In this document: in pieces, positions 1 through 50,962 of the stretch
Position numbering within the stretch: the first letter of the stretch is position 1
How the letters are laid out: every line of letters begins with the position of its first letter
Assembly (NCBI GenBank): GCA_035304085.1
Contig: DATGQT010000028.1
Span: 1-50,962, forward strand
Direction: 5' to 3'
DNA from: Rubricoccaceae bacterium
GTDB lineage: Bacteria > Bacteroidota > Rhodothermia > Rhodothermales > Rubricoccaceae
DNA length: 50,962 bases
The notes under the pieces: generated by a model
The model's database searches: none
Told to the model about the DNA's origin: nothing
The model's input: only the letters and a program-made list of their open reading frames with translations
Program-made: the position numbers and the translations under genes

Positions 1-49
1 TAGACGTTCCAGCGGATGTCATCCGGCGGGGGAAACGCACCATCACGCG

Positions 50-736
50 TCACGCCGCGGCCTCGGGGCGCTGCTGGAGGCGGCGGTGGCGCACGTCCAC
101 CCCCTCGATGAGGAAGACGACCGTCTCGGCGATGTTCTTCGCGTGGTCGGCGATCCGCTCGACCCCCTTGCTCATCGTCACGAGGTGGACGAGGGCCTCG
201 GCGTCGGCGGGGTTCTCCTTGAGCAGGGCCACGACGCGCTGGAAGGCCTGCTCGTGGAGGGCGTCCACCTCGCGGTCGCGCCCGATGACGCGGCGGGCCA
301 GCATCCGGTCCCGCTTCATGAACGCGTCCTGCGCCTCGCGGAGGATCGCGCGCGCGGCGTCGGCCATCCGCCCGAGCTGGGCCTGCTCGACGAGGTCGCT
401 GCGGCCGGCGAGGTAGGGGGTGTACTTCGCGAGGTTCTTCGCGTGGTCCCCGATCCGCTCGAGGTCCGTGTTGATCTTGACCGCCGTCACGAGGAGGCGG
501 AGGTCGACGGCGACGGGGGTGTGGAGGGCGAGGATCCGCTCGCACTGGTGGTCGACCTCGAGCTCGAGCCGGTCCACCTCGTCGTCGCGGTCGCGGACGC
601 GCGCGGCCTTGTCGGCGTCGCAGCGGGTGACGGCGTCGATGGCGTCGGCGAGCTGCTCGTCGACGAGGAGGTGCATCTGGACGAGGAGGTCCCAGAGGAT
701 CTGGAGCTCCTCGTCGAGGGGGCGGTGGACGGGCAT
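50..736 (-). CDS. phoU: Phosphate transport system regulator PhoU
   Basis: 228-aa ORF with the duplicated PhoU helical repeat (DLERIGDHAKNLAKY and GVERIADHAKNIAE). It is the last gene of the pst operon. Confidence 0.93.
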   Translation of the reverse strand: MPVHRPLDEELQILWDLLVQMHLLVDEQLADAIDAVTRCDADKAARVRDRDDEVDRLELEVDHQCERILALHTPVAVDLRLLVTAVKINTDLERIGDHAKNLAKYTPYLAGRSDLVEQAQLGRMADAARAILREAQDAFMKRDRMLARRVIGRDREVDALHEQAFQRVVALLKENPADAEALVHLVTMSKGVERIADHAKNIAETVVFLIEGVDVRHRRLQQRPEAAA

Positions 737-855
737 GGGGGAAGGTGAAAAGTGTAAAGTGAGAAGTGAAAAGGGAGAAGTATGAGGGCTCGGGCCGGAG
801 CACGGGGCTCTTCGTGCCCTCTCTCACTTCTCACCTTTCCCTTTTCCCTTCGGCG
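737..855. repeat. Intercistronic word-hairpin element E1 (word GTGARAA)
   Basis: The left arm GAAGGTGAAAAGTGTAAAGTGAGAAGTGAAAAGGGAGAAG (741-780) is answered by CCCTCTCTCACTTCTCACCTTTCCCTTTTCCCTTC (about 817-851), an imperfect reverse complement. It fills the phoU-pstB gap and is lower in GC than the flanks. Confidence 0.7.
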
Positions 856-1728
856 TCAGCCGAAGCGGCCGGTGATGTAGTCCTCGGTGCGGGGGTTCGT
901 CGGGCGCGTGAAGAGCACGTCGGTGTGGTTGAGCTCGACGAGTTCGCCGAGGTAGAAGAACGCGGTCTCGTCCGAGATCCGCGAGGCCTGCTGCATGTTG
1001 TGCGTGACGATGACGATGGTGTAGTCCTTCTTCAGCTCGAGGATGGTCTCCTCCAGCTTCGCCGTGGCGATGGGGTCGAGCGCGGAGGCCGGCTCGTCCA
1101 TGAGCACGACGTCGGGGCGGACGGCGAGGGTGCGCGCGATGCAGAGGCGCTGCTGCTGGCCGCCGGAGAGGCCGTAGGCGTGGTCGTGGAGGCGGTCCTT
1201 CACCTCGTCCCACAGCGCGGCCTGCCGGAGGCACCGCTCCACCAGCTCGTCCATGTCGCCCCGGTACCCGTTGATCCTGGCGCCCCAGGCGACGTTCCTG
1301 TAGATCGTCTTCGGGAACGGGTTGGGCTTCTGGAACACCATCCCGATGCGGCGGCGGACCATCACGGGGTCGGCGCCGCCGTAGACGTCCTGGCCGTCTA
1401 TGCGGATGCGGCCGGTGAGGCGGGTGCCGGGGATGAGCTCGTTCATCCGGTTGAGGCACCGGAGCAACGTGCTCTTGCCGCAGCCCGAGGGGCCGATGAA
1501 CGCCGTCACCTGGTGCGCCGGCACGTCCATCGAGATGCCCTTGAGGACCTGCTTGTCGCCGTAGAAGAACGAGACGTCCTCGATCTGGATCTTGGGCTGC
1601 GCCGTCGCGGTGCGGTCAGCCGGGCCTGCGGGTGCGGGGCCCGTTCCAGGGGCGTCGGGGCCGGGGTGGTGCGCCAGGGCCTCGGCCTCCTCGCGGAGCG
1701 TCTCGGCGGTGTTCGTCGGGTCGGGCAT
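856..1728 (-). CDS. pstB: Phosphate ABC transporter ATP-binding protein PstB
   Basis: Walker [13 protein letters not shown] signature LSGGQQQRL and Walker [13 protein letters not shown]. The PstB-typical N-terminal part is [12 protein letters not shown]. The N-terminal 45 aa are low complexity, so the start could lie further downstream at a non-ATG codon. Confidence 0.93.
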
Positions 1729-1809
1729 GGGGTCGAAGGTCTGAAGGTCGCAAGTCGGAGGTCAAGGGTCCACTGACTTTGGACTTCCGGACCTTCGACT
1801 TGCGACCGT
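1729..1809. repeat. Intercistronic word-hairpin element E2 (word GAAGGTC)
   Basis: GGTCGAAGGTCTGAAGGTCGCAAGTCGGAGGTCAAGGGTCC is followed by GGACTTCCGGACCTTCGACTTGCGACC. GGTCGCAAGTCGGAGGTC pairs with GACCTTCGACTTGCGACC. It fills the pstB-pstA gap. Confidence 0.75.
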
Positions 1810-2706
1810 TCATCCGCCACGGTGGCGCTCGAAGTGGTTGCGGAGGAGGATGGCAGAGAGGTTCATCGTGAACAGGAGCACCATGAGCACGACGATGGCG
1901 GCGGCTGCGAGCCCCTGGAACGCGACCTGCGGCCGGGCGGTCCAGTTGAAGATCTGGATGGGCAGCACCGTGAACGAGTCCATCACCGACGCGGGCAGGA
2001 ACGCCACGAACGAGAACGCCCCGATCATGATGAGCGGCGCCGTCTCGCCGATGGCGCGGCTGAGCGCGAGGATGACGCCCGTGAGGATGCCGGGCGCGGC
2101 GACGGGGAGGAGGTGGCCCCAGACGACCTGCCAGCGCGTGGCGCCGAGGGCGTAGGCGCTCTCGCGCAGCCCCGAGGGCACGGCCCGCAGCGCCTCCTGC
2201 GTCGCGATGATGAGGACGGGCAGCACCAGCAGCGCCATCGTGATGCTCCCGGCCAGGAGGCTGCGGCCGAGGCCGAAGAACCGCACGAACAGCGCCAGCC
2301 CGAGGATGCCGTAGAGCACGCTCGGCACCCCGGCGAGGTTGGCGATGTTGACCTGGATCGCGCGGAAGAGCCACGACCGCGGCGCGTACTCCTCCAGGAA
2401 CACCGCGCTCGCCACGCCGACGGGCACGGCCAGCAGCGCCGTCAGCCCCATCACCCACAGCGAGCCGACGAGCGCGCTCTTGATGCCGGCGCGCTCGGGG
2501 ATGCGCGAGGGGTAGCTGTCGAGGAAGCCGAGGTCGAGCCACGGCAGCCCCTTCAGGAACACGTCCACGAGGAGGGTGACGAGGACGAGGATCCCGAACA
2601 GCGTGGCGAGGAACAGCGCGGCGGCGAGCACGAGGCTCCGGCGCTTCCGCGCCGCGACGCGCTCGTCGAAGTCGGGGGCGTCGAAGTCGGGGGCGGCAGT
2701 GGGCAT
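1810..2706 (-). CDS. pstA: Phosphate ABC transporter permease PstA
   Basis: Multi-TM permease with the EAA-loop region ([14 protein letters not shown]). I place the start at the internal ATG 2706 (MPTAAPDFD...). The 21 codons upstream in the track ORF are the translated E3 element. Confidence 0.9.
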
Positions 2707-2781
2707 GGGGAGGCACTGGCCATTGGGCACTGGGCACTGCGTCTGAGGAGCGGAGTCCCCAGTGCCCAATCCCTAGTGGCC
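2707..2781. repeat. Intercistronic word-hairpin element E3 (word GGGCACT)
   Basis: GGCCATTGGGCACTGGGCACTGC (2718-2740) is answered by CCCCAGTGCCCAATCCCTAGTGGCC (2757-2781). It fills the pstA-pstC gap. Confidence 0.75.
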
Positions 2782-3744
2782 CTAATACCGCTCCTGGAAG
2801 CGGCGGATGACGGCGTTGGCGAGGAGGTTCATCCCGAGCGTGAGGAGGAACAGCAGGAGGCCGACGGCGAAGAGGCTGTGGAAGACGGTCGAGCCGGCCG
2901 GCGTGTCGCCCAGGCTCACCTGCACGATGAACGCCGTCATCGTCTGGACCGACGCCGTGGGGTCGAGCGTGAGGCGCGGCGTGGCGCCGGCCGCCAGCGT
3001 CACGATCATCGTCTCCCCGATGGCGCGGCTGAGCGCGAGGATGAACGAAGCGACGATGCCGGAGAGCGCGCCGGGCACGAGCACGCGGAGGACGACCTCG
3101 ACCTTCGTCGCGCCGAGGGCGTAGGCGCCGTCGGCCAGCGCGCGGGGGACGGCCCTCAGGGCGTCCTCGCTGAGGGAGGCCACCATCGGCAGGATCATCA
3201 CGCCCACGACGAGCCCGGCCGAGAGGGCGTTGTAGATGCTGAGCGCGGGGATGAGCTGCTGCAAGAGCGGCGTCACGAACGTGAGGGCGAAGTAGCCGTA
3301 GACCACCGTCGGCACGCCCGCGAGCAGCTCCAGCCCGGGCTTGAGGACCTTCCGCACGCGCGCCGGCGCGTACTCGGCGATGTAGATCGCGCTCATGAGC
3401 CCGAGCGGCAGCGCCACCGCCGCGGCGATCACGGTGATGAGGAGCGTCCCGCTGACGAGCGGGAGCACGCCGTACTGCGGGTCCACGAACTGCGGCGTCC
3501 ACTCGGTCTCCGTCAGGAACTGGAGGGGCGAGACCTCGGCGAAGAAGGCGAGCGACTCGTAGACGAGCACGCCGGCGATGCCGAGGGTGGTCACGACCGA
3601 GAGCATCGCGCAGGCGCCGAGGGCGGCGGCGATGGCGCGCTCCTTCGGGCTGCGGAAGACGTTGGCCGTGAGGTCCACCGCGGGCGTGTCCCGGGGGTGC
3701 TCCGGGTCCATCTCCGCGAGGGGGTGCTGCTGCGCGAGGTCCAT
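2782..3744 (-). CDS. pstC: Phosphate ABC transporter permease PstC
   Basis: This is the C-terminal 320 codons of the artefactual 1090-aa track ORF. The start ATG is at 3744 (MDLAQQHPL...). The protein is a six-TM permease with DGAYALGATKVEVV. Confidence 0.9.
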   Translation of the reverse strand: MDLAQQHPLAEMDPEHPRDTPAVDLTANVFRSPKERAIAAALGACAMLSVVTTLGIAGVLVYESLAFFAEVSPLQFLTETEWTPQFVDPQYGVLPLVSGTLLITVIAAAVALPLGLMSAIYIAEYAPARVRKVLKPGLELLAGVPTVVYGYFALTFVTPLLQQLIPALSIYNALSAGLVVGVMILPMVASLSEDALRAVPRALADGAYALGATKVEVVLRVLVPGALSGIVASFILALSRAIGETMIVTLAAGATPRLTLDPTASVQTMTAFIVQVSLGDTPAGSTVFHSLFAVGLLLFLLTLGMNLLANAVIRRFQERY

Positions 3745-3839
3745 CGGTTGGGAAAGGGAGAGTGGGGGAGTGGGAGAGAGGGGGAAGGGGCGAGGGATAG
3801 ACATCTCCCTTTCCCTCTCTCTCCCTTTCCCCCCTTCTC
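3745..3839. repeat. Intercistronic word-hairpin element E4 (word GGGAGAG, homopurine/homopyrimidine)
   Basis: An almost pure purine run, GGGAAAGGGAGAGTGGGGGAGTGGGAGAGAGGGGGAAGGGGCGAGGGA, is followed by a pyrimidine run, TCCCTTTCCCTCTCTCTCCCTTTCCCCCCTTCTC. It fills the pstC-pstS gap. Confidence 0.75.
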
Positions 3840-4835
3840 TTACGGAGCGGACGTCGAGTCGGAGGCGCCCTCGCGGCGAAGGAGGTCCTCGATGGTCACG
3901 CCCACCTGCGAGCCGCCAGCGAACACGCTGCCCGTCGTGCCGGCGGCGAAGCGCTCGCGCGCGGCGGCGTAAGCCTCGGCCGAGAGCGGGACGTACCCCA
4001 CCTCCGGGGCGAGGGGGGCGGCGTTGTCGAGGTAGAACGCGACGAAGGCGCGGACGGCGGGGTCGGTGGTGCGGTCGGCACGGACGTAGATGAAGATGGG
4101 GCGGGAGAGCGGGGTGTAGGAGCCGTCCTGGACCGTCGCGGCGCCGGCCGCCACGCAGCCGCTGCCGTCGTCCACGCCGAGGAGCCGCAGCTTGTCCTGG
4201 TTGGCCTCGTAGTAGGCGAGGGGGATGAAGCCGAGGGCGCCGGGGTCGCCGGCGACGCCCTGCACGAGCACGTTGTCGTCCTCGCTGGCGGTGAAGTCGG
4301 CGCGGGAGGCGCCCTCCTCGCCGCCTACGGCCTCGGTGAAGTAGTCGTACGTGCCGCTGTCGGTGCCGGCGCCGTAGAGCGTGAGCGGGCGGCCCGGGAA
4401 CCCGGCGCGGACCTGGCTCCAGTCGCTGACGGTCGAGCCCGGCGCCCAGATCGCCCTCAGCTCCTCGACCGTGAGGCACTCGACGAAGTCGTTGCCGGGG
4501 TTCGTGACGATGGCGATGCCGTCGTAGGCGACGGGGAGCTCGATGAAGTCGTAGCCGCCGGCCACCTCGTCGGGCTTGACGGGGCGGGAGGCGTCGCTGA
4601 TGTCGGTCTCGCCGCGGAAGAACTTGGCGAAGCCGCCGCCGGTCCCGCTCGTGCCGACGGTCACGCGGACGCCGGGGTTCGCGATCATGAACTCCTCGGC
4701 CACCGCCTCCGAGAGGGGGGCGACCGTCGAGGAGCCGTCCACGAGGATGCTGCCGGAGAGGCCGTCGCCGCTGGCACGGTCGCCGCCGCAGGCGGCGAGG
4801 AGGGGAAGGGCGAGTGCGAGGAGGGTTCGTTTCAT
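3840..4835 (-). CDS. pstS: Phosphate-binding lipoprotein PstS
   Basis: Start at ATG 4835 ([18 protein letters not shown], which contains a lipobox). The PstS-family motifs are [10 protein letters not shown] and GTSGTGGGF. Confidence 0.9.
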
Positions 4836-4919
4836 GGGGGAGAGGGTTCGATCTCCGTGTTGCGTATCGCGTGTTTCGTGTTCTCCTGGATCCGACACGC
4901 AACACGCAACACGAAGACC
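4836..4919. repeat. Intercistronic word-hairpin element E5 (word CGTGTTG)
   Basis: CCGTGTTGCGTATCGCGTGTTTCGTGTTC is answered by GACACGCAACACGCAACACGAAG. It fills the pstS-porin gap. Confidence 0.7.
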
Positions 4920-5942
4920 CTAGAACGTGAACTCGGCGGTGAAGCGGGCCTGGAGGTCGGCCTCGTCGGCGCCGTCGGCGCGGGCCCAGCGGAGGTTGGG
5001 GATGAGGCGGACGGGCTCGGCGGGCGCGTACGAGAGCCCGAGGAGGGCGAAGCTGTGGTGGCCGGCGACGACCTCGCCGGGGGCGTCGGCGAACGCATCC
5101 TGCCGCGTCCGGTCGAACCGCGCGACGGCCTCGACGCCGTCGGCCACCTCGACGACGCCGAAGGCGCTCACGGCGGCCCCGCCCAGCCCCTCCTCGGCCC
5201 CCTCGAAGCCGACGCCGCGGAGGTACCCCTCGACGCCCACGCGCCAGGTGTCGGTGACGTAGGCGGCGAGCGCGAAGAGGACGTGCTCGGTGTCGCGGTC
5301 GTCGGGGAAGGTTGCGAGGGAGGCGCCGACGGCGAGGACGACGGGCTCGGCCGGGCGCACCTGGAGCCGCGCGTAGCCGCGCTTGTGCCGGTCGTCCTCG
5401 GGGAAGACGCCCTCGCCGTTGGCCGCCATCACGGCGTAGCGGAGGAGCCCCTCGCGGCCGACGGGGATCGGCCCCTCGGCGCGGAGGCCGAAGTCGCGCG
5501 ACGCGATCACCCCGTTGAGGTCCATCAGCGTCTTCTCGAGGCTGCGGTAGCCCCACACGTCCTCGGTGAGGTCGTAGGCCGGGGGCGAGGTGATGCCGAG
5601 GGTGAGGCGGTGGCCGCCCGGGCTCTGCCAGCGGAGGTAGAGGTCCTTCACGAAGGGGACCGCCCCGCGGTCGCCCAGACCGACGTCGGCGGCCTCGAGG
5701 CGGGCGCGGGCGCTGAAGGCGTCGGAGAGCCGGGCGTCGGTGGTGAGGTAGAGGCGGCGGAACGTGAACCCGTGGAGGCCGTCGCGGGCCGAGTCGGGCG
5801 AGGCGAGCTGGTAGTAGTAGTCGAGGTAGGCGAGCCCGCCGACGCGCACCTCGGGCTGGGCGGCGGCGGGCCGGGCGAGGCCGGCCAGCCCCAGCAGCGC
5901 GAGGGCGACGAGGCGGGCAGGGCGGGGGGGACCTGGCCGCAT
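4920..5942 (-). CDS. Outer-membrane beta-barrel porin, probably phosphate-selective (first gene of the pst operon)
   Basis: Signal peptide ([17 protein letters not shown]), alternating beta-strand pattern and a C-terminal aromatic residue (AEFTF). The position directly upstream of pstS suggests an OprO/OprP-like role. That specificity is inferred, not shown. Confidence 0.65.
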
Positions 5943-6326
5943 GGGAGTGGGGGTGGGTGAGAGGCACGCCCGGCCGCGTGGAGCGGGGCGGGCGAGGGAC
6001 CGGGGATAAGCTACCGGGGCGGACGGCGGGGGGGATTACGCCGGTGTTAAGCACGCGCGGCGCAGGGTGAGAGCGTGCCTATGAGGGCTGATCGTTCCCC
6101 CTCCCCCTGCGCAGCGGGGGGAGGACCCATTCATAAGACAGGCTCTGAGGGTCCCGGCGGCCTCCGAGGGCGTGATCTTTGCCGCGCGGTAGCGGCGGCG
6201 GCCGGAAAGGGCGAACTTCGCCCCGCGGCGGCCGTAAGGCACGAAGCCGAGCGCGTCCCGCGTTCGCCCGCCGTCCCCCTTTTGCGCCATCGGCGCCCGC
6301 TTTCGCGACCCACCCGCCCCCGCCCC

Positions 6327-8030
6327 ATGCAGCACCGCCGGACCCTCCCCCTCCTCGTCGCCGCCGTCCTCGTCGTCGGCATCGTCCTCGGCTTCCACGT
6401 CCGCGACGTCGCCTCGGGGACCGACGACCGCCTCAACCGGAACAAGATCGAGGAGGCGTTCAACATCATCACGCAGGGGTACGTCGAGCGCGTCGACTCG
6501 GCGCAGCTGGCGGAGGCCGCCATCGAGGGGATGCTGGCCGCCCTCGACCCCCACTCCATCTACATCTCGGCCGACGAGATGCGCGACGTCCAGGAGAGCT
6601 TCAACGCCTCCTTCGAGGGGATCGGCATCTACTACGAGCTGATCGAGGGGCCCGACGACCGCGACACCCTCGCCGTGCTCATGCCCATCGCCGGGGGGCC
6701 GAGCGAGGAGGCCGGCCTCCACCCCGGCGACCGCATCATCCAGATCGACGACACCACCGCCATCGGGTTCGACACCGAGCTCGTCCAGCGCTACCTCAAG
6801 GGGCCGGCCGGCACGGAGGTCACGGTGAAGGTGCGCCGCCCGGGCTACCGCGACACCCTCTCGTTCACCATCACGCGCGACCGGATCCCGCTCGAGACCG
6901 TCATCGCGGCCTACATGCTCGACGACGAGACGGGCTACATCAAGCTCCAGCGGTTCGCCCGCACGAGCCACGCCGAGGTGCTCGAGGCGCTGCAGGCGCT
7001 CCGCGCGCAGGGGATGGAGCGGCTCATCTTCGACCTCCGCGGCAACGCCGGCGGCCTCCTCGAGCAGGCCTGGCAGATCGTCGACGAGTTCCTCCCGGCC
7101 GGCGAGATGGTCGTCTACACCAACAGCCGCCACCCCTCGAACAACCGGGAGTACCGCGCCACCTCCGGCGGCACGTTCGAGCAGGACCCCGTCATCCTCC
7201 TCGTGGACGAGAACTCCGCCTCGGCCAGCGAGATCGTCGCCGGGGCGCTCCAGGACCACGACCGCGCCCTCATCGTCGGGCGGCGGACGTTCGGGAAGGG
7301 GCTCGTCCAGCAGCAGTTCCCCCTCTCCGACGGGTCCGTCCTCCAGATGACCGTCTCGCGCTACTACACCCCCAGCGGCCGGCTCATCCAGACGCCCTAC
7401 GTCCGCGGGCACGACGACGAGGAGTACTTCGAGGCGAAGCAGGAGCTCCGCGACCTCATGGAGGGGCAGATCCCCGAGAGCGGGCTCCTCGACGTGTCCG
7501 TGTTCGCCGACGAGGTGCCGGACTCGCTGAAGTACACCACCGACGCCGGCCGCGTCGTCTTCGGCGGCGGCGGCATCCTCCCGGACTACCTCGTCCGCCT
7601 CGACACCCTCTCGGCCGCGCTCCAGACCGTCATCGGGCGCAACCTCGACAACGAGTTCGCCCGCCACCGCATCGAGCAGCTCGGGGAGTCGTTCCGGCAG
7701 CGCTGGGGCGACGACCCGGCCGCCTTCATCCGCGACTACGAGGTCGACGACGCCACCCTCGAGGCGTTCCTCGCCTGGGCCGACGACCACGGCGTCGACG
7801 TCGTAGAGGCGCGGCCGGCCGGGGAGCCCGAGACCCCGATCCTCGTCCGCAGCGAGGTGCTCGCCGAGGCCGACGACGTGAAGACGCGGATCAAGGCGTT
7901 CATGGCCCGCCGCCTCTTCGACGTCGACGCGTTCTACCCCGTCGTGGCCGAGATCGACCGGACGCTGACGGAGGCGATGACGCTGTGGCGCGTGGCGACG
8001 GACCTCGCCGAGGCGCGCCCCCGGCGCTAG
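6327..8030 (+). CDS. Carboxy-terminal processing (tail-specific) peptidase, family S41
   Basis: Start at ATG 6327 (MQHRRTLPLLVAAVLVV, an N-terminal TM). There is a PDZ region (GLHPGDRIIQIDD) and an S41 catalytic region (LVDENSASASEIVAGALQD...GRRTFGKGLVQ). Confidence 0.9.
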   Translation: MQHRRTLPLLVAAVLVVGIVLGFHVRDVASGTDDRLNRNKIEEAFNIITQGYVERVDSAQLAEAAIEGMLAALDPHSIYISADEMRDVQESFNASFEGIGIYYELIEGPDDRDTLAVLMPIAGGPSEEAGLHPGDRIIQIDDTTAIGFDTELVQRYLKGPAGTEVTVKVRRPGYRDTLSFTITRDRIPLETVIAAYMLDDETGYIKLQRFARTSHAEVLEALQALRAQGMERLIFDLRGNAGGLLEQAWQIVDEFLPAGEMVVYTNSRHPSNNREYRATSGGTFEQDPVILLVDENSASASEIVAGALQDHDRALIVGRRTFGKGLVQQQFPLSDGSVLQMTVSRYYTPSGRLIQTPYVRGHDDEEYFEAKQELRDLMEGQIPESGLLDVSVFADEVPDSLKYTTDAGRVVFGGGGILPDYLVRLDTLSAALQTVIGRNLDNEFARHRIEQLGESFRQRWGDDPAAFIRDYEVDDATLEAFLAWADDHGVDVVEARPAGEPETPILVRSEVLAEADDVKTRIKAFMARRLFDVDAFYPVVAEIDRTLTEAMTLWRVATDLAEARPRR

Positions 8031-8350
8031 GCGCCCGCGGCCCCGCGCGCGGCGGGGCAAAAAATCCGCACCGGCGCGGGGCCGCGGAGCAACTCCGCCG
8101 CCCCGCGCGTGTCTAGACGCGACGCCGACGCGGCGTCCGGGCCCCCGCTCGCGTCGCCTGCGGCGCCCGTTGCGTTGACAATCTGGGGAGGAGTAGGGTT
8201 ATTCGCCCCGTTCTCTCGGCGGCGCCGTGGTCCCCTTCGGGGTTGCCCCTCTCCCCCTCCTGCCCGTCCCGCCGTCCGCATCCCAGGCCCTTCCCCGAAG
8301 GCGCCGTCACCCCCGCTCACCCCGCTTACGCACCCCCAAGAGGTCGTCTT

Positions 8351-9133
8351 ATGAAGCTCTACGCGCTGCTGCTGCTGCAGGAGGCCGCCGCCGCCGACGG
8401 CGGCTTTACCAACGAGCTGGTCCGCCGCTTCAACGAGGGCGGGCAGCTCTGGATGACGCCGATCCTCATCTGCCTCATCATCGGGCTCGCCATCGCCTTC
8501 GAGCGCATCATCTCGCTCAACCGCTCCGACATCAACACGCGGAAGTTCATGAACCGCGTGAAGGAGGCGCTCGAAAGCGGGGGGATCTCGGCGGCCGAGG
8601 AGGTCTGCGCCAACACGCGCGGCCCGGCGGCCTCGGTGGTGCAGGCGGGGCTCCTCCGCTACGACGAGGGGATGGACGCCGTCGAGAAGGCGGTGGTCTC
8701 CTACGGCTCGATCGAGATGAGCTTCCTCGAGCGCGGGCTCGTCTGGCTCAGCCTCTTCATCTCGATCGCCCCCATGCTCGGGTTCCTCGGCACCGTCATC
8801 GGGATGGTGCAGGCGTTCGACGCCATCGAGGCGGCCGGCGACATCTCGCCCTCGCTCGTGGCCGGCGGCATCAAGGTGGCCCTGCTCACGACGGTGTTCG
8901 GCCTCATCGTGGCGATGATCCTCCAGGTCTTCTACAACTACTGCGTCTCGAAGATCGACCGGATCACGGCGGACATGGAGGAGGCGAGCGTGGAGCTCAT
9001 CGACGCGCTGGCGATGATGAACATGGGGCGGCCCGTCCGCGCCGTGGGCGCCGGCGCCCGCACGGCCTCGCTGCCCTCGGCCTCGTCCGAGGTCGGGCGC
9101 GGGGACGACCTCACGAAGACGGACCTCAGCTGA
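8351..9133 (+). CDS. exbB: MotA/TolQ/ExbB proton-channel protein
   Basis: Start at ATG 8351 (MKLYALLLL...). The typical ExbB C-terminal TM pair is IAPMLGFLGTVIGMVQAF...GGIKVALLTTVFGLIVA. Confidence 0.88.
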   Translation: MKLYALLLLQEAAAADGGFTNELVRRFNEGGQLWMTPILICLIIGLAIAFERIISLNRSDINTRKFMNRVKEALESGGISAAEEVCANTRGPAASVVQAGLLRYDEGMDAVEKAVVSYGSIEMSFLERGLVWLSLFISIAPMLGFLGTVIGMVQAFDAIEAAGDISPSLVAGGIKVALLTTVFGLIVAMILQVFYNYCVSKIDRITADMEEASVELIDALAMMNMGRPVRAVGAGARTASLPSASSEVGRGDDLTKTDLS

Positions 9134-9205
9134 CGTGGGCCTCCGGGGTGGCACCCTCAACAGGTGCCACGCCCTCCCGCGGTCGTTCCCCCTGCCTCCT
9201 CGGCC

Positions 9206-9469
9206 ATGCTCTCCATCGCGATCTACCTCGTCTACGTCCTCCTCGGCGCCTCCATCCTCATCATGCTGGCGTTCGGGATACGCAACCTCGGCCGCTCCGG
9301 CGAGAACAAGCTCGTCCTGGCCGGCTTCGCCCTCCCCATCGTCCTCGCGGGGGTCCTCATGGCGGTCTACGGCAGCTGGGTCCCGGCGCTCATCATGACG
9401 GCCGTCGTGCTGATGCTGCTGGCGTTCCTCCTCATGATCCTCTCGGCCGGGCGCCGGTTCGTCCGCTGA
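9206..9469 (+). CDS. Small three-TM membrane protein, function unknown
   Basis: The hydrophobic ORF MLSIAIYLVYVLLGASILIML... sits between exbB and exbD. The start was chosen at the first ATG that gives a TM-initiated protein. No motif was recognised. Confidence 0.5.
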   Translation: MLSIAIYLVYVLLGASILIMLAFGIRNLGRSGENKLVLAGFALPIVLAGVLMAVYGSWVPALIMTAVVLMLLAFLLMILSAGRRFVR

Positions 9470-9500
9470 GGCGCCCGCCCTCGCATAGATCCCCACGACC

Positions 9501-10079
9501 ATGCCTCTCCTGAAGCGGAGGACGAAGCGGACGGCGGAGATCCCCACCGCCTCGATGGCGGACATCGCCTTCCTCCTCCTCATCTTCTTCCTCGTCACGA
9601 CCACCATCGACGTGGACTCGGGGATCTACATGCAGCTCCCCCCGAAGCTGGACCCCGAACAGACCCCGCCGGAGATCCAGGACCGCAACCTCCTGACCGT
9701 CCTCGTCAGCGCCGCCGGCGACGTCCTCGTCGAGGGCGAGTTCATGCAGATCTCCGGCATCCGCGACGAGGTCAAACGCCACGTCCTCAACGAGGGGCGC
9801 CAGCCCGGGTACTCCGACAGTCCCGAGGTGGCCATCGTCTCGTTCAAGACCGAGCGCGGCACGAAGTACCAGGTCTACGTCGACGTCCTCGACGAGATCA
9901 AGGCGGCCTACATCGACATCCGCAACGACTACGCGCGCCAGATCGCCGGCGTGGACTACGCCACGTACAAGGCGCGCCTCGAGGAGGGGGAGACCGACCT
10001 CGTCGCCGAGAAGTACCCCATCAAGATCTCGCTCGCCGAGCCGGACCCCGGCGGAGCCGCCGCTCCCGCCGCCCGCTGA
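9501..10079 (+). CDS. exbD: Biopolymer transport protein ExbD/TolR (long form)
   Basis: The N-terminus KRTAEIPTASMADIAFLLLIFFLVTT is the canonical ExbD anchor. Confidence 0.88.
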   Translation: MPLLKRRTKRTAEIPTASMADIAFLLLIFFLVTTTIDVDSGIYMQLPPKLDPEQTPPEIQDRNLLTVLVSAAGDVLVEGEFMQISGIRDEVKRHVLNEGRQPGYSDSPEVAIVSFKTERGTKYQVYVDVLDEIKAAYIDIRNDYARQIAGVDYATYKARLEEGETDLVAEKYPIKISLAEPDPGGAAAPAAR

Positions 10080-10127
10080 GCCTCCCCACGCCGGCGCCTC
10101 CCCGCGCCCAGCCCGAGCCCCATCGCC

Positions 10128-10589
10128 ATGCCCGGCCACTTCAAGCGGAAGTCCTCCAAGGTCTCCCAGGAGATCCCGACGGCGTCCATGCCGGACGTCA
10201 TCTTCATCCTGCTCATCTTCTTCATGGTCTCGACGGTCCTCCGCGAGACGGAGCTCCTCGTGCGGACGACGCTCCCGCAGGCGGAGGCCATCGAGAAGAT
10301 CGAGCAGAAGCGGCTCGTCTCCTACATCTACATCGGCCCGCAGAAGCTCGAGGACGGCACCTTCGGCGAGGACGCCGTCCAGATCGACGACGCCATCGTG
10401 GACGACCTCACCGACATCCGGGAGATCATGTACCGGAAGATCCTCGAGGAGCCGCGCATGATCATCTCGCTCCGCGTCGACCGCGACACCGAGACGGGGC
10501 TGCTCTACGACGTGCAGCAGGAGCTGCGCGAGGCGGAGACCCTCCGGATCAACTACTCCACCACCCGCGAGGGCGCCGCGGAGGGCTGA
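10128..10589 (+). CDS. exbD: Biopolymer transport protein ExbD/TolR (second copy)
   Basis: SQEIPTASMPDVIFILLIFFMVST anchor. It is a paralog of the preceding gene. Confidence 0.88.
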   Translation: MPGHFKRKSSKVSQEIPTASMPDVIFILLIFFMVSTVLRETELLVRTTLPQAEAIEKIEQKRLVSYIYIGPQKLEDGTFGEDAVQIDDAIVDDLTDIREIMYRKILEEPRMIISLRVDRDTETGLLYDVQQELREAETLRINYSTTREGAAEG

Positions 10590-10613
10590 CCGTTTCTACG
10601 GACCAGGTCATCC

Positions 10614-10656
10614 CCGCGGGGGCGGCTCGAGTGTGGGCCGCCCCCGCGGCGTTTCC
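10614..10656 (+). terminator. Hairpin terminator after the exbBDD cluster
   Basis: Perfect 13-bp stem CCGCGGGGGCGGC / GCCGCCCCCGCGG (10614-10626 and 10637-10649), followed by CGTTTCC. Confidence 0.6.
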
Positions 10657-10748
10657 GGGGGGTCCGTATTTAGCCGCTCTCCACGGGAAGGCCGGGAGGG
10701 GCGGGTGTAGCTTCTCCGCCCGTCCCACTCAACCGCTCGTCCGCACTC

Positions 10749-11777
10749 ATGGCCTACCGTGTCACCCTCATCCCCGGCGACGGGATCGGCCCCGAGGTCG
10801 TCGGCGCGGCGCGGCGCGTGCTCGAGGCGACCGGCGTCGCGTTCGAGTGGGACGAGCAGGTGGCGGGGATGGCGGCCTTCGAGGCCACCGGCGACCCGCT
10901 CCCGCCTCCCGTTCTCGACGCCATCGCGCGGACGCGCCTCGCGCTGAAGGGCCCGCTCGCGACGCCCGTCGGCGGCGGCTTCCGCAGCGCCAACGTCCGG
11001 CTCCGCCAGCACTTCGACCTCTACGCGAACGTGCGCCCGGCCGAGACCCTCCCCAACACGAACACCCCCTTCCGCGGGCTCGACCTCGTCCTCTACCGCG
11101 AGAACACCGAGGGCCTCTACGCCGGCATCGAGTACTTCGACGAGCGGAACCAGATCGCCGACTCCATCGCGCGCGTGACGCGGCGGGGGAGCGAGCGGAT
11201 CGTCCGGTTCGCCTTCGAGGACGCCCGCCGCCGCGGCCGCCGCCGGATCACCCTCGTCCACAAGGCCAACATCCTCAAGGCCGCCGGCCGGATGTTCCTC
11301 GACATCGGCCGCGAGATCGCGAAGGACTACCCGGACATCGCCTTCGACGACCGGATCGTCGACAACATGGCGATGCAGCTCGTCATCCACCCCCAGGACT
11401 ACGACTGCCTCGTCACGACGAACCTCTTCGGCGACATCCTGTCCGACCTCATGGCCGGGCTCGTCGGCGGCCTCGGCGTGACCGGCTCGGCCAACGTCGG
11501 CGACGACTGCGCCATCTTCGAGGCCGTCCACGGCTCGGCGCCGGACATCGCGGGGAAGGGGATCGCCAACCCCACCGCCGTCATCCGCGCCGGCGAGATG
11601 CTGCTCCGCCACGTCGGCGAGGCCGAGGCGGCCGAGGCCGTCCGCCGCGCCCTCCACGACGTCTACGCCGAGGGCACCCGCCTCACGGCCGACCTCGGCG
11701 GCACCGCCTCCACCGACGCCTTCGCCGACCACCTCGCGGCGAGGGTCGAACGTCAAATGTCGAAGGTCGAAGGTTGA
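10749..11777 (+). CDS. NAD-dependent isocitrate/homoisocitrate (isopropylmalate-family) dehydrogenase
   Basis: [31 protein letters not shown] and [17 protein letters not shown] are hallmarks of the beta-decarboxylating dehydrogenase family. The last 10 codons ([10 protein letters not shown]) are read from element E6. Confidence 0.85.
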
Positions 11778-11821
11778 CCATCCGACCTTCGACGCTTGGA
11801 CCCCAGACCTGAGACCCCCCG
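11744..11821. repeat. Word-hairpin element E6 (word GAAGGTC)
   Basis: In GGTCGAACGTCAAATGTCGAAGGTCGAAGGTTGACCATCCGACCTTCGACGCTTGGACC, GTCGAAGGTCG pairs with CGACCTTCGAC. It overlaps the 3' end of the dehydrogenase ORF. Confidence 0.7.
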
Positions 11822-12247
11822 ATGATCCAGCGCGTCCAGACCGTCTACCTCCTCGTCGCGGCCCTCCTGCTCGGGTTCTTCCTCGGGTTCGTGGACCTCT
11901 GGCTGGCCGTGGCCGGCGACGCGTTCGGGTGGCTCGGCGCCGTGGTCTACGGGCTGGGCGGGCTCACGGCCGCCGTCGCCCTCGTCGCCGTGTTCCTGTA
12001 CAAGCAGCGGGAGCGGCAGGCGAAGGTGATCCTGGCGGCGCAGTGGCTCGACCTCGCCCTCGTGCTCGTGCTGGCCGCCGCCCTCGGCTACCTCAGCTTC
12101 CGCACCGACGCCGACCTCACGGCGGCGGGCGCCGTCGGCATCGCGGTCCTGCTCATGCCCGTGCTAGCGTACGTCGCCCTGCGGCAGGCGCGGCTGGGCG
12201 TGCAGAAGGACATCGACCTCGTCCGGTCCATGGACCGGCTCCGGTAG
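11822..12247 (+). CDS. DUF4293-like membrane protein
   Basis: The N-terminus MIQRVQTVYLL and the C-terminus DLVRSMDRLR with four TM segments match my recollection of the Bacteroidota DUF4293 family. Confidence 0.7.
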   Translation: MIQRVQTVYLLVAALLLGFFLGFVDLWLAVAGDAFGWLGAVVYGLGGLTAAVALVAVFLYKQRERQAKVILAAQWLDLALVLVLAAALGYLSFRTDADLTAAGAVGIAVLLMPVLAYVALRQARLGVQKDIDLVRSMDRLR

Positions 12248-12251
12248 CGCC

Positions 12252-13160
12252 ATGGCCGCGGGGCCGCCGACGGCGCGCGACCGCCTCGGGGCGGTGCCGC
12301 TGCACGTGTGGGCGGTCCTGGCCGTGGGCCTCGCCACGTTCGGCTCGTCGGCCATCCTGGTGCGCTACGCTTCGGAGGCGCCGGCGCTGGCCCTCGCCGT
12401 GTGGCGGACGACCTTCGCGGCCGTGCTCGTGGCGCCGGTGGCGCTGGCGAAGGCGGGGCCGCAGCTCCGCCGCCTGCCGCCGCGCGACCTCGCGCTCATC
12501 GGGGCGGCGGGCGTGCTCCTCGGCCTCCACTTCATCGGCTACATCGAGTCGCTCTACCACACGAGCGTGGCGAGCGCCTCGGTGCTCGTCACGACGAGCC
12601 CGCTGTTCATCGCCGCCCTCGGGTACGCCTTCCTCCGCGAGCGCCTCGCGCTGCGGACCGTCCTCGCCATCGCGGCGGCCGTCGCCGGCGCCGCTCTCAT
12701 CGGGCTGGCCGACGCGCAGGCGGGGGCGTTCCCGCGCGCGGGCTTCGGCAACGCGCTCGCCCTCCTGGCGGCGCTACTGTTCTCGGTCTACATCCTCATC
12801 GGGCGGGCGGTGCGGCAGCGGATGGGCTTCCTCCCCTACCTCCTCCCGCTCTACGCCGTCGCGGCGGCGACGTGCGTGGGGGCGGCGCTGCTGCGGGGGG
12901 TGCCGCTGGCGCAGCCGTGGCCGGTCCTCGGGCTGTGCCTGCTGATGGCGCTCGGCCCGCAGCTCCTCGGGCACGGCTCGTTCAACTACGCCGTGCGCTA
13001 CCTCCCGGCGGCGCTCCTCGGGCTCCTCTCCCTCATCGAGCCCGTCGTGGCCTCGTTCCTGGCCCTCGTCCTCTTCGGCGAGCGCCCGCCGCTGCTGGCG
13101 GTGGCGGGGATGGCCGTCGTGCTCCTCGCCATCGCCGCCGTCTTCGCGCGACGAACGTGA
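12252..13160 (+). CDS. EamA/DMT-family transporter
   Basis: Ten-TM protein made of two EamA-like halves. Confidence 0.8.
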   Translation: MAAGPPTARDRLGAVPLHVWAVLAVGLATFGSSAILVRYASEAPALALAVWRTTFAAVLVAPVALAKAGPQLRRLPPRDLALIGAAGVLLGLHFIGYIESLYHTSVASASVLVTTSPLFIAALGYAFLRERLALRTVLAIAAAVAGAALIGLADAQAGAFPRAGFGNALALLAALLFSVYILIGRAVRQRMGFLPYLLPLYAVAAATCVGAALLRGVPLAQPWPVLGLCLLMALGPQLLGHGSFNYAVRYLPAALLGLLSLIEPVVASFLALVLFGERPPLLAVAGMAVVLLAIAAVFARRT

Positions 13161-13222
13161 TTACGTGACGCGTGATTACGTGAACGCTCCCTCTCACGTA
13201 ATCACACCCTTCACGTAATCAC
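13157..13222. repeat. Word-hairpin element E7 / bidirectional terminator (12-mer GTGATTACGTGA, two direct plus two inverted copies)
   Basis: GTGATTACGTGA lies at 13157-13168 and 13172-13183. Its exact complement TCACGTAATCAC lies at 13194-13205 and 13211-13222. The element sits between the convergent stop codons at 13160 and 13225. Confidence 0.85.
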
Positions 13223-13224
13223 GT

Positions 13225-14289
13225 TCACCGCCAGCCGGGAAGGAAGCGCCGCACGGGGAGGTCCGAGAAGTGCCGCCGGCCGCGGGCGAAGTAGTCGAGG
13301 ACGATGGCGCCGCGGTAGGGGGGGAGGAGGGCCAGCGCGTCGTCGGGAGGCCGGGCGTCGGCGTAGCGGGGGAAGAGGGCGCGGGCGTCGGCGTAGGCGC
13401 GGCGGATGGCGGCGGCCTCGGCGGGGCCGCCGGCGGCGCGGGCGCGCGCCCACGCGAGGGCGTCGAGGGCGCGGCGGGCGCGGGCCACGCGGCGCCACTC
13501 GCGCGGGGGGAGGTTCTTGTAGAGCATGACGAGGCTGTTGCGGAAGTTGTAGTACGCCTTCCGCGGGTCGCCCTGCGGCAGCGACGCGCCGCCGAGGTGG
13601 TACGCCACGCTCTGCGGCGCCACGCGCACGCGCCAGCCGGCCCGCCACAGCCGCCAGCACAGGTCCACCTCCTCCATGTGCATCCCGAACGCCTCGTCGA
13701 AGCCGCCGACGGCCTCGAACGCCTCGCGGCGCACGACGAGGCAGGCGCCGGAGGCCCAGAAGACGTCGCGGGCGTCGTCGTACTGCCCCCGGTCCTCCTC
13801 CAGCGTGAAGAACAGCCGGCCGCGCGTGAACGGGTAGCCGTAGGCGTCGAGGAAGCCGCCCGCGGCGCCGGCGTACTCGAACCGCGCGCGGTCGCCGTGC
13901 TGGAGGAGCTTGGGCTGGACGGCCGCCGCGTCGGGGATCGCCTCCAGCGTCGCCACGAGCGGGCGGAGCCACCCCGGCGGCACCTCGACGTCGTTGTTGA
14001 GGAAGACGAGGTGGCGGCCCGTGGCGTGGGGCACGGCCGCGTTGTTGCCCCGCGCGAACAGCCAGTTCTCGGGGTGGCGCACGACGACGACCCCGGGGTG
14101 CGCCGCCGCCAGCCAGTCGGCCGTCCCGTCCGTCGAGGCGTTGTCGGCCACGACGACCTCGAGGTCGGGGTAGTCGGTCGCGAGGACGGACGGGAGGAAC
14201 CGCTCCAGCAGCGCGCGCCCGTTCCACGTCACGATGACGACGGAGACGCGGGGGGTGCCTGAGGAGAGGCGCGGGAGGGGGACGAGCAC
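13225..14289 (-). CDS. Family 2 glycosyltransferase
   Basis: VSVVIVTWNG...ATDYPDLEVVVADNASTDGT plus the DxD-like NNDVEV and a later EEVDLCWR motif. Confidence 0.88.
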   Translation of the reverse strand: MLVPLPRLSSGTPRVSVVIVTWNGRALLERFLPSVLATDYPDLEVVVADNASTDGTADWLAAAHPGVVVVRHPENWLFARGNNAAVPHATGRHLVFLNNDVEVPPGWLRPLVATLEAIPDAAAVQPKLLQHGDRARFEYAGAAGGFLDAYGYPFTRGRLFFTLEEDRGQYDDARDVFWASGACLVVRREAFEAVGGFDEAFGMHMEEVDLCWRLWRAGWRVRVAPQSVAYHLGGASLPQGDPRKAYYNFRNSLVMLYKNLPPREWRRVARARRALDALAWARARAAGGPAEAAAIRRAYADARALFPRYADARPPDDALALLPPYRGAIVLDYFARGRRHFSDLPVRRFLPGWR

Positions 14290-14420
14290 GGGGCGGACGG
14301 GCCGGGGCGGGGCCGGAAGCTACGCCCCGGGGGCCGTGGGCGGCGGATCGCCGACGGCCGCTGAGCGCGTCGGGGAAGCCGCTCGCCCTCGCCGGCCCGT
14401 CAAGCCGGGCCGGCGGCGGC

Positions 14421-15044
14421 TCAGAAGTCCAGCTCGAAGTGGAGCCGCTCGATGGCGAGGACGCCCGCGCACGGGCCGTCGTTCGAGGCGACGAAGTCGA
14501 CGTCGAACCGGCCGCGGGCCACGGCGTCGTCCACGTGGTCGCGGATCTCCTGCGACGAGAGGTCCTGGTTCGTCACGGGGCAGTCGTCGAGGCCGGAGCA
14601 GATCTCGTCGCGGTCGTAGGGCCGCGCGTACCGCGACGTGACCTCCTGCACCTCGGGGTCGGCTTCCTCGTCCACGTGCACGTCGGCCTGGAGGACGGGC
14701 ACGCGGTCGATCATCACGAAGAGGCGGACGTGGCAGACGGCGCCTCCGCCGCCCGCCGCCGGCGCAGGCGACTGGTACGTGACGGCGTCCTCGGGGATCG
14801 AGATCCGCTCGATGTCGAACACGTCCGGGAGGTTCTGCTCGACGTCCACCTCGCCCGTCGGTGCCGCGACGCTCGTGTTGGGGACGAGCGGGAGGACGGC
14901 GTTGCTGCCGAGGTTCACGTCGAACTGGTCGACGCCGATGAGGTCGGCGGCCTCGTCGCAGCCGGCGAGGCCGAAGGCGGGGGCGGCGAGGGCCAGGGCG
15001 AGGATGAGGGGGCGGGTACGACCCGCGAGCGGGAGCTGCGGCAT
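14421..15044 (-). CDS. Lipoprotein of unknown function
   Basis: Signal peptide plus lipobox (LALAAPAFGLAGC). Acidic, with four further Cys. No family was recognised. Confidence 0.6.
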   Translation of the reverse strand: MPQLPLAGRTRPLILALALAAPAFGLAGCDEAADLIGVDQFDVNLGSNAVLPLVPNTSVAAPTGEVDVEQNLPDVFDIERISIPEDAVTYQSPAPAAGGGGAVCHVRLFVMIDRVPVLQADVHVDEEADPEVQEVTSRYARPYDRDEICSGLDDCPVTNQDLSSQEIRDHVDDAVARGRFDVDFVASNDGPCAGVLAIERLHFELDF

Positions 15045-15172
15045 GGGGGACCAGGGTGGGGAACGGGAATGGAGCCAACCATACGACCGCCGCGCCGCCG
15101 GGCTCCGGGGGAGCGGTACGATCAGGCGTCGCCGCAGGGGGCACAGCCGTTATCGGCCGGGCGCGCGCGGAC

Positions 15173-15230
15173 ATAAAAAAGGCGCCGGCGCGGCCTGTAA
15201 GACCCCACCACGAGTCCAGGCCGCGCCGGC
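15173..15230 (-). terminator. Intrinsic terminator (minus strand)
   Basis: The 14-bp GC stem GCCGGCGCGGCCTG (15184-15197) / CAGGCCGCGCCGGC (15217-15230) is followed on the minus strand by GCCTTTTTTAT. Confidence 0.6.
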
Positions 15231-15390
15231 TTTCCCACCACCAGCGTGGGCTCGTGCCCGCTGGTTCTGTAGAGATCTCGTCTCCCTGCGGGGGTAACCG
15301 GTGACCCCCCTCTGGAGACGACGCCCCTATAGACACGGGTGACCGGCGAGATCTAACTCCTCCGGCCAACTTTTTTTTCGGACCGCCCCT
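15231..15390 (-). ncRNA. Candidate structured RNA or 5' leader upstream of that terminator (class unknown)
   Basis: Nested perfect helices: GAGATCTCG/CGAGATCTC encloses CGTCTCC/GGAGACG, which encloses GGGGGT..ACCCCC. There is also a CCAGC-GGGC-ACGA-GCCC-GCTGG hairpin. The 376-bp gap has no credible ORF. Strand is inferred only from the terminator. Confidence 0.35.
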
Positions 15391-15420
15391 TCCGCCCTCG
15401 CCAGGGCCGATTTTCCCCTC

Positions 15421-17418
15421 ATGCGCTCCTCGCTCTCTCCCCCCGATCCCGCGCCCGGCGCCGAGCCGGGACGGGCGCTGGCCGCCCTGCGGCGGCACTG
15501 GGGCTACGACGCCCTCCGCCCGGGGCAGCGCGAGGCCGTCGAGGCCGTCCTCGCCGGGCGCGACGTGCTCGCCGTGCTCCCGACGGGTGGCGGGAAGTCG
15601 CTGCTGTACCAACTCCCGGCCGTGCTGCTCGACGGCCTCGTCCTCGTCGTCTCGCCGCTCGTGGCGCTGATGCAGGACCAGGTGGAGGCGCTCGCCGCGC
15701 GCGGCATCCCCGCCGTCGCGCTCACGGCCGCCCTCGGCCCGCGCGCCCTCGACCAGCGCCTCACCGACGCCGAGTTCGGCCGCTACCGCCTCCTCTACGT
15801 GACGCCCGAGCGGCTGGAGACGGAGCTGTTCCGGGCGCGGGCGTCCCGCCTGAACGTCGCCCTCCTCGCCGTCGACGAGGCCCACTGCATCTCGGAGTGG
15901 GGCCACGACTTCCGCCCGGCCTACCGCCGCATCGCGGCCGTCCGGCCCCTCCTCGCAGGCGCCGGGGGCCGGCCCGTGCCCGTCCTGGCCGTCACCGCCA
16001 CCGCCACGCCGCCCGTCCGCCGCGACGTCGTCGAGCAGCTGGGGCTGCGGGACCCGGTGGTGGTGGTGCGGGGGTTCGACCGGCCGAACCTCGTGTGGGC
16101 CGTCTACCGGGGGGAGGACAAGGCGCGGAAGCTGAGGGAGATCGCGGAGACGGTGCCGGGGAGCGGGCTCGTCTACGCCGGCACGCGCGAGGGGAGCGCG
16201 GCGTGGGCCGAAAAGCTGCGGGGGATGGGCGTGACGGCCGAGGCCTACCACGCCGGCCTCGACGCCGAGACGCGGGCGGCCGTGCAGCGCCGCTGGCTCG
16301 ACGGCCGGACCCGCGTCATCGCCGCCACGAGCGCCTTCGGAATGGGGATCGACAAGCCCGACGTGCGGTTCGTCGTCCACGTGGCGCTGCCGCCGACGCT
16401 GGAGGCGTACTACCAGGAGGCCGGGCGGGCCGGCCGCGACGGCCGCCGCGCCTGGGCCGTCCTCCTCGTGGACGACGCCGACGAGGACCTCCCCCGCGCC
16501 CTCGCCGAGGAGGGCCACCCGGAGGCCCCCGCCGTCCAGGCCGTCTACGCCGCCGCCGGCAGCCTCGCCCAGATCCCCCTCGGCAGCCGGCCCGACGGGC
16601 CCGTCCCCCTCGACCCCGACGCCCTCGCGCGCGTGGCCGGCGTCACGCCGATGGCCGCCCGCGCGGCCGTGGACCGGCTGGCCGACGCGGGGGTGTGGAC
16701 GGTGCTTCCGCACCACCCGCATCGCGCCCTCGTGCGCGCCCACCAGCCGCCCGAGGTGCTCCGCCGCTACGCCGACGGCCGGGAGAACCCGTCGCTGGGG
16801 CGGTTCGTCCGCGCGCTCCTCCGCGTGCTCCCGCCCGAGGCCTTCGGCGGGTGGGCCGAGGTGGACCTCGCGCTGCTGGAGAAGAAGACGGGGCTGGGGC
16901 GCGACCGGCTCCTGCGCGGCCTCGGCTTCCTCGCCCAGCACGACCTGCTGGCGGTGCACCCACCCTCGGAGGGCCTGCGCGTGGTGTTCGAGGGCCCGCG
17001 CACGGAGAAGGCCGCGCTCGACGCCGGGGCCCTCGCCCGCGCCCGCCGCCGCGCCCTCGCCCGCCTCGACGACGTGCTCCGCTACGCCGGCTCGCTGCAC
17101 TGCCGGCGCCAGCACCTCCTCCACTACTTCGGCGAGGCGAGCCCGGCGCGGTGCGGGCGGTGCGACGTGTGCCTCGGGCGCCACCGCCCGGCCGCGGTCA
17201 CGCCCGAGGACGAGCCGCTGCTCCGGCGGATCCTCGCGCACGTCGAGCGGGGGGAGCCGCGGGCGGACTGGCTCGCGGGCGAGGGGCTGCCGGCGCACCG
17301 GCGCGACGGGCTGGCCGACTGGCTCGTGCACGAGGGGTTGCTGCAGGTGGAGGACCCGCTGGCCGACGCCCTCGCCCTCACGCCGAAGGCGCTCCGGCTG
17401 CTGCGGGGCAGGGCGTGA
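15421..17418 (+). CDS. recQ: ATP-dependent DNA helicase, RecQ family
   Basis: GYDALRPGQREAV, motif I PTGGGKSL, DEAH box VDEAHCISEWGHDFRPAY, TATAT, and the RecQ Zn-finger cysteines (CRRQHLLHYFGE...CGRCDVC). Confidence 0.93.
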   Translation: MRSSLSPPDPAPGAEPGRALAALRRHWGYDALRPGQREAVEAVLAGRDVLAVLPTGGGKSLLYQLPAVLLDGLVLVVSPLVALMQDQVEALAARGIPAVALTAALGPRALDQRLTDAEFGRYRLLYVTPERLETELFRARASRLNVALLAVDEAHCISEWGHDFRPAYRRIAAVRPLLAGAGGRPVPVLAVTATATPPVRRDVVEQLGLRDPVVVVRGFDRPNLVWAVYRGEDKARKLREIAETVPGSGLVYAGTREGSAAWAEKLRGMGVTAEAYHAGLDAETRAAVQRRWLDGRTRVIAATSAFGMGIDKPDVRFVVHVALPPTLEAYYQEAGRAGRDGRRAWAVLLVDDADEDLPRALAEEGHPEAPAVQAVYAAAGSLAQIPLGSRPDGPVPLDPDALARVAGVTPMAARAAVDRLADAGVWTVLPHHPHRALVRAHQPPEVLRRYADGRENPSLGRFVRALLRVLPPEAFGGWAEVDLALLEKKTGLGRDRLLRGLGFLAQHDLLAVHPPSEGLRVVFEGPRTEKAALDAGALARARRRALARLDDVLRYAGSLHCRRQHLLHYFGEASPARCGRCDVCLGRHRPAAVTPEDEPLLRRILAHVERGEPRADWLAGEGLPAHRRDGLADWLVHEGLLQVEDPLADALALTPKALRLLRGRA

Positions 17419-17568
17419 GGCATCGGCGGCGTGGTCCGCTCGCTCGGGTTGCCAGCGAAGCCCTTTCCGTTGCTCCATTTGCTTCCTTCGATGCTGCGCC
17501 CTATCCTGAGCACGCCACCACGCGTCGGTTATAGTTCCCACCACACGTCCTGTCCTGGAGGTCTGTCC

Positions 17569-20500
17569 ATGAGACACGCTCCCTGCTTCCTCCTTTCCTT
17601 ACTCGCCGTGGTGCTCACCCTCGCTCCGCTCTCTGCCGGGGCGCAGGAAGACCCACTCGGGTTCGGTTGCCCGGTTCCGGAGGACGCTGCGGGACCTGAG
17701 GCCGCCCAGCTGTTCTTCCCCGACCACGGCACCATCAATGCCCTCGTCGTCTTCGTCCAGCACAGGGACGACTACTTCGAGCACTGCTGGGACTACACGA
17801 CGGACACCGACCTCTCGACGAACAGCCCCGGCGCGAACAACCCCTGCTACGCCGGGCCCGACGTGCCTCATCTGGAGTCGTGGACCGACGACGTGGCGAC
17901 GGAGTGGTCGGCGGAGTGGAGCCGGGGCTCCGACCGCCGTCTCCCGCAGTGGGCCTCGAACGAGTGGCTCGCGGAGCCGGACAGCTCTCCGAGCAGCTAC
18001 GTCGAGGGCTCTCTTAGCCAGTACTACCACGTCAACTCCTGGGGCCGCTTCCGCCTCCACGGGTACGTCTACCCCGAGGTCTACATCCCGGAGCATGACC
18101 CGAGCTGGTACAGGACTCACCCGCACCCCTTCGAGAACGGCGGCGTCCGGCTCTCCCACGAGATCCTGAGTTCAGACTCGATCCAGGCCTACGTAGACTC
18201 GATCCCCGATGCCCACCTGGTGTTCGACCGCTACACGAACGGGACCAACGTGACCGTCGACTCCATAGGCGACGCCGCCCGCGACGGCATCTTCGACATG
18301 GTCATCCTCATCTTCAGGTTCAACAAACTGTGCGAACTGGGGGTCTATCTCGACGACAGCGGCGAGTGCATCAGTGAGTACGCGACGGCTATCACCTCGC
18401 TGGGGAGCAGTGCTGTTTATAGGTGGGAACCTGAGTTCCAACCCTGGTACGACGGGTTCTCCCCCGATCCCTTGTACCTCGGCGGCTTGCAGGTCCGCGA
18501 CAACCTCGCGAGCGGGTCAGGCGTGTGGTCCATCGGATACAATTCTCGGACGGCCACGCTCGCCAACGCGCATGAAATCGGGCACCGGCAGCTCTACTAC
18601 AAACATGCCGAGGACGACTTCTACGCCGTGATGAACGGGACGGGGAACGGCCTCACGATGTTCGCTGCCAGTGAGCGCGTCCAACTCGGATGGACCACCC
18701 TCCACACGCTCAACATCGACGAACTCCCCGACCCCATCACGCCGTTCGCCCTCGGGGACGCCTTCCAAGAAGGCGAGGTGCTCTCCATCAAACGGTCCGC
18801 CCTGTACCACTCGCTCGTTGAGGCAAGGACGCACTCGAACTTCTGGGACCGCCCGCCGGACGGCGTCAACGCCGACGGCGACCGGAACGACCAGTACATC
18901 ACCGACGAGGGGCTCCTCATCCAACGGGTGGAGCCGAACATCGGCGATTGGTCGACCAGCATGGAGAACCACGGGATGAGCGTGGAGGACACGACCGGGA
19001 CGCTGGTCCGGCCTCCGGGCGTCTACTACGGCGACACCCACTTCACGTTCTCCCCCGGCGACGCCTACACCCCGTTCTCGAAGTTCCCGTTCTTCTTCAT
19101 GCGCAACTTGCTGCTCGACCGGCGGGCTGCGATCACGGACATCACGCCCGTGGGGACCGGGTTCGGCTTCAACGTCTGGCGGGACTACCTGATTGAGGAC
19201 GCCTCCCCGAAGGTGCTCCGCACGAACTACACCTTCGAAAAGGGTCCCTCCCTGGGCTACATCGAGGACTGGGTACTCGGGGGTACGTTCCGGTTCGATG
19301 CCGGCTTCGAGTTCCTGACGCCGCCCCACTGCGGCAACTGCCGCTCGATAACCCTCCTCCCGGACGCCCGCTTTGTCGTCCCGATAGGCGTGGACGCACG
19401 GCTCAAAGGGAAGCCGGAGCAGCCGTTCCCGTTCACGGCGGGCACCGGGGCGCGCGTGATGGTCGATGGGATCTCGTCCGTCCCGGGCCTGCTCCCCGGG
19501 TCGTTCCACACTGAGCACGTGGCGTTCTCGGCCACGGACGCCGGCGGGTGGAAGGGGCTCTACTTCGGGACCGGCGCTTACGGTCGCCTCTACGACACGC
19601 GCGTGGAGGGGGTGGTGTGGCCGACAGCCCAGCTCACCAACGCCGCCGTCGCCGCCTACGGCGCCAACCTCGTCCTCGACGACGAATCCGTGATCCGGGG
19701 GGCAGAGAAGGCGCACGGCCTCCTCGCCGTCGGCGGCACTGCTACCGTGAAGGGTTCGAGCCGCATTTTCGAGAACGAGGGGTATGGCGCCGTGGCGAGC
19801 ACGGGGGCCACCGTCACCGTTGAGGGTGGCACTGAAGTCGAGCTGAACGCCGCCGGGGGCGTGGGGGGAACGGGCTACGGGACAAGCGTTGTCTTCGGTC
19901 CCTCGGAGATCTCCCTCAACGGCGGGCCAGGCGTGCACGTCACGGCCAATGCGAGCGCCTACTTCGAGTCTACCCTCGTCTCGGGCGATCAGGTCTTCGT
20001 CGAGAGAAACGCGGGTGGGGTCTCCGCCACCGGCGGCGGCTACGTGAACGCGGGGATGTGCGACGGCCCCACCATTTGCAACCACATCCCACACCAGATT
20101 ACGGAGAGTACAGTCACCGGGCCCTTCGATGCCCGCTCGGTCACCGGCTCCATGCTCTTCGCCCAGGGCGACTTCTGGGGCGACGGGATAGACGACCCCT
20201 CCGACCTCGTCCTCGTTCAGGACACCTCCAGCTACCTCTCGGTAGTGCCCATCGCCACGACGCCGGGCTCGCCGCCCCGGCTGGCGGGGAACGGGGGGCG
20301 ACGCGCCGCCGACGCGCCGACGCGCGGGTCCGGCCAGGCCGCCGTCGCCCTCATCGCCGAGGCCGAGCGGCTCCTCGCCGCCGGCGACACCACGGCGGCC
20401 GGTGCCCTCGTCGTAGACGCCCTCACGGGCGTCGCCGCCGACACCACGGCGGCGGAGGACGATCGGCGGGCCGCCTTCGAGGGGGCCGGGCGGTTCCTCG

Positions 20501-21219
20501 CCCTCACCCAGCCCGCCGCCGCCTTCGACTGGCTCGGTGCCCGCGCCGATGAGGGTGGGGCGCTCCGGCCGTGGGCGCTCCGCGGGCTCGCCGTCGCCCA
20601 CGCCTCGGCCGGGGAGGCAGCGGGGGCGGAGGACGCCGCGTCCGCGCTCGTCGACGAGGACCCTTCGGGCGAGCACGGGCTGGCCGGGCACGGCCACCTC
20701 GTCCGCCTCGCCGTGGCCGGCGAGGACGAGGCCGGGGCACTGTCGCGTCTGGAGGCAATGGCGGTCTCGTTCCCCGAAGAGGAGGCGACGGCGCAGGCGG
20801 CCTCCGTCGTAGCGGCGGCGTTCCCCGACGCCGATGTAGAAGGGGTGCTGAACGGGGCGCTCGGGCGGATGGCCGGCACGGATCCGGCGTCGGGGCCCGC
20901 GCAGGTGAGCGCCACGGCAGGCGACGCCCCGGCGTCGTTTGCCGTCTCGGCGGTGCGCCCGAACCCGGTGAGCACGGCATCGGGGCGCGTGGCGCTGGAC
21001 GTGTCGCTGTCGGTGGACGCGCGGGTGGAGGTCGTCCTCTACGATGCGCTCGGGCGCCGGCTGGGCGTCGTCCACGCTGGCGGGTTGCAGGCGGGCGAGC
21101 ACGCGCTCGCGCTGACGACGGCGGCGCTCCCTTCCGGCATCTACCTTGTCTACATCAGGGTGCGCGATGTGGGCGGTTCGTCGCATGTGGCGATGCGGCG
21201 GTTCACCGTCGCTCGGTAA
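17569..21219 (+). CDS. Secreted HEXXH zinc-metalloprotease-like protein with beta-helix repeats, an Ala-rich helical region and a T9SS C-terminal sorting domain
   Basis: Start at ATG 17569 with a signal peptide (MRHAPCFLLSLLAVVLTLAPLSAGAQ). HEIGH is encoded at 18571-18585. The N-terminal part resembles M6/InhA-like peptidases (tentative). G/T/V-rich repeats are typical of a parallel beta-helix. The C-terminus is VRPNPVS...LPSGIYLVYIRV...RRFTVAR. GC is visibly lower than in the neighbours. Confidence 0.75.
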   Translation: MRHAPCFLLSLLAVVLTLAPLSAGAQEDPLGFGCPVPEDAAGPEAAQLFFPDHGTINALVVFVQHRDDYFEHCWDYTTDTDLSTNSPGANNPCYAGPDVPHLESWTDDVATEWSAEWSRGSDRRLPQWASNEWLAEPDSSPSSYVEGSLSQYYHVNSWGRFRLHGYVYPEVYIPEHDPSWYRTHPHPFENGGVRLSHEILSSDSIQAYVDSIPDAHLVFDRYTNGTNVTVDSIGDAARDGIFDMVILIFRFNKLCELGVYLDDSGECISEYATAITSLGSSAVYRWEPEFQPWYDGFSPDPLYLGGLQVRDNLASGSGVWSIGYNSRTATLANAHEIGHRQLYYKHAEDDFYAVMNGTGNGLTMFAASERVQLGWTTLHTLNIDELPDPITPFALGDAFQEGEVLSIKRSALYHSLVEARTHSNFWDRPPDGVNADGDRNDQYITDEGLLIQRVEPNIGDWSTSMENHGMSVEDTTGTLVRPPGVYYGDTHFTFSPGDAYTPFSKFPFFFMRNLLLDRRAAITDITPVGTGFGFNVWRDYLIEDASPKVLRTNYTFEKGPSLGYIEDWVLGGTFRFDAGFEFLTPPHCGNCRSITLLPDARFVVPIGVDARLKGKPEQPFPFTAGTGARVMVDGISSVPGLLPGSFHTEHVAFSATDAGGWKGLYFGTGAYGRLYDTRVEGVVWPTAQLTNAAVAAYGANLVLDDESVIRGAEKAHGLLAVGGTATVKGSSRIFENEGYGAVASTGATVTVEGGTEVELNAAGGVGGTGYGTSVVFGPSEISLNGGPGVHVTANASAYFESTLVSGDQVFVERNAGGVSATGGGYVNAGMCDGPTICNHIPHQITESTVTGPFDARSVTGSMLFAQGDFWGDGIDDPSDLVLVQDTSSYLSVVPIATTPGSPPRLAGNGGRRAADAPTRGSGQAAVALIAEAERLLAAGDTTAAGALVVDALTGVAADTTAAEDDRRAAFEGAGRFLALTQPAAAFDWLGARADEGGALRPWALRGLAVAHASAGEAAGAEDAASALVDEDPSGEHGLAGHGHLVRLAVAGEDEAGALSRLEAMAVSFPEEEATAQAASVVAAAFPDADVEGVLNGALGRMAGTDPASGPAQVSATAGDAPASFAVSAVRPNPVSTASGRVALDVSLSVDARVEVVLYDALGRRLGVVHAGGLQAGEHALALTTAALPSGIYLVYIRVRDVGGSSHVAMRRFTVAR

Positions 21220-21224
21220 CCGCC

Positions 21225-22565
21225 ATGCGTGACCTGCTTATCGTTCTCTTCGTGCTCGCGCTGCCCGGGGGAGCAGCGCGAGCACAGGGGAAGTTGACGG
21301 GCGGGCTCCTCACGTGGGAGCGCGTCGGCGACTTCCCCGTCAAGCCTACGGCTCTCGCCTTCGATGGCGCGGGGGCATTGTATGCCGTCCATATCGTCGA
21401 TGTATACCATCTCGACCTCTCGGGCGGCTTCCCCGGCGTGTGGGAGTTCCGGAGCGAGGAAGCCGACGATGATGCGCTGCTCGGGCTCGGCCCTGACACC
21501 CTCATCGCCACGGGCGGCCATACCGAGCGCTCGACCGACGGCGGCTGGACATGGGTCGAAGTCCACGAGGACGGGAGCGATAGCTCGTTCGGGCTCCACG
21601 AAGCCGCTCCCGATACCCCCTTTGCGGGAAACCTCTTCGTCGGGAGCTTCCCCCCCGCGGCCTCAGAAGACCGGGGGGCCACATGGGAGGAGCGGGGGCA
21701 GATCCCCGGGTTCGGTGAGAGCGCTGACGTCTTCGTCACGCTCTCCTCCGGCCGCCTCGTCGCGGGCGCCCACTGGGGCGCCGCCTACTCCGATGACGCG
21801 GGGTGGACGTGGCAGACCTCCTCGCTGTGGGAGTTCGGCCGATTTCTGTGCGACATCATCACGCGGGTCGAATCGCCGGACGGGGGAGAGCGTGTGCTCG
21901 TAAGGGGTGTGGACGCGCTGCTCCCCCACGCCCGCGTGTGGTACAGCGATGACGGCGGGGAGACGTGGCTGCCGGAGGAAGGCGTCCCACTCCCGGATGC
22001 CGACAACGGTGTAGGCCGAGGGCATGCAGCGGGGCTCTGGGCGCTCGGTGGGGCGCGGGCGCTGGCCGTCCTCGGGCGGGGCGTGGTCTACGCGACCGAG
22101 GATGGGGGTGAGACGTGGTCGGAGGTGGGGCAGCTCCCCGACGTCGATGAGAACACCTACGCGCACACCTCGGTGCTTGGCCTCGACGGTCGGCTCTACG
22201 TCGGCCTCGTCCGAATCGGCAGCCAGCCGGGGAACAGCTGGGTATACCGGACGGAGCAGCGGGTGGCGCCGCCCGTCGCCGCCGAGCCGGGGCTGGAGCC
22301 GCAGGAAGGGCTGGGGCTGGAAGTGCGGCCGAACCCGTCCTCCGGCGAGGTCGTCGTCGAGGTCACGCTGGCCGCGCCGAGCGCCGTCCGTCTCACCGTC
22401 CACGACGCGCTCGGGCGGGAGGTCGCCGTCGTCCACAACGGCCAGCTCCCTGCGGGCGCCCGCACGTTCGCCTTCGACGGCGCTGCGCTCCCCTCCGGCG
22501 TCTACGTCGTGCAGATGGAGGCGAAGGGGGCCTCGGTGAGCCGCCGCTTCACGCTCGTGCGCTGA
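21225..22565 (+). CDS. BNR/Asp-box beta-propeller protein with a T9SS C-terminal sorting domain
   Basis: Start at ATG 21225, 5 nt after the previous stop, with a signal peptide. There are five S/T-x-D-x-G-x-T-W boxes (STDGGWTW, SEDRGATW, SDDAGWTW, SDDGGETW, TEDGGETW). The C-terminus is VRPNPSSGEVVV...LPSGVYVVQM...RRFTLVR. Confidence 0.8.
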   Translation: MRDLLIVLFVLALPGGAARAQGKLTGGLLTWERVGDFPVKPTALAFDGAGALYAVHIVDVYHLDLSGGFPGVWEFRSEEADDDALLGLGPDTLIATGGHTERSTDGGWTWVEVHEDGSDSSFGLHEAAPDTPFAGNLFVGSFPPAASEDRGATWEERGQIPGFGESADVFVTLSSGRLVAGAHWGAAYSDDAGWTWQTSSLWEFGRFLCDIITRVESPDGGERVLVRGVDALLPHARVWYSDDGGETWLPEEGVPLPDADNGVGRGHAAGLWALGGARALAVLGRGVVYATEDGGETWSEVGQLPDVDENTYAHTSVLGLDGRLYVGLVRIGSQPGNSWVYRTEQRVAPPVAAEPGLEPQEGLGLEVRPNPSSGEVVVEVTLAAPSAVRLTVHDALGREVAVVHNGQLPAGARTFAFDGAALPSGVYVVQMEAKGASVSRRFTLVR

Positions 22566-22588
22566 GCGCACGAAGGGGAAAAACGAAA

Positions 22589-22611
22589 GGCGCGGAGACG
22601 GCCTCCGCGCC
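22589..22611. terminator. Bidirectional hairpin between convergent genes
   Basis: GGCGCGGAG-ACGGC-CTCCGCGCC, flanked by an A-rich 5' side (AAAACGAAA) and CTTC. Confidence 0.55.
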
Positions 22612-22636
22612 CTTCAGAGGAGTGCACGCGCTCCGG

Positions 22637-24415
22637 TCAGCGGCCGGAGCCGAGCGCGCTCGTGTCGAACGCGGCGAGGGCCACCTCGTGCGCGAACGTC
22701 TCCCCGGTGACCTGGAGCGTGTACGTGTCCGAGGGGAGCCCCTCGCCGAAGACCTCGAACGCCTCGGCCGTCCCGGCGTCGAGCGTCCCGTCGAAGACGG
22801 TCTTGACGCGGCGGCCGTCGCCGTCGACGACGTCGAGGCGGATCTGCTGCCCCTCGGCCACGGTCACGGCCACGCGGAGCGTGCCGCCGCGCTCACCCGG
22901 GTAGGGCTGCGAGACGCGGAAGTTCTCGGGCGCGGCGACGACGGCCTCGGCGGCGGCGCTCACCTGGATCCGCCCGTCGGCGCCCAGCTGGACGAGGCGG
23001 AAGGCGTGGCGGCCGGGGCTGAGCCCCTCGACGTGGTACTCCGGCGCGGCCGTGGCCGGGAGCGTGGCTACGGTGAGGAAGGGGCCGCCCTCGTGGCTGC
23101 GCTGGAGGGTGAGGGGCTCGCCGGAGTTCCGCTCCACCACCCACGTCACGTCCGCCGCCCCCTCCTCGACGGTGACGTCGAAGCGGGAGAGGTTGAGCGA
23201 CGTCGTGGCCGTGGGGCGGACGACGAACAGCCCGCCCTCGATCCCGCTGACGACGATGGACCCGCTCGCGAAGTAGGGGTAGACGCTCCACGCGCCGTTG
23301 AACTGGGCGTCGTCGGTCTCGGGGTAGATGTCGAAGAAGGCGACCTGCCGGATCTGGCCGGCCTCGATCCCGCTGATGTCGAGGACGCGGAGGCCGGAGG
23401 CGTAGTTGGCCTGGTAGACGCGGTCGCCGAGGACGTAGAGGTTGTGGTCGGCGCTGCCGACGGGGGCCTCGAAGATCGTGAGGAGCTCGGGGCTGTCGAG
23501 GTCCTCGAGGTCGAAGGCCATCGTGCGCGTGCGCTCGGAGAACCCCTGGATCTCGTCGAGCTCGTCGTCGGCGAGGAAGTAGCGGTGGTCCTCGGTGAAC
23601 CACCCCTGGTGGGTGTACCCCGGCGTGGGGTAGGTGCCCTGGGCGATCTGGACGGGGTTCGCCTTGTCCGTCACGTCCACGATGGTGATGGTGTCCTCGT
23701 TGGAGCCGACGCAGATCTCGCGGCCCTGGTAGTCGGGGTCGGGGCCGCGGTAGATCACGCACTGGGCGTCGTGCGAGTAGCCGTCCTCGTCGAAGCACCC
23801 GGCGAACTGGGGGTTCAGCGGCTCCCGGATGTCGATCATGTAGAGGCCGCCGGCGCACTCCTGCGCGCCGATGGGGTAGGCGAACCCGGACTCCTCGTTG
23901 ATGGCGATGTTGTGGGCGCTGCCGAGGGGGGTCTCGTCGGGGCCGGTGTACGTGACGTCGGCCTCGAACGTGCGGGCGGGGTCGTGGTCGAGGCCGCGGA
24001 GGCGGGTGAGGTCGAACACCTGCATCCCGTGGGCCGGCGCCTCGCTGACGACGAAGGCGTGGTCGCGGTAGACCTTGATGTCGCGCCAGATCGAGGGCTC
24101 GGTGGCGGTGGGGAGCTTCCCGAGGTTGATCGGGTGGGCGGGGTCGGTGACGTCGACGAACCCGGTGCCGTCGTTGAGCCCGACGAGGGCGTACTCGCGG
24201 CCGGTCTCGGGGTCGGTCCACCCCCAGATGTCGTTGCCGGAGCCGGAGCCGAAGTCCTCGAGCGAGACGTGGCTGATGAGGTCCATGCCGTCGCAGGCGT
24301 ACGCGCCGGCGTGGCCGTCGGTGCAGGGGAGGGGCTGGGCCGAGGCGGCGCTGGCGAGGCCGAGGGCCAGCACGGCGGCGCCGAGGGCCAGCCCGGAGGC
24401 GGGGCGTGTGGTCAT
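22637..24415 (-). CDS. Choice-of-anchor-B / LVIVD-like beta-propeller protein, paralog A (extra Ig-like domain plus a T9SS-CTD-like end)
   Basis: Start at ATG 24415 with a signal peptide. Family hallmarks are PCTDGHAGAYACDGMDL, NDIWGWTDPETGREYALVG and WRDIKVY. It also has SAHN, YSHDAQC, YTHQGWFTED and DHNLY. The family name comes from memory of the motif pattern. Confidence 0.75.
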   Translation of the reverse strand: MTTRPASGLALGAAVLALGLASAASAQPLPCTDGHAGAYACDGMDLISHVSLEDFGSGSGNDIWGWTDPETGREYALVGLNDGTGFVDVTDPAHPINLGKLPTATEPSIWRDIKVYRDHAFVVSEAPAHGMQVFDLTRLRGLDHDPARTFEADVTYTGPDETPLGSAHNIAINEESGFAYPIGAQECAGGLYMIDIREPLNPQFAGCFDEDGYSHDAQCVIYRGPDPDYQGREICVGSNEDTITIVDVTDKANPVQIAQGTYPTPGYTHQGWFTEDHRYFLADDELDEIQGFSERTRTMAFDLEDLDSPELLTIFEAPVGSADHNLYVLGDRVYQANYASGLRVLDISGIEAGQIRQVAFFDIYPETDDAQFNGAWSVYPYFASGSIVVSGIEGGLFVVRPTATTSLNLSRFDVTVEEGAADVTWVVERNSGEPLTLQRSHEGGPFLTVATLPATAAPEYHVEGLSPGRHAFRLVQLGADGRIQVSAAAEAVVAAPENFRVSQPYPGERGGTLRVAVTVAEGQQIRLDVVDGDGRRVKTVFDGTLDAGTAEAFEVFGEGLPSDTYTLQVTGETFAHEVALAAFDTSALGSGR

Positions 24416-24566
24416 GGTATGACGGACGAGTAGGGCCGCGGTGGGGGCCGGGTGGAGGGGGCGGCGAGCGCCGGGGCCGATCCAACGGCCGGGCCGGCGC
24501 CGCTGTTGCGTGGTCCTGGCGAGAGAGCCCGCGTGCGGACCCCGGCCAGCGACGTTCGAGCGGCGG

Positions 24567-26072
24567 CTAGTGTACGAGCGAGAGGCGGCGGGTTGCGGTG
24601 AAGTCCGGGCCCGTGACGCGGACGAGGTAGAGCCCGGCGGGGAGGTCGGCCCCGTCCACCGCCAGCACCAGCGGCGCCGACGGCGCGGCCGGCCCCTCGT
24701 AGAGGAGGGCGACGCGGCGGCCACGGAGGTCGAGCACCTCGGCGACGACCTCGACCGGCTCCGGCACCGTGAGCGTGAGCGTGCTCCGGCCGTCGGCCGG
24801 GTTCGGCACCGGCGCGCTGAGGACGGTGTGGGCCTGCGGGGCCGACGGCTCGGCGGCCGAGGGGAGGAGGTCCGTCTGTAGCACGAACAGCCCGTTGTCG
24901 CGGTCGTTGGCGATGATGGTCCCGCTCGCGAAGAACGGGTAGTTGCTCCACTGCCCGTCGTACGACTCCCCGTTGCCCTGGGGGTACGTGTCGAAGCTGC
25001 CCACCTCGACGAGCGTGCCGTCGTCGATGCCGGAGAGGTCGAGGATGCGGAGGCCGCCCTCGTAGTTCGAGAGGAAGGCGTGGTTGCCGCGGATGTAGAG
25101 GTTGTGGTCGGTGGTCTCGATGGGACCGAAGTAAGTGAATGCGAACTCGGGGTTGTCGAGGTCCTCCACGTTGAAGATGAGCGTCCGCGTCGTCGGGGAG
25201 ACGGAGTCGTCGAGCTCGTCGTCGACGAGGAAGTAGCGGAAGTCCTCGGTGAACCAGCCCTGGTGGGTGTACCAGGGCTCCGGGTAGAACCCCCGGCTGA
25301 TGGGCTCGGGGTTCGCCTTGTCCTCCACGTCCACGATCACGATGTGGTTCTCGTTCGAGCCGACGCAGATCTCCTTCCCCTGGTGGTCGGGGTCCGGCCC
25401 GGCGTAGGTGACGCACTGGGCGTCGTGGGAGTACCCGTCGTCCGGGTAGCAGCCGGCTTCGACGGGGTTCAGCGGGTCCCGGACGTCCACGATGTAGAGG
25501 CCGCCCGAGCACTGGAACGAGCCGACGACGTAGGCGAACCCACTCTCGGTGTCGATGGCGACGTTGTGGGCGCTGCCGAACCCGGTGAACCGGGCGTCGT
25601 GGGTGAACGTGACCGGCGGGCTCGCCACGTCGCGGAGCCGCGTGAGGTCGAAGACCTGGAGGCCGTGGCTGCCGGCGTTGTCGGCGACGACGAAGGCGTG
25701 GTCGGCGTAGACCTTGATGTCGCGCCAGGTGGAGGCGTCGGTGGCGGTGGGGAGCTTGCCGAGGTAGACCGGCGCCGTGGGCTCGGTCACGTCCACGAAC
25801 GCGGTGCCGTTGGTGAGGCCGACGAGGGCGTATTCCCGCCCGGTCTGGGGATCGGTCCACCCCCAGATGTCGTTGCCGCGGGAGGGGACGACGGGGCCGA
25901 AGGTCGAGAGCGGGAGGTTGGCCAGGAGGTCCACGCCCTCGCACGGGTAGTTGCCCGCGAAGCCCCCCTCGCAGGGGGTCTGTGCCCGCGCGGGGACGGC
26001 GGTGAAGACGCAGAGGGCGAGCGCCGCGAGGAAGGCGGCGCCGCTGAAGGCCGGGAGAGGGCGGGAGGGCAT
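24567..26072 (-). CDS. Choice-of-anchor-B / LVIVD-like beta-propeller protein, paralog B, with a T9SS CTD
   Basis: Start at ATG 26072 with a signal peptide. It has the same motif set as paralog A. The C-terminus is PVPNPADGRSTLTL...LPAGLYLVRV...RRLSLVH. Confidence 0.78.
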   Translation of the reverse strand: MPSRPLPAFSGAAFLAALALCVFTAVPARAQTPCEGGFAGNYPCEGVDLLANLPLSTFGPVVPSRGNDIWGWTDPQTGREYALVGLTNGTAFVDVTEPTAPVYLGKLPTATDASTWRDIKVYADHAFVVADNAGSHGLQVFDLTRLRDVASPPVTFTHDARFTGFGSAHNVAIDTESGFAYVVGSFQCSGGLYIVDVRDPLNPVEAGCYPDDGYSHDAQCVTYAGPDPDHQGKEICVGSNENHIVIVDVEDKANPEPISRGFYPEPWYTHQGWFTEDFRYFLVDDELDDSVSPTTRTLIFNVEDLDNPEFAFTYFGPIETTDHNLYIRGNHAFLSNYEGGLRILDLSGIDDGTLVEVGSFDTYPQGNGESYDGQWSNYPFFASGTIIANDRDNGLFVLQTDLLPSAAEPSAPQAHTVLSAPVPNPADGRSTLTLTVPEPVEVVAEVLDLRGRRVALLYEGPAAPSAPLVLAVDGADLPAGLYLVRVTGPDFTATRRLSLVH

Positions 26073-26089
26073 CGGAGCCGAGGGCGGGG

Positions 26090-27613
26090 TCAGTGGACGA
26101 GGGCGGCGCGGCGGGTGGCGGTGAAGTCCTCGCCGACGACGCGGACGAGGTAGAGGCCGGCTGGGAGCGCCGTCGCATCGAGGATCAGAGTTAGGGGGGC
26201 GCCGGCGGCGACGGGGCCGTCGTGGAGGACGGCGACGCGGCGGCCGGCCACGTCGAGCACCTCGGCCGTGACCGCCTGCGTCCGCGCGACCGAGAGCCGG
26301 AGGGTGATCCTCGAACGGAACGGGTTGGGCACCGGGGCGCTCAGGGCGAAGCCGGCGTCGCCGGGCGCCTCCGGCTCCGCCGCCGTCGTCGGCAGGTTCG
26401 GCCGCAGGACGAACAGGCCGTAGTCCGTGTCGTTGGCGACGACGGTGCCGCTCGGGAAGAACGGGTAGTTGCTCCACTGCCCCATCGTCCCGCTCGCGTC
26501 GGTGTCCCAGTACGTGTCGAAGTAGGCGACCTCGGTGACGAGGTCGTCGTCGATGCCGGAGAGGTCGAGGATGCGGAGGCCGGTGGTGTAGTTGGAGAGG
26601 TAGGCGTAGTGGCCGCGGATGTAGAGGTTGTGGTCCGACGACGGGAGCTCGCTGAAGTAGAAGAAGTCGAACTCGGGGTCGTCGAGGTCGGTGAGGTCGA
26701 AGACGATGGTGCGGGTGTTCGACGTGAGCCCGGTGATCTCGTCGAGCTCGTCGTCGACGAGGAAGTAGCGCTGGTCCTCGGTGAACCACCCCTGGTGGGT
26801 GTAGGCGGGATTCGGGTAGAACCCCCGGCTGATGAGGACGGGGTTCGCCTTGTCCGTCACGTCGGTGAGGGTGAGGGTGTCCTCGTTCGAGGAGACGCAG
26901 ACCTGTCGGCCCTGGTAGTCGGGGTCGGGGCCGCGGTAGACCACGCACTGCGTGTCGTGGGTGTAGCCGTCCTCACCGAAGCAGCCGGCCTGCGTGGGGT
27001 TCAGCGGGTCCCGGATGTCCACGATGTAGAGCCCGCCCTCGCATTCGCCGGAGCCGACGGCGTAGGCGAACCCGCTCTCGGTATCGATGGCGATGTTGTG
27101 GGCGCTGCCGAGGGGGGCGTCGTCGGGGCCGGTGAAGTGGGCGTCGGCCTCGAACGTGACCGGCGGGCTCGCCACATCGAGGAGCCGCGTGAGGTCGAAC
27201 ACCTGCATCCCGTGCTCGGAGGCCTCGCTGACGACGAAGGCGTAGTGACCGTACGTCTTGATGTCGCGCCAGAACGAGGACTCGGTGGCGGTGGGGAGCT
27301 TCCCGAGGTAGACGGGGTTCACGGGGTCGGTGACCTCGACGAAGGCGGTGCCGTCGAGGAGGCCGACGAGGGCGAACTCCCGCCCGCTGTCGGGGTCGGT
27401 CCAGCCCCAGATGTCGTTGCCGTAGAACGTGCCGAACGTGCCGTGCGGGAGGTGCGCGTAGAGGTCCACGCTCCCACAGGGGAAGTTGTTGAAGGATGTG
27501 CCGGGGTTGCCGTCCTCGTCGGCGACGCCGCTCTGGCAGGTGACGAGGCCCTGGGCGCGGGGAGTCGCAGCGAGGGCGAGGAGGGCGAACACAACGGCGA
27601 AGGCGGCGCGCAT
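26090..27613 (-). CDS. Choice-of-anchor-B / LVIVD-like beta-propeller protein, paralog C, with a T9SS CTD
   Basis: Start at ATG 27613 with a signal peptide. The N-terminus is CQSGVADEDGNPGTSFNNFPCGSVDL. The C-terminus is PVPNPFRSRITLRL...LPAGLYLVRV...RRAALVH. It lies 17 nt from paralog B. Confidence 0.78.
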   Translation of the reverse strand: MRAAFAVVFALLALAATPRAQGLVTCQSGVADEDGNPGTSFNNFPCGSVDLYAHLPHGTFGTFYGNDIWGWTDPDSGREFALVGLLDGTAFVEVTDPVNPVYLGKLPTATESSFWRDIKTYGHYAFVVSEASEHGMQVFDLTRLLDVASPPVTFEADAHFTGPDDAPLGSAHNIAIDTESGFAYAVGSGECEGGLYIVDIRDPLNPTQAGCFGEDGYTHDTQCVVYRGPDPDYQGRQVCVSSNEDTLTLTDVTDKANPVLISRGFYPNPAYTHQGWFTEDQRYFLVDDELDEITGLTSNTRTIVFDLTDLDDPEFDFFYFSELPSSDHNLYIRGHYAYLSNYTTGLRILDLSGIDDDLVTEVAYFDTYWDTDASGTMGQWSNYPFFPSGTVVANDTDYGLFVLRPNLPTTAAEPEAPGDAGFALSAPVPNPFRSRITLRLSVARTQAVTAEVLDVAGRRVAVLHDGPVAAGAPLTLILDATALPAGLYLVRVVGEDFTATRRAALVH

Positions 27614-27623
27614 GGCGGGGCGA

Positions 27624-29147
27624 TCAGTGGACGAGGGAAGCGCGGCGGGCGGCGGTGAAGTCCTCGCCGACGACGCGGACGAGGTAGAGCCCCGACGGGA
27701 GCGCACGCCCGTCGAGCCGGAGCACGAGCGGGGCGCCGGCCGCGACGGGCGCGTCGTGGAGGACGGCGACGACGCGCCCGGCGGCGTCGAGGGCCTCGGC
27801 GCGGACGCGCTGCGAGCGGGCGACGGTGAGGCGGAGGGTGGCCTCGCCGCGGGACGGGTTGGGCACCGGGGCGCTCAGGGCGAAGCCGGCGTCGCCGGGC
27901 GCCTCGGGCTCCGCCGCCGTCGTCGGCAGGTTCGGCCGCAGGACGAACAGCCCGTTGTTCTGGTCGTTGGCCACGACGGTCCCGCTCGGGAAGAACGGGT
28001 AGTTGCTCCACTGCCCGTCCCACCCCTCGGGCGACTGGCGCGTCGGCTCGCTGTCGAAGTAGGCGGCCTCGGCGAGGGTGCCGTCCTCGATCCCGGAGAG
28101 GTCGAGGATGCGGAGGCCGCCGTCGTAGTTGCTCTGATACGCGTACTGGCCCTTCACGTAGAGGTTGTGGTCGCGGGTCGGGACCTCCCCGAGGTGCGCG
28201 AAGGCGAACTCGGGGTTGTCGAGGTCCGAGACGTCCATGACGAGGGTGCGCGTCCCGCCCGAAGAGGAGTCGAGCTCGTCGTCGGCGAGGATGTAGCGGA
28301 AGTCGTCGGTGAACCAGCTCTGGTGCGCGTAACCGGGGTTGGGGTAGTAGACGCGGCTGATGAGGACGGGGCTCGCCTTGTCCGTCACGTCCACGAACAC
28401 GAAGTGGTCGCCGCTGCCGAACGAGCTGCCCTGGGAGCCGACGCAGATCTGGCGGCCGGCGTAGTCGGCGTCGGGCCCCTCGTAGACGAGGCACTGCGCG
28501 TCGTGGGTGTACCCGTCGGAGCCGAAGCAGCCGGCCTGCGTGGGGTTCAGCGGGTCCCGGACGTCCACGATGTAGAGGCCACCCGAGCACTCGTCGGAGC
28601 CGACGGCGTAGGCGAACCCGCTCTCGGGGTCGACGGCGACGTTGTGGGCGCTGCCGAACCCGGTGAACCGGGCGTCGTGCGTGAACGTGACCGGCGGGCT
28701 CGCCACGTCGAGCAACCGGGTGAGGTCGAAGATCTGGAGGCCGTGGTTGTTCGCCTCGCTGACGACGAAGGCGTGGTCGGCGTACGTCTTGATGTCGCGC
28801 CAGGTCGAACTCGACGTGGCGGTGGGAAGCTTGCCGAGGTAGACGGGGGCGTTGGGGTCGGTGACCTCGACGAAGGCGGTGCCGTTGTCGAGGCCGACGA
28901 GGGCGAACTCCCGCCCGCTCGGGGCGTGGGTCCAACCCCAGATGTCGTTGCCGTAGTTGGTGCCGAACGTGCCGTGCGGGAGGTGCGCGTAGAGGTCGAC
29001 GCTCCCACAGGGGAAGTTGTTGAAGGGCGTGCCGGGGTTGCCGTCCTCGTCGGCGACGCCGCTCTGGCAGGTGACGAGGCCCTGGGCGTGGAGGGCCGGG
29101 GCGAAGACGAGGGCGGCGAAGGCGGCGAGGAGGAACGGCAGGCGCAT
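27624..29147 (-). CDS. Choice-of-anchor-B / LVIVD-like beta-propeller protein, paralog D, with a T9SS CTD
   Basis: Start at ATG 29147 with a signal peptide. It is 507 aa, like paralog C, and shares near-identical DNA patches with C. The C-terminus is ...LPSGLYLVRV...RRASLVH. It lies 10 nt from paralog C. Confidence 0.78.
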   Translation of the reverse strand: MRLPFLLAAFAALVFAPALHAQGLVTCQSGVADEDGNPGTPFNNFPCGSVDLYAHLPHGTFGTNYGNDIWGWTHAPSGREFALVGLDNGTAFVEVTDPNAPVYLGKLPTATSSSTWRDIKTYADHAFVVSEANNHGLQIFDLTRLLDVASPPVTFTHDARFTGFGSAHNVAVDPESGFAYAVGSDECSGGLYIVDVRDPLNPTQAGCFGSDGYTHDAQCLVYEGPDADYAGRQICVGSQGSSFGSGDHFVFVDVTDKASPVLISRVYYPNPGYAHQSWFTDDFRYILADDELDSSSGGTRTLVMDVSDLDNPEFAFAHLGEVPTRDHNLYVKGQYAYQSNYDGGLRILDLSGIEDGTLAEAAYFDSEPTRQSPEGWDGQWSNYPFFPSGTVVANDQNNGLFVLRPNLPTTAAEPEAPGDAGFALSAPVPNPSRGEATLRLTVARSQRVRAEALDAAGRVVAVLHDAPVAAGAPLVLRLDGRALPSGLYLVRVVGEDFTAARRASLVH

Positions 29148-29189
29148 GCGGAAACCGGGTGTGGTGTGAGGCGAGGGCAAGCAGCGGAA

Positions 29190-29203
29190 GCTAAACAATT
29201 AGC
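29190..29203 (-). promoter_or_regulatory. AT-rich 5-4-5 palindrome in the presumed promoter region of the four-gene array
   Basis: GCTAA-ACAA-TTAGC is the only AT-rich island in the 114-bp gap, about 45 nt upstream of ATG 29147. The minus strand reads GCTAATTGTTTAGC. Confidence 0.3.
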
Positions 29204-29261
29204 AGGCGCGCGTGCGGGGAGAAAAAGTGGACCTGCCGGACCGTCGGCGGCCAGCCCGCCG

Positions 29262-29774
29262 TCACGGCCGCGTCGGGTCTCCGACGGCCTCGAACCGGTT
29301 CCGCTCCCGGTTCTTCCGCACGGCCTCCGGCCGGAACACGCACCCGTTCATCGTCACGTAGACGCCGGGCGGGAGCGTCTGCACGGCCGCCGCCGCGAAG
29401 CCCACGTTGAACTCGGCGTCGGTGGCCTTGAACCGGGCCGGGGTGAGGGAGCCGACGAGGACGACGGTCTTCGAGGGCGCGGGGCCGAGCGCCTCGGCCA
29501 CGGCCTTCGCCGTCTCCACCATCGTGTCGGTGCCGTGGGTGAGGATGACGCGGTCGGCCTCGGCCCTCGCCACGCGCTCGGCGATGAAGGCGCGGTCGGC
29601 GTCGGTGAGGTCGAGGCTGTCCTTCTGCATGAGCGCCTCGACGGCGTACGTGAACGCGACGCCGGCGGCCCGGAGGATCTCGGTGACCTGGGGCTCGCCG
29701 ACCTCGTACTCGCTCCGGGCGTCGAAGTACACCTTGTCGATGGTGCCGCCGGTGGTGAAGATCTGGACGTGCAT
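29262..29774 (-). CDS. Short asparaginase-family protein (N-terminal catalytic domain only)
   Basis: MHVQIFTTGGTIDK (the TGGTI nucleophile motif) and ILTHGTDTMVETA (the HGTDT motif). At 170 aa it lacks the C-terminal domain of type I/II asparaginases. Confidence 0.75.
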   Translation of the reverse strand: MHVQIFTTGGTIDKVYFDARSEYEVGEPQVTEILRAAGVAFTYAVEALMQKDSLDLTDADRAFIAERVARAEADRVILTHGTDTMVETAKAVAEALGPAPSKTVVLVGSLTPARFKATDAEFNVGFAAAAVQTLPPGVYVTMNGCVFRPEAVRKNRERNRFEAVGDPTRP

Positions 29775-29936
29775 CGGTCAGTGGTCCGTGGTCAGTGGTC
29801 CGTGGTCAGTGGTCCGTGGTCAGTGGTCAGTGGTCAGTGGTCAGTGGTCAGTGGTCAGTGGTCAGTGGGGCAAGGACGGGACGGGAGAAGTTCCCCTGTC
29901 TTCTGCCCTCTGTCTTCTGACCCCTGACCCCTGGAC
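29775..29936. repeat. Element E8: 13-unit heptamer tandem array plus conserved core plus pyrimidine word arm
   Basis: 29776-29866 is (GGTCAGT GGTCCGT)x3 then (GGTCAGT)x7. It is followed by GGGGCAAGGACGGGACGGGAGAAGTTCCCCTGTCTTCTGCCCTCTGTCTTCTGACCCCTGACCCCTGGACC. The array ends 1 nt from ATG 29774 of the downstream (minus-strand) gene. Confidence 0.9.
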
Positions 29937-30332
29937 CTACCGGCGCAGGGCCTCGAGGCGGTCCGCGACGAGGCGGTAGAGGGCAGCGGCCTCGTCGGGG
30001 CGGTGGGCGACGGCGGCGAGGCGGGCGGCGACGGAGGCGGAGTCGAGGCCGGTGGTGCGGCGGACGTGGGCGTAGGCGGCGGCGCGGAGGCTATCGGCGT
30101 CCTCGCCGGTGGCGTCGGCGCGGGCGTCGGCGAGGTGGAGGGGGACGAGGGCGTCGGCGAGGAGGCTGTCGGGGGTCACCTCGGGCTCGGCGTCGCCGGG
30201 GCCCCCGCCGCACCCGAGGAGCAGGAGGAAAAGCGCCAGCGCGCAAGCACGGGGGCGTGCAAGCGGGCAGGCGTGCGCTCGTGCGCTCCTGTGCGCCCGC
30301 TCGCTTGCGTGCCCGCTCGCTTGCGCGCTCAT
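29937..30332 (-). CDS. Small lipoprotein of unknown function
   Basis: Lipobox LFLLLLGCGG. The only in-frame start is ATG 30332, which overlaps the upstream stop. The first 30 codons are read from element E15. Confidence 0.55.
   Translation of the reverse strand: MSAQASGHASERAHRSARAHACPLARPRACALALFLLLLGCGGGPGDAEPEVTPDSLLADALVPLHLADARADATGEDADSLRAAAYAHVRRTTGLDSASVAARLAAVAHRPDEAAALYRLVADRLEALRR
30241..30330. repeat. Word-hairpin element E15 (word GCAAGCG), embedded in the 5' end of a CDS
   Basis: GCGCAAGC...GTGCAAGCGGGCAGG (left) is answered by GCCCGCTCGCTTGCGTGCCCGCTCGCTTGCGCGC (right, a direct duplication of GCCCGCTCGCTTGCG). Confidence 0.6.
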
Positions 30333-30658
30333 GCGAGCAGCCCCTCCGGCACGTCCACCTCCATGCGGAGCAGGCGGGCGGCGTAGGTCTTCCCCTGCGC
30401 ATCGAGCTTGAGGGAGACAGTCCCGCCGCCGCCGAGGGCCTCGTGGAGGAGGAAGTTGAGGGCGTAGAGGTTCGGGAGCTCGAACCGCTCGACCGTGCCC
30501 TGCACGGCGGGGCCGAAGTGGGCCTTCACGCGCTCGGGCGTGACGGTCTCACGGAGGAAGTCGTAGTAGGCCGGGTCGCGCGCGATGAGGCCGACGTTGA
30601 CGGCGTCGCCCTTGTCGCCGCTGCGGGCGTGGGCCAGTTCGAGGAGGCGCTTCTTCAT
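30329..30658 (-). CDS. Stand-alone AtuA C-terminal-like protein
   Basis: Start at ATG 30658. HARSGDKGDAVNVGLIAR...LPNLYALNFLLHEALGGGGTVSLKLDAQGKTYAARLL resembles the C-terminal module of acyclic-terpene-utilisation AtuA/DUF1446 proteins. This assignment is from memory and is tentative. Confidence 0.55.
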   Translation of the reverse strand: MKKRLLELAHARSGDKGDAVNVGLIARDPAYYDFLRETVTPERVKAHFGPAVQGTVERFELPNLYALNFLLHEALGGGGTVSLKLDAQGKTYAARLLRMEVDVPEGLLA

Positions 30659-30687
30659 CGGGACGGGAGAAAGGGGAAGGTGCAATG

Positions 30688-31797
30688 TTACGTCGGGGCC
30701 GGGCCGTCGGCCGTGCGGAACGTCCGCGCGATGACCTCGAGCTGGCGGAGGAACTCCCGCTTGTTCCCGCTGAACCGGTGCTGCGGCGCGTACACCATCC
30801 CGAAGACGACGTAGAGCCGCCGCTGCGCGGGGTCGTAGAAGCTGTAGCGGACGAACGGGCCGCCCATGAAGTCCTCCGTCATCCGCCAGAGCCCGCGCGT
30901 CTCGCGCGCCGGCCGCCCCGCGAGCACCACCGAGTCCGTCCGGATCGGTCGCGCGCGGTCGATCCGGACGAACGAGGAATCGTACCCCCCCCGCACGAAC
31001 GTCTCCAGCAGCCGGTCCGTCACGTGCTCGACGTAGGCGGTGTCGAGGCGCTCGGCCGCCGCGCCGTCCTCGTAGTAGACCCAGAGGTCGCGCCAGGTGT
31101 CGGACAGGACGCGGCGGAGGCGGACGTAGTGGCCCGGCAGCCCGGCCGGCGCCGCCGTGGTGTCCTGCGAGACGAAGTAGTCGTGCTGGACGTTGACCGT
31201 GAACCCGTGGGCGTCGAGGAGGGAGTCCTCGACGGCGGTCTGCCGCTGGCGGCTGAACATGTCCTCGTGGAGGCGGGCCAGCGTGGCGCCGGTGAACAGC
31301 GTGCGGAGGGTGTCGGCGTGCTGGCGGAAGGCGTCGGCGAGGAGGGAGTCCGAGCCGGCGGCGGCGAGGACGACGATCTGCCCGGTCGCCCACACGTCGC
31401 GGCGGGGGACGACGAAGGCGCCGCGCCCCTCGCGCACGAGGCGGGCGCCGGCCGAGTCGAGGCGGGCCTCGAGGAAGCGGGCCACGGCGCTGGTGTCGTC
31501 GAGGGCGGCGGCGAAGATGACGTGGCGCTGGCGGCGGAGGAGGTCGAACCCCTCGCTCGTGAGCTCCCGCCGCCGCAACTGGAAGTCGGCGATGTTGAGG
31601 GGCGGGGCGATGGAGCGCCCGAGCGTCGCGCGGAGCGCCTCGCCGACGGGCCCCGCCCACGTCATCGAGTCGGTGACGACGACGACCTCGCCGGGGTCGC
31701 CGACGGCGTTGGGGACGTGGGGGTGGAGCGGCTCGTCGCACGCGGCCAGGCCGAGGGCGAGGCCGAGGGCGAGCGCGGGGAGGAGACGGGGGAGCAT
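30688..31797 (-). CDS. DUF4837-like lipoprotein
   Basis: Start at ATG 31797 with a lipobox (LALGLAACD). The overall pattern (VVVVTD..W.G.VG..L, later FRxL..R) matches my recollection of the Bacteroidota DUF4837 family. Confidence 0.6.
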   Translation of the reverse strand: MLPRLLPALALGLALGLAACDEPLHPHVPNAVGDPGEVVVVTDSMTWAGPVGEALRATLGRSIAPPLNIADFQLRRRELTSEGFDLLRRQRHVIFAAALDDTSAVARFLEARLDSAGARLVREGRGAFVVPRRDVWATGQIVVLAAAGSDSLLADAFRQHADTLRTLFTGATLARLHEDMFSRQRQTAVEDSLLDAHGFTVNVQHDYFVSQDTTAAPAGLPGHYVRLRRVLSDTWRDLWVYYEDGAAAERLDTAYVEHVTDRLLETFVRGGYDSSFVRIDRARPIRTDSVVLAGRPARETRGLWRMTEDFMGGPFVRYSFYDPAQRRLYVVFGMVYAPQHRFSGNKREFLRQLEVIARTFRTADGPAPT

Positions 31798-31895
31798 GCA
31801 GGGGGAGGGTCGGTCAGCGGGGTGCGGGGATCTCCGGCGGGGAGAGCCCGAGGGTCTAACGTTCGCACCCCCGTCGAGCGTTCGCGCCCGCGCGG

Positions 31896-32369
31896 TCATC
31901 GGCCGCGGGTGTAGAGGTCGGGTCGGTCGATGACCATGAACCGCTCGGGGAACGGGGCGCGGACGAACCCCGCTTTCTCGTAGAGGCCGTGGGCGTCCTG
32001 CGTCGTGAGGAGGATGCGGCGGAGGCCCTGGAGGTCGGGGTGCGCGAGGACGCACGCCGTCAGCCACTGCCCGAGGCCGCGGCCCCGGTGGGCGTCGAGG
32101 ACGAACACGTCGGCGAGGTAGGCGAACGTGGCCCGGTCCGTGACCACGCGCGCGAAGCCGACCTGCGCCTCGCCCTCCGGCGCCCGGTGGTAGAGCCCGA
32201 AGGGGAGGGCGTAGCGCACCGACCGCTCGACGACGTCCCTCGGCACGCCCCGCGCCCAGTACGAGTCCTCCGACAGGAAGCGGTGGACGACGTCGAGGTC
32301 CAGCCGGGCGGGGTCGGTGGAGACCACGTAGCCGTCCCGCTCGTGGGTGACGACGGCGAAGGGTTCCAT
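31896..32369 (-). CDS. GNAT-family N-acetyltransferase
   Basis: The acetyl-CoA site is VFVLDAHRGRGLGQWL, followed by AHGLYEKAGF. Confidence 0.85.
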   Translation of the reverse strand: MEPFAVVTHERDGYVVSTDPARLDLDVVHRFLSEDSYWARGVPRDVVERSVRYALPFGLYHRAPEGEAQVGFARVVTDRATFAYLADVFVLDAHRGRGLGQWLTACVLAHPDLQGLRRILLTTQDAHGLYEKAGFVRAPFPERFMVIDRPDLYTRGR

Positions 32370-32399
32370 CAGGCGCAGAGGGTCAGGCAGGCGCGGGGG

Positions 32400-33047
32400 T
32401 CAGGCGGCGGTGGCGGCGCGGAAGGCGTCGAAGAAGGCGTCGAGGCGGTCGAAGTCCATCGCCCCCGGCGCCGCCTCGACCGAGGGGCCGAGGTCGAGGG
32501 CGTACGGCCGCATCGCGGCGACGGCCCCGGCCACGTTGCCCGCCGTGAGATCGCCGGCGAGGAAGAGGGCGAAGTCGCGGGCGAGGTCGCGGACGGTCCG
32601 CCAGCTGAGGCTCTCGCCCGGCCCGTCCCACAGCCCCGTCCCCGCGGTGTCGAGGCGGACGAACGCGGCGGCGTCGCGGTAGACCTCTACCAGCGCGCGG
32701 AGTTGCTCGGCCGAGGCGTCGTGCCGCACGCGGAACGTCTTGACGACGGGGACGGCGACGGCGGCGCAGGCCTCGGGCGGCTCGTGGCCGTCGAGGCGGA
32801 CGAGGCGGAAGCCGGCCGCCTCCACGGCGCGGTTCACCTCCTCGGGCGGCGCGTCGGTGAACGCGCCCACGGGCTCCGGCCCCATCACCCACGCCATGAC
32901 CTCCCGCACCCGCTCCGGCGGCACGTAGCGCGGGCTGGCGGGGTCCTGGTCGAAGGCGAGGTAGTCCGCGCCCATCGCCGCGGCGAACCGGGCGTCTTCG
33001 AGGCGGGTGATGCCGGAGAGGCTGATCCTGGGGTTCGCTGCGCTCAC
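32400..33047 (-). CDS. trpF: Phosphoribosylanthranilate isomerase
   Basis: ISLSGITRLEDARFAAAMGADYLAF at the N-terminus and a (beta/alpha)8-type length. The GTG start at 33047 overlaps the trpG stop (GTGA). Confidence 0.8.
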   Translation of the reverse strand: MSAANPRISLSGITRLEDARFAAAMGADYLAFDQDPASPRYVPPERVREVMAWVMGPEPVGAFTDAPPEEVNRAVEAAGFRLVRLDGHEPPEACAAVAVPVVKTFRVRHDASAEQLRALVEVYRDAAAFVRLDTAGTGLWDGPGESLSWRTVRDLARDFALFLAGDLTAGNVAGAVAAMRPYALDLGPSVEAAPGAMDFDRLDAFFDAFRAATAA

Positions 33048-33691
33048 GTCGGAAGGTCCAAGGTCTGAAGGTCGAAGGTCGGTGGACGGGGCTCGGACGT
33101 CCGACCTTCAGACCCGGGACCCGCGACGGCGAAGCGTACCCAGTTCGCGACGATCCGCGGCCCCTCCGTCGTCAGCACGCTCTCGGGGTGGAACTGGACG
33201 CCCTCGACGGGGAAGCGGCGGTGGCGGAGGCCCATGATCGTGCCGTCGTCGGTCCACGCCGAGACCTCCAGCGCCTCCGGCAGCGCGGCCCGGTCGGCCA
33301 CGAGGGAGTGGTAGCGCGTGGCGAGGAAGCCCTGCGCGACGCCCTCGAAGACCCCCCGGCCGTCGTGGCGGACGCGGCTGGTCTTGCCGTGGACGGGCGC
33401 CGGCGCGTGGACGACGCGCCCGCCGTAGACCTCGGCCATCGCCTGGAGGCCGAGGCAGACGCCGAGGACGGGCGTCGTCGGGCCGAGGCGGCGGAGGAGG
33501 GCCTCCGAGATGCCGGCGTCGGCCGGGCGGCCCGGGCCGGGCGAGATGAGGATGCCCGCCGGCGCCATCGCCGCCACGTCCTCGACCGTCACCGCGTCGT
33601 TCCGCACCACCACCACCTCGCCCGCAGCCGCCTCGACGAGGTGGACGAGGGTGTACGTGAACGAGTCGTAGTTGTCGAGGACGAGGATCAT
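33044..33691 (-). CDS. trpG: Anthranilate (or aminodeoxychorismate) synthase glutamine-amidotransferase subunit
   Basis: MILVLDNYDSFTYTLV, nucleophile elbow GVCLGLQ, and the catalytic HPES. The last 25-28 codons (AVAGPGSEGRTSEPRPPTFDLQTLDLPT) are read through element E9. Confidence 0.88.
   Translation of the reverse strand: MILVLDNYDSFTYTLVHLVEAAAGEVVVVRNDAVTVEDVAAMAPAGILISPGPGRPADAGISEALLRRLGPTTPVLGVCLGLQAMAEVYGGRVVHAPAPVHGKTSRVRHDGRGVFEGVAQGFLATRYHSLVADRAALPEALEVSAWTDDGTIMGLRHRRFPVEGVQFHPESVLTTEGPRIVANWVRFAVAGPGSEGRTSEPRPPTFDLQTLDLPT
33048..33121. repeat. Word-hairpin element E9 (word GAAGGTC), inside the trpG 3' end
   Basis: GTCGGAAGGTCCAAGGTCTGAAGGTCGAAGGTCGG is answered by CGGACGTCCGACCTTCAGACCCGGGACC. 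GGTCTGAAGGTCGG pairs with CCGACCTTCAGACC. Confidence 0.75.
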
Positions 33692-33780
33692 CTCGATCCA
33701 CGATTTCGGATTTACGGCTGACGATTCGTCGGGGAGGTGCCCGATCGTACATCGCCGATCATGAATCGTAAACCGGTCTG
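33692..33780. repeat. Word-hairpin element E10 (words CGATT/TTACG)
   Basis: CACGATTTCGGATTTACGGCTGACGATTCGTCGG is answered by CCGATCGTACATCGCCGATCATGAATCGTAAACCGG. It overlaps the last 7 codons of trpS. Confidence 0.6.
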
Positions 33781-34814
33781 AGGCCGGTGCGCTCGCGGAC
33801 CCGCTCCATCACCGACTCCGCCTTCGCCCTCGCGGCCTCGGCGCCGGCCTGGAGCACGTCGCGGACGTAGCCCGGCCGCGCGGCCAGCTCGCGCCGCCGC
33901 TCGCGCGCCTCGGCGAAGTGCGCGTCGATCATCCCGAGGAGCGCCTTCTTGGCGTGGCCGTAGCCGTAGCCGCCGGCGCGGTAGGCCGCGGCGATCTCCT
34001 CGCGCTCCTCCGGGCTCGCGAACAGCTTGATCAGGGCGAACACGTTGTCGGCCTCGGGGTCCTTCGGCGCCTCCAGCGGCGTCGAGTCGGTGACGATGCC
34101 CATCACCTTCCTCTTCAGCTCCGCGCCCTCGTCGAAGATGCCGATGGCGTTGCCGTAGGACTTCGACATCTTCCGCCCGTCGGTCCCGGGCACGACGGCG
34201 ACCTCCTCGAGGATGAGCGGTTCGGGGAGGGGGAAGAGCGGGTCGTCCTCGGGGCAGAAGGCCTGGTTGAAGCGGGAGGCCGTGTCGCGCGTGATCTCGA
34301 TGTGCTGCTTCTGGTCGGCGCCGACGGGGACGAGGTCGCCCTCGTAGATGAGGATGTCGGCGGCCTGGAGGATGGGGTAGGTGAGGAGCCCGGCGTTGGC
34401 CGAGAGCCCCTGCGCGATCTTGTCCTTGTAGGCGACGCCCTTCTCGAGGTGGGCGACGGGGGTGAGGCAGAGGAAGACCCACGTCAGCTCCGTCACCTGC
34501 GGCACGTCGCTCTGGAGGAAGAGGTGGGCCCTCTCGGGGTCGAACCCGAGGGCGAGGTAGTCGAGCGCGACGTCGAGGGTGTAGCGCGCGAGGGCCTCGG
34601 GGTCGCGGAGCGACGTGAGGGCGTGGTAGTTGACGATGAAGAAGTACGCCTCGCGCCCCCGCGCCGGGTCGGCGGCCAGGGCGACGTGCTGGCGGATGGC
34701 GCCGAAGTAGTTGCCGAGGTGGAGCGCCCCCGACGGCTGGATGCCGGAGACGACGACGGCATCACTTCGCGTGATACTCGAAGGGAGAGAGGGGGTGTGC
34801 GGGTCGGTCTGCAT
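33759..34814 (-). CDS. trpS: Tryptophan--tRNA ligase
   Basis: Class I HIGH-type motif (GALHLGNYFG) and KMSKS (GRKMSKS). Confidence 0.93.
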   Translation of the reverse strand: MQTDPHTPSLPSSITRSDAVVVSGIQPSGALHLGNYFGAIRQHVALAADPARGREAYFFIVNYHALTSLRDPEALARYTLDVALDYLALGFDPERAHLFLQSDVPQVTELTWVFLCLTPVAHLEKGVAYKDKIAQGLSANAGLLTYPILQAADILIYEGDLVPVGADQKQHIEITRDTASRFNQAFCPEDDPLFPLPEPLILEEVAVVPGTDGRKMSKSYGNAIGIFDEGAELKRKVMGIVTDSTPLEAPKDPEADNVFALIKLFASPEEREEIAAAYRAGGYGYGHAKKALLGMIDAHFAEARERRRELAARPGYVRDVLQAGAEAARAKAESVMERVRERTGLRPVYDS

Positions 34815-34880
34815 AGCGGTCGACGGCGGACGGCTGACCGCGGACCGCCGTCCGCAATAAGCAGCGGTCAGCGGTCAACG
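34815..34880. repeat. Word-hairpin element E11 (word GCGGTC)
   Basis: In AGCGGTCGACGGCGGACGGCTGACCGCGGACCGCCGTCCGCAATAAGCAGCGGTCAGCGGTCAACG, GGCGGACGG pairs with CCGTCCGC(C). Confidence 0.6.
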
Positions 34881-35366
34881 TCAGTACCCGGCCGGGCGGG
34901 GGAGCGGGTTGGTGAGGGTGCGGAGGACCTCGAGCCGCTCGGCGCTGCCGCGGGCGAGGTGGCCGAGGATGGCGCGCGTGCGCTCCTGGTGGTGCACGGC
35001 GTCGACCTCGTCGGTGAGGGCGTCGTGGAAGGCCCGCTCGAGGTCGAGGACGTGGTAGAGCATCTCGGCGTCGGTGCGCCCGCGGCCGGTCTCGCCGGGG
35101 CGGAGGTGGGTGCCGAGGGGGGGCGTGCCGCCGGCGCTGTAGATCGTCTCGTCGAGCTTGGCGAGGTGCGTGCGCAGGCGGGGCATCAGGGCGTCTACCT
35201 GCTCCTTCGCGGCGCCGTCCTGGAGCCGCTCGACGGTGTAGTGGTAGGCCTGGAGGAGCCGGTTGTGCTGCTCGACGAGCGGGAGGAGCCGCTCGACGGT
35301 CTCCTCGCGGGAGATGTAGCGGCCGGCGCCGCCCTTGTTGAGGAGGGGTCGGAGGACGGGGAACAT
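34881..35366 (-). CDS. Hypothetical helical protein
   Basis: 161-aa ORF with normal amino-acid composition and His/Glu-rich helices (HHQERTRAILGHL). No family was recognised. Confidence 0.5.
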   Translation of the reverse strand: MFPVLRPLLNKGGAGRYISREETVERLLPLVEQHNRLLQAYHYTVERLQDGAAKEQVDALMPRLRTHLAKLDETIYSAGGTPPLGTHLRPGETGRGRTDAEMLYHVLDLERAFHDALTDEVDAVHHQERTRAILGHLARGSAERLEVLRTLTNPLPRPAGY

Positions 35367-35462
35367 GGCGGGAGGGGCAGGAGGGACGGCCGGAAGGTCG
35401 CACCGCGAGCGGGTCCGCCGCGTGAAAAAGCCGCCACCCGCGCCTGTTCCCCCGTGCCCGCG

Positions 35463-36806
35463 TCAGTCGCCGAGGCCGAGGGCGGCGGCGAGGGGGGCGT
35501 CGCGGCCGTAGACGTCGGCGTAGCGGGTCACGCGGCCGTCGGCGTCGGCCCACGCGGTGAAGTAGACGAGGTGGACGGGGACGGGCCGCTCGAGGTCCAC
35601 GTAGCGCGTGCGCCACGGCCCCCGCCAGATGGCCGCGACCTCCTCGTCGCGCCAGCCGTTGGCGTGGCGCATGACGGCCATGGCGAGGCTGTCCGGGCGG
35701 TGGGCGCGCACGCAGCCGTGGGAGTACGCCCGCTCGTCGCGCCCGAACGCCCACTGGCTGTTGGTGTCGTGGATGTAGATGGCGTGCTCGTTGGGGAAGA
35801 GGAATTTGGCGCGGCCGAGGGGGTTGCCGGGGCCGGGCCCGCGCACCATCCGCCCCCGGTAGTAGCCGTAGGACTCCCGCTGGATCGAGGGCGGGATCGT
35901 CCACGTCGGGTTGAACACCACCTGCTCCATCGTGTCCGTCATCACGGTCGTGGACCACCCGGGCTTGCCGACGACGACGCGCATGCGGGCCTCCTCGCGC
36001 CAGCGGTCCCCGTCGCGCGCGCGCACGGCGAGCTCGAAGGCGGGGATGTTGACGAGGACGTGGAAGTCGCCGAGGCTGTCGGGCAGCCACCGCCACCGCT
36101 CGAGGTTGAGGCGGAGGAGGGGGACGAGGTCGGCGTCGCCCTCGTCGGGGCGTTCGAGGGCGCGGGCGAGGGCGGTGCGGAGGGCGCGGTAGTCCGCGCT
36201 CTGCGGGCGGAGCCGGTCGAGGGCGCGGGCGACGCCCTCGGCGGGGACGGGCGCGGCGACGGCCTCGGCGAGGGCGGCCGGGAGGTCGGGGGGGCGGCGG
36301 GGGACGGGCCGCCACTGGCTCCGCCGGTAGAGGCTGTCCGGCGCCACGCGCGGCGCGTGCAGCCCCTCGCCGAGGCGGAAGAAGAGGTCGCTGAAGAGGA
36401 GGTCGCGTTCGGCGGCGAGGCTGTCGCCCGCGAGGCTCCTGGGGACGGTGGTGGTGTCGAGGGCGGCGAGGGCGCGGGGGGCGAACGCCTCGGGGTCGAG
36501 GCCGTCGGCGGCGACGTCCGCGAGGAGCCAGAGGAGGGTGTCGCGGGCGGAGCCGTCGGCCCAGGCGGGGGCGTAGGCGCGCGCGGCGTAGAACGGCGCC
36601 ACGGCCTCGTGGAGCGTCACGCGCTCGCCGCCGAGGAAGGCGTAGGCGCCGGCGGCGAGGCGGGACCGGATCGCCTCGGCGACGCGCGGCTCGTGCGCCC
36701 ACGGCCGCGCCTCGAGGATCGAGAGCGCCGCGCTTCCGCCCAGGCACAGCAGCAGGCCGAGGAGGGCGACGGGGGAGACGTGATAGCGGCGGCGGCGGTC
36801 GGACAT
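35463..36806 (-). CDS. Murein L,D-transpeptidase (YcbB-type), copy 1
   Basis: Start at ATG 36806 with an N-terminal TM. The YkuD catalytic region is IYIHDTNSQWAFGRDERAYSHGCVR. Confidence 0.85.
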   Translation of the reverse strand: MSDRRRRYHVSPVALLGLLLCLGGSAALSILEARPWAHEPRVAEAIRSRLAAGAYAFLGGERVTLHEAVAPFYAARAYAPAWADGSARDTLLWLLADVAADGLDPEAFAPRALAALDTTTVPRSLAGDSLAAERDLLFSDLFFRLGEGLHAPRVAPDSLYRRSQWRPVPRRPPDLPAALAEAVAAPVPAEGVARALDRLRPQSADYRALRTALARALERPDEGDADLVPLLRLNLERWRWLPDSLGDFHVLVNIPAFELAVRARDGDRWREEARMRVVVGKPGWSTTVMTDTMEQVVFNPTWTIPPSIQRESYGYYRGRMVRGPGPGNPLGRAKFLFPNEHAIYIHDTNSQWAFGRDERAYSHGCVRAHRPDSLAMAVMRHANGWRDEEVAAIWRGPWRTRYVDLERPVPVHLVYFTAWADADGRVTRYADVYGRDAPLAAALGLGD

Positions 36807-36929
36807 AAGCCAGGACGCTGTCTGATCCCAGGTCCCGAGCGGGGAGCGCAATGTAGGGCGGAGCCCCTTCGCTCCCAATACCTTACCGAACCGCCGCCGG
36901 GGCGTTTCGCGCCGTCTTCGGACGCGGGT

Positions 36930-38633
36930 TCATCCCGCCTCGGCCGCCTGATCCCCGGCCGTCCCGAAGGGGAGGCCGAGGGCGGCGGCGAGCACGGCGT
37001 CGTGGCCGTAGACGTCGTCGTAGAGGCGGAGGCGGCCGTCGGCCTCGGGCCACGCCGTGAAGTAGACGAAGTGGACGGGGACCGGCCGCGCCAGCGGCAC
37101 CGCCCGCTCGCCCCACCGCGCCATCCACGCGTCGACCTCGCCGGCGGGCCAGCGGTTGACGACGCCGAGGAGGAGGCGGGCGAGGGCCGGGGCGTCGGAG
37201 GCCTGCACGCAGCCGGTCGAGACGGCGCGGTCGGCGCGGGCGAAGTGGCCTGGCTTGTTGGTGTCGTGGATGAGGACGGCGTGGGCGTTCGGCATCACGA
37301 ACTTCAGCCGCCCCAGCGGGTTGCCCCGCCCCGGCCGCTGAACGAAGCTGAACTCGTCCACGGAGACGGAGTCCCACGGCACGAGCCGTGGGTCCACGGG
37401 GGCTCCGCCCCGGTAGACCCTGAACCCCTGCCGCGTGAGCGCCGTGCTGTCGGCCCGCGCCATCGGGAGGAGCGAGGCGGCGGCGATGGACGACGGCACG
37501 TACCACGTCGGGTCGAAGACGACGGTGGTGATGGAGTCGCTGAGGACGGGGGTCGTCCAGCTCCCGGCGTCGGCGAGGCCGATGGCGGCGGGCATGCGGA
37601 GGGTGTCGCGCCAGCCCCCGCGCGCCGCCACGTTCCGCACGGTCAGCTCGTAGGCGGGCAGGTTGGCCAGGACGTGGAAGTCGCCGAGGTGATCCGGCAG
37701 CCACCGCCACCGCTCCAGGTTCATCTCCACGGCCGCGACGACCTCGGCGTGGTCGCGGTTGAGGCGGCGGGTGACCTCGGGGGTGAGGACGCTGTCGGCG
37801 GGCAGCTCGCCGTCGGCCTGGAAGCGGGCGAGGGCGCCGGCCAGCAGGGAGTCGAACCGGAACGGCTCGGGCGCGGCCCAGCCGTTCACGTCGGCCGCGA
37901 GGTAGCCGAGAGCGGCCAGGCGCCCGCGCAGGTGCGGCACGCGGATCGAGCGCTCGCCGACGTGGAGCGGGGCGCCGTCGGGGATGGGCGCCCAGTAGGG
38001 CTCGGCGGCGCGGAGGCGGGCCAGCGCGCGGCGGAGCGCGGCGTACTCGGGGTGGCGCGGGCGGAGGGCGTCGAGGGCGTCGAGCGCGGCGTCGGCGTCG
38101 CCGGCGCGGACGGCCCGGTGGAGGAGGACGAGCGCCGTGTCCGCGCGCGGGGCGGCGTGCCACTGGTCCGGGTACAGCGAGTCCGGCACGACGCGGCGGC
38201 CGAGGAGGGCGTCGGCGTAGCGGAGGAGGCCATCGGTGAGGAGGAGGTCGGCCTCGGCGAGGACGGCGGCGCGGGGGTCGGGGCCGTCGTCGGGGACGGG
38301 CGCGTCGTTCAGGGCGGCGAGGCGGCCGGCGAGGTAGGCGAGGCGCCCGGCGTGGACGAGGGCGGGGGGGAGGCCCTCCTCGGGCGCGCCGGCGAGGGCG
38401 CGGTAGAGGGCGACCTGCGCCTCGGTCGTCTCCCACCGGGGCTGGTAGCGCGCGGCGGCGTAGAGCGTGCGGGTGTCGTCGCCGAGGGGGAGGGCCGCGA
38501 CGCGCGGGCGCAGCGCCCCGGCGACGTCCTCCCGCGAAGGGGCGGGTTCGCCGAAGAGGCCGCCGAAGAGGCCGCCCGCGAGCGCGAGCGCCCCGAGCAG
38601 GTGCGCGAACAGGGGAGCCGGACGGTGGGACAT
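36930..38633 (-). CDS. Murein L,D-transpeptidase (YcbB-type), copy 2
   Basis: Start at ATG 38633. The YkuD catalytic region is VLIHDTNKPGHFARADRAVSTGCVQ. The NLERWRWLPD..GDFHVL.N.PA.EL block is shared with copy 1. Confidence 0.85.
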   Translation of the reverse strand: MSHRPAPLFAHLLGALALAGGLFGGLFGEPAPSREDVAGALRPRVAALPLGDDTRTLYAAARYQPRWETTEAQVALYRALAGAPEEGLPPALVHAGRLAYLAGRLAALNDAPVPDDGPDPRAAVLAEADLLLTDGLLRYADALLGRRVVPDSLYPDQWHAAPRADTALVLLHRAVRAGDADAALDALDALRPRHPEYAALRRALARLRAAEPYWAPIPDGAPLHVGERSIRVPHLRGRLAALGYLAADVNGWAAPEPFRFDSLLAGALARFQADGELPADSVLTPEVTRRLNRDHAEVVAAVEMNLERWRWLPDHLGDFHVLANLPAYELTVRNVAARGGWRDTLRMPAAIGLADAGSWTTPVLSDSITTVVFDPTWYVPSSIAAASLLPMARADSTALTRQGFRVYRGGAPVDPRLVPWDSVSVDEFSFVQRPGRGNPLGRLKFVMPNAHAVLIHDTNKPGHFARADRAVSTGCVQASDAPALARLLLGVVNRWPAGEVDAWMARWGERAVPLARPVPVHFVYFTAWPEADGRLRLYDDVYGHDAVLAAALGLPFGTAGDQAAEAG

Positions 38634-38803
38634 GGGGGAAGGGCGAGGCTCCGTCCTACGCCAAGGTAGGGCGGATGGGTTTCTCCGCCGTCGCGAGGGC
38701 ATCCGCAATGTCCCTGTAACTTCGACGGCCCACGCCCTCTCCCGGCGTCCGGGGAGCCGAACGCCGGGTCACGCGTGGGAGCCCTGCCACCCACCACGCC
38801 CCC

Positions 38804-39676
38804 ATGCCGCCCCCGTCGCCCACGATGGAGCCCCCGCCCGAGTCGTTGCCCTCCGGCCCCGTTGCCCCCGCCCGCCGCCGCGTCCTCCCCTTCGACCCCC
38901 GGCGAGACGGGTTCGCCTTCCCCAACACGTTCCGGTGGACGGCCGCTGACCTCGACCACCTCGGGCGCGAGCTGCGCCCGCTCCTGCGGGGCCTCGCCGT
39001 CGCGGTGCCCGCCGCCGTGGGCGCGGGCCTGCGCGGGAGGCGCGGGCTCGTCGCCGGCGCCGGGCTCGGCGCCCTCGCCGGGCTCCTCCGCGTGCCCGAG
39101 GCGGGCGTGGCCCGGATCGCGCGGCGGTGGTCGTCGTTCGGGCTCTGCGGCGGGATGGCGCTGGCGGCGGCCGAGCGGTGGCCGCACCGCGGTGCCGGGC
39201 TGGAGACGGCCGCGCTCCAGCCGTCGTTCGTCCGCGCCCTCCTGCGGCGGCGGCAGGCGGCGGCGCTCCGCGCGGCGTGGCCGCAGTTCCTGCGGTGGTG
39301 GCTCCGCGCCCTCGCGGCCCGGGGCGAGCCCCTCGCCGCCGCCGCCGACCTCGAGGCCGAGGTCGACCGCCTCCGCGCCCGCCTCGACGCCGGCCGCCCC
39401 GCCGTCGTCGGCCTCGCGGGCGACGCGCCCGACCCCTTCTCGCTCCACCAGGTCGTCGCCTTCGGCTACGAGGAGGAGGGGGCGGTGACGACGTTCCTCG
39501 TCTACGACCCCAACGCGCCCGGCCGCACGCGCCACCTCCGCGCCTGGACGGCCGACGGCCGCGCCCACGTCGCCACCGACCTCCCGACGGGGCCGAAGGG
39601 GCGCCGCGGCTACCACATCCACCGCACGCCGGGCCGCGTCGCCATGCTGTTCGCCGTGGAGGCCGACGAGGGCTAG
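38804..39676 (+). CDS. Hypothetical protein with a possible papain-like Cys-His-Asp/Asn triad
   Basis: SSFGLCGGMALAAA (Cys at a helix N-terminus), then HQVVAFGY and VYDPN about 110 residues later. There is no signal peptide. The exact start is uncertain (Pro-rich N-terminus). Confidence 0.5.
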   Translation: MPPPSPTMEPPPESLPSGPVAPARRRVLPFDPRRDGFAFPNTFRWTAADLDHLGRELRPLLRGLAVAVPAAVGAGLRGRRGLVAGAGLGALAGLLRVPEAGVARIARRWSSFGLCGGMALAAAERWPHRGAGLETAALQPSFVRALLRRRQAAALRAAWPQFLRWWLRALAARGEPLAAAADLEAEVDRLRARLDAGRPAVVGLAGDAPDPFSLHQVVAFGYEEEGAVTTFLVYDPNAPGRTRHLRAWTADGRAHVATDLPTGPKGRRGYHIHRTPGRVAMLFAVEADEG

Positions 39677-39681
39677 GAGGG

Positions 39682-40770
39682 CTAGGCCCGCGCCTCGTCC
39701 GGGGGCGAGGCCTCCTTCCGGTGGGCCTGGCCGTTGGGCGGGAGCGGCGGGGCGAGGTCGGAGCGGCCGGGGGCGGGGCCGGGGTCGTCGGCGCCGGGGA
39801 GGTGGACCGGCTCGTCCGGCCGGGGGCGGGGGCCGCGGCGGTGCTCCCGGGCCGCCGCCGCCCACGAGAACAGGGCCGAGGCGCCGATGAGGCTGGTGAT
39901 CACGCTGAGGGAGACCCACGTCGGCACGTGGACCCACTCGTGGGCGAGCATCTTCGCGCCGATGAAGACGAGGACGAGGCCGAGGCCGTAGTGGAGGTAG
40001 CGCACGCGCTCGATGATCCCTGCGAGCAGGAAGTACAGCGCCCGCAGCCCCACTATCGCCATGATGTTCGACGAGAACGCGAGGAAGGGGTCGGTCGTGA
40101 TGCCGAGGATGGCCGGGATCGAGTCCACCGCGAACACGACGTCCGTCAGCTCGATCATCACGAGGACGAGGAAGAGCGGCGTGACGAGGCGCCTCCCCAT
40201 CCGCTTGATGAAGAACTGCTCGCCGTGGTAGCTCTTCGTGACGGGGAGCACGCGGCGGAGCGTGCGGAGGAGGCGGTTCTGCCCGGGCTCCTCGGCCACC
40301 TCGCTCGTGATCAGCATCCGCATCCCCGTGAGCAGGAGGAACACCCCGAACACGTAGAGCACCCACTCGAACCGGTTGATCAGCGCGACGCCGAGGAAGA
40401 TCATCACCGCGCGCATGACGACGGCGCCGAAGATGCCCCAGAACAGCACGCGGTGCTGGTACTGCGCCGGCACGCCGAAGTACCCGAACAGCACCGCGAT
40501 CACGAACAGGTTGTCGACCGAGAGCGAGACCTCGACGAGGTACCCGGTGAAGAACGTGAGCCCCGCCGTCGCCCCGTACTCCAGCCACACGAACACGTTG
40601 ACGGCGACGGCCGAGAGGATGAAGAACGCCGAGATGCGCGCGGCCTCCCCCCACTCGATCTTGTGCGACTTCCGGTTGAACCAGAGGAGGTCGATCAGGA
40701 GCAGCGTGACGACGTAGGCGACGAAGCCGCCCCACACCAGCCCGGAGACGTCGAGGTGGTCATTCGGCAT
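39682..40770 (-). CDS. TerC-family integral membrane protein
   Basis: YLVEVSLSVDNLFVIAVLF and AVDSIPAILGIT are the two TerC repeat signatures. There is an Arg/Pro-rich C-terminal tail. Confidence 0.88.
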   Translation of the reverse strand: MPNDHLDVSGLVWGGFVAYVVTLLLIDLLWFNRKSHKIEWGEAARISAFFILSAVAVNVFVWLEYGATAGLTFFTGYLVEVSLSVDNLFVIAVLFGYFGVPAQYQHRVLFWGIFGAVVMRAVMIFLGVALINRFEWVLYVFGVFLLLTGMRMLITSEVAEEPGQNRLLRTLRRVLPVTKSYHGEQFFIKRMGRRLVTPLFLVLVMIELTDVVFAVDSIPAILGITTDPFLAFSSNIMAIVGLRALYFLLAGIIERVRYLHYGLGLVLVFIGAKMLAHEWVHVPTWVSLSVITSLIGASALFSWAAAAREHRRGPRPRPDEPVHLPGADDPGPAPGRSDLAPPLPPNGQAHRKEASPPDEARA

Positions 40771-40846
40771 GTGGGGGACGGAGGGGGGATGGGGCAGGCT
40801 GGAATCCGGCCTTGTACGCGCGGAATTGCGGAAGTGCCGGAGGCGG

Positions 40847-41350
40847 TCAGGTTTCGCTGAGGTCGCGGTGGCCGAAGTAGTACAGGCACAGCTTCAGCTT
40901 CTCCGCCTTCAGCGGGCCGAACCCCGGCAGCGCCCGGACGCGCGCCTCGACCTCGGCGCAGGTGCCCTCGCCCCAGAGGTTGGCGGCGCTGCCGCCGTAG
41001 TCGTCGGCGAGGATGCGGGCGAGCGCCTGCGTCCGCGCGGCCATCGTCCCGGTGAAGCGGTGGACGGCCGGGGGCTCCCGGAAGACGGCCAGGAACGCGT
41101 CGGGGTCCATGTCGGCGATCCGCCTCATGTCGAGGTGGCCGAGGCGCCGGCGCAGCTTGAGCGGGCCGACGAACGCCGTCTCGGCCAGCACGCGCTGGTC
41201 GTAGAGGAGGCCGAGGAGGACGGCGTTGGGCTCGTCGCGGAGGAACGCGTCGGCGTCGGGGTCCTTCGTCGCCGTGCCCTCCATCTGGAGGCGGTCTAGC
41301 ATGCGGGCGAGGCCGCCTTCGAGGTGGGCGTAATCGGAAGCGTCGATCAT
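40847..41350 (-). CDS. HhH-GPD-type base-excision DNA repair-like protein
   Basis: Start at ATG 41350. AVLLGLLYDQRV...AVHRF...LPGFGPLKAEKLKLCL matches the small HhH-GPD-type family as I recall it. Confidence 0.65.
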   Translation of the reverse strand: MIDASDYAHLEGGLARMLDRLQMEGTATKDPDADAFLRDEPNAVLLGLLYDQRVLAETAFVGPLKLRRRLGHLDMRRIADMDPDAFLAVFREPPAVHRFTGTMAARTQALARILADDYGGSAANLWGEGTCAEVEARVRALPGFGPLKAEKLKLCLYYFGHRDLSET

Positions 41351-41466
41351 GGTCCGTGGTCCGTGGTCCGTGGTCCGTGGTCCGTGGTCCGTGGTCCGTG
41401 GTCCGTGGGGGAAGGGCGGGGCGGGAGAAGTTCCTCTGACCTCTGCCTTCTGACCCCTGTCTTCTG
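41351..41466. repeat. Element E12: 8-unit heptamer array plus the same conserved core as E8
   Basis: 41351-41406 is (GGTCCGT)x8, starting immediately after the ATG (41350-41348) of the minus-strand gene. It is followed by GGGGGAAGGGCGGGGCGGGAGAAGTTCCTCTGACCTCTGCCTTCTGACCCCTGTCTTCTGTC. Confidence 0.9.
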
Positions 41467-43014
41467 TCAACTGATCTTGCGTCGCCAGCGGGTGCCCTCG
41501 GGCGTGTCCATCACCTCGACGCCGAGGGCGTCGAGCTCGGCGCGGATGGCGTCGGCGCGGGGCCAGTCCCGCGCGGCACGCGCCTCGGCGCGCTGCACGA
41601 GGAGGGCCTCCACCTGCGTCGCCAGCCCGTCCGTCTCGGGCTGCGCCGGTTCTGCGGCGACCTCCTCGTGGCGGACGATGCCGAGGAGGGCGTTGATCCG
41701 GTCGAGGAAGTCGGCGGCGGAGCGGGCGGCGGCGGCGGAGAGGGGCGCCCGGTGGTGCTCTCCGAGTACGGCGCCGACGCCGCGGTAGGCGGCGGCGAGG
41801 GCCTCGGGCGTGTTGAGGTCGTCGCACATCGCCGCGAGGGCGTCGTCGTAGGCCTGCCGGAGCGGCCCGGCCAGGCGGTCCTCGCCCTCGCGACCCGCCG
41901 CAAGCGCCTCCTCGGCCACGCGCGCGGCCTCCTCGATGCGCTGGCGCTGCTTCTGCGCGTCCTTGAGCGCCTTCCGCGTGAAGTTGAACGGCTGGCGGTA
42001 GCTGCCCTGGAGGAGCGCGAGGCGGAGGGCCAGCGGGTCCACGGGCGCGCCCCAGTCGGCCCGCCCGCCCGCCTCCGGCGGCGCCGTCAGGTCGCGGACG
42101 GTGAGGAAGTTGCCGAGCCGCTTGCTCATCTTCTCGCCCTCGACGAGCAGGAAGCGGGTGTGTATCCAGTGGCGGGCGAAGGGCTGCCCGGAGAGGGCCT
42201 CCGCCTGCGCGATCTCGCACTCGTGGTGGGGGAACCGGAGGTCCTCACCACCCCCGTGGAGGTCTATCGTCTCGCCGAGGTACTGCTGCGCCATCACGGA
42301 GCACTCGAGGTGCCAGCCGGGGAAGCCCCAGCCGAAGGGGGAGTGCCACTGCATGAGGTGGCCGGGGTCCTTCTTCCAGAGCGCGAAGTCGCGGGGGTCC
42401 CGCTTCTGCTCGTCCACGACGACGGCGCGCGAGGCGGCGGCGGCGCCGACGTCGAGCTGCTCGGCCTCGGTGTTGCCGGAGAGCTTGCCGTAGTCGGGGA
42501 AGGAGGGGACGTGGAAGTAGACGCCGTCGTCGGTCTCGTAGGCGTGGCCCTTCCGCACGAGCGCCTCGGTGGCGAGGATCTGCTCGCGGACGTGCTCGGT
42601 GGCGCGGGGGCGGACGGTGGGCTCGCGGAGGTTGAGCGCGCGCCAGTCGGCCTCGAGGGCGGCGGTGTAGTGGCGCGCGAGGTCCCACACGTTGGCGAAC
42701 CGCTCGCCCTCCTTGCTCGCCAGCGCCTTCGCCATGCGGTCCTCGCCCGCGGCGTCGGCCACGTCGTCCTCCGTCAGGTGGCCGACGTCGGTGACGTTGG
42801 AGACGTAGCGGACGGCCCACCCCAGCGCCTCGGCCACCCGCACGACGAGGTCGGCCGTGAGGAACGTGCGGAAGTTGCCGATGTGGGCGTAGGAGTAGAC
42901 CGTCGGCCCGCACGAGTAGAACCGGAGGACGGGCGTGCCGTCGGCGGTCCGCTCCGAGGGAACGAGCGGGCGGGTCTGCCGGGTGAGGGAGTCGTAGAGG
43001 AGGAAGTCGGGCAC
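41467..43014 (-). CDS. cysS: Cysteine--tRNA ligase
   Basis: The GTG start at 43014 lies 7 nt after the sufE stop. HIGH-type motif (YAHIGNFR) and KMSKR (EKMSKRLGN). Upstream codons in the track ORF are artefactual. Confidence 0.9.
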
Positions 43015-43021
43015 GTACGGG

Positions 43022-43447
43022 CTAGTTGGCGCGTTCGAGGGCGGACCGCGCCTCGGCCTGCATCCGGGCGAGGATGTTGGCGAGGCCGCCCTGGCGGGTG
43101 GGCGAGAGGCTCTCGCCGAGGCCGGAGGCGCGGATGAACGCGGGGTCCACGGCGAGGACGGCCTCGGGCGGCTCCCCCGTGAGGCCGTTGACGAGGACGG
43201 CCACCATCCCCCGGACGATCTGGGCGTCGGCGTAGCCGCGGTAGCGCATGGCGTTCGCCGCGGCGTCGTAGCCGGCGTCGAGGTAGACGAGGGAGGTGCA
43301 GCCGCGGACGCGGTGGGCCTCGTCCATCTTCGCCTCGGGGTAGTCCCCGAGCGCCTCGGCGTAGTCGAGGAGGAGCATGGAGCGGGTGAGGCGGTCGAGG
43401 GGCGCCGCCTCGTCCACGAACCGCTGGAGCTTCTCGGGGAGGGGCAT
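43022..43447 (-). CDS. sufE: SufE-like cysteine desulfuration protein
   Basis: 141 aa with HRVRGCTSLVYL (the conserved persulfide Cys) and the typical length. Confidence 0.85.
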   Translation of the reverse strand: MPLPEKLQRFVDEAAPLDRLTRSMLLLDYAEALGDYPEAKMDEAHRVRGCTSLVYLDAGYDAAANAMRYRGYADAQIVRGMVAVLVNGLTGEPPEAVLAVDPAFIRASGLGESLSPTRQGGLANILARMQAEARSALERAN

Positions 43448-43597
43448 GGGCGGGGGCGGGGGACGGCCGGAAAGCTACCCACGCCCCAACGCCGTGGCCC
43501 CGCCGGAGTGCCCTGCGTTTAGGTGAATCCCCTAGCAACTCGCCGTTGCCCCCCGCCTACAACCCGCCGACCGTCCCCCCATCCAACCCCCTTCGTC

Positions 43598-43879
43598 ATG
43601 AGCAGCAAAGGAAAAGCGACGACGGACCACGACGAGATCCGGCGTTGGGCCGAGGTCCGCAGCGGCCGGCCGATGGCCGTCCGCGCCATCCCAGGAGGCG
43701 ACACCCGGGTGATCCGCCTCGCCTTCCCCGACCTCCCCCACGCCGACGCCGAGGGCCTCGACCCCATCTCCTGGGACGAGTGGTTCCGGCAGTTCGAGGC
43801 CGACGACCTCGCCCTCCTCATCGAGGAGACGACGAGCGACGGGCGGCGGAGTACCTTCAACAAACTGGTGAGCCGCTAG
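43598..43879 (+). CDS. Small conserved hypothetical protein
   Basis: Start at ATG 43598 (93 aa). It contains TTDHDEIRRWAEVRSGRPMAV....ISWDEWFRQFE. No function is known to me. Confidence 0.55.
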   Translation: MSSKGKATTDHDEIRRWAEVRSGRPMAVRAIPGGDTRVIRLAFPDLPHADAEGLDPISWDEWFRQFEADDLALLIEETTSDGRRSTFNKLVSR

Positions 43880-43888
43880 CCGACGTTC

Positions 43889-44914
43889 GTGACCGCCCCC
43901 GAGCAGTCCGCCCGCGAGGCCGGACTCGTCTACGTCTCCGACGCCGCCCCCGGCCTCCGGCGCGTCCGCCGCGGCCGGGGCTTCGAATACCTCGCCCCCG
44001 ACGGCGGCCCCGTCTCGGGCGCGGAGCGCGCGCGGATCGAGGCGCTCGTCCTCCCGCCGGCGTGGGAGGACGTGTGGATCTGCCCCGACCCCCGCGGCCA
44101 CCTCCAGGCCACCGGCCGCGACGAGCGGGGCCGCAAGCAGTACCGCTACCACCCCGACTGGGCCGCGCACCGGAACCGGCTGAAGTACGACCGGATGGTC
44201 CCCTTCGGCGAGGCGCTCCCCGGCCTCCGCGCCCGCGTCGAGGAGGACCTCGGCCGCCCCGGCCTCGACCGCGCCCGCGTCGTCGCCCTGGCCGTCCGCC
44301 TCCTCGACGAGACGCTCATCCGCATCGGCAACCCGGAGTACGCCGAGGACAACGCCTCCTACGGCCTCACCACGCTCCGCGACCGCCACGTCGCCTTCGA
44401 CGGCGCGGAGGTGCGGTTCTCCTTCGTCGGCAAGAGCGGGAAGGAGCACGCGGTGGCGCTGAAGGACCGGAGGCTGGCCCGCCTCGTCCGCGCCTGCCGC
44501 GACATCCCCGGCCACACCCTCTTCCAGTACTACGCCGGGGAGGGGAAGAGCGCCATCGGCTCCGGCGACGTCAACGCGTACCTCCGCGAGACGACGGGGG
44601 AGGACTTCTCGGCCAAGGACTTCCGGACGTGGGGCGGGACGGTCCTCGCGGCGAAGGCGCTGCGCGCCTGCGGCGAGGCCGAGGACGAGCGGGCGTGCGA
44701 GCGGGCCGTCGTGCAGGCGATCCGTGAGGTCGCCGCCGGCCTCGGCAACACCGTCGCCGTGTGCCGGAAGTACTACGTCCACCCCGGCATCCTCGACGCC
44801 TACCGCGAGGGCACGCTCCTCGAGCACATGAGGCGCCGCCACGCCGGCAACACGCCGGCCTTCATGGCGCCCGAGGAGGCCGCCGTGCTCGCCCTGCTCA
44901 GGGCGCGGAGCTAG
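43889..44914 (+). CDS. DNA topoisomerase IB (poxvirus-like bacterial type)
   Basis: [42 protein letters not shown], Fx[18 protein letters not shown], and the active-site region CRKYYVHP (catalytic Tyr). Confidence 0.88.
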
Positions 44915-45254
44915 ACGCCGTCGGGTGCGGCTCCTCGTGCACGTGCGGCTCCGGGCGGGGCTCGCCGAACCAGCGCGGGGGGTCGTAGCCGTGGCCGCCC
45001 CACGGGTGGCAGCGGAGCACGCGCCAAACCGCCAGCACCGTCCCCCGCACGGCGCCGTACTTCTGGAGCGCCTGCACGGCGTACTGCGAGCACGTCGGCG
45101 TGTACCGGCACGAGGGGGGGAGGACGGGGGAGAGGGCGAGCTGGTAGAGCCGGACGAGCCCTATGAGCCCCAGCCGGGGCAGCCGCCACACGGCCCGCCC
45201 GGCGGCGGCGAGGCCGCCGGCGAAGCGGGAGGGAGGGGGGGAGGTCGCGTTCAT
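44898..45254 (-). CDS. yidD: Membrane protein insertion efficiency factor YidD
   Basis: [30 protein letters not shown]...[21 protein letters not shown]. The start at ATG 45254 is uncertain. The 3' end overlaps the topoisomerase gene by 17 nt (convergent). Confidence 0.8.
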
Positions 45255-45300
45255 GGCTCGTGCTACGCCAGCAGGGGCGACGGCGTTCGCGCCGCCGCGG

Positions 45301-45411
45301 CCACCGGGGTGGGTCGTGCTATCGAACTGGCTCGGGCGCATGGTCGGAGAAGGGGTATCATGCTCTCCTTCCACCCCCTCCACCCTCCCCACCCTTTCCA
45401 CCCTCCATCCC
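45301..45411. repeat. Element E13 (word CCACCCT, pyrimidine tract)
   Basis: CTCTCCTTCCACCCCCTCCACCCTCCCCACCCTTTCCACCCTCCATCCCTC lies at 45363-45413. Upstream purine partners are GGGGTGGG (45307-45314) and GGAGAAGGGG (45346-45355). Confidence 0.55.
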
Positions 45412-46071
45412 TCAGTCGCCTGCGACGAAGAAGACGATCTGCCAGCGGCCGTCGCGCTTCTCGAAGCCGGCGCGGAAGCCGAGCGGGCTCCAGAGGTACT
45501 CGCCCGCCACGTACCCCTCCCGCCCGTCCGCCAGCCGCACGCGGTGCCACAGCCGCGCCCCGGGGTCCTCGCTGTACCCCCACTCCACGACGGGCACGAC
45601 GACGTAGGTCAGGCGCGCGATGGCCTCGGCCGAGGGCGAAGGCGCCGCGCGGACGGTCACGTTCTCGCCCACGATGGCGCCGTGCGTGAACGCGTCGAGG
45701 TCGCCGGGCGGGCCGTCGTAGGTGTAGGGCGCCGTGACCACGCCCTCCGGCCCCCACACGCTCCCCATGCCGACGACGCGGGCGAGGGTCTGCCAGAGCG
45801 TGAGGCCGTCGTAGCGGGGGCCGCTGAGCCAGACGGCGCGGACGCCCTCGGGGCCGGGCGGCTCGGCGCCGAAGGAGACCGTCGCGTCCGGGGCGAAGGC
45901 GCCGAGGACGGCGGCGGTGTCGCGCGCGGCCAGCGCCTCGATGAGCCGGCCGCGGAACGTGATGAACGAGGGGTCCTCCGCGCCGTCGTCGCGCGGCGCG
46001 AGGGGGGCGACCTGCGCGGCGGCCGGGACCACGGCGACGAGGAGGGCGAGCGGGAGGAGACGGGGGGCCAT
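45412..46071 (-). CDS. Secreted protein with a bacterial SH3-like domain
   Basis: Start at ATG 46071 with a signal peptide ([16 protein letters not shown]). The SH3b-like region is [18 protein letters not shown]....[19 protein letters not shown]. Confidence 0.6.
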
Positions 46072-46428
46072 GCCGGAACATAAGGTCCGGCGTCCGAACG
46101 GGCGAGCCGCCCGCCCGGTGGCCCTTCCCGGCGATGCTCCGAGCGTGCTCATGCGTTCGCTTCGGCCATCGCGGGCCAGACGGCGCGCGGTAATTTCCTC
46201 CGAGTGGGGGATTGTGCGTTCGGTGTTCGACGGCGATACTGCGTCGCCGCGCGGGCCGTCGCGGACCGCGGCGGGCGGCATCGAGGCGCAGCGCCGGGTC
46301 ACTTCCCGAAAAGCCGACGGGGAGGGGCGTACGTGCCGCGTTCATACTGAAGTGGACGACGGGCCGTTAAGGCCCCGACTCGTCCGCGCTCCCGCTCCGC
46401 GACGTCCCGCTCCACCGCAGTTCCCTTT

Positions 46429-48513
46429 ATGCCTCGCGTCCCGTCCTTCGCGCCCGCCGCGCGCCTCGGCGCCCTCGTGTTGCTCGGCGCCCTCGCCGCC
46501 GCTCCCCCCGCCCTCGCGCAGAACGGCACGCCCGCCCGGCGCGCCCTCGTCATCGCCATCGCGGACTACCCGCAGGCGCGCGTCCCCGGCCGCCTCTCCT
46601 ACGCCCGCCTCTCCGGCCCCATCAACGACGCCGACTCCCTCGTCGTCCCGGCCCTCCGCCGGCAGGGCTTCGAGGTCGAGACGCTCTACGACGGCGAGGC
46701 CACGCGCGACGGGATGCTCGCCGCGCTCGACCGCCTCGCGCAGGCGGCGCGGCCGGGCGACCTCATCTTCATCCACTACTCCGGCCACGGCCACCAGGTC
46801 ACCGACGCCTCCGGCGACGAGCCCGACGGCTACGACGAGGTGCTCGTCCCCTACGACGCCCCCCGCGAGCCCGGTGACGGGTACCACGGCGAGCGCCACG
46901 TCACCGACGACGAACTCGGCGCCGTCGTGGCCGACCTCCGGCGGCGCGTCTACCCCGGCGGCGAGGTCGTCGTGTCGTTCGACGCGTGCCACTCCGGCTC
47001 GGCCACGCGCGGCGAGATGCCCACGCGCACGGGCGGGCCGCCCATCGGGCCGCCCGGCCCCGGCGCGGCCGGCACGCGCGGCGGCGCCGAGGCCGGCGTG
47101 GCCGCCCTCGACGCCCCCGCCGCCGGCACCCGCGGCGACGGCGACGAGGCGCTCGCGCCCTACATCTTCTTCGCCGCCGCCGCGCACGACGAGCTCGACC
47201 ACGAGATGTACCAGCCGAACCGGCAGCCGCGCATGGCCGTCGGCCCGCTCTCGTACGCCCTCTCGGTCACGCTCTCGCAGCTCGGCGAGGGGGAGACGTA
47301 CCGCCGCCTCTTCGAGCGGATGGCGGCCGAGTTCACCGCCGCCGGGCTGAACCAGCAGACGCCCCAGGCCGAGGGCGACCTCGACACCGAGGTCTTCAGC
47401 GGGCGCGCCGTCGTCCAGCAGCCCTACGTCACCGTGACGGGCTACGACCCGGCCACGCGCGAGGTCTACGTCGGGAGCGGGCTGCTCCAGGGGCTCACGG
47501 AGGGCTCGCGCGTCGCCTTCTTCCCCGCCGGGACCGGCCGGCCGGAGGGGGCGCCGCTGGCCGAGGGCGCCGTCACGTACACGGCCGCCTACGACGCCGC
47601 CGTCACGCTCGACGCCGCCTACGACGGCGCCCTCGCCGACACGTGGGGCTTCGTCACGCGCCAGGCGCTCGGCGACGTCCGCGTGCCCGTCTCCATCGCC
47701 GACGGCGTGGCCGAGGCCGCCGCGCTGCGCAGCGCCCTCGGTGGCGTCGGCATCCTCACGGTGGTGGACGCCGCGGGTGCGCCGGCCGACCGCGTCGAGG
47801 TGCGGGCCGAGGGGGGCGGGCTGGCGCTCGTGCAGGTGGCCGACGGCGCCGTGCTCCACCGGCTCCCCGGCGGCGAGGCCGGCGCCCGCGCCGCCGCCGA
47901 GCGCCTCGGCGCCTACGCCCGCGCCCGCTACCTCCAGCGCCTCGCCCTCGACGACCCCGACCTCCGCCTCCACGTCGAGGTGCTCCCGGCCCAGTTCAAC
48001 GTGGTCACGCGCGGCAGCCGCGTCACGTGCTCGGCCGACGAGGCCGCCGTCGCGCGGGGGGCCGCCGCCCGCGACGCCGCGCGCCCGCCCAACGCCTTCA
48101 CCGTCGGCGAGCACTACGCCCTCCGCGTGACCAACACGGGCGTGCACGAGGCCTACTTCACCGTCGTCAGCATCCGCCCCGACGGCGAGATGACGCAGCT
48201 CTACCCGCTCCCGGGGGCCACCGACAACGCCCTCGCCCCCGGCGCGTCGTTCCTCCTCCCGAACTGCTACGTCGCCAGCGCGCCGGCCGGGCCGGACGTC
48301 CTCAAGGTGTTCGCCACCGACGCCCCGCTCGACCTCACGCTCCTCATCCAGGGGCCGCAGGTGACGCGCGGCGAGCGCGGCCTCCTCGACGACCTCTTCG
48401 AGGACGTCTACCTGGACCCGGCGGAGATGGAGGAGGCCACACGCTCGGGCACCCTCGGCGCCCCCCCCCGCATGGCTACCACGACCGAGGTCGTCCTCCA
48501 CGTCGAGGAGTGA
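46429..48513 (+). CDS. Sec-signal caspase-family (peptidase C14) protein with a DUF4384-like C-terminal region
   Basis: Signal peptide. The caspase fold is RRALVIAIADYP...LIFIHYSGHGHQ (catalytic His)...VVSFDACHSGSATRG (catalytic Cys). The C-terminal beta-domain YALRVTNTGVHEAYFTVVSIRPDGEMTQLYP...VLKVFAT recalls DUF4384. Confidence 0.8.
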   Translation: MPRVPSFAPAARLGALVLLGALAAAPPALAQNGTPARRALVIAIADYPQARVPGRLSYARLSGPINDADSLVVPALRRQGFEVETLYDGEATRDGMLAALDRLAQAARPGDLIFIHYSGHGHQVTDASGDEPDGYDEVLVPYDAPREPGDGYHGERHVTDDELGAVVADLRRRVYPGGEVVVSFDACHSGSATRGEMPTRTGGPPIGPPGPGAAGTRGGAEAGVAALDAPAAGTRGDGDEALAPYIFFAAAAHDELDHEMYQPNRQPRMAVGPLSYALSVTLSQLGEGETYRRLFERMAAEFTAAGLNQQTPQAEGDLDTEVFSGRAVVQQPYVTVTGYDPATREVYVGSGLLQGLTEGSRVAFFPAGTGRPEGAPLAEGAVTYTAAYDAAVTLDAAYDGALADTWGFVTRQALGDVRVPVSIADGVAEAAALRSALGGVGILTVVDAAGAPADRVEVRAEGGGLALVQVADGAVLHRLPGGEAGARAAAERLGAYARARYLQRLALDDPDLRLHVEVLPAQFNVVTRGSRVTCSADEAAVARGAAARDAARPPNAFTVGEHYALRVTNTGVHEAYFTVVSIRPDGEMTQLYPLPGATDNALAPGASFLLPNCYVASAPAGPDVLKVFATDAPLDLTLLIQGPQVTRGERGLLDDLFEDVYLDPAEMEEATRSGTLGAPPRMATTTEVVLHVEE

Positions 48514-48590
48514 TCGCGTGACGCGTGGCTGCGTGAGGGCTCCCGCGCGCCCGATCACGCTCCACGCCGTCACGGGCTCCACGTAGTCCC
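48512..48590. repeat. Word-hairpin element E14 (word CGTGA)
   Basis: GATCGCGTGACGCGTGGCTGCGTGAGGG is answered by CCCGATCACGCTCCACGCCGTCACGGG. CGTGACGCGTGG pairs with CCACGCCGTCACG (one bulge). Confidence 0.55.
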
Positions 48591-48614
48591 TTCCCCACCG
48601 CAACCGCGAACCCC

Positions 48615-49958
48615 ATGCGTACCTCCCCCTTCCTCCTCCTGGCCGCGCTCCTCGCGCTGCCCGCGGCGGCCCAGCCCGCGGCGACGCAGGCCGCCGGCGC
48701 CGCGGCGGCCCATACGCTCGACGCCGGCGACGTCGTCTTCGGCCAGGTCACCACGAGCCACCCGTTCATCGACGACCAGGGCGCCCGCCTCCACTACGAG
48801 GTCTACGCCTACGAGGCGCAGGCGAACGAGCGCGTCACGTTCTCCGCCCGCTCCCTCGACTTCATCCCCGGCGTCGTCGTCCTCGACGGGCCCGGCCTCA
48901 ACCCGGAGTACCCCAACATGGAGGTCTCGGCCGACGGGCAGGCCGCCAGCATGGACTTCTACGCGCCCCAGATGGGCACGTACCACTTCGGCGTCGTCGT
49001 CGTCGAGCCCGACGGGAACAAGCGGAGCGGCCCGTGGACGTTCCAGGCCCGCCTCGACGCCCGCCCGCCGATGGACTACGCCGCCGCCTACCCCGGCGGG
49101 GGCGACCCCTCCGAGCGCTACGCCCTCCTCGTCGGCGTCAACGACTACCCCGCCATCGACGCCGACCTCAACGGGACCGTCAACGACGTGATGAAGGTGC
49201 GGCAGGTGCTCATCGAGCGGTACGGGTTCCGCCCGGAGAACATCGTCGTGCTCACGAACGCCGACGCGACGCGGGACCACGTCATCGAGGCGTTCCGCCG
49301 CCACCTCGGCCAGGCCGGCCCCTCGGGCTCGGCGGTCTTCTACTATTCCGGCCACGGCACCCAGATCCCCGACGGCTACGCCGGCTACGACGCCTCCGAC
49401 GAGGAGGACAAGGCCGACGAGGCGCTCGTGCTCTGGGGCACCGGCGGCAACTTCGGCTTCCTCATCGACGAGGAGCTCGGCGGCCTCGCCGACAACCTCG
49501 CCGCCGGCCACCGCCTCCTCATCCTCGACAACTGCCACTCCGGCACCGGCACCCGCGACGGCGAGGAGCAGCTCCACGCCATCCGCTACCTCGACGTCGA
49601 GGCGCCGGGCATCCGCGAGCACGCGCAGGTCCCGGACCAGCTCATCGCCGAGGCCGACGACGCGGCCGGCCCGGCGGGGCACGTCCTCCTCGCCGCCGCC
49701 CGATCGGACCAGTACTCCATCGAGGCCAGCGGGATGAGCGAGAACGGCGAGAGCGGGGGGATCTTCACGTACTACCTCGTCAACGCGCTCAAGACGGCCG
49801 ACCCCGACGAGCCGCTCTCGGCGCTGATGGAGCGCGTCCGCGCCGACGTGATGCGGACGACGGAGGCGCTGAAGTACCCCGAGCAGCCGGAGGGGCAGGA
49901 GCCGCAGGCGGAGGGCACCCGTGTCGGGGAGCCCATCCGCGCCTTCCTGATGCGGTAG
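48615..49958 (+). CDS. Sec-signal caspase-family (peptidase C14) protein with an N-terminal beta-rich domain
   Basis: Signal peptide (LLLAALLALPAAAQ). The caspase core is RYALLVGVNDYP...VFYYSGHGTQ (His)...LLILDNCHSGTGTR (Cys). Confidence 0.8.
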   Translation: MRTSPFLLLAALLALPAAAQPAATQAAGAAAAHTLDAGDVVFGQVTTSHPFIDDQGARLHYEVYAYEAQANERVTFSARSLDFIPGVVVLDGPGLNPEYPNMEVSADGQAASMDFYAPQMGTYHFGVVVVEPDGNKRSGPWTFQARLDARPPMDYAAAYPGGGDPSERYALLVGVNDYPAIDADLNGTVNDVMKVRQVLIERYGFRPENIVVLTNADATRDHVIEAFRRHLGQAGPSGSAVFYYSGHGTQIPDGYAGYDASDEEDKADEALVLWGTGGNFGFLIDEELGGLADNLAAGHRLLILDNCHSGTGTRDGEEQLHAIRYLDVEAPGIREHAQVPDQLIAEADDAAGPAGHVLLAAARSDQYSIEASGMSENGESGGIFTYYLVNALKTADPDEPLSALMERVRADVMRTTEALKYPEQPEGQEPQAEGTRVGEPIRAFLMR

Positions 49959-49985
49959 GGCTGCGGGGACGGATCGCGAAAGCGA

Positions 49986-50020
49986 GGAGCCGGTGGGCGT
50001 GCGTTGCGCCCACCGGCTCC
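49986..50020 (+). terminator. Hairpin terminator after the caspase pair
   Basis: Perfect 14-bp stem GGAGCCGGTGGGCG / CGCCCACCGGCTCC with a 7-nt loop. The 3' tail is not U-rich. Confidence 0.5.
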
Positions 50021-50232
50021 GTCGTTCCTGGTCTCCGGCTTGGTGGCCGCTCAGCCGTCGAGCCGCTTGAGGAACTGGACGACGCGGACCGTCTCGCGGA
50101 AGCCGAGCGCGGAGGGGGCGGGTCGTCACGGGCGCCGGGGGGGCGGAAGAGGACTGCCCGAAGTCCACGGCCGGTGCGTACTTTTTAGCACCCCCCGCCG
50201 TTCAGGCCCTCCCCAAGCAGCCCCGCACTCCC

Positions 50233-50962
50233 ATGCATCGCTCCCTACGCCCCCTGCTCCCCGCCCTCTTCGCGCTGTGGCTGGTGCTCCCGGCCTCGGC
50301 GCAGGTGCGCCCGCGCCTCACGCTCGAGAAGCTCTTCGCCTCGCAGGAGTTCTCGAGCAGCTACTTCCGCGGCGGCAACTGGGCCGAGGAGGGGCCCGTC
50401 CTCCTCTACGTCGAGGCCGACGACGAGACCGGCGCGACGAGCCTCGTCGAGTGGAACCTCGAGACCGACGAGCGGCGCACGCTCATCGACGGGGCGGGCC
50501 TGGAGAAGCCCGACGCCGGCGGCGGCCTCATCGAGATCGAGGACTACCAGTACAGCCGCGACGGCTCCCGCGTCCTCCTCTACACCGACTCCGAGCGCGT
50601 CTGGCGCCTCAACACGAAGGGGTATTACTACGTCTTCGACGTCGAGGCCGGCACGATCACGCCCGTCTCCGACCGCGACGCCGGCTTCCAGATGTTCGCC
50701 AAGTTCAACCCGGACGCGACGCAGGTCGCCTTCGTCCGCGACCGCGACCTCTTCGTGGTGGACCTCGCGACGGGCGCCGAGCGGCAGCTGACGGACTCCG
50801 GCTCCGAGGGCGGCATCATCAACGGCACGTTCGACTGGGTCTACGAGGAGGAGTTCGGCCTCCGCGACGGGTTCCGCTGGAGCCCCGACGGCCGCCGCAT
50901 CGCCTTCTTCCAGCTCGACGAGTCGGCCACGCGGGACTTCGCGATCACGGACTACCGCGACC
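50233..50962 (+). CDS. Dipeptidyl-peptidase IV (S9B) family protein, N-terminal propeller part (truncated by the window end)
   Basis: ATG 50233 with a signal peptide. It contains the DPP-IV N-terminal signature GTFDWVYEEEFGLRDGFRWSPDGRRIAFFQLDES. The frame is open to the last base. Confidence 0.85.
   Translation, partial: MHRSLRPLLPALFALWLVLPASAQVRPRLTLEKLFASQEFSSSYFRGGNWAEEGPVLLYVEADDETGATSLVEWNLETDERRTLIDGAGLEKPDAGGGLIEIEDYQYSRDGSRVLLYTDSERVWRLNTKGYYYVFDVEAGTITPVSDRDAGFQMFAKFNPDATQVAFVRDRDLFVVDLATGAERQLTDSGSEGGIINGTFDWVYEEEFGLRDGFRWSPDGRRIAFFQLDESATRDFAITDYRD

Follow-up and report, generated by a model that had tools for sequence, protein, structure and literature searches.

The porin-pstS-pstC-pstA-pstB-phoU cluster (positions 50–5942, minus strand) of a 50,962-nucleotide stretch of DNA, all of which was analysed and is referred to here as the window, raises the question of what the sequences separating its genes are and how they arose. 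The genes were assigned by Pfam matches as phoU (50–736, PhoU), pstB (856–1728, ABC_tran), pstA (1810–2706, BPD_transp_1), pstC (2782–3744, BPD_transp_1), pstS (3840–4835, PBP_like_2) and the porin gene (4920–5942, Porin_4), all on the minus strand, and the gene calls came out the same on a contig of 99.9% identity. The DNA comes from a Rubricoccaceae-like member of the Rhodothermales with a genome of 72.5% GC, in which no Shine-Dalgarno motif was found. A sequence-only reading had located an element in each of the five gaps; its coordinates were correct, and the gaps are, as it had noted, lower in GC (0.56–0.68) than the coding sequence (0.72). Neither a sigma-70-like promoter nor a U-tract terminator was found in the five gaps.

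Each gap contains short tandem repeats of a heptanucleotide, set out as a convergent inverted pair. The analysis confirmed the constant architecture described earlier (a tandem word, a spacer and the word run in inverted form, the words differing from one pst gap to the next), the absence of a REP/BIME/MITE-type consensus across the five gaps was borne out, and both arm pairs quoted as examples are present: GGTCGCAAGTCGGAGGTC (1746–1763) with GACCTTCGACTTGCGACC (1790–1807), and CATTGGGCACTGGG (2721–2734) with CCCAGTGCCCAAT (2758–2770). The word is indeed repeated in tandem, but the length given for it, 6–8 nt, was vague, since the period is sharply 7 and only occasionally 8. Identity at a lag of 7 nt was 0.51 versus 0.30 expected, with an echo at lag 14; the lag-7 z values were 9.8, for this comparison, and 14.1. 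Arm alignments and the lag-7 analysis indicated that mirror arms are approximately 81% identical unit by unit, versus approximately 51% between neighbouring units. Every pst gap contains inverted repeats of 23–36 nt with 77–87% complementarity, and the stems start 0–4 nt past the stop codon and end 4–17 nt before the next ATG. As mRNA-strand RNA, the gaps have folding energies of -38.9 to -52.6 kcal/mol (z -4.2 to -6.9 relative to dinucleotide-shuffled sequences), and in this comparison, which had been proposed as a check, none of 200 shuffles folded as well as the pst gaps.

Element E1, in the pstB/phoU gap (737–855, minus strand), is a hairpin of GTGARAA-type heptamers whose loop contains a further, GC-rich hairpin (period 7, 5.3 copies by TRF; inverted repeats I15 and I19; folding energy of the mRNA strand -50.7 kcal/mol, z -4.8). 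The pstA/pstB gap holds E2 (1729–1809, minus strand), a GGTCGAA/GAAGGTC heptamer hairpin (period 7, 5.3 copies by TRF; inverted repeat I10; fold z -5.7), and on the mRNA the pstB ATG is preceded by 17 unpaired C-rich nucleotides. In the pstC/pstA gap, E3 (2707–2781, minus strand) is a GGGCACT heptamer hairpin (4 copies by TRF; inverted repeat I11; fold z -4.2), while the purine/pyrimidine hairpin E4 in the pstS/pstC gap (3745–3839, minus strand) is built of GGGAGAG(T) 7–8-mers (inverted repeats I1 and I7; fold z -4.5). CGTGTTG heptamers form the hairpin E5 in the porin/pstS gap (4836–4919, minus strand; inverted repeat I21; fold z -6.9), which is placed upstream of a retained leader, ACCCTCTCCCCC. 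Both E3 and E5 are lineage-specific, clean insertions of approximately 70 nt directly after TAG stop codons; no target-site duplication was seen at their junctions, and no seed for their words was visible in the DNA on either side or where relatives have an empty site.

The same design had been claimed for ten or more other gene borders in the window. It does recur, at slightly fewer places: six hairpins with significant folds and three arrays that are mostly single. E7 (11736–11815, plus strand; z -3.3, word matches) is a GAAGGTC hairpin whose 5' arm consists of the last codons of an isocitrate/isopropylmalate dehydrogenase-family gene, and all three of the three synonymous changes in the adjacent codons go towards the heptamer consensus, which indicates homogenisation at the DNA level. 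E8 (13145–13235, no strand assigned; inverted repeat I12, z -9.5) is an 8-mer hairpin of ACGTGATT between convergent genes, E10 (30236–30331, minus strand; inverted repeat I2, z -5.2) is an 8-mer hairpin of the GCAAGCGG type, and E11 (33046–33127, minus strand; inverted repeat I13, z -5.5) is a GAAGGTC hairpin located within a GATase ORF, at its 3' end; the GATase domain of this ORF stops at residue 184 of 215. Heptamers of GACCGCG/CAGCGGT form the hairpin E12 (34815–34880, minus strand; TRF, z -3.4), and 7–8-mers of the GCGTGAC type form E15 (48514–48602, plus strand; z -2.8, arm alignment). Two arrays abut start codons on the minus strand: E9 (29775–29936), with 13 copies of GGTCAGT/GGTCCGT (TRF, 93% matches), a weak partner arm and no significant fold, and E13 (41351–41466), a perfect array of 8.4 TGGTCCG copies (TRF, 100% matches).

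The words had been considered locus-specific. They do differ among the five pst gaps, and at least nine distinct words occur in 51 kb, but GAAGGTC is recurrent and E9 and E13 share a core. GAAGGTC was also found at 11740–11810 and 33048–33125 (8 matches versus 0.7 expected) and in the pstC/pstA gaps of Salinibacter and Salinivenus; the three GAAGGTC elements have the word alone in common, with a mean identity of 57% and differing loops and unit order. The core common to E9 and E13 is 76 nt long with 83% identity and lies upstream of unrelated genes. This core and the presence of GAAGGTC at three loci show that there is some copy-and-paste dispersal. No second copy of the other words was found within 51 kb.

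A second contig from the same species (L081), an independent assembly with 99.87% identity (15 SNPs and one 2-nt indel over 12.7 kb), carries identical elements, which are therefore not assembly artefacts. In relatives whose PstA is 82–93% identical, two gaps measure 0–12 nt, other words are found elsewhere, and the same word is found at only two. The pstC/pstA gap is 0–2 nt in L082, L084 and L085, and only 12 nt separate the porin gene from pstS in L082 and L084. A word is common with L082 only in the orthologous pstB/phoU gap, which also contains the E1 word CTTCTCAC, and in the pstA/pstB leader, where the L082 site has the leader-like GACCTTCTCTCCTTCGCCCCC only. Unrelated GC-rich hairpins occupy the pstS/pstC site in L084 and L086. 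The expectation that elements would be kept at orthologous gaps while their words change agreed with L279 (PstA 87%), in which all three visible gaps hold hairpins of words other than those found here, including one of 76 nt (GGGCGAG) between pstC and pstA, but not with L082, L084 and L085, where two gaps are only 0–12 nt. These comparisons indicate that the elements are gained, lost and rewritten within approximately 10–15% nucleotide divergence.

The density of period-7 arrays is 21.6 per 100 kb here, compared with 3.1 for the remaining Rhodothermales loci and 1.1 for other taxa. In viral contigs arrays of CGTGTTG were found at 23 loci, of its permuted control GCTGTTG at 24 and of GAAGGTC at 25; since arrays of arbitrary heptamers are equally common, a generic process is suggested rather than specific families. 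The arms are polar, G exceeding C in the 5' arm of 13 of the 14 window elements. Among the matches listed, paired (CGTGTTG)n arrays from metagenomes were G-first in 27 of 28, and single arrays between co-directional genes carried the C-rich version on the sense strand in 28 cases versus 5; this metagenome sample is confined to a single word, and phylogenetic dependence among its loci is possible. With gene starts set by a GC3 heuristic, the leader composition from -20 to -1 is 51% C and 20% G, and the C-rich 3' arm merges into the G-poor, Shine-Dalgarno-less leader ahead of nearly every start codon.

The reading that we favour, with a probability of about 0.6, is that the elements are DNA products of 7-nt slippage and inverted duplication that are tolerated as hairpins. 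A slippage-based generator had been among the origins suggested initially, and it fits the sharp 7-nt period and the arrays of 13 and 8.4 units; polymerase slippage is also the explanation given for heptamer excess in work cited in PMC4679880 and PMC4692102. Slipped-strand expansion by seven nucleotides would lengthen a short G-poor leader or an inserted seed, inverted duplication (by fold-back or template switch) would next make the upstream G-rich partner, and the arms would afterwards decay roughly neutrally. G-first polarity would be kept because a G-rich arm beside the ATG would destroy the unstructured leader. Local slippage is unable to explain the origin of E3 and E5, for whose words there is no visible seed, and the copy-and-paste dispersal seen with the E9/E13 core and with GAAGGTC also speaks against this reading. 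In a polycistronic pst mRNA each element would form an imperfect stem of 20–35 bp; as the stem runs from just past the stop codon to just before the ATG, the inserted 70–120 nt would be looped out with stop and start codons adjacent, which may be why insertions are tolerated within operons. A ribosome reaching the stop codon would open the stem at its base and release the leader, preserving translational coupling, and the stems might also serve as 3'-exonuclease barriers or RNase III-type targets. Any role in mRNA stability or translational coupling is putative; under this reading, the hairpin shape mainly makes the insertions tolerable, and an evolved function is not required.

Some of the same evidence would also suit mobile palindromic elements, REP/REPIN- or MITE-like, with one family per word spread by RAYT, transposase or recombination and the heptamer period being secondary. 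The clean insertion of E3 and E5 after TAG where relatives have 0–12 nt, the core shared by E9 and E13, and the occurrence of GAAGGTC at three window loci and in Salinibacter and Salinivenus all point that way. We nevertheless regard this origin as unlikely, because the five pst elements have no common consensus, the GAAGGTC elements share only their word, the E3 and E5 junctions lack target-site duplications, none of the remaining words recurs within 51 kb, and arbitrary heptamers form arrays just as often. Chance low complexity or an assembly artefact might be considered for a high-GC metagenome-type contig in which inverted repeats are frequent (228 pairs listed), but this was ruled out for practical purposes by the fold z scores of -4 to -7, the lag-7 z of 9.8 and the identical elements in L081, and the same architecture is found across many unrelated metagenome contigs.

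It is also rather improbable that the hairpins are RNA structures selected for operon punctuation, either as attenuators or as RNase III/exonuclease-barrier hairpins setting the PstS:PstCAB:PhoU ratio. Stems of 20–35 bp do sit exactly between cistrons, a hairpin of some sequence follows pstS and pstA in several relatives (L084, L086 and L279), and intergenic stem-loops in complex-encoding operons control stoichiometry (PMC4423207). Rfam gave weak matches only, to pre-miRNA-like long hairpins, the form that RNase III-class substrates take. However, four of the five pst gaps fold better as the antisense strand than as the mRNA strand, and the arm mismatches (65 only) comprise 27 transitions, split 14 to 13 by strand, versus 38 transversions, so that the mRNA strand shows no preference for G·U-compatible changes. 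Close relatives manage with 0–12 nt at two of the five sites, a U-tract is absent, and elements of this design are also found between convergent genes and within the ends of ORFs; overall, the sequence evidence argues weakly for selection at the RNA level. The intercistronic hairpins of T7 early mRNA cleaved by RNase III and of selective RNA processing (PMC4423207), which are likewise long imperfect stems, are a likely analogy for how the hairpins may behave, but those stems show conservation and have cleavage sites mapped by experiment, whereas the present ones are known from sequence and poorly conserved.

The pst-gap hairpins belong to a little-studied kind of bacterial repeat. The initial suggestion that no described class has this design is contradicted by cyanobacterial STRR (PMC2670836) and by convergent pairs in Xanthomonas (PMC4692102). 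REP/BIME, REPIN and MITE elements are also palindromic intergenic insertions inside operons that are able to stabilise upstream mRNA, but they have a family consensus, and in REP a conserved head recognised by RAYT, whereas the arms here are 7-nt tandem arrays without common consensus or target-site duplication. The TAACTGA direct repeats of marine Beggiatoaceae, cyanobacteria and some Bacteroidetes, for which a translational role was proposed (MacGregor 2015, PMC4679880), are similarly G-poor heptamer arrays in sense orientation immediately upstream of start codons, but consist of a single word that was inverted in one case among 170 sets (PMC4679880).

The STRR heptanucleotide repeats form a hairpin between the co-transcribed hupS and hupL (PMC2670836); such hairpins occur in Nostoc, Anabaena and Lyngbya, with proposed roles in transcript stability or translational coupling (PMC2670836; bioRxiv 10.1101/2022.06.06.494920). 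The present elements resemble STRR in their 7-nt units, in having several words per genome and in being intergenic, often beside start codons, but the host is a member of the Rhodothermales, in another phylum and with 72.5% GC, all gaps of one operon are occupied, and most arrays are hairpin-paired, whereas only few paired repeats were reported for Nostoc (PMC4692102). In Xanthomonas each genome has 70–75 GGGAATC pairs in convergent orientation (Rehm et al. 2015, PMC4692102); on either strand the G-rich array comes first, stem-loops or cruciforms can form, and the position is often preserved from one species to another despite variation in length and sequence (PMC4692102). High GC, intergenic heptamer arrays and convergent pairs are common to both, but Xanthomonas uses one dominant word with G-quadruplex potential, whereas at least nine words occur here and only E4 is G4-like. 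After the cyanobacterial and Xanthomonas cases, such elements are found here at unusual density in a GC-rich Rhodothermales bacterium.

Pfam matches placed the porin gene, followed by pstS, pstC, pstA, pstB and phoU, on the minus strand, and the gene calls were identical on a 99.9% identical contig. The five gaps between these genes, pstB-phoU (737-855, E1), pstA-pstB (1729-1809, E2), pstC-pstA (2707-2781, E3), pstS-pstC (3745-3839, E4) and porin-pstS (4836-4919, E5), are exact spacers from a stop codon to the next ATG, each 75-119 nt long, with a GC content of 56-68% compared with 72% in the genes and 72.5% in the window. All five contain an inverted repeat of 23-36 nt that is 77-87% complementary. 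Folding of the mRNA strand gave energies of -38.9 to -52.6 kcal/mol, and in the comparison with 200 dinucleotide-preserving shuffles, a control proposed in the sequence-only reading, z-scores of -4.8, -5.7, -4.2, -4.5 and -6.9 were obtained, with no shuffle folding as well. In the predicted MFE structures, stems of at least 20 bp lie between the cistrons, as in RNase III-type or stabiliser hairpins, starting 0-4 nt past the stop codon and ending 4-17 nt ahead of the ATG. TRF reported period 7 in E1, E2, E3 and E5 and period 8 in E4 (3756-3782), with 2.7-5.3 copies, and the lag-7 identity of the five pooled gaps was 0.51 compared with an expected 0.30 (z 9.8); the signal recurred at lag 14. The inverted repeats, the fold z-scores and TRF thus bear out the hairpin and repeated-word design that the sequence-only reading had described in the five gaps; its word length of 6-8 nt can be narrowed, since both the TRF period and the lag-7 autocorrelation indicate that the word is specifically a heptamer. 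Over 12.7 kb, an independently assembled second contig of the same species (L081) showed 15 substitutions and one 2-nt indel relative to the window, with no difference inside an element, and therefore the elements are real DNA with strain-level stability.

Knowledge of heptanucleotide repeats dates back to 1990, and many bacterial genomes carry them in excess. According to the summaries in PMC4679880 and PMC4692102, the simple repeats of bacteria include more heptamers than expected, and slippage of the polymerase was suggested as the cause. In heterocystous cyanobacteria, heptanucleotide repeats are known as STRR and fold into hairpins in the hupS-hupL gap and at other sites, for which a role in transcript stability or translational coupling was suggested (PMC2670836); the effect of STRR near start codons is not yet settled (bioRxiv 10.1101/2022.06.06.494920). 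Each Xanthomonas genome carries 70-75 convergent pairs of GGGAATC repeats, mostly between co-directional genes, which often occupy the same position in different species but differ in length and sequence (PMC4692102), and TAACTGA arrays are found in sense orientation directly upstream of start codons in Beggiatoaceae (PMC4679880). The pst elements match the STRR-type and other heptameric inverted pairs in having 7-nt tandem units in three or more copies, in their intergenic sites adjoining start or stop codons, in the convergent pairing into a stem-loop with the G-rich arm first (13 of the 14 window elements), and in rapid change of length and sequence between relatives. The earlier statement that no described class has this design was therefore wrong, as both STRR (PMC2670836) and the Xanthomonas pairs (PMC4692102) have been described. 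No description of such elements in Rhodothermales was found in the literature, and the window elements are a new, very dense case of a known, poorly understood kind of heptamer repeat. The case is also unusually clean; all five junctions of one operon are filled, each with a different word.

The 51 kb of the window contained 11 period-7 arrays, or 21.6 per 100 kb; the corresponding densities were 3.1 per 100 kb in other Rhodothermales loci (approximately 390 kb in total) and 1.1 per 100 kb in the remaining taxa. Six further significant hairpins with arms of 7-8-mers were identified outside the pst operon (11736-11815, 13145-13235, 30236-30331, 33046-33127, 34815-34880 and 48514-48602; fold z -2.8 to -9.5), and three sites consist mostly of single arrays (29775-29936, 41351-41466 and 45325-45411). 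At least nine distinct words occur in the window and G runs only in E4, which argues against a single genome-wide G-tract word of the Xanthomonas type. The sequence-only reading had considered the words to be locus-specific; each pst gap does have its own word, but GAAGGTC, the word of E2, is found at three loci of the window, with eight matches compared with 0.7 expected. Among the words searched with mismatches, GAAGGTC alone had further copies in the window, and the words of E3 (GGGCACT) and E5 (CGTGTTG) had none. In viral contigs, CGTGTTG arrays were present at 23 loci, those of the permuted control GCTGTTG at 24 and those of GAAGGTC at 25, so that the idea of CGTGTTG as a cosmopolitan, privileged word was rejected. 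Since the counts for the three words are alike, heptamer arrays of arbitrary sequence are generally common, a word-neutral frequency that fits generic 7-nt slippage better than sequence-specific families.

Searches for known element classes returned little. No Rfam family matched the window at gathering thresholds, and at E <= 1 the region 600-5100 gave nothing bacterial, only sub-threshold eukaryotic pre-miRNA models, which reflect a generic long hairpin only. There are no tRNAs in the window. A terminator scan detected no U-tract intrinsic terminators in the pst gaps, where C-rich sequence, leading up to the ATG, takes the place of a U-tract behind the mRNA-strand stems, and a promoter scan detected no sigma-70-like promoters there. 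Upstream of the porin gene, a block at 5990-6055, in sense orientation on the minus strand, is kept in two syntenic relatives (L082 and L084) and consists of TTAACAC-N4-GTAAT, then TAG(C/G)TT(A/T)(T/C)C, whose sequence resembles the Bacteroidetes -7 promoter box TAnnTTTG, then GGTCCCT(C/G)GCCC; this block is a candidate for the sole promoter, or for a Pho box, of the porin-pstSCAB-phoU unit. As the sequence-only reading had stated, no common consensus of the REP/BIME or MITE type exists across the five pst elements. The three GAAGGTC elements align at only 57% and have nothing in common beyond the word, and their alignment with elements of Salinibacter and Salinivenus likewise gave likeness at the word level only. 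A REP or MITE family appears unlikely on these grounds and because the E3 and E5 words lack extra copies in the window.

The best PstA relatives belong to Rhodothermales, and the closest named ones are Rubricoccaceae MAGs. Five syntenic loci, L082, L279, L085, L084 and L086, have PstA identities of 92%, 87%, 86%, 82% and 78%, respectively, and show empty, differently filled and orthologous states of the gaps, in marked contrast to the genes. The porin-pstS gap, 84 nt in the window, is 12 nt in L082 and L084, and the pstC-pstA gap, 75 nt in the window, is 0-2 nt in L082, L084 and L085 and 76 nt in L279, where it carries another word, GGGCGAG. Instead of the window hairpin, the pstS-pstC gap holds unrelated GC-rich hairpins in L084 and L086, and the pstA-pstB gap of L082 holds only the leader-like GACCTTCTCTCCTTCGCCCCC, the word of the window's 3' arm. 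In L082, the pstB-phoU element is orthologous to that of the window; both have the CTTCTCAC word, but the arms are remodelled. Gap length was equally variable in three further relatives (JGI sample 3300056388), as judged from gene coordinates only, and the more distant Salinibacter and Salinivenus have heptamer hairpins in pstC-pstA or pstB-phoU with other words or GAAGGTT. From these sequence comparisons, the length and sequence of the elements change rapidly between the related genomes L082, L084, L085, L086 and L279. The idea that orthologous gaps would keep an element while its word changes thus had a mixed outcome: some gaps are filled with another word, but the sites of E3 and E5 are 0-12 nt in some relatives. 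These near-empty gaps identify E3 and E5 as lineage-specific insertions.

G outnumbers C in the 5' arm of 13 of the 14 elements of the window, and because an inverted repeat reads alike on both strands, this polarity is a real two-state property. For a larger test, metagenome contigs were scanned with (CGTGTTG)2.7, the E5 word, which gave matches at more than 120 loci with GC contents of 0.38 to 0.73. Among the matches listed, 28 of 106 evaluable loci had an inverted partner within 100 nt, and the G/T-rich array came first in 27 of these 28; for single arrays between co-directional genes, again among the matches listed, the sense strand carried the C/A-rich version 28 times versus 5. The leaders of 46 predicted genes in the window (positions -20 to -1) contain 51% C and 20% G, typically with CCCC before the ATG, and no Shine-Dalgarno (SD) motif was found in them. 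Such C-rich, SD-less leaders are a striking translation-initiation signature of this lineage. The 3' arm of each hairpin runs on into the C-rich leader. The polarity is most simply explained if the start codon requires an adjoining G-poor tract, so that only G-first pairs survive. These two regularities, the G-rich arm first and the C-rich arm serving as a G-poor, SD-less leader, make the question of heptamer repeats testable.

Comparison of the arms unit by unit gave a mirror identity of approximately 81%, versus approximately 51% between adjacent units, as is expected from the inverted duplication of an array that was already degenerate. The arm mismatches comprised 27 transitions (14 wobble-compatible on the plus strand and 13 on the minus strand) versus 38 transversions, a small sample with no G·U bias that would point to selection at the RNA level, and the antisense strand folded better than the mRNA strand in four of the five pst gaps. 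Because of the even wobble split and the better antisense folds, this small sample gives no sign of selection preserving pairing in the pst mRNA. The dehydrogenase (Iso_dh-family) gene at 10749-11777 adjoins the element E7 (11736-11815) with its 3' end, and its last conserved codons, V-E-R-Q-M (within 11740-11777), are GTCGAACGTCAAATG in the window but GTCGAGCGGCAGATG in L084. The three differences are synonymous, introduce rare A/T-ending codons and in each case bring the sequence closer to the GTCGAAG unit, which suggests that the arrays homogenise neighbouring coding DNA. E11 (33046-33127), a complete GAAGGTC hairpin, lies inside the 3' end of the GATase (trpG-like) ORF (33044-33691) and makes up the C-terminal 27-31 residues of the protein, past its Pfam domain, which ends at residue 184 of 215; the stop codon of this ORF and the beginning of the PRAI (trpF-like) gene overlap. 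The position of E11 indicates that elements can be absorbed into coding sequence, and gene annotation in such genomes should allow for elements that extend ORF ends and bias adjoining codons.

We assign a probability of roughly 0.6 to the overall picture of heptamer repeat pairs together with the following origin and effect; that the elements are heptamer repeat pairs is far more secure than how they arose or what they do. Slippage by 7 nt would enlarge G-poor leader sequence or inserted seeds, inverted duplication would then add the G-rich partner upstream, and the arms would drift afterwards. Such insertions may be tolerated in operons if the stem loops the extra DNA out and leaves the stop and start codons adjacent; a terminating ribosome could then open the base of the stem, exposing the leader, and in addition the stems are likely to delay 3' decay or to recruit RNase III. 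Slippage of this kind does not account for the source of the E3 and E5 words, for which no seed was seen in the empty sites of relatives, or for the 76-nt core that E9 (29775-29936) and E13 (41351-41466), both adjoining start codons, have in common at 83% identity ahead of unrelated genes. For these reasons a contribution of mobile elements stays alive, although it is unlikely, and no target-site duplication was seen when filled and empty sites of E3 and E5 were compared. Segmental duplication was rejected as the source of the likeness between E9 and E13, since the proteins encoded downstream are unrelated. A near-perfect array of 13 GGTCAGT/GGTCCGT units lies directly at the start codon of an asparaginase-like gene (29776-29868), and 8.4 copies of TGGTCCG with 100% matches lie directly at that of a gene without a Pfam match (41350-41408); both arrays could represent hypermutable leaders or members of a dispersed element family.

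A joint reading, which we regard as doubtful, is that the hairpins are written de novo by replication or repair and not by a transposon, with the G-first polarity being either a signature of that process or a translation rule. Reiterative 7-nt slippage and fold-back (template-switch) synthesis could insert palindromes of 70-120 nt at stop/start junctions; the translation rule would be SD-independent, with the G-poor repeat leader unmasked by the terminating ribosome. If this latter form were true, the hairpins would be translational-coupling devices in operons of lineages without SD pairing. A telomere-like model, in which a break is healed by G-rich extension of both 3' ends that are then joined, would also give G-first pairs, but it was rejected, as nothing supports it and the diversity of words speaks against a fixed template.

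Other repeats were noted in the window and in the comparison loci. Hairpins of a second class, GC-rich, near-perfect and without heptamer periodicity, are located at further gene borders, several of which look like operon ends (8031-8100, 10613-10650, 15180-15230, 21250-21290, 22590-22620 and 49985-50025), and the sole indel between the window and L081 (8044-8045) falls inside one of them. GGGGATT, a G-rich heptamer already described from Nostoc and similar to the GGGAATC of Xanthomonas, forms arrays in a Longibacter MAG (L029:8900-8950) and in a metagenome contig (L199). Very long composite arrays and hairpins were found in five metagenome contigs with GC contents of 0.60-0.67 (L095, L174, L181, L200 and L205), with a heptamer that changes along the arm (ACGTGAA, ACGTGAG, GCGTGAT, GCGTGTT). 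In L174 this drift is mirrored in the opposite arm, which indicates that the same architecture occurs at larger scale in other bacteria.

Follow-up and report, generated by a model that had tools for sequence, protein, structure and literature searches.

The stretch of DNA analysed here (50,962 nt from a Rubricoccaceae bacterium, GCA_035304085.1 DATGQT010000028.1; hereafter the window) contains four co-directional genes on the minus strand, which we refer to as genes A to D. Gene A (29147..27624) encodes a 507 aa protein composed of a signal peptide, a choice-of-anchor B propeller (residues 43-404, at 27936-29021), a linker and a C-terminal domain (CTD; residues 429-501, at 27645-27863). Gene B (27613..26090) also encodes 507 aa, with the propeller at 26402-27490 and a T9SS type A CTD at 26108-26329, and gene C (26072..24567; 501 aa) has its propeller at 24876-25976 and its T9SS type A CTD at 24582-24806. 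The 592 aa product of gene D (24415..22637) contains a propeller (23216-24328), an extra beta-rich spacer of ~75-100 aa between propeller and CTD, a diverged CTD and an additional C-terminal tail. The spacings A-B, B-C and C-D are 10, 17 and 151 nt; the gene lengths and gaps given in an initial annotation of this DNA were exact.

A hairpin resembling an intrinsic terminator (22584..22616, minus strand; 15-bp stem with 9 G-C pairs, and a T run) lies 21 nt past the stop codon of D, between convergent genes. The coding strand shows nothing resembling a terminator inside the array, so A-D are probably co-transcribed as one unit. An asparaginase-N-domain-like gene (29262..29774, minus strand; 170 aa; PF00710, E 3e-25) is located 114 nt upstream of A and has a counterpart ahead of the single or tandem choice-of-anchor B genes at three syntenic Rhodothermota loci (L003, L004 and L005). 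This gene is a conserved syntenic anchor of the array and is possibly the first gene of the A-D unit.

On the other side of the array are two genes (17566-21219 and 21228-22565) that the initial annotation described as T9SS cargo genes directly upstream of it. Both are on the plus strand, convergent with D, and belong to a separate transcription unit; they represent a convergent, lineage-specific insertion. Against the CTD profile TIGR04183 (curated cut-off 23 bits), only the product of the second passes, with 33.4 bits, and that of the first falls short at 20.0 bits.

Family membership and C-terminal domains

Profile searches, suggested at the outset as a check on family assignment, identified all four proteins as strong, full-length members of the choice-of-anchor B family (TIGR04312). 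A, B, C and D score 443.7, 468.7, 497.0 and 506.6 bits, respectively, against a curated cut-off of 100 bits (E 6e-133 to 5e-152), and the matches span profile positions 1-8 through 363 of 364. All four also exceed the gathering score (20.2 bits) of the LVIVD repeat profile PF08309, with 23.6, 27.3, 38.8 and 22.3 bits, although these scores are sums of weak repeats in which no single stretch is significant alone. Sec-type signal peptides ending in AxA-Q can be read directly from the sequences. The sorting signal after the domain that the family name implies for TIGR04312/PF08309 LVIVD proteins is here a T9SS CTD, and nothing sets A-D apart from other TIGR04312 members.

A T9SS-type CTD had been assigned to all four proteins. 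B and C carry one by the TIGR04183 cut-off (27.5 and 28.4 bits); A scores below it (17.3 bits), D gives no match, and none of A-D reaches the cut-off of PF18962 (27 bits). For A and D the assignment is by homology: the CTD of A is homologous to those of B and C in a four-way alignment, and the end of D matches a CTD profile made from 105 short homologues at 62 bits (E 1e-20), which makes it a diverged CTD, extended by some ten further residues. From these domains we infer that A-D are attached to the cell surface through the T9SS.

The four-way alignment also confirmed that every motif listed in the initial annotation is kept in all four paralogues. NDIWGWT, WRDIK(V/T)Y, GSAHN(I/V)A, GY(S/T)HD(A/T)QC, Y(T/A)HQ(G/S)WFT(E/D)D and DHNLY are invariant, as is an N-terminal Cys pair. 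To judge from the TIGR04312 E-values and from the retention of the His in 152-155 of 155 domain instances (described below), this sharing goes far beyond chance. A-D are ordinary members of a known family, for which a sharper, testable functional hypothesis can now be framed.

Conserved residues in the propeller fold

The gene C protein was the sequence modelled, and all residue numbers follow gene C. Its AlphaFold2 model (pLDDT 92.8) has seven four-stranded blades followed by a beta-sandwich CTD. H169, H216, H270 and H323 are the residues with which the innermost strand, strand A, begins in blades 3, 4, 5 and 6, respectively, in agreement with the earlier proposal of one His motif per blade. 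Because each opens the innermost strand of consecutive blades, the four His in the model ring one mouth of the central channel. An acidic cluster, D285-E286-x-D288, is invariant and falls in the turn after strand B of blade 5. Using conservation, model position and correspondence with the phosphotriesterase described below, we predicted metal-site residues in gene C (25104..25568, minus strand), namely H169 (25566-25568), H216-D217 (25422-25427), H270 (25263-25265), D285-E286 (25215-25220) and D322-H323-N324 (25101-25109).

Conservation was assessed across 155 domain instances from 149 cluster representatives at 50% identity (the closest 150 of 12,786). H169, H270, H323, D285 and N324 are present in all 155, and H216 and E286 in 152. 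The predicted-site residues are likewise invariant or nearly so in a second set of 128 domain instances, and of 125 full-length copies taken from genome loci, 124 carry the HHHH+DE signature. Near-absolute invariance across the 149 representatives extends to D68, R117, K120, Q139, D285, E286, D288, D322 and N324, and among the structural elements conservation peaks in strand A (mean top-residue frequency 0.81). H216 of blade 4 and E286 of blade 5 are lost together in all four variant domains, as expected for residues of one shared site.

The initial annotation had proposed that His and Cys motifs jointly build the metal site. Among 156 aligned domains, C188 and C208 are both present in 138 and C220 and C236 both in 137; neither member of a pair is present in 18, and a single Cys occurs in at most one. 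Presence or loss strictly as pairs indicates that the conserved Cys form disulfides outside any metal site rather than serving as ligands, which rules out the Cys part of that proposal. In the model, C220 on strand A and C236 on the neighbouring antiparallel strand B of blade 4 are in register. The disulfides of gene C predicted from pairwise presence and absence (25365..25511, minus strand) are C188-C208 (25509-25511 and 25449-25451) and C220-C236 (25413-25415 and 25365-25367); a third Cys pair, C34-C44, is encoded at 25941-25973 on the same strand.

A Foldseek search of the PDB with the model ranked 5hrm first (E 7e-11, with a TM of 0.50-0.51 for all 501 aa, CTD included). This entry, like 5IOJ, is Sb-PTE, the phosphotriesterase or haloalkylphosphorus hydrolase of Sphingobium sp. 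TCM1. In Sb-PTE, a binuclear Mn2+ centre activates water for hydrolysis. Its ligands are H258, H317, H389 and H475 from blades 3-6, Glu-407, and a bridging Glu-201 from blade 2; the numbering of ligand and disulfide residues reportedly goes back to Mabanglo et al. in 2016, a paper cited in the reference list of PMC11656708. All 12 positions carry the expected residue type in the retrieved sequence, and the six ligands are invariant within the Sb-PTE family. Members of that family contain PF08309 LVIVD and are annotated as LVIVD repeat proteins.

The relationship to Sb-PTE, which is ~15% identical to the A-D proteins, emerges only at the profile-profile level. Searches of PDB sequences with phmmer and hmmsearch gave E-values of 0.11-0.39, at the repeat level only, and no choice-of-anchor B protein was among the best 120 of 289 Sb-PTE relatives. 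Comparison of a 121-sequence family alignment with a 58-sequence Sb-PTE family alignment by hhalign gave 83% probability (E 8.6e-6), and propeller domains only, in global mode, gave 94.9% (E 1.1e-8), colinear over all seven blades. H169 aligned directly with H258, D217 with E318, N67 with N137, and E286 with E407, the last in every hhalign mode tried. H216, H270 and H323 were offset from H317, H389 and H475 by 4-9 residues, solely through gap placement. By DSSP, every His in both models is offset by -2 to +3 residues from where strand A begins in blades 3-6, and the Glu is 1-2 residues past strand B in blade 5. H169 is therefore matched to its Sb-PTE counterpart by alignment, and the other three His by blade and strand-A register rather than by automatic alignment. 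Of the ligands, only the bridging Glu-201 has no counterpart; it pairs with S114 in the hhalign alignment. The site may therefore hold a single metal, be bridged in another way, or serve a different chemistry; D118, near S114, is kept in 141 of 155 domains and D68 in 149. The family had initially been described as lacking an assigned function. This holds for TIGR04312 itself in the profile libraries searched and the papers found, but Sb-PTE is a characterised enzyme within the same LVIVD superfamily.

Alternative readings and array history

A different reading of the His-lined site is that it binds copper, with the propellers participating in copper handling or redox chemistry at the surface together with MbnP/MbnH-type proteins instead of Mn/Zn hydrolysis. 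We regard this as unlikely. It derives from gene neighbourhoods, which we surveyed with SBBP, MbnP and MbnH profiles built from five examples each (49, 30 and 28 matches in other loci). In 49 Flavobacteriaceae-type loci, an SBBP propeller lipoprotein gene is co-directionally downstream of the choice-of-anchor B gene or array with gaps of ~10-30 nt; MbnP comes next in 30 of these (PF20243, E 1e-26 to 1e-33 in two checked examples), and an MbnH-like protein with two CxxCH motifs is encoded in 28. Multi-copy arrays were confined to MbnPH-positive loci (15/28 vs 0/15, p = 4e-4, a statistic that ignores phylogeny). This association was nonetheless seen in only one bacterial family, at one syntenic site between thiL and suf, so the linkage may be inherited gene order, and genes for MbnP, MbnH and SBBP were found neither in the 51-kb window nor in L003-L005. 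MbnP and MbnH (PF20243 and a di-haem MauG-like peroxidase) are partner genes, not homologues of the propellers; a WxW motif is conserved in both MbnP and the propeller, where the invariant WGW of NDIWGWT is at the channel mouth (W70 in 155 and W72 in 154 of 155 domains). MbnH turns a Trp of the MbnP WxW motif into kynurenine, generating a Cu(I) site (PMC11951088), and MbnPH pairs are widespread outside methanobactin operons (PMC3621798). The Met or free Cys ligands that usually make up Cu(I) sites are, however, not conserved in the propellers, and their sole characterised homologue, Sb-PTE, binds Mn/Zn. The link to MbnP/MbnH in the Flavobacteriaceae operons nonetheless counts for copper and against Mn/Zn hydrolysis.

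A broader version, which we consider very unlikely, is that choice-of-anchor B proteins are a very large, unrecognised class of surface metalloenzymes whose His4-carboxylate centre is loaded, or even completed post-translationally, by partner proteins. In Flavobacteriaceae the partners would be the co-operonic, apparently surface-exposed MbnP and MbnH, with MbnH possibly oxidising a tryptophan of the WGW motif. The centre would then be a copper or other redox site and not a simple hydrolase, and the Rhodothermota arrays, this one included, would be partner-independent.

It is also quite unlikely that A-D serve only for binding or adhesion at the surface, without catalysis, and that their His are structural, comparable to the His of the GH/structural tetrad before strand A in WD40 repeats. 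In WD40 repeats, a His directly before strand A is structural, the position seen here. Loop conservation is alike on both faces (0.59 on the presumed active face vs 0.64 on the other, p = 0.24), and the fusion partners seen in relatives are surface-protein domains such as Ig-like, CARDB, LRR and laminin-G, not catalytic ones. In the literature, LVIVD repeat proteins are given a surface or attachment role (PMC2447325; bioRxiv 10.1101/2022.05.06.490989). The WD40 pattern, with a His before strand A in most blades that pairs with Ser/Thr in strand B, Asp in the B-C turn and Trp in strand C, does not apply here. The His occur in only four of seven blades, the same four that supply metal ligands in Sb-PTE, and thus are not a generic repeat feature, and reading the sequence of blades 3-6 revealed no recurring Ser/Thr-Asp-Trp tetrad partners. 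Loss of H216 together with E286 of another blade fits an inter-blade site and not an intra-blade brace, and so many polar residues of the channel being almost absolutely invariant points to catalysis more than to adhesion.

The initial annotation treated the four-fold amplification as special. However, tandem sets of 2-5 matches occur in 30 of 82 loci (81 relatives and the window), two of them probably split single genes, and arrays of this size recur in distant Flavobacteriaceae and Chloroflexota; a four-gene array is ordinary for the choice-of-anchor B family. Pairwise identities among A-D are 51-75% overall (74.7% for A vs B). Patches of 97-98% nucleotide identity between A and B (codons 32-61 and 399-428) and of 90% between A and C (codons 133-192) show ongoing recombination or gene conversion between the copies. 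D is closest to its own orthologue, P0103 (78%; 586 aa), and A to P0018 (77%), nearer in each case than to the window paralogues, and a further D orthologue of 586 aa is present at 7941-9701 of L005. At this site, other Rhodothermales genomes carry arrays of three and four genes that include a D-type copy of 586 aa (last in the L005 array, third of four in L004), and Rubricoccus marinus has a single copy there.

A-D are thus old paralogues, each with orthologues of its own in related genomes, a history that speaks for functional divergence rather than dosage. Of the two selective pressures first suggested, dosage and substrate range, the former therefore loses ground. That a single gene was recently amplified for dosage, yielding more product rather than different specificities, is improbable, since the near-identical patches and the lone R. 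marinus copy that count towards it are set against the low overall identities, the closer orthologues, the shared Rhodothermales arrays with their D-type copy, and the arrays in distant Flavobacteriaceae and Chloroflexota.

Proposed function and comparison with known propellers

Each of the A-D products is a Sec-exported protein with a T9SS-type CTD and a seven-bladed LVIVD-type beta-propeller as its body. We propose a function on this basis. The invariant His of blades 3-6 and the blade-5 acidic cluster would form a metal centre at the channel mouth, in the arrangement that binds binuclear Mn2+ in the remote homologue Sb-PTE. The proteins would act as surface-displayed metal-dependent hydrolases, and different substrates are probably divided among the four paralogues, which are old and diverged. 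We hold this explanation as a whole with moderate confidence. The choice-of-anchor B family most likely carries an Sb-PTE-like metal centre and functions as a surface hydrolase, a suggestion based on the His4 and Glu arrangement shared with the binuclear site. From this correspondence we infer a bound metal, its identity and number, and hydrolytic chemistry. As to substrate, homology to Sb-PTE says little, since that family, too, has no assigned natural substrate. The secreted metal-dependent enzyme envisaged in the initial annotation thus gains support from the matching His and Glu positions but loses its Cys component.

Among other propeller hydrolases, the Ca2+-dependent enzymes PON1 and DFPase place their catalytic metal where the central channel opens on one side, with ligands from the starts of the innermost strands. 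As in these enzymes, Asn and Asp are abundant at the mouth of the modelled propeller (N67/D68, N170, D217, D285/D288 and D322/N324). PON1 and DFPase have six blades and Asn/Asp/Glu ligands, whereas seven blades and four His are found here; neither enzyme was among the top 50 Foldseek matches, and no sequence relationship to them was detected.

Sb-PTE itself differs from the choice-of-anchor B proteins in having its disulfides at other positions, long insertions in blades 4-6 and no T9SS CTD. It is plasmid-borne beside IS6100 in sphingomonads, and its family is small (289 matches vs at least 7,990 for choice-of-anchor B). The two nevertheless have in common an exported, seven-bladed LVIVD-type propeller with structural disulfides, an acidic residue that directly follows the His of blade 4, and, in blade 5, a Glu past strand B.

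The four-gene array and its history

The four propeller genes A, B, C and D form a head-to-tail series on the minus strand of the window (G+C ~72%), at 29147..27624 (507 aa), 27613..26090 (507 aa), 26072..24567 (501 aa) and 24415..22637 (592 aa), with spacers of 10, 17 and 151 nt. These lengths and spacings are those of the initial annotation, and every motif it listed as shared is invariant in a four-way alignment, where pairwise identity is 51-75%. Each protein begins with a hydrophobic signal peptide ending in AxA-Q. Because a terminator-like hairpin with a 15-bp stem follows D (22616..22584, minus strand) and the coding strand of the array itself has none, the four genes are probably transcribed together. 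The transcript possibly includes a gene for a 170-aa asparaginase-N-like protein (29262-29774, minus strand), 114 nt upstream of A. A sigma-70 promoter scan of the array, which is uninformative for this phylum, returned no sites.

An asparaginase N-terminal-type domain makes up the whole of the asparaginase-N-like protein. In Rhodothermales, its gene is conserved in the position just ahead of the choice-of-anchor B gene or array (in relatives, locus L003 9469-9981, L004 6322-6831 and L005 4307-4810). The gap between the two is 19 nt in Rubricoccus marinus. In the window, a heptanucleotide tandem repeat, (CACTGAC) x 13 with 93% match (29776-29868, minus strand; unique in the window), stops 1 nt before the ATG of this gene. 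The repeat is missing from the equivalent place in L003-L005, L007 and L014, and L006 has only a degenerate trace. Possible roles are a slipped-strand switch or an element of the 5' UTR.

The four-fold amplification had been read as a sign of selection for dosage or substrate range at the cell surface. Across 82 loci with matches (81 relatives and the window), 52 had a single copy, 19 had two (two probably split genes), three had three, seven had four and one had five, so tandem arrays are a habit of the choice-of-anchor B family (TIGR04312). The copies are old paralogues rather than a recent burst, because D is closest to the relative P0103 (78% identity) and A to the relative P0018 (77%), each nearer than any paralogue in the window. 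Patches of high nucleotide identity between A and B (97-98%; codons 32-61 and 399-428) and between A and C (90%; codons 133-192), against a background of ~72-88%, form a mosaic that suggests gene conversion within the array.

In Rhodothermales, a syntenic block of trp genes, DUF4837, an AtuA_ferredoxin-like gene, a small ORF and the asparaginase-N-like gene is followed by one propeller gene in Rubricoccus marinus, three in GCA_013003465 (the last of 586 aa) and four in GCA_033720695, and the gene order of the window is repeated on a second metagenome contig. The Rhodothermota anchor block (DUF4837, AtuA_ferredoxin-like and asparaginase-N-like genes) looks like plain synteny. Conserved in synteny, the window array is ordinary for Rubricoccaceae-like genomes. 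Outside the Flavobacteriaceae, ten neighbours scanned against Pfam (OmpA, FecR, MerR, BNR, HZS_alpha, Lnt) included none that recurred.

Two plus-strand T9SS genes (17566-22565) had been taken as part of the context of the array. They separate it from RecQ and GT2 genes in the window, and because convergent RecQ and GT2 genes directly follow the array in GCA_013003465, the pair, which is missing from the syntenic locus L005, was inserted between the array and RecQ and shows no evident link to the propellers. One gene encodes a 1216-aa secreted protein (17566-21219, plus strand) with a HEIGH zinc-protease-like motif, no match in a Pfam scan and a sub-threshold T9SS-type C-terminal domain (CTD; 20.0 bits against a cut-off of 23), and the other is BNR/sialidase-like (21228-22565, plus strand).

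Family, proposed cell-surface anchoring and operon partners in Flavobacteriaceae

A profile search of the kind proposed in the initial annotation placed A-D as full-length members of TIGR04312 (444-507 bits against a cut-off of 100), and all four pass the weak PF08309 LVIVD threshold; they are ordinary members of a catalogued family. That family comprises at least 7,990 90%-identity clusters at E <= 1e-5, with 12,786 50%-identity clusters at E <= 1e-3 and 2,278 at E <= 1e-30. In a one-genome-per-species collection, it accounted for 592 of the first 600 pattern matches listed. Matches came from Bacteroidota, Rhodothermota, Chloroflexota, Acidobacteriota, Actinomycetota, Gammaproteobacteria and Marinimicrobia.

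The literature searched gave no function for the choice-of-anchor B family, and the family name itself retrieved no papers. For LVIVD, the literature found comprised a 2004 account of the repeat and brief references to such proteins as presumably acting at the surface or in attachment. Long relatives are fused to generic surface-protein modules, which gave no catalytic hint. Several relatives (P0121-P0125) carry two propeller domains per polypeptide. In two actinomycetes, a Lentzea and a Streptomyces (L043 9532-10395; L053 9538-10398), a gene for a conserved, membrane-anchored ~290-aa protein, for which a Pfam scan gave no match, comes after the choice-of-anchor B gene.

All four proteins had been proposed as T9SS cargo. 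B and C pass the cut-off of TIGR04183, the T9SS type A CTD model, and A falls below it. Generic CTD models did not match the tail of D, which scored 62 bits (E 1e-20) against a CTD profile made from 105 short homologues; this family-specific match shows that the CTD of D is a diverged one, with an additional beta-rich spacer of ~75-100 residues in front of it.

In Flavobacteriaceae, the choice-of-anchor B gene or array is located between thiL and the suf genes. Loci of this type have co-directional downstream genes at gaps of ~10-30 nt, namely an SBBP/delta-60 propeller lipoprotein (49 loci), MbnP (PF20243; 30 loci, E 1e-26 to 1e-33 in two checked examples) and an MbnH-like di-haem protein with two CxxCH motifs (28 loci). 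Example operons with 1-5 propeller genes are L010 8007-12879, L019 4580-15637, L020 3636-14284, L044 3862-13019 and L057 4781-14564, with ~25 further loci. MbnH is a MauG-like enzyme that makes the kynurenine of the MbnP Cu(I) site from the Trp of a WxW motif (PMC11951088); MbnP/MbnH pairs are common beyond methanobactin operons (PMC3621798).

Multi-copy arrays occurred in MbnP/MbnH-positive loci only (15/28 vs 0/15, p = 4e-4, not corrected for phylogeny). The association offers a lead on metal identity, either as a rival pointer or as a complementary one. However, it is not evidence about the window locus, and it stays a lead because SBBP, MbnP and MbnH genes are missing from the window and from related Rhodothermota loci. 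The SBBP, MbnP-like and MbnH-like proteins start with a lipobox Cys and an acidic run (CGKDD, CGSDDD, CSSSDPD; L010 9437-12879 and equivalents in L019, L020, L044 and L057) similar to the signal that marks lipoproteins for surface exposure in Bacteroidota. Were it such a signal, the MbnP/MbnH pair would be located at the cell surface, next to the T9SS-anchored propellers.

Propeller model and residue conservation

The AlphaFold2 model of C, computed from an alignment of 121 sequences (mean pLDDT 92.8; strands assigned by DSSP), has seven four-stranded blades, an N-terminal strand as closure and then a beta-sandwich CTD. The innermost strand of each blade, strand A, starts with a conserved motif: N67-D68-I-W70-G-W72 (blade 1), W116-R117-D118-I-K120 (blade 2), H169-N170 (blade 3), H216-D217 (blade 4), H270-Q271 (blade 5), D322-H323-N324 (blade 6) and W375 (blade 7; numbering of C). 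The invariant D285-E286-x-D288 comes after strand B of blade 5. In propellers generally, the central channel is lined by parallel A strands, whose N-terminal ends lie at the same mouth as the B-C turns. Because of this topology, H169, H216, H270 and H323, at the strand-A starts of blades 3-6, would ring one mouth of the channel in the model, as the initial annotation had anticipated for the His motifs.

Conservation was scored over 155 domain instances from 149 cluster representatives, many of them multidomain proteins, at 43-62% identity to C. H169, H270, H323, D285, N324, W70 and W375 are present in all 155, and H216 and E286 in 152. Among 128 further instances from genome loci, 124 of the 125 full-length cases have the HHHH+DE signature. 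All four exceptional domains (domain 2 of P0121, both domains of P0124 and one genome locus) have H216 replaced by Ser together with E286 by Met and retain H169, H270 and H323; the three from P0121 and P0124 also have D68 replaced by Asn. Such joint loss of blade-4 and blade-5 residues fits a shared site, and the variants may represent loss of a sub-site that could help to dissect a two-metal centre. Among the structural elements, conservation is highest in strand A (0.81). Loop conservation did not differ between the presumed active face and the other face (0.59 vs 0.64, p = 0.24).

The conserved cysteines had been included in the proposed metal or active site. Both residues are present in 138 domains for C188/C208 and in 137 for C220/C236, 18 domains lack both Cys of a pair, and at most one has a single Cys. 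Because presence and absence are strictly pairwise, and C220 and C236 are in register on adjacent strands of the model, the cysteines are best read as predicted disulfides. Their pairwise co-loss rules them out as metal ligands, leaving the histidine part of the proposal.

Comparison with the Sphingobium phosphotriesterase

The top Foldseek match of the C model in the PDB was 5HRM, the phosphotriesterase of Sphingobium sp. TCM1 (Sb-PTE; E 7e-11, TM 0.50-0.51 normalised over all 501 residues). Searches of the PDB with C (phmmer) and with the family profile (hmmsearch) gave repeat-level matches only (E 0.03-0.7), to an NHL repeat, Sb-PTE, FlgD and the mirolase CTD. Sb-PTE was the sole propeller enzyme among them (E 0.1-0.4). 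Many Sb-PTE relatives have PF08309 and the name 'LVIVD repeat protein', so the two families belong to the same repeat superfamily.

As reported by Mabanglo et al. (2016), Sb-PTE has a binuclear Mn centre with ligands Glu-201 (bridging), His-258, His-317, His-389, Glu-407 and His-475, as well as three disulfides. In the Sb-PTE sequence, which we took from a Sphingobium plasmid, 12/12 ligand and disulfide positions had the expected residue type, and the six ligands are invariant in a 58-sequence alignment of its family. The gene is labelled 'hypothetical protein' (L001 918-4036, Sphingobium xenophagum plasmid p3, NZ_CP022749). An IS6100 transposase lies ~600 bp away, the sphingomonad plasmids that carry the gene are conjugative or mobilisable, and across five plasmids the identity is at least 98% over a 67-aa query fragment.

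With hhalign, the choice-of-anchor B alignment matched the lone Sb-PTE sequence at 18% probability, the two family alignments matched at 83% (E 8.6e-6), and the propeller domains alone in global mode matched at 94.9% (E 1.1e-8), colinear from the closing strand across all seven blades. Direct pairs (C-Sb-PTE) were N67-N137, H169-H258, D217-E318 and E286-E407. The offset of H216 from H317 reflects only the placement of a 5-residue gap; H270 is off H389 by 4 residues and H323 off H475 by 9, in low-confidence stretches. An AlphaFold2 model of Sb-PTE (pLDDT 80) settles the predicted register. In both models, these His lie at -2 to +3 residues from the strand-A start of blades 3, 4, 5 and 6, blade 5 spans 17 residues from strand-A start to strand-B end, and a Glu follows 1-2 residues past that strand. 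From the direct pairs and this strand register, five of the six Sb-PTE ligands are matched by a conserved residue at the equivalent structural position in choice-of-anchor B.

By fold, profile homology and blade-for-blade residue conservation, the predicted site of A-D thus matches the His4-Glu set of Sb-PTE. The central proposal of the initial annotation, a metal or active site made of blade histidines, thereby gains support and a specific form. On this analysis, A-D are most likely metal-dependent hydrolases displayed at the cell surface, with Mn/Zn, Cu or Ca as candidate metals, and the old paralogues probably cover different substrates. The blade-by-blade tie to the crystallographically defined metal centre of Sb-PTE turns an unknown surface repeat protein into a concrete, cheaply testable hypothesis for a very large family with no assigned function. 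The earlier statement that the propellers lack an assigned function stands for choice-of-anchor B in the literature searched, but one LVIVD propeller, Sb-PTE, is characterised. In turn, the residue link to its metal centre suggests an origin for this recently evolved flame-retardant phosphotriesterase.

The bridging Glu-201 of Sb-PTE aligns with Ser-114 of C and has no counterpart, so any metal site may differ in nuclearity and bridging; candidate substitutes are D118 (141/155 domains), D68 (149/155), D217 and D322. Compared with Sb-PTE, the predicted choice-of-anchor B site would therefore comprise the His4-Glu part of the binuclear centre, minus the bridging Glu.

Follow-up and report, generated by a model that had tools for sequence, protein, structure and literature searches.

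Immediately upstream of the start codon of an asparaginase-domain gene, the 50,962-nt stretch of DNA analyzed here (the window), from a Rubricoccaceae bacterium, carries thirteen consecutive copies of a heptamer, placed where a ribosome-binding site would be sought. Is this array a genuine and variable repeat, and what could it do for the gene that it precedes?

Layout of the array and its sister element

The array occupies 29776-29866 and is read from the minus strand. Read directly, the plus strand has three GGTCAGT-GGTCCGT pairs and then seven GGTCAGT units; in the mRNA sense, this is (ACUGACC)7 followed by three alternations of ACGGACC and ACUGACC, a G-poor sequence. TRF reports a period of 7 at 29776-29868, with 13.3 copies, 93% matches, and a score of 165. 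The three-unit pattern is matched 17 times in the window where 100 dinucleotide shuffles predict 0.00, an uninterrupted short-unit tandem array far above chance of the kind that defines hypermutable simple-sequence repeats. A single C at 29775 separates it from the ATG at 29774-29772 (CAT on the plus strand), and the original prediction of a 13-unit, period-7 array 1 nt from this start codon is thus confirmed. The gene itself (29262-29774, minus strand) encodes a 170-aa product with an asparaginase N-terminal domain (Pfam PF00710, E 2.7e-25), homologues of which in Rubricoccaceae are named asparaginase domain-containing protein. Orthologues begin with ATGCACGTCCAG or ATGCACATCCAG (MHVQ or MHIQ) and have unrelated DNA upstream; the retention of this N-terminus while the upstream DNA diverges supports ATG 29774 as the start. 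The array was predicted to be noncoding, and it is: with a period of 7 the frame cycles, and any 21 nt of ACUGACC repeats bring a UGA into each of the three frames. On these grounds a coding reading of the array was rejected, and a 41-aa ORF on the plus strand (29795-29920) was set aside as spurious. An assembly artifact can be eliminated as the source of the array, the units and flanks being reproduced in four independent assemblies from different samples.

The remainder of the spacer is equally ordered. Upstream lies a codirectional gene (29937-30332, minus strand), a 131-aa lipoprotein-like ORF taken from the ORF list, called as a gene in the metagenome contig L028, and with syntenic homologues that precede the asparaginase-domain gene in 8 relatives. 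Its TAG (29937-29939) directly adjoins a purine-rich 5' arm (29896-29936, minus strand), which starts immediately 3' of that stop codon and was delimited from alignment, sequence, and pairing in the minimum free energy (MFE) fold. The arm consists of six degenerate heptamers (RRGNCAG), which in the mRNA sense read GUCCAG-G, GGUCAG-G, GGUCAG-A, AGACAG-A, GGGCAG-A, and AGACAG-G, and each is complementary to an array unit over 6 bp with one mismatch. An arm of pyrimidine words able to pair with the array had been proposed; its complementarity holds, and we redefine the words as these six heptamers of an arm that is purine-rich in the mRNA sense. Between arm and array lies an apical core (29867-29895, minus strand), GGGAACUUCUCCCGUCCCGUCCUUGCCCC in the mRNA sense, which is common to a sister element; the two window copies align at 83% column identity. 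The core was expected to be conserved, and GGGRCGGGAGAAGTTCCYCTG (the GGAACTTCTCCCG core) does have two copies in the window, one at 29878 and another at 41418, where 0.03 would be expected.

The sister element, also on the minus strand, contains (ACGGACC)x8, that is (GGTCCGT)x8 on the plus strand, at 41351-41406 (TRF, 100% matches), and this array directly adjoins the ATG at 41350-41348, at a distance of 0 nt. It is preceded in the mRNA by a core (41407-41435) and a purine-rich heptamer arm (41436-41466), both assigned from sequence and alignment, and together the three parts fill the whole spacer between the TGA of cysS (41467-41469; identified by Pfam tRNA-synt_1e in contig L151) and the ATG of a 167-aa gene.

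Unit-number variation and recurrence of the layout

The original prediction held that the unit number may vary and proposed looking for heterogeneity in other sequences. Natural sequences supply it. Contig L028 (ENA ERZ27256727) matches window positions 27409-33332 at 99.9% identity, with 4 SNPs over 5.9 kb, and the sole indel in this alignment is a 21-nt, three-unit gap inside the array. Writing T for ACUGACC and G for ACGGACC, the ten units of L028 run T7,G,G,T, against T7,G,T,G,T,G,T for the thirteen of the window; a contig from a second sample, L001, has the same ATG-proximal order as L028 (T,G,G,T). In L029, from another sample, the sister array counts 10 units, against 8 in the window and in L151. 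This exact 14-nt insertion is, apart from an unaligned contig end, the only indel in a 3.2-kb alignment at 98.8% identity, and L151 and L030 both lack it. As a caveat, these contigs were assembled from short reads, although the k of 141 that we infer from their names exceeds the length of the arrays (70-91 nt). Unit number is polymorphic between near-identical genomes, as in hypermutable simple-sequence repeats, and the array is a genuine hypermutable heptanucleotide repeat whose length changes in natural populations by gain and loss of whole 7-nt units.

The layout of stop codon, purine-rich heptamers, loop, G-poor heptamers, and start codon is found at about ten junctions in the window. All five junctions of the porin-pstS-pstC-pstA-pstB-phoU block (737-4919, minus strand) have it, at 737-855, 1729-1809, 2707-2781, 3745-3839, and 4836-4919, each with its own short-period unit: GTGAAAA, GGTCGAA, GGCACTG, GGGAGAGT, and ACACGCA. 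Upstream of a PRA-isomerase (trpF-like) gene (33048-33125, minus strand), (GACCUUC)x4 adjoins the GTG start and a complementary GAAGGUC arm lies upstream of it. The spacer from an isocitrate/isopropylmalate dehydrogenase-family gene to a DUF4293 gene (11735-11821) carries the design on the plus strand, with the purine arm (GUCGAAG) 5' and the G-poor arm (GACCUUC...) 3', adjoining the ATG, which shows that the polarity follows gene direction. The polarity is strict: every start-adjacent period-7 array (11/11) is poor in G when read in the sense of its gene, and in codirectional spacers the G of G-C pairs lies on the 5' side in 30 cases vs 4 (p 6e-6). The units differ from junction to junction (CUUUUCA, GACCUUC, CCCAGUG, CGUACCC, and UCACUCA in the mRNA). 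The same design is found in Rubrivirga litoralis F394, which has (GGGTACG)4...(CGTACCC)4-ATG at L009 697-783, in a Chthoniobacterales MAG, and, as a (CTCACCCG)3 leader, in front of the orthologous gene of an 88% relative. Close relatives that lack the element have spacers of 8, 18, 40, and 55 nt in front of the asparaginase-domain gene (the 55- and 18-nt values coming from gene coordinates alone), and the relatives' leaders of 8, 18, 40, 55, and 89 nt are unrelated in sequence. The central 12-mer of the core had no match among 27 loci (25 from relatives and 2 short contigs of the same species). A metagenome scan with the 15-base core pattern AGRGGAACTTCTCCCG returned at least 120 loci, a count uninformative on family size, and BLAST of the whole elements against the loci listed gave only chance matches of 18-21 nt.

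Start regions, predicted folding, and possible roles of the array

The array does occupy the region where a ribosome-binding site was expected. It does not displace such a site: over positions -10 to -1 of 132 predicted starts, C makes up 0.51 and G 0.20 of the bases, and SD-like 4-mers are depleted, at 10/132 starts vs 20/132 in a control window. Since the start regions of this lineage have no Shine-Dalgarno signal and are C-rich and G-poor, the array has no ribosome-binding site to displace; it takes the usual leader of the lineage to an extreme. Ribosomes of Bacteroidia ignore SD sequences and leader structure tunes initiation, as shown for that class only (PMC7797042, PMC6847099).

In folding predictions the sense strand of the array is almost unstructured. 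The 91-nt array has an MFE of -3.9 kcal/mol in the sense and -29.8 in the antisense orientation, while 400 random 91-nt windows average -37.6 and none of them (0/400) is as unstructured as the sense array; for the whole spacer, the values are -53.4 and -80.4. The hairpin between arm and array that had been anticipated is predicted, but it is confined to the ∼5 core-proximal units (43 pairs, in 6-bp blocks separated by 1x1 mismatches) and has no extra stability over dinucleotide shuffles (z -0.25; sister element, z +1.17). In the sister element the MFE fold leaves arm and array both unpaired, and its arm is uncompensated for the ACGGACC units, with an A·G mismatch in each. Arm-array pairing is thus not visibly conserved. 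Covariation between the two sister elements was considered and rejected, the T-to-G change of the sister array having no compensation in its arm. In a G·U wobble test covering 10 hairpins, 7 had less structure in the sense strand than in the antisense, with A·C as the sense-strand mismatches; this lends no support to selection on sense-strand pairing, but it fits selection against G in the leader. When the unit number was varied in silico, the mean probability of being unpaired over -25 to +5 was ∼0.35 at five or fewer units and 0.62-0.71 at seven or more, which suggests that predicted start-site accessibility is on a plateau from seven units onward. The natural 10- and 13-unit alleles would therefore differ in spacing rather than in hairpin strength, and no functional difference between them is predicted; of the two effects of copy number originally envisaged, this series favors spacing over hairpin strength. 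Rfam 15 gave no match at the gathering score anywhere in the window, and around the element (29834-29938) only subthreshold look-alikes of generic miRNA hairpins. Within the element, no intrinsic terminator was found in the sense (minus-strand) orientation, two matches at the core both being antisense, and no promoter-like site was found there with a sigma-70 consensus, which may not suit this phylum.

Taken together, these results suggested to us, at roughly even confidence, that the variable repeat is a single-stranded leader for SD-independent initiation and possibly part of a double-stranded RNA processing hairpin. Lying in the putatively transcribed spacer between two codirectional genes of a Rubricoccaceae bacterium (Rhodothermales, Bacteroidota), the array would serve as a landing or standby site for initiation of the downstream gene, and the purine arm as a partial anti-leader, masking the start region at about five or fewer units. 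The imperfect double-stranded RNA of the arm-array stem may in addition be a site for RNase III or for effects on stability. With the array as leader and the arm as partial anti-leader, slippage would set how much of the leader is free and how far the hairpin lies from the AUG, acting as a rheostat and not as an on/off switch. The absence of the element in close relatives also fits a dispensable sequence with fast turnover, which speaks against the leader reading.

That last point leads to a neutral by-product, which we regard as rather unlikely but a serious contender. Slippage would create and expand heptamers wherever selection allows, here in the G-poor leader next to start codons, and neither the array nor its length would have a regulatory role. 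The rapid leader turnover among relatives (8, 18, 40, 55, and 89 nt, unrelated in sequence) would fit, both natural alleles sit on the predicted accessibility plateau, and the affected genes are housekeeping genes with no common theme; heptamers are, moreover, the top over-represented long repeats in many bacteria and are ascribed to polymerase slippage, as Mrazek 2007 is cited in later work (PMC4679880, PMC4692102). Slippage without function does not readily account for a sense array less structured than all 400 random windows. The strict polarity (11/11 arrays; 30 vs 4 spacers) and the exact fill of the spacers from stop to start call for at least purifying selection on mRNA-sense composition, and complementary purine arms at many independent loci with different units are unexplained by pure slippage.

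The predicted 43-pair stem, with its 6-bp blocks split by 1x1 mismatches, raises a different and less probable possibility, one that we think doubtful: RNase III or another double-strand RNase would cut the imperfect stem of arm and repeats, separating the cistrons and setting their relative stability or translation, and cleavage may promote changes in repeat number. In the pst operon, as in E. coli pst, unequal expression of the cistrons would be expected, and the window has an intraoperon site of this kind at all five junctions from porin to phoU. The hmw genes of H. influenzae offer a precedent in which a heptamer repeat and a G-rich arm form an imperfect stem, one strand of which is cleaved (PMC12721329), but the order of the arms is the opposite of that here, where the repeats are the 3' arm and adjoin the AUG. 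The stem is also no more stable than shuffled sequence, and arm and array are predicted to be unpaired in the sister element.

It is improbable that each unit binds a single-strand RNA-binding protein, with unit number setting occupancy. bS1, cold-shock, and CsrA-like proteins, all candidates here, have been proposed to bind start-proximal TAACTGA repeats (PMC4679880), and the mRNA-sense CCACUGA shares 5/7 bases and the orientation of those repeats; a CsrA-like candidate would recognize either the GGA present in the ACGGACC units or the ACUGA common to the TAACTGA repeats. In a 64% orthologue (L012), degenerate CACUG words spaced 8-9 nt apart precede this gene. Other junctions have unrelated units and share only G-poor composition and period, so no single sequence-specific binder fits.

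Least probable of all is the insertion of a mobile hairpin, MITE- or REP-like, into the intergenic spacer. It would suit this reading that 51 kb hold two copies, with core and arm at 83% column identity, and that the closest relatives have no such element in the orthologous spacer, but in place of many dispersed copies with defined ends or target duplications we find 2 window copies and 0 copies of the core 12-mer in 27 loci (25 from relatives), no target-site duplication or defined terminal repeats on inspection of either copy, an exact fill from stop to start by both, other junctions each with their own unit unlike a dispersed repeat family, and no transposase or RAYT gene noticed in a nonexhaustive scan of window proteins (9 and 5).

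Extending the single-stranded leader reading, we tentatively consider a broader idea that we hold to be unlikely as it stands: intercistronic modules found throughout Rubricoccaceae, and possibly in other high-GC, SD-poor lineages, might replace SD signals within operons, with the G-poor arm as landing site, the purine arm as gate, and slippage as heritable tuning. The gate could be opened by the ribosome terminating at the adjoining stop codon or by the cut of a double-strand RNase, and through heptamer slippage free-living bacteria would then have a heritable means of tuning how ordinary housekeeping genes are translated; changes in repeat number may also be driven by the RNA hairpin itself, as reported for hmw. 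To our knowledge, hmw of H. influenzae is the only heptanucleotide repeat with a worked-out mechanism. Here, hmw-like ingredients, a variable heptamer tract and a purine-rich partner arm, occur in a free-living high-GC bacterium without an SD signal, and they are placed against start codons in ordinary operons, namely in the pst block, after cysS, and at the trpF-like gene. If functional, they would show what an SD-independent initiation region is made of at 72% GC and that slippage can tune the translation of housekeeping genes outside pathogens. The presence of the same design in a cultured relative, Rubrivirga litoralis F394, makes the question directly testable.

Comparison with known repeats

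Several known systems resemble parts of this element. Like REP and BIME sequences, for which an effect on mRNA stability has been proposed, it is a predicted hairpin between genes that are presumably cotranscribed; REPs are a conserved many-copy family with a cognate RAYT transposase, whereas the repeats here are locus-specific and of short period (PMC3733652). In Moraxella catarrhalis, the AGAT repeats of the uspA2 5'-UTR are likewise located between promoter and start, where unit number grades expression; as summarized in PMC4679880, such classical phase-variable leader and promoter repeats differ in belonging to surface antigens of host-adapted pathogens, with units of 1-4 nt and SD-dependent translation. 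The cyanobacterial STRR heptamers and the G-rich heptamers of Xanthomonas (GGGAATC) and Nostoc (GGGGAYT) are also over-represented intergenic arrays of strain-variable length (PMC4692102). Some are inverted repeats that form stem-loops and some overlap start codons (PMC4692102; bioRxiv 10.1101/2022.06.06.494920), and Nostoc heptamers have been placed near start codons (bioRxiv 10.1101/2022.06.06.494920). These studies, as far as the accounts cited go, center on G-quadruplex potential or promoter effects, and describe neither a strict polarity relative to the gene nor an intercistronic stop-to-start layout.

A closer likeness is to the TAACTGA heptamers that lie within a few nucleotides of start codons in Beggiatoaceae, Cyanobacteria, and some Bacteroidetes (MacGregor 2015, PMC4679880). 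Both are tandem heptamers in the "forward" orientation a few nucleotides from the start (1 nt and 0 nt here), in spacers without a canonical ribosome-binding site; both show indels in 7-nt steps between close strains and are missing from the orthologous spacers of near relatives. The unit is not TAACTGA itself, CCACUGA and CCACGGA sharing 5/7 and 4/7 of its bases, but UAACUGA and CCACUGA both contain UGA, so that every frame is closed. One unit sequence is reused genome-wide there, while here each locus has its own; a complementary arm was not described for TAACTGA, most sets of which have 2-6 copies.

The closest parallel in architecture is the 5'-UTR of H. influenzae hmw1A/hmw2A, where (ATCTTTC)n pairs with a G-rich arm, RNase III processes the transcript, and repeat number sets expression; cleavage of the hairpin by RNase III is needed both for expression and for the change in repeat number (PMC12721329). 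Those effects are demonstrated for hmw. In each case a pyrimidine-rich heptamer repeat in a leader, here presumed to be transcribed, varies by whole units between strains. Part of the hmw repeat pairs with a G-rich arm of fixed sequence to give a long, imperfect hairpin, leaving surplus units outside the stem; for the present array the MFE fold predicts such pairing with its purine-rich arm, at no more than shuffled stability. The hmw repeats form the 5' (left) arm of a stem that ends 54 nt upstream of an SD-dependent start, whereas here the repeats form the 3' arm and reach the AUG in a lineage without an SD signal. And where hmw is a contingency locus for a pathogen adhesin, the repeats described here precede housekeeping and metabolic genes in the operons of a free-living bacterium.

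Arrays, start codons and leader structure

The main array (29776-29866) reads as 13 heptamers arranged head-to-tail, three GGTCAGT-GGTCCGT pairs and then seven GGTCAGT, and TRF gives it a period of 7, 13.3 copies, 93% matches and a score of 165; both bear out the original observation of a 13-unit array. The three-unit pattern has 17 matches in the window and 0 in 100 dinucleotide-preserving shuffles. C29775 is the sole base between the array and CAT 29772-29774, the ATG of a minus-strand gene encoding a 170-aa asparaginase N-terminal-domain protein (PF00710, E 2.7e-25). This start is secure, because the orthologues open with ATGCACGTCCAG or ATGCACATCCAG (MHVQ/MHIQ) despite unrelated upstream DNA. 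Adjoining the gene on its downstream side are four tandem minus-strand paralogues (23329-29147; 74-81% nucleotide identity, ~507 aa) with weak LVIVD-repeat matches.

The genes flanking the main element (29775-29936) and its sister element (41351-41466) are all minus-strand. Read as mRNA, the main element runs from the UAG of a 131-aa lipoprotein-like gene through a 5' arm of six degenerate heptamers (GUCCAG-G, GGUCAG-G, GGUCAG-A, AGACAG-A, GGGCAG-A and AGACAG-G), the core GGGAACUUCUCCCGUCCCGUCCUUGCCCC, (ACUGACC)7, (ACGGACC ACUGACC)3 and a single G to the AUG, and occupies the entire spacer from stop codon to start codon exactly. Arm and array are complementary over 6 bp with one mismatch per unit. 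The words first described as pyrimidine are thus complementary to the array, as had been claimed, but on the transcript they form a purine-rich heptamer arm, which in the predicted fold pairs with only the ~5 core-nearest units and leaves ~8 free before the AUG. The stability of this hairpin does not exceed that of dinucleotide shuffles (z -0.25). The core first described has another copy at 41418, within the sister element. This element repeats the layout in the spacer from cysS (stop 41467-41469) to a 167-aa gene, whose ATG directly adjoins a (GGTCCGT)x8 array (41351-41406). The ACGGACC units of this array have no compensating change in the sister arm, and its MFE structure contains no arm-array pairing at all (z +1.17).

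Protein identities of 57-81% place Rhodothermales/Rubricoccaceae MAGs and Rubrivirga litoralis as the closest genomes; the window has a GC content of 72.5%. At 132 predicted starts (window plus 12 high-GC related loci), positions -10..-1 contain C at 0.51 and G at 0.20. Shine-Dalgarno (SD)-like 4-mers precede 10/132 starts versus 20 in a control window, and the true depletion is probably stronger, since start prediction was crude. In the sister class Bacteroidia, in work that did not extend to Rhodothermia, ribosomes ignore SD sequences and initiation needs low leader structure (PMC7797042, PMC6847099). At 72% GC, dropping G is the obvious way to hold a leader unfolded. The 91-nt sense strand of the main array has a predicted folding energy of -3.9 kcal/mol versus -29.8 for its complement, and 400 random 91-nt windows average -37.6 with the least structured at -10.4; by these predictions the array is an extreme case of a G-poor unfolded leader.

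Variation between strains and relatives

Exact-protein look-up retrieved this locus from independent metagenome assemblies. The original observation and its main prediction, a variable unit number, proved correct. Contig L028 (ENA ERZ27256727, 30.9 kb) differs from window 27409-33332 by 4 SNPs and one 21-nt gap, which is the loss of three main-array units (T7,G,G,T versus T7,G,T,G,T,G,T in the window, where T is ACUGACC and G is ACGGACC). L001, from a second sample, ends inside the main array with the ATG-proximal order T,G,G,T as in L028. At the sister array, L029 (ERZ27254884) carries two extra units as an exact 14-nt insertion, L151 (ERZ27256727) is unchanged relative to the window, and L030 (Logan run SRR32080635) covers four units before its contig end, all identical. 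Three haplotypes therefore exist, and each strain comparison has a single internal indel, located in an array and with a length divisible by 7. The shorter imperfect heptamer hairpins at 33048-33125 and 30225-30334 show no length difference in the same 5.9 kb. A caveat is that the compared contigs are short-read assemblies; the k=141 inferred from contig names exceeds the array lengths (70-91 nt). Window 42145-42289 differs from L029 by ~23 substitutions in 145 nt of cysS, many spaced at multiples of 3, which looks like a short recombination tract between otherwise near-identical strains.

The upstream lipoprotein-like gene keeps its syntenic position in eight relatives, but no such conservation extends to the spacer: it measures 8 nt in a relative at 81% protein identity, 40 nt (C-rich) at 80%, 18 nt at 91% and 55 nt at 88%. 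The 162-nt main element is specific to this species-level lineage. In L153 (1412-1500, Logan assembly, 88%), where the upstream neighbour is instead 5-FTHF cyclo-ligase, an 89-nt spacer has (CTCACCCG)3 adjoining the ATG, preceded by a purine-rich arm whose period is 7-8; here the gene carries the design in another unit. The design has thus repeatedly been rebuilt from differing units. Upstream of the 64% orthologue in L012 (195-258) are degenerate CACTG words 8-9 nt apart, and upstream of that in L011 (9740-10000) are many dispersed GACCTCGAGG words, a different local repeat family.

Other junctions with the same layout

About 10 window junctions share one layout (stop, purine-rich short-period arm, loop, complementary G-poor arm, start), each with its own unit. 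In the minus-strand porin-pstS-pstC-pstA-pstB-phoU block (50-5942), stop-to-start hairpins of this kind, each with a different short-period unit, fill 5/5 intercistronic spacers (737-855, 1729-1809, 2707-2781, 3745-3839 and 4836-4919). The junction before a PRA-isomerase (trpF-like) gene also has the design, and at the plus-strand junction 11735-11821 the polarity relative to its own gene matches the minus-strand cases. Across 394 kb (window plus loci) we counted 26 period-7 arrays, 5 of them re-sampled window copies, versus 3 of period 5 and 5 of period 8; read along the gene, all period-7 arrays <=12 nt from a start (11/11) are poor in G. Among 36 co-directional spacers, G is the 5' partner of G-C pairs in 30 versus 4 (p 6e-6), an asymmetry that may largely repeat the G-poor-leader gradient.

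The cultured Rubrivirga litoralis F394 (L009) offers several clean examples (697-783, 2896-2977, 4500-4670, 5880-5980 and 15770-15802) that would be useful for experiments. These include the textbook (GGGUACG)4...(CGUACCC)4-AUG and (GUGAYGA)n...(UCACUCA)n-GUG (in DNA, (GGGTACG)4...(CGTACCC)4-ATG and (TCACTCA)n-GTG), a period-9 (GGTAGAGCA)x5 tract followed by CCCATTT repeats adjoining GTG, and (TCTTCCGC)x4-GTG at the contig end. A Chthoniobacterales MAG (Verrucomicrobiota; L026, 5585-5730) has (GUGACGA)n, a loop, (CGUCACY)n and a UUG start, so the design is not confined to Rhodothermales.

Three further window inverted repeats were noted. The 131-aa lipoprotein-like ORF, with an ATG that overlaps the TGA upstream, has within its first ~35 codons a 36-nt-arm inverted repeat (30225-30334; 16-nt unit GCCCGCTCGCTTGCGT x1.9). 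Homologues in relatives begin to align only at residue ~27-55, so the N-terminal portion may be one more intercistronic hairpin and not coding, although the signal peptide has no other in-frame ATG, GTG or TTG ahead of it. At a convergent junction (13148-13231), repeated GTGATTACGTGA / TCACGTAATCAC words form 27-nt arms, 85% complementary, which may be a bidirectional terminator or a further member of the hairpin class. A loopless palindrome with 34-nt arms (15266-15333), in the divergent intergenic region 15150-15342 with A-rich ACATAAAAAAGG nearby, may be an operator or promoter region.

Mechanism and comparison with known systems

In the sense strand, the main array is a hypermutable, G-poor, unfoldable heptamer repeat abutting the start codon, with a partial complementary arm that begins at the upstream stop codon, and this polarity is lineage-wide. 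We propose that the array would give SD-independent initiation a single-stranded leader for landing or standby, that the purine arm would mask it only when units are few, and that slippage would shift the free-leader length and the hairpin-to-AUG distance. In an in-silico unit series, mean P(unpaired) over -25..+5 was ~0.35 at <=5 units and 0.62-0.71 at >=7. Both natural alleles (10 and 13 units) sit on this predicted accessibility plateau, so if 10 and 13 units differ in effect, hairpin strength would not be the route; spacing, leader length or protein loading would. The imperfect stem is also a plausible double-strand RNase site, as in the hmw 5'-UTR of Haemophilus influenzae (PMC12721329).

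Among the rival explanations, the array may be a neutral by-product of slippage tolerated in G-poor leaders. The element may alternatively be an RNA processing element like the Haemophilus influenzae hmw 5'-UTR, where (AUCUUUC)n pairs with a G-rich arm, surplus units are left out of the stem, and RNase III makes a cut, with expression declining at higher unit numbers (PMC12721329). The units may also be putative protein-binding sites (bS1, Csp or CsrA), after the proposal made for TAACTGA repeats (PMC4679880). A mobile element has little support.

The element is best placed, as a variant, among the heptanucleotide repeats of variable length already known near start codons, and its putative function is plausible. 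Our literature search found no description of such start-adjoining heptamer modules in Rhodothermales. As a natural system the element is tractable, both for a repeat class that has been little studied and for initiation independent of SD at high GC. Its closest worked-out analogue is the hmw 5'-UTR, and its closest descriptive analogue the TAACTGA repeats, which lie in forward orientation a few nt from start codons without RBSs, show 7-nt indels between strains and are missing from close relatives' spacers (PMC4679880). In contrast to these known systems, the 3' arm here is made of the repeats and reaches the AUG, the units are locus-specific, and the modules occur within operons of housekeeping genes, in a free-living, high-GC lineage with little SD use.

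Follow-up and report, generated by a model that had tools for sequence, protein, structure and literature searches.

The spacer at 41351–41466 (element A) of the window, by which we mean the whole 50,962-nt stretch of DNA analysed, carries a perfect tandem heptanucleotide array directly beside the start codon of its downstream gene and shares a non-repetitive core with a second spacer at 29775–29936 (element B) and with a third locus (locus C) found on two metagenome contigs, L083 and L084. The array differs in length between near-identical strains, and the element is absent from the orthologous spacers of related lineages. We give an even chance to the explanation that a slippage-prone heptamer array of the STRR/TAACTGA type, lying in a dispersed foldback-like element, serves here as an unstructured leader free of Shine-Dalgarno sequence.

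Organization of element A

Element A makes up the entire 116-nt spacer from the stop codon of cysS to the ATG of a gene of the HhH-GPD family, both genes lying on the minus strand. On the plus strand it is bounded by CAT at 41348–41350, the complement of the ATG, and by TCA at 41467–41469, the cysS stop read on the minus strand. The product of cysS (Pfam tRNA-synt_1e, DALR_2 and CysS_C) is 71% identical to CysS of an uncultured Rhodothermales-like MAG and 66% identical to that of Roseithermus sacchariphilus. The downstream gene (40847–41350, minus strand) encodes a 167-aa protein without Pfam match that is assigned to the 'HhH-GPD family' by JGI and NCBI and has named relatives in Rubrivirga and Rubricoccus. 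Because more than 100 homologues of this protein start with M-x-x-DASDY, and because no ATG, GTG or TTG occurs on the gene strand within the spacer, the ATG at 41348–41350 was accepted as the true start, in keeping with the translation. A translated array was rejected, the homologues having no array-encoded N-terminal extension.

The earlier note, made from the letters alone, had described (GGTCCGT)x8 adjoining this ATG, and the array was indeed located at 41351–41406 with a period-7 identity of 100%; the 60 nt quoted there as following it occupy 41407–41466. On the mRNA (minus strand) the array reads (ACGGACC)x8 and takes up leader positions −1 to −56, and TRF delimited it as 41350–41408 (period 7, 8.4 copies, 100% matches). 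Next to it lies a G-rich half (41407–41430; plus strand GGGGGAAGGGCGGGGCGGGAGAAG), which aligns with elements B and C and becomes the C-rich 3′ arm on the minus-strand mRNA. It overlaps the conserved core, or apex, at 41418–41438 (GGGRCGGGAGAAGTTCCYCTG), a pattern with two matches in the window and matches on three JGI metagenome contigs. The remainder, a C/T-rich arm with a period of 7/14 (41435–41469, minus strand), consists of about five degenerate heptamers (TCTGACC TCTGCCT TCTGACC CCTGTCT TCTGTCA), the last of which overlaps the cysS stop at 41467–41469. This arm is purine-rich as mRNA, and its units approximate the complement of the array unit GGTCAG. Read along the mRNA, element A thus runs from the stop through GACAGAA GACAGGG GTCAGAA GGCAGAG GTCAGAG to the apex GAACTTC, and from there through the C-rich stretch TCCCGCCCCGCCCTTCCCCC and (ACGGACC)x8 to the AUG.

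Homology of elements A and B, and a third locus

Element B has the same layout on the same strand, beginning at the stop of a 131-aa ORF and ending one base short of an ATG. CAT at 29772–29774 is followed by C at 29775 and by 13 units of GGTCAGT/GGTCCGT at 29776–29866 (minus strand; TRF, 93% identity), so that the array, in which ACTGACC is mixed with ACGGACC, the unit of A, ends 1 nt from the ATG at 29774, as against 0 nt at A. Core and arm, delimited by pattern match and alignment, continue at 29867–29939 (minus strand) as far as the upstream stop (CTA, 29937–29939), with the core at 29878–29898.

Outside the arrays, 50 of the 58 aligned bases of A and B are identical (86%, or 77% counting the single 7-nt gap), and the Smith-Waterman score of 34 compares with 14.7 ± 2.9 (maximum 28) in 2000 arm-wise dinucleotide shuffles that kept the dinucleotide content of each arm. 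As the core pattern was itself derived from A and B, it is this shuffle test that judges their similarity fairly. Apart from A itself, nothing in the window matches A better than element B, and the core pattern occurs there exactly twice, in A and in B. The core that had been proposed by eye to be shared by the two spacers at about 80% identity was therefore confirmed, and the alignment establishes that they are homologous, beyond shared low complexity. The gene downstream of B encodes a protein with an Asparaginase N-terminal domain, which bears out the claim that A and B precede functionally unrelated genes. Since the flanking genes are unrelated, A and B do not form a segmental duplication; this alternative is ruled out further by the occurrence of the core at the third locus between other unrelated flanks and by orthologous spacers that lack the element.

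Searching for the core retrieved no match among the reference genomes (one genome each of 185,579 species, the present species not being represented there) and three matches among JGI metagenome contigs. One of these (L085) is element B of another strain, 99.74% identical, and the other two, L083 and L084, which are a single 14-nt arm unit apart, represent locus C between CDP-OH_P_transf and DUF4783 genes. On the plus strand of locus C, the CDP-alcohol phosphatidyltransferase gene ends in TAG and is followed by CGCC, (GTGGTCC)x3, AAAGGT and the core, then by the pyrimidine arm, ~100 nt with a T-run and the DUF4783 gene, all on the plus strand. In four metagenome runs, moreover, 6–8 distinct contigs per run matched the apex plus pyrimidine arm at 80–95% and at similar depth. 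These contigs are unlike in their right flanks as well as in their left parts, which include other arrays such as (GCGAAGG)n, (GGTCAGA)n, and (GGTCCGT)n next to a different G-rich part. These matches point to a family of at least ~8 loci in these metagenome communities, and it is plausible, given the same samples and the similar depth, that locus C and the extra contigs belong to the same genome as the window. The block CGGGAGAAGTTCC is without variation in the alignment of element copies, which are otherwise ~77–91% alike, most differences amounting to whole 7- or 14-nt units; the arms show 7- and 14-nt indels, and the ends of the element are inverted GGTCAG / CTGACC repeats. With the third locus and the 6–8 contigs per run, the suggestion of a dispersed element rather than chance low complexity has held up. 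A constant orientation to start codons has not: the arrangement with the array at the ATG and the arm at the stop applies to A and B, but locus C has the element reversed with respect to transcription, its short array lying against the stop codon, so that a fixed start-codon orientation is not a property of the family.

The cysS–HhH spacer in related lineages

The gene order sufE–cysS–HhH–terC is kept in related lineages, in which the HhH protein is 80–87% identical. Three of the four orthologous cysS–HhH spacers are plain C-rich leaders without array, of 33 nt (L139), 47 nt (L140) and 50 nt (L133); the fourth, of 171 nt (L134), carries a different heptamer, (CGTCCTT)n, directly abutting the ATG. 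None of the four displays significant similarity to A, and an origin of A in situ from the ancestral spacer was rejected, its similarity to the 47-nt spacer not being significant (p ~0.06–0.08). Across three species, six further orthologous spacers have neither sequence nor length in common. These comparisons suggest that element A is a recent, lineage-specific gain at cysS–HhH and that spacer turnover in this clade is fast. As relatives have plain C-rich spacers of 33–50 nt, element A is not needed for expression of the HhH gene. In two further sequences, (CCGCCTT)n runs into a TTG start (L003) and (GAACCCC)n stands ahead of an ATG (L004); heptamer arrays of differing units arise repeatedly beside start codons.

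Gain at one locus and dispersal over several could be the work of a non-autonomous MITE or foldback element with terminal inverted repeats made of heptamer arrays, mobilized by a transposase in trans and merely tolerated between stop and start. Consistent with this idea, the copies are dispersed over different flanks, share a non-repetitive core, occur in both orientations, end in inverted GGTCAG / CTGACC repeats and are missing from the orthologous spacers of relatives; by number, too, three sequenced loci plus 6–8 contigs per run are what such a family would show. We nevertheless regard it as unlikely, because the copies are merely ~77–91% alike with mostly whole-heptamer differences, and because strains 98.7–99.9% identical revealed neither a target-site duplication nor an empty site, no contig in five runs skipping the element. 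Nor did a transposase appear among the Pfam-annotated neighbours, either in the window at 38.6–51 kb and 8 kb beyond or in the window at 1–10.7 kb and ~6 kb beyond its left end, and the exact filling from stop to start at two loci would be unusual for random insertion. The spacers of the relatives do not align with the element and thus delimit neither its boundaries nor a target-site duplication.

REP/BIME, Correia and MITE-like palindromes are likewise short, dispersed, intergenic inverted repeats that lie between stop and start in either orientation, and some of them serve as terminators or mRNA stabilisers. The present element differs from REP/BIME in having no GTAG-type head, in copies far from identical, in arms that are tandem heptamers, and in that no target-site duplication and, in the stretches covered, no RAYT or transposase was seen. 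Membership in REP/BIME, a group of 20–40-nt imperfect palindromes with a conserved tetranucleotide head and many near-identical copies, was rejected, the copies being 77–91% alike and the hairpins of other spacers unrelated in sequence. A more specific proposal, that the family represents an undescribed class of non-autonomous foldback elements of high-GC Bacteroidota whose heptamer-array ends give, depending on orientation, a leader or a terminator-like hairpin, is in our judgement quite doubtful. Under that proposal, the G-poor array at an AUG would be a leader independent of Shine-Dalgarno pairing and the G/U-rich array after a stop would be a terminator-like hairpin, and spacers would be built and rebuilt by a propagating cassette, not by point mutation.

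Array length variation between strains

Strain L001, 98.7% identical, carries 10 copies of the unit in the array of A, where the window and L086 (99.87% identical) have 8. The array of B has 13 units in the window as compared with 12 units in changed order in L085 and L137, and three assemblies yielded three different unit strings. From the contigs with the asparaginase gene, which end inside this array, strains could be compared in unit order alone. Such differences in length and unit order are the signature of replication slippage, which we infer to be the mutational mechanism, and they suggest that the heptamer array is hypermutable.

Copy number variation of this kind is reminiscent of a contingency switch, in which the number of heptamers would turn the downstream gene on and off or grade its expression, the more so as near-identical strains have different numbers and orders of units at both A and B. 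We consider phase variation extremely improbable. The array lies outside the ORF, and steps of 7 nt therefore cannot shift the reading frame; the spacer contains neither a sigma-70 match nor a CTTTTT motif; the predicted accessibility of the start codon (see below) is flat at 8–10 copies for A and 12–13 copies for B; and the downstream genes, of the HhH-GPD family and asparaginase-like, do not have surface or contingency functions.

Strand preference of the heptamer arrays

An independent sample of heptamer arrays was taken from IMG/VR, in which (GGTCMGT)x4 occurs in 37 contigs with 33 distinct arrays, mostly in DNA of 55–70% GC. Of these 33 arrays, 15 (14 distinct loci) had a long ATG-opened ORF beginning within 45 nt downstream on the ACKGACC strand, and one had it on the GGTCMGT strand. 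Neighbouring units vary chiefly at the first two positions and retain ...AGT. About one third of the (GGTCMGT)n arrays are followed by a loop and a complementary array to form a heptamer hairpin, and near-perfect inverted arrays of a GGTCMGT-type unit are present. The array strands also differ in folding. Minimum free energies were −10.6 kcal/mol for (ACGGACC)8 and −27.2 kcal/mol for its complement (GGUCCGU)8, and −5.3 kcal/mol for (ACUGACC)13 and −34.1 kcal/mol for (GGUCAGU)13; in all five start-proximal arrays (A, B and three of relatives), the sense array is unstructured and the complement strongly folded. The rule that beside start codons the G-poor strand, unstructured as RNA, is the mRNA strand does hold; put briefly, the strand unable to fold is the one that the mRNA carries.

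This rule is a broad one, covering almost every spacer of the genome and its relatives and reaching beyond the element of A, B and C. In the window, whose GC content is ~72%, nearly all co-directional spacers read on the mRNA as a stop, a G-/purine-rich 5′ part, a C-/pyrimidine-rich 3′ part and the AUG. Many of them are long imperfect hairpins with arms of ~7-nt periodicity and a unit that differs per spacer (e.g. GTGAAAA, GAAGGTC, GGGCACT and ACACGCA), and the lag-7 autocorrelation of the spacers, A and B excluded, is 0.342 as compared with 0.300 ± 0.007 in shuffles. The 25 nt before the start codon are G-poor in 37 of 39 genes from the window and two related species, and no Shine-Dalgarno-like purine run was seen in the leaders. 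The polarity of the spacers is strand-symmetric, the reverse complement of G-rich-then-C-rich being G-rich-then-C-rich again, and so it reads alike for genes of either strand.

A strand bias at start codons could also mean that (ACKGACC)n is active in cis, its heptamers forming a series of binding sites for a protein of single-stranded RNA (ribosomal protein S1, some cold-shock protein or a further factor). In line with a proposal made for TAACTGA repeats, such a protein would recruit or block ribosomes at starts devoid of Shine-Dalgarno sequence. The strong bias in orientation and proximity to ATG (15 against 1) would fit such a platform, as would the retention of ...AGT / ACT... while other positions vary in neighbouring units, the ACTGA common to ACTGACC and TAACTGA (PMC4679880), and the recurrence of different heptamers right at the ATG of one and the same gene among related species. 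The units, however, differ wholly by locus and species (ACGGACC, CGTCCTT, CCGCCTT and GAACCCC), in better agreement with a compositional rule than with a specific site; close relatives have no array and yet express the gene, and no candidate protein was identified, nor any RNA partner, which makes a protein platform rather unlikely.

(GGGGTTC)x4 in viral contigs was not used for the strand comparison, since eight of the nine contigs have a GC content of 52% or less and none has the stop-to-start architecture.

RNA folding and start codon accessibility

The predicted cost of opening positions −18 to +12 averaged 10.7 kcal/mol at the starts of the window and 17.9 kcal/mol inside coding sequence (n = 30), and these modelled values fit initiation by accessibility, not by Shine-Dalgarno pairing. 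For A, the predicted cost is 16.3 kcal/mol without array, 6.6–9.2 kcal/mol with two or more copies and 9.1 kcal/mol at the observed copy number. For B, it is 16.6–18.6 kcal/mol with 0–3 copies (18.0 kcal/mol without array), 5.2–5.9 kcal/mol with at least 8 copies and ~5.2 kcal/mol as observed. The effect saturates at ~2 copies for A and ~8 copies for B; with the observed copy numbers already on this plateau, the arrays are predicted to insulate the AUG and their length variation to be near-neutral. Any unstructured sequence would serve as such a spacer, so accessibility leaves the heptamer unit and its sequence unexplained.

Folding of core plus arms was no better than that of dinucleotide shuffles on either strand (z −1.25 to +1.4), and strong conserved RNA structure was dropped as a definition of the family. 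The arm units CTGACC-N complement GGTCAG and are used by the outer stem of B, with a folding energy not above shuffles; according to these predictions the hairpin of the family would be weak. A G-quadruplex was likewise rejected as a family feature, as the four G-runs in the G-rich half of A are absent from B and C.

Stem-loops of this sort might instead terminate or attenuate transcription, or stabilise the 3′ end of the upstream mRNA, the array being incidental decoration. Strong stem-loops do occur just past the stop codons in most window spacers, and transcript stabilisation has been proposed as a role of STRR hairpins (PMC2670836). At locus C, moreover, the element comes after a stop and ahead of a promoter-like region, with a T-run beyond it, and the sense strand is the better-folding one (−35.5 kcal/mol, z −1.25). 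At A and B, by contrast, the sense strand folds no better than shuffles (z 0.0 to 0.8), and the spacer of A has no T run or U-tract, no intrinsic terminator-like site being found at 40700–41700. Neither spacer contains a sigma-70 promoter match or the CTTTTT motif, which is present in five longer spacers, and a search for the Bacteroidetes motif TAnnTTTG gave none. With no promoter-like element between element and ATG, the genes downstream of A and B must be read through, and we consider the reading as terminator, attenuator or 3′ stabiliser very unlikely. Read-through at A and B also agrees with the poor sense-strand fold (z 0.0 to 0.8). Two raw-read RNA runs returned no reads. The element could not be assigned to intrinsic terminators, contingency loci or an Rfam family, Rfam 15 giving no match at gathering score in the whole window.

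Combining these results with the preferred reading, in which the array is an unstructured leader, we propose the following course. The spacer is one copy of a lineage-specific, dispersed, foldback-like intergenic repeat consisting of a G-rich half, an apex and a C-rich half, both halves being 7-nt periodic around the short conserved apex. Replication slippage would have expanded one arm into a hypermutable heptanucleotide tandem array, which transcription at A and B would turn into the G-poor, start-codon-free and almost unstructured (ACKGACC)n leader beside the AUG. As a passive spacer, the array would hold the AUG off the G-rich/C-rich pairing region and keep it accessible; past a few copies, a change in length would be nearly neutral, which would account for the polymorphism between strains. 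In the orientation of locus C, where it lies after a stop and before a promoter-bearing spacer, the element would fold better as RNA and occupy a terminator-like position. Copying between spacers may proceed by ectopic conversion seeded by the shared arrays or by MITE-like transposition. In this reading the heptamer array is tolerated, and is probably of use, as an unstructured leader without Shine-Dalgarno sequence.

Comparison with known heptamer repeats

To our knowledge, no function has gained acceptance for start-adjacent heptamer repeats (STRR, TAACTGA) in the decades since they became known. Like STRR, the arrays described here are tandem 7-bp units that are intergenic or intercistronic, genome-dispersed and strain-variable. 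As to pairing with an inverted copy, a trait of STRR, the arm units complement GGTCAG, and folding is not above shuffles. Reportedly, in work of Mazel et al. from 1990, STRR1 reads CCCCAGT and STRR3 reads CAACAGT; the ...CAGT ending would then be common to them and GGTCAGT. The differences lie in the host, which belongs here to the Rhodothermales (72% GC), in the unit (GGTCMGT), and in an array that has a conserved, non-repetitive core and a degenerate arm attached to it and, on the G-poor strand, directly adjoins a start codon. In cyanobacteria, the 7-bp STRR (short tandemly repeated repetitive) sequences give rise to hairpins between cistrons, for example between hupS and hupL; their function is undetermined, and a part in transcript stability or translational coupling has been put forward (PMC2670836).

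In marine Beggiatoaceae, as well as in some Cyanobacteria and Bacteroidetes, TAACTGA repeats sit within a few nucleotides of start codons that have no ribosome-binding site (MacGregor 2015, PMC4679880). The present arrays resemble them as direct heptamer repeats 0–40 nt upstream of the starts of unrelated genes, in 'forward' orientation and without Shine-Dalgarno sequence, and ACTGACC of element B shares ACTGA with them and has TGA stops in all three frames. They differ in that the unit is not TAACTGA, in that ACGGACC of element A has no stop in any frame, in copy number (8–13 versus mostly 2–6), and in their setting, a high-GC genome and a composite element with a core in either orientation. 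An excess of heptanucleotide long simple repeats (LSSR) in prokaryotes is attributed to Mrazek et al. 2007 in the summary given in PMC4679880. As summarised there, the class agrees with our arrays in perfect tandem heptamers of above-chance length that are non-coding and slippage-prone; it is a descriptive class and, in the terms of that summary, does not predict start-codon proximity, the strand rule or a shared core. The above-chance, head-to-tail, non-coding heptamers found here, varying in copy number by unit steps, place the array among heptanucleotide tandem repeats (STRR/LSSR), and the element resembles the known cyanobacterial and sulfur-bacterial heptamer repeats rather than a new kind of system.

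The present case contributes the occurrence of heptamer repeats in a high-GC lineage devoid of Shine-Dalgarno sequence, together with the strand rule, the quantitative prediction that start-codon accessibility rises and then saturates with copy number, and the tie between the arrays and a dispersed, core-bearing element whose presence changes, by gain and loss, from one closely related species to the next. Should it be confirmed, the unstructured-leader reading would give a reason for the build-up of arrays exactly at translation starts where initiation does without Shine-Dalgarno pairing, and it would mean that the intergenic spacers of this clade turn over through repeat expansion and copying.

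On the practical side, such arrays interrupt short-read assemblies at gene starts: the assemblies break at arrays, Logan contigs end there, and the contigs carrying the asparaginase gene stop inside the array.

Start-codon leaders and candidate promoter elements

Across the window and the contigs of two related species carrying orthologous cysS-HhH spacers (L133 and L134), 37 of 39 genes have few G residues in the 25 nt upstream of the start codon. Shine-Dalgarno-like runs were not seen upstream of start codons in these three sequences. The predicted cost of opening the -18 to +12 region of starts is 10.7 kcal/mol vs 17.9 kcal/mol for coding-sequence interiors, which makes opening far easier at starts by this prediction.

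CTTTTT occurs five times in the window (0.9 expected), at 15176-15181 (-), 15370-15375 (+), 29222-29227 (-), 35425-35430 (-) and 50181-50186 (+), and all five matches fall within spacers; outside the window, it was also recorded at about 2464-2472 of L083, a metagenome contig with a third copy of the element of 41351-41466. At least four of the five window matches lie on the same strand as the adjacent downstream gene, ~45-75 nt ahead of its start, the lower bound reflecting the uncertain gene map around the fifth (15176). A search of the whole window for the classical Bacteroidetes TAnnTTTG motif returned none, and CTTTTT is a candidate promoter element.

Among the spacers compared across the three species, only that between the HhH-GPD-family gene and terC (window 40771-40846; L133 10508-10581; L134 9471-9539) keeps a conserved block, GGCACTTC...CGCGCGTACAAG. 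The block, for which Rfam gave no match, lies ahead of the TerC-family gene and might serve there as a promoter or another regulatory element.

Spacer hairpins and heptamer arrays

Nearly every window spacer, including those at 737-855, 1729-1809, 2707-2781, 3745-3839, 4836-4919, 13148-13231, 30238-30329 and 33048-33130, holds a long imperfect hairpin with ~7-nt periodicity in its arms, the G- or purine-rich arm always being the 5′ one, and the heptamer unit changes from spacer to spacer (GTGAAAA, GAAGGTC, GGGCACT, GGGAGAG, ACACGCA, ACGTGATT). Orthologous spacers in the two related species compared show no sequence relation. Very strong structure is predicted for two long spacers, 8031-8350 (320 nt, -156 kcal/mol) and 49959-50232 (274 nt, -160 kcal/mol), with predicted near-perfect GC-rich hairpins within both. 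The L134 cysS-HhH spacer (8796-8966) has a GC-rich hairpin, together with a 24-nt direct repeat (GTCGTGCTCACGCAGGCGGGCAT x2) and (CGTCCTT)-type heptamers adjoining the ATG; elsewhere in this assembly, an N-gap is flanked by GGCGCTTCGTTTAGG repeats (6483-6586).

Within the element of 41351-41466, GGGGGAAGGGCGGGGCGGG at 41407-41425 (+) has four G-runs with loops of 1-2 nt, a G-quadruplex motif. It lies on the strand that serves as template for both flanking genes, and neither the paralogue at 29867 nor the one in L083 has kept it.

(GGTCAGT)n arrays are common among virus-classified IMG/VR contigs of 55-70% GC (L096-L132), often mixed with GATCAGT, AATCAGT, AGTCAGT, GGCCAGT and ACTGATT arrays and frequently forming intergenic hairpins of array, loop and complementary array.

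Four paralogous genes of ~500-700 aa each stand in tandem at about 22637-29147 (-); the copy of the last in L085, a metagenome contig from a near-identical strain that carries the element of 29775-29936, has 75-82% nucleotide identity to the other three.
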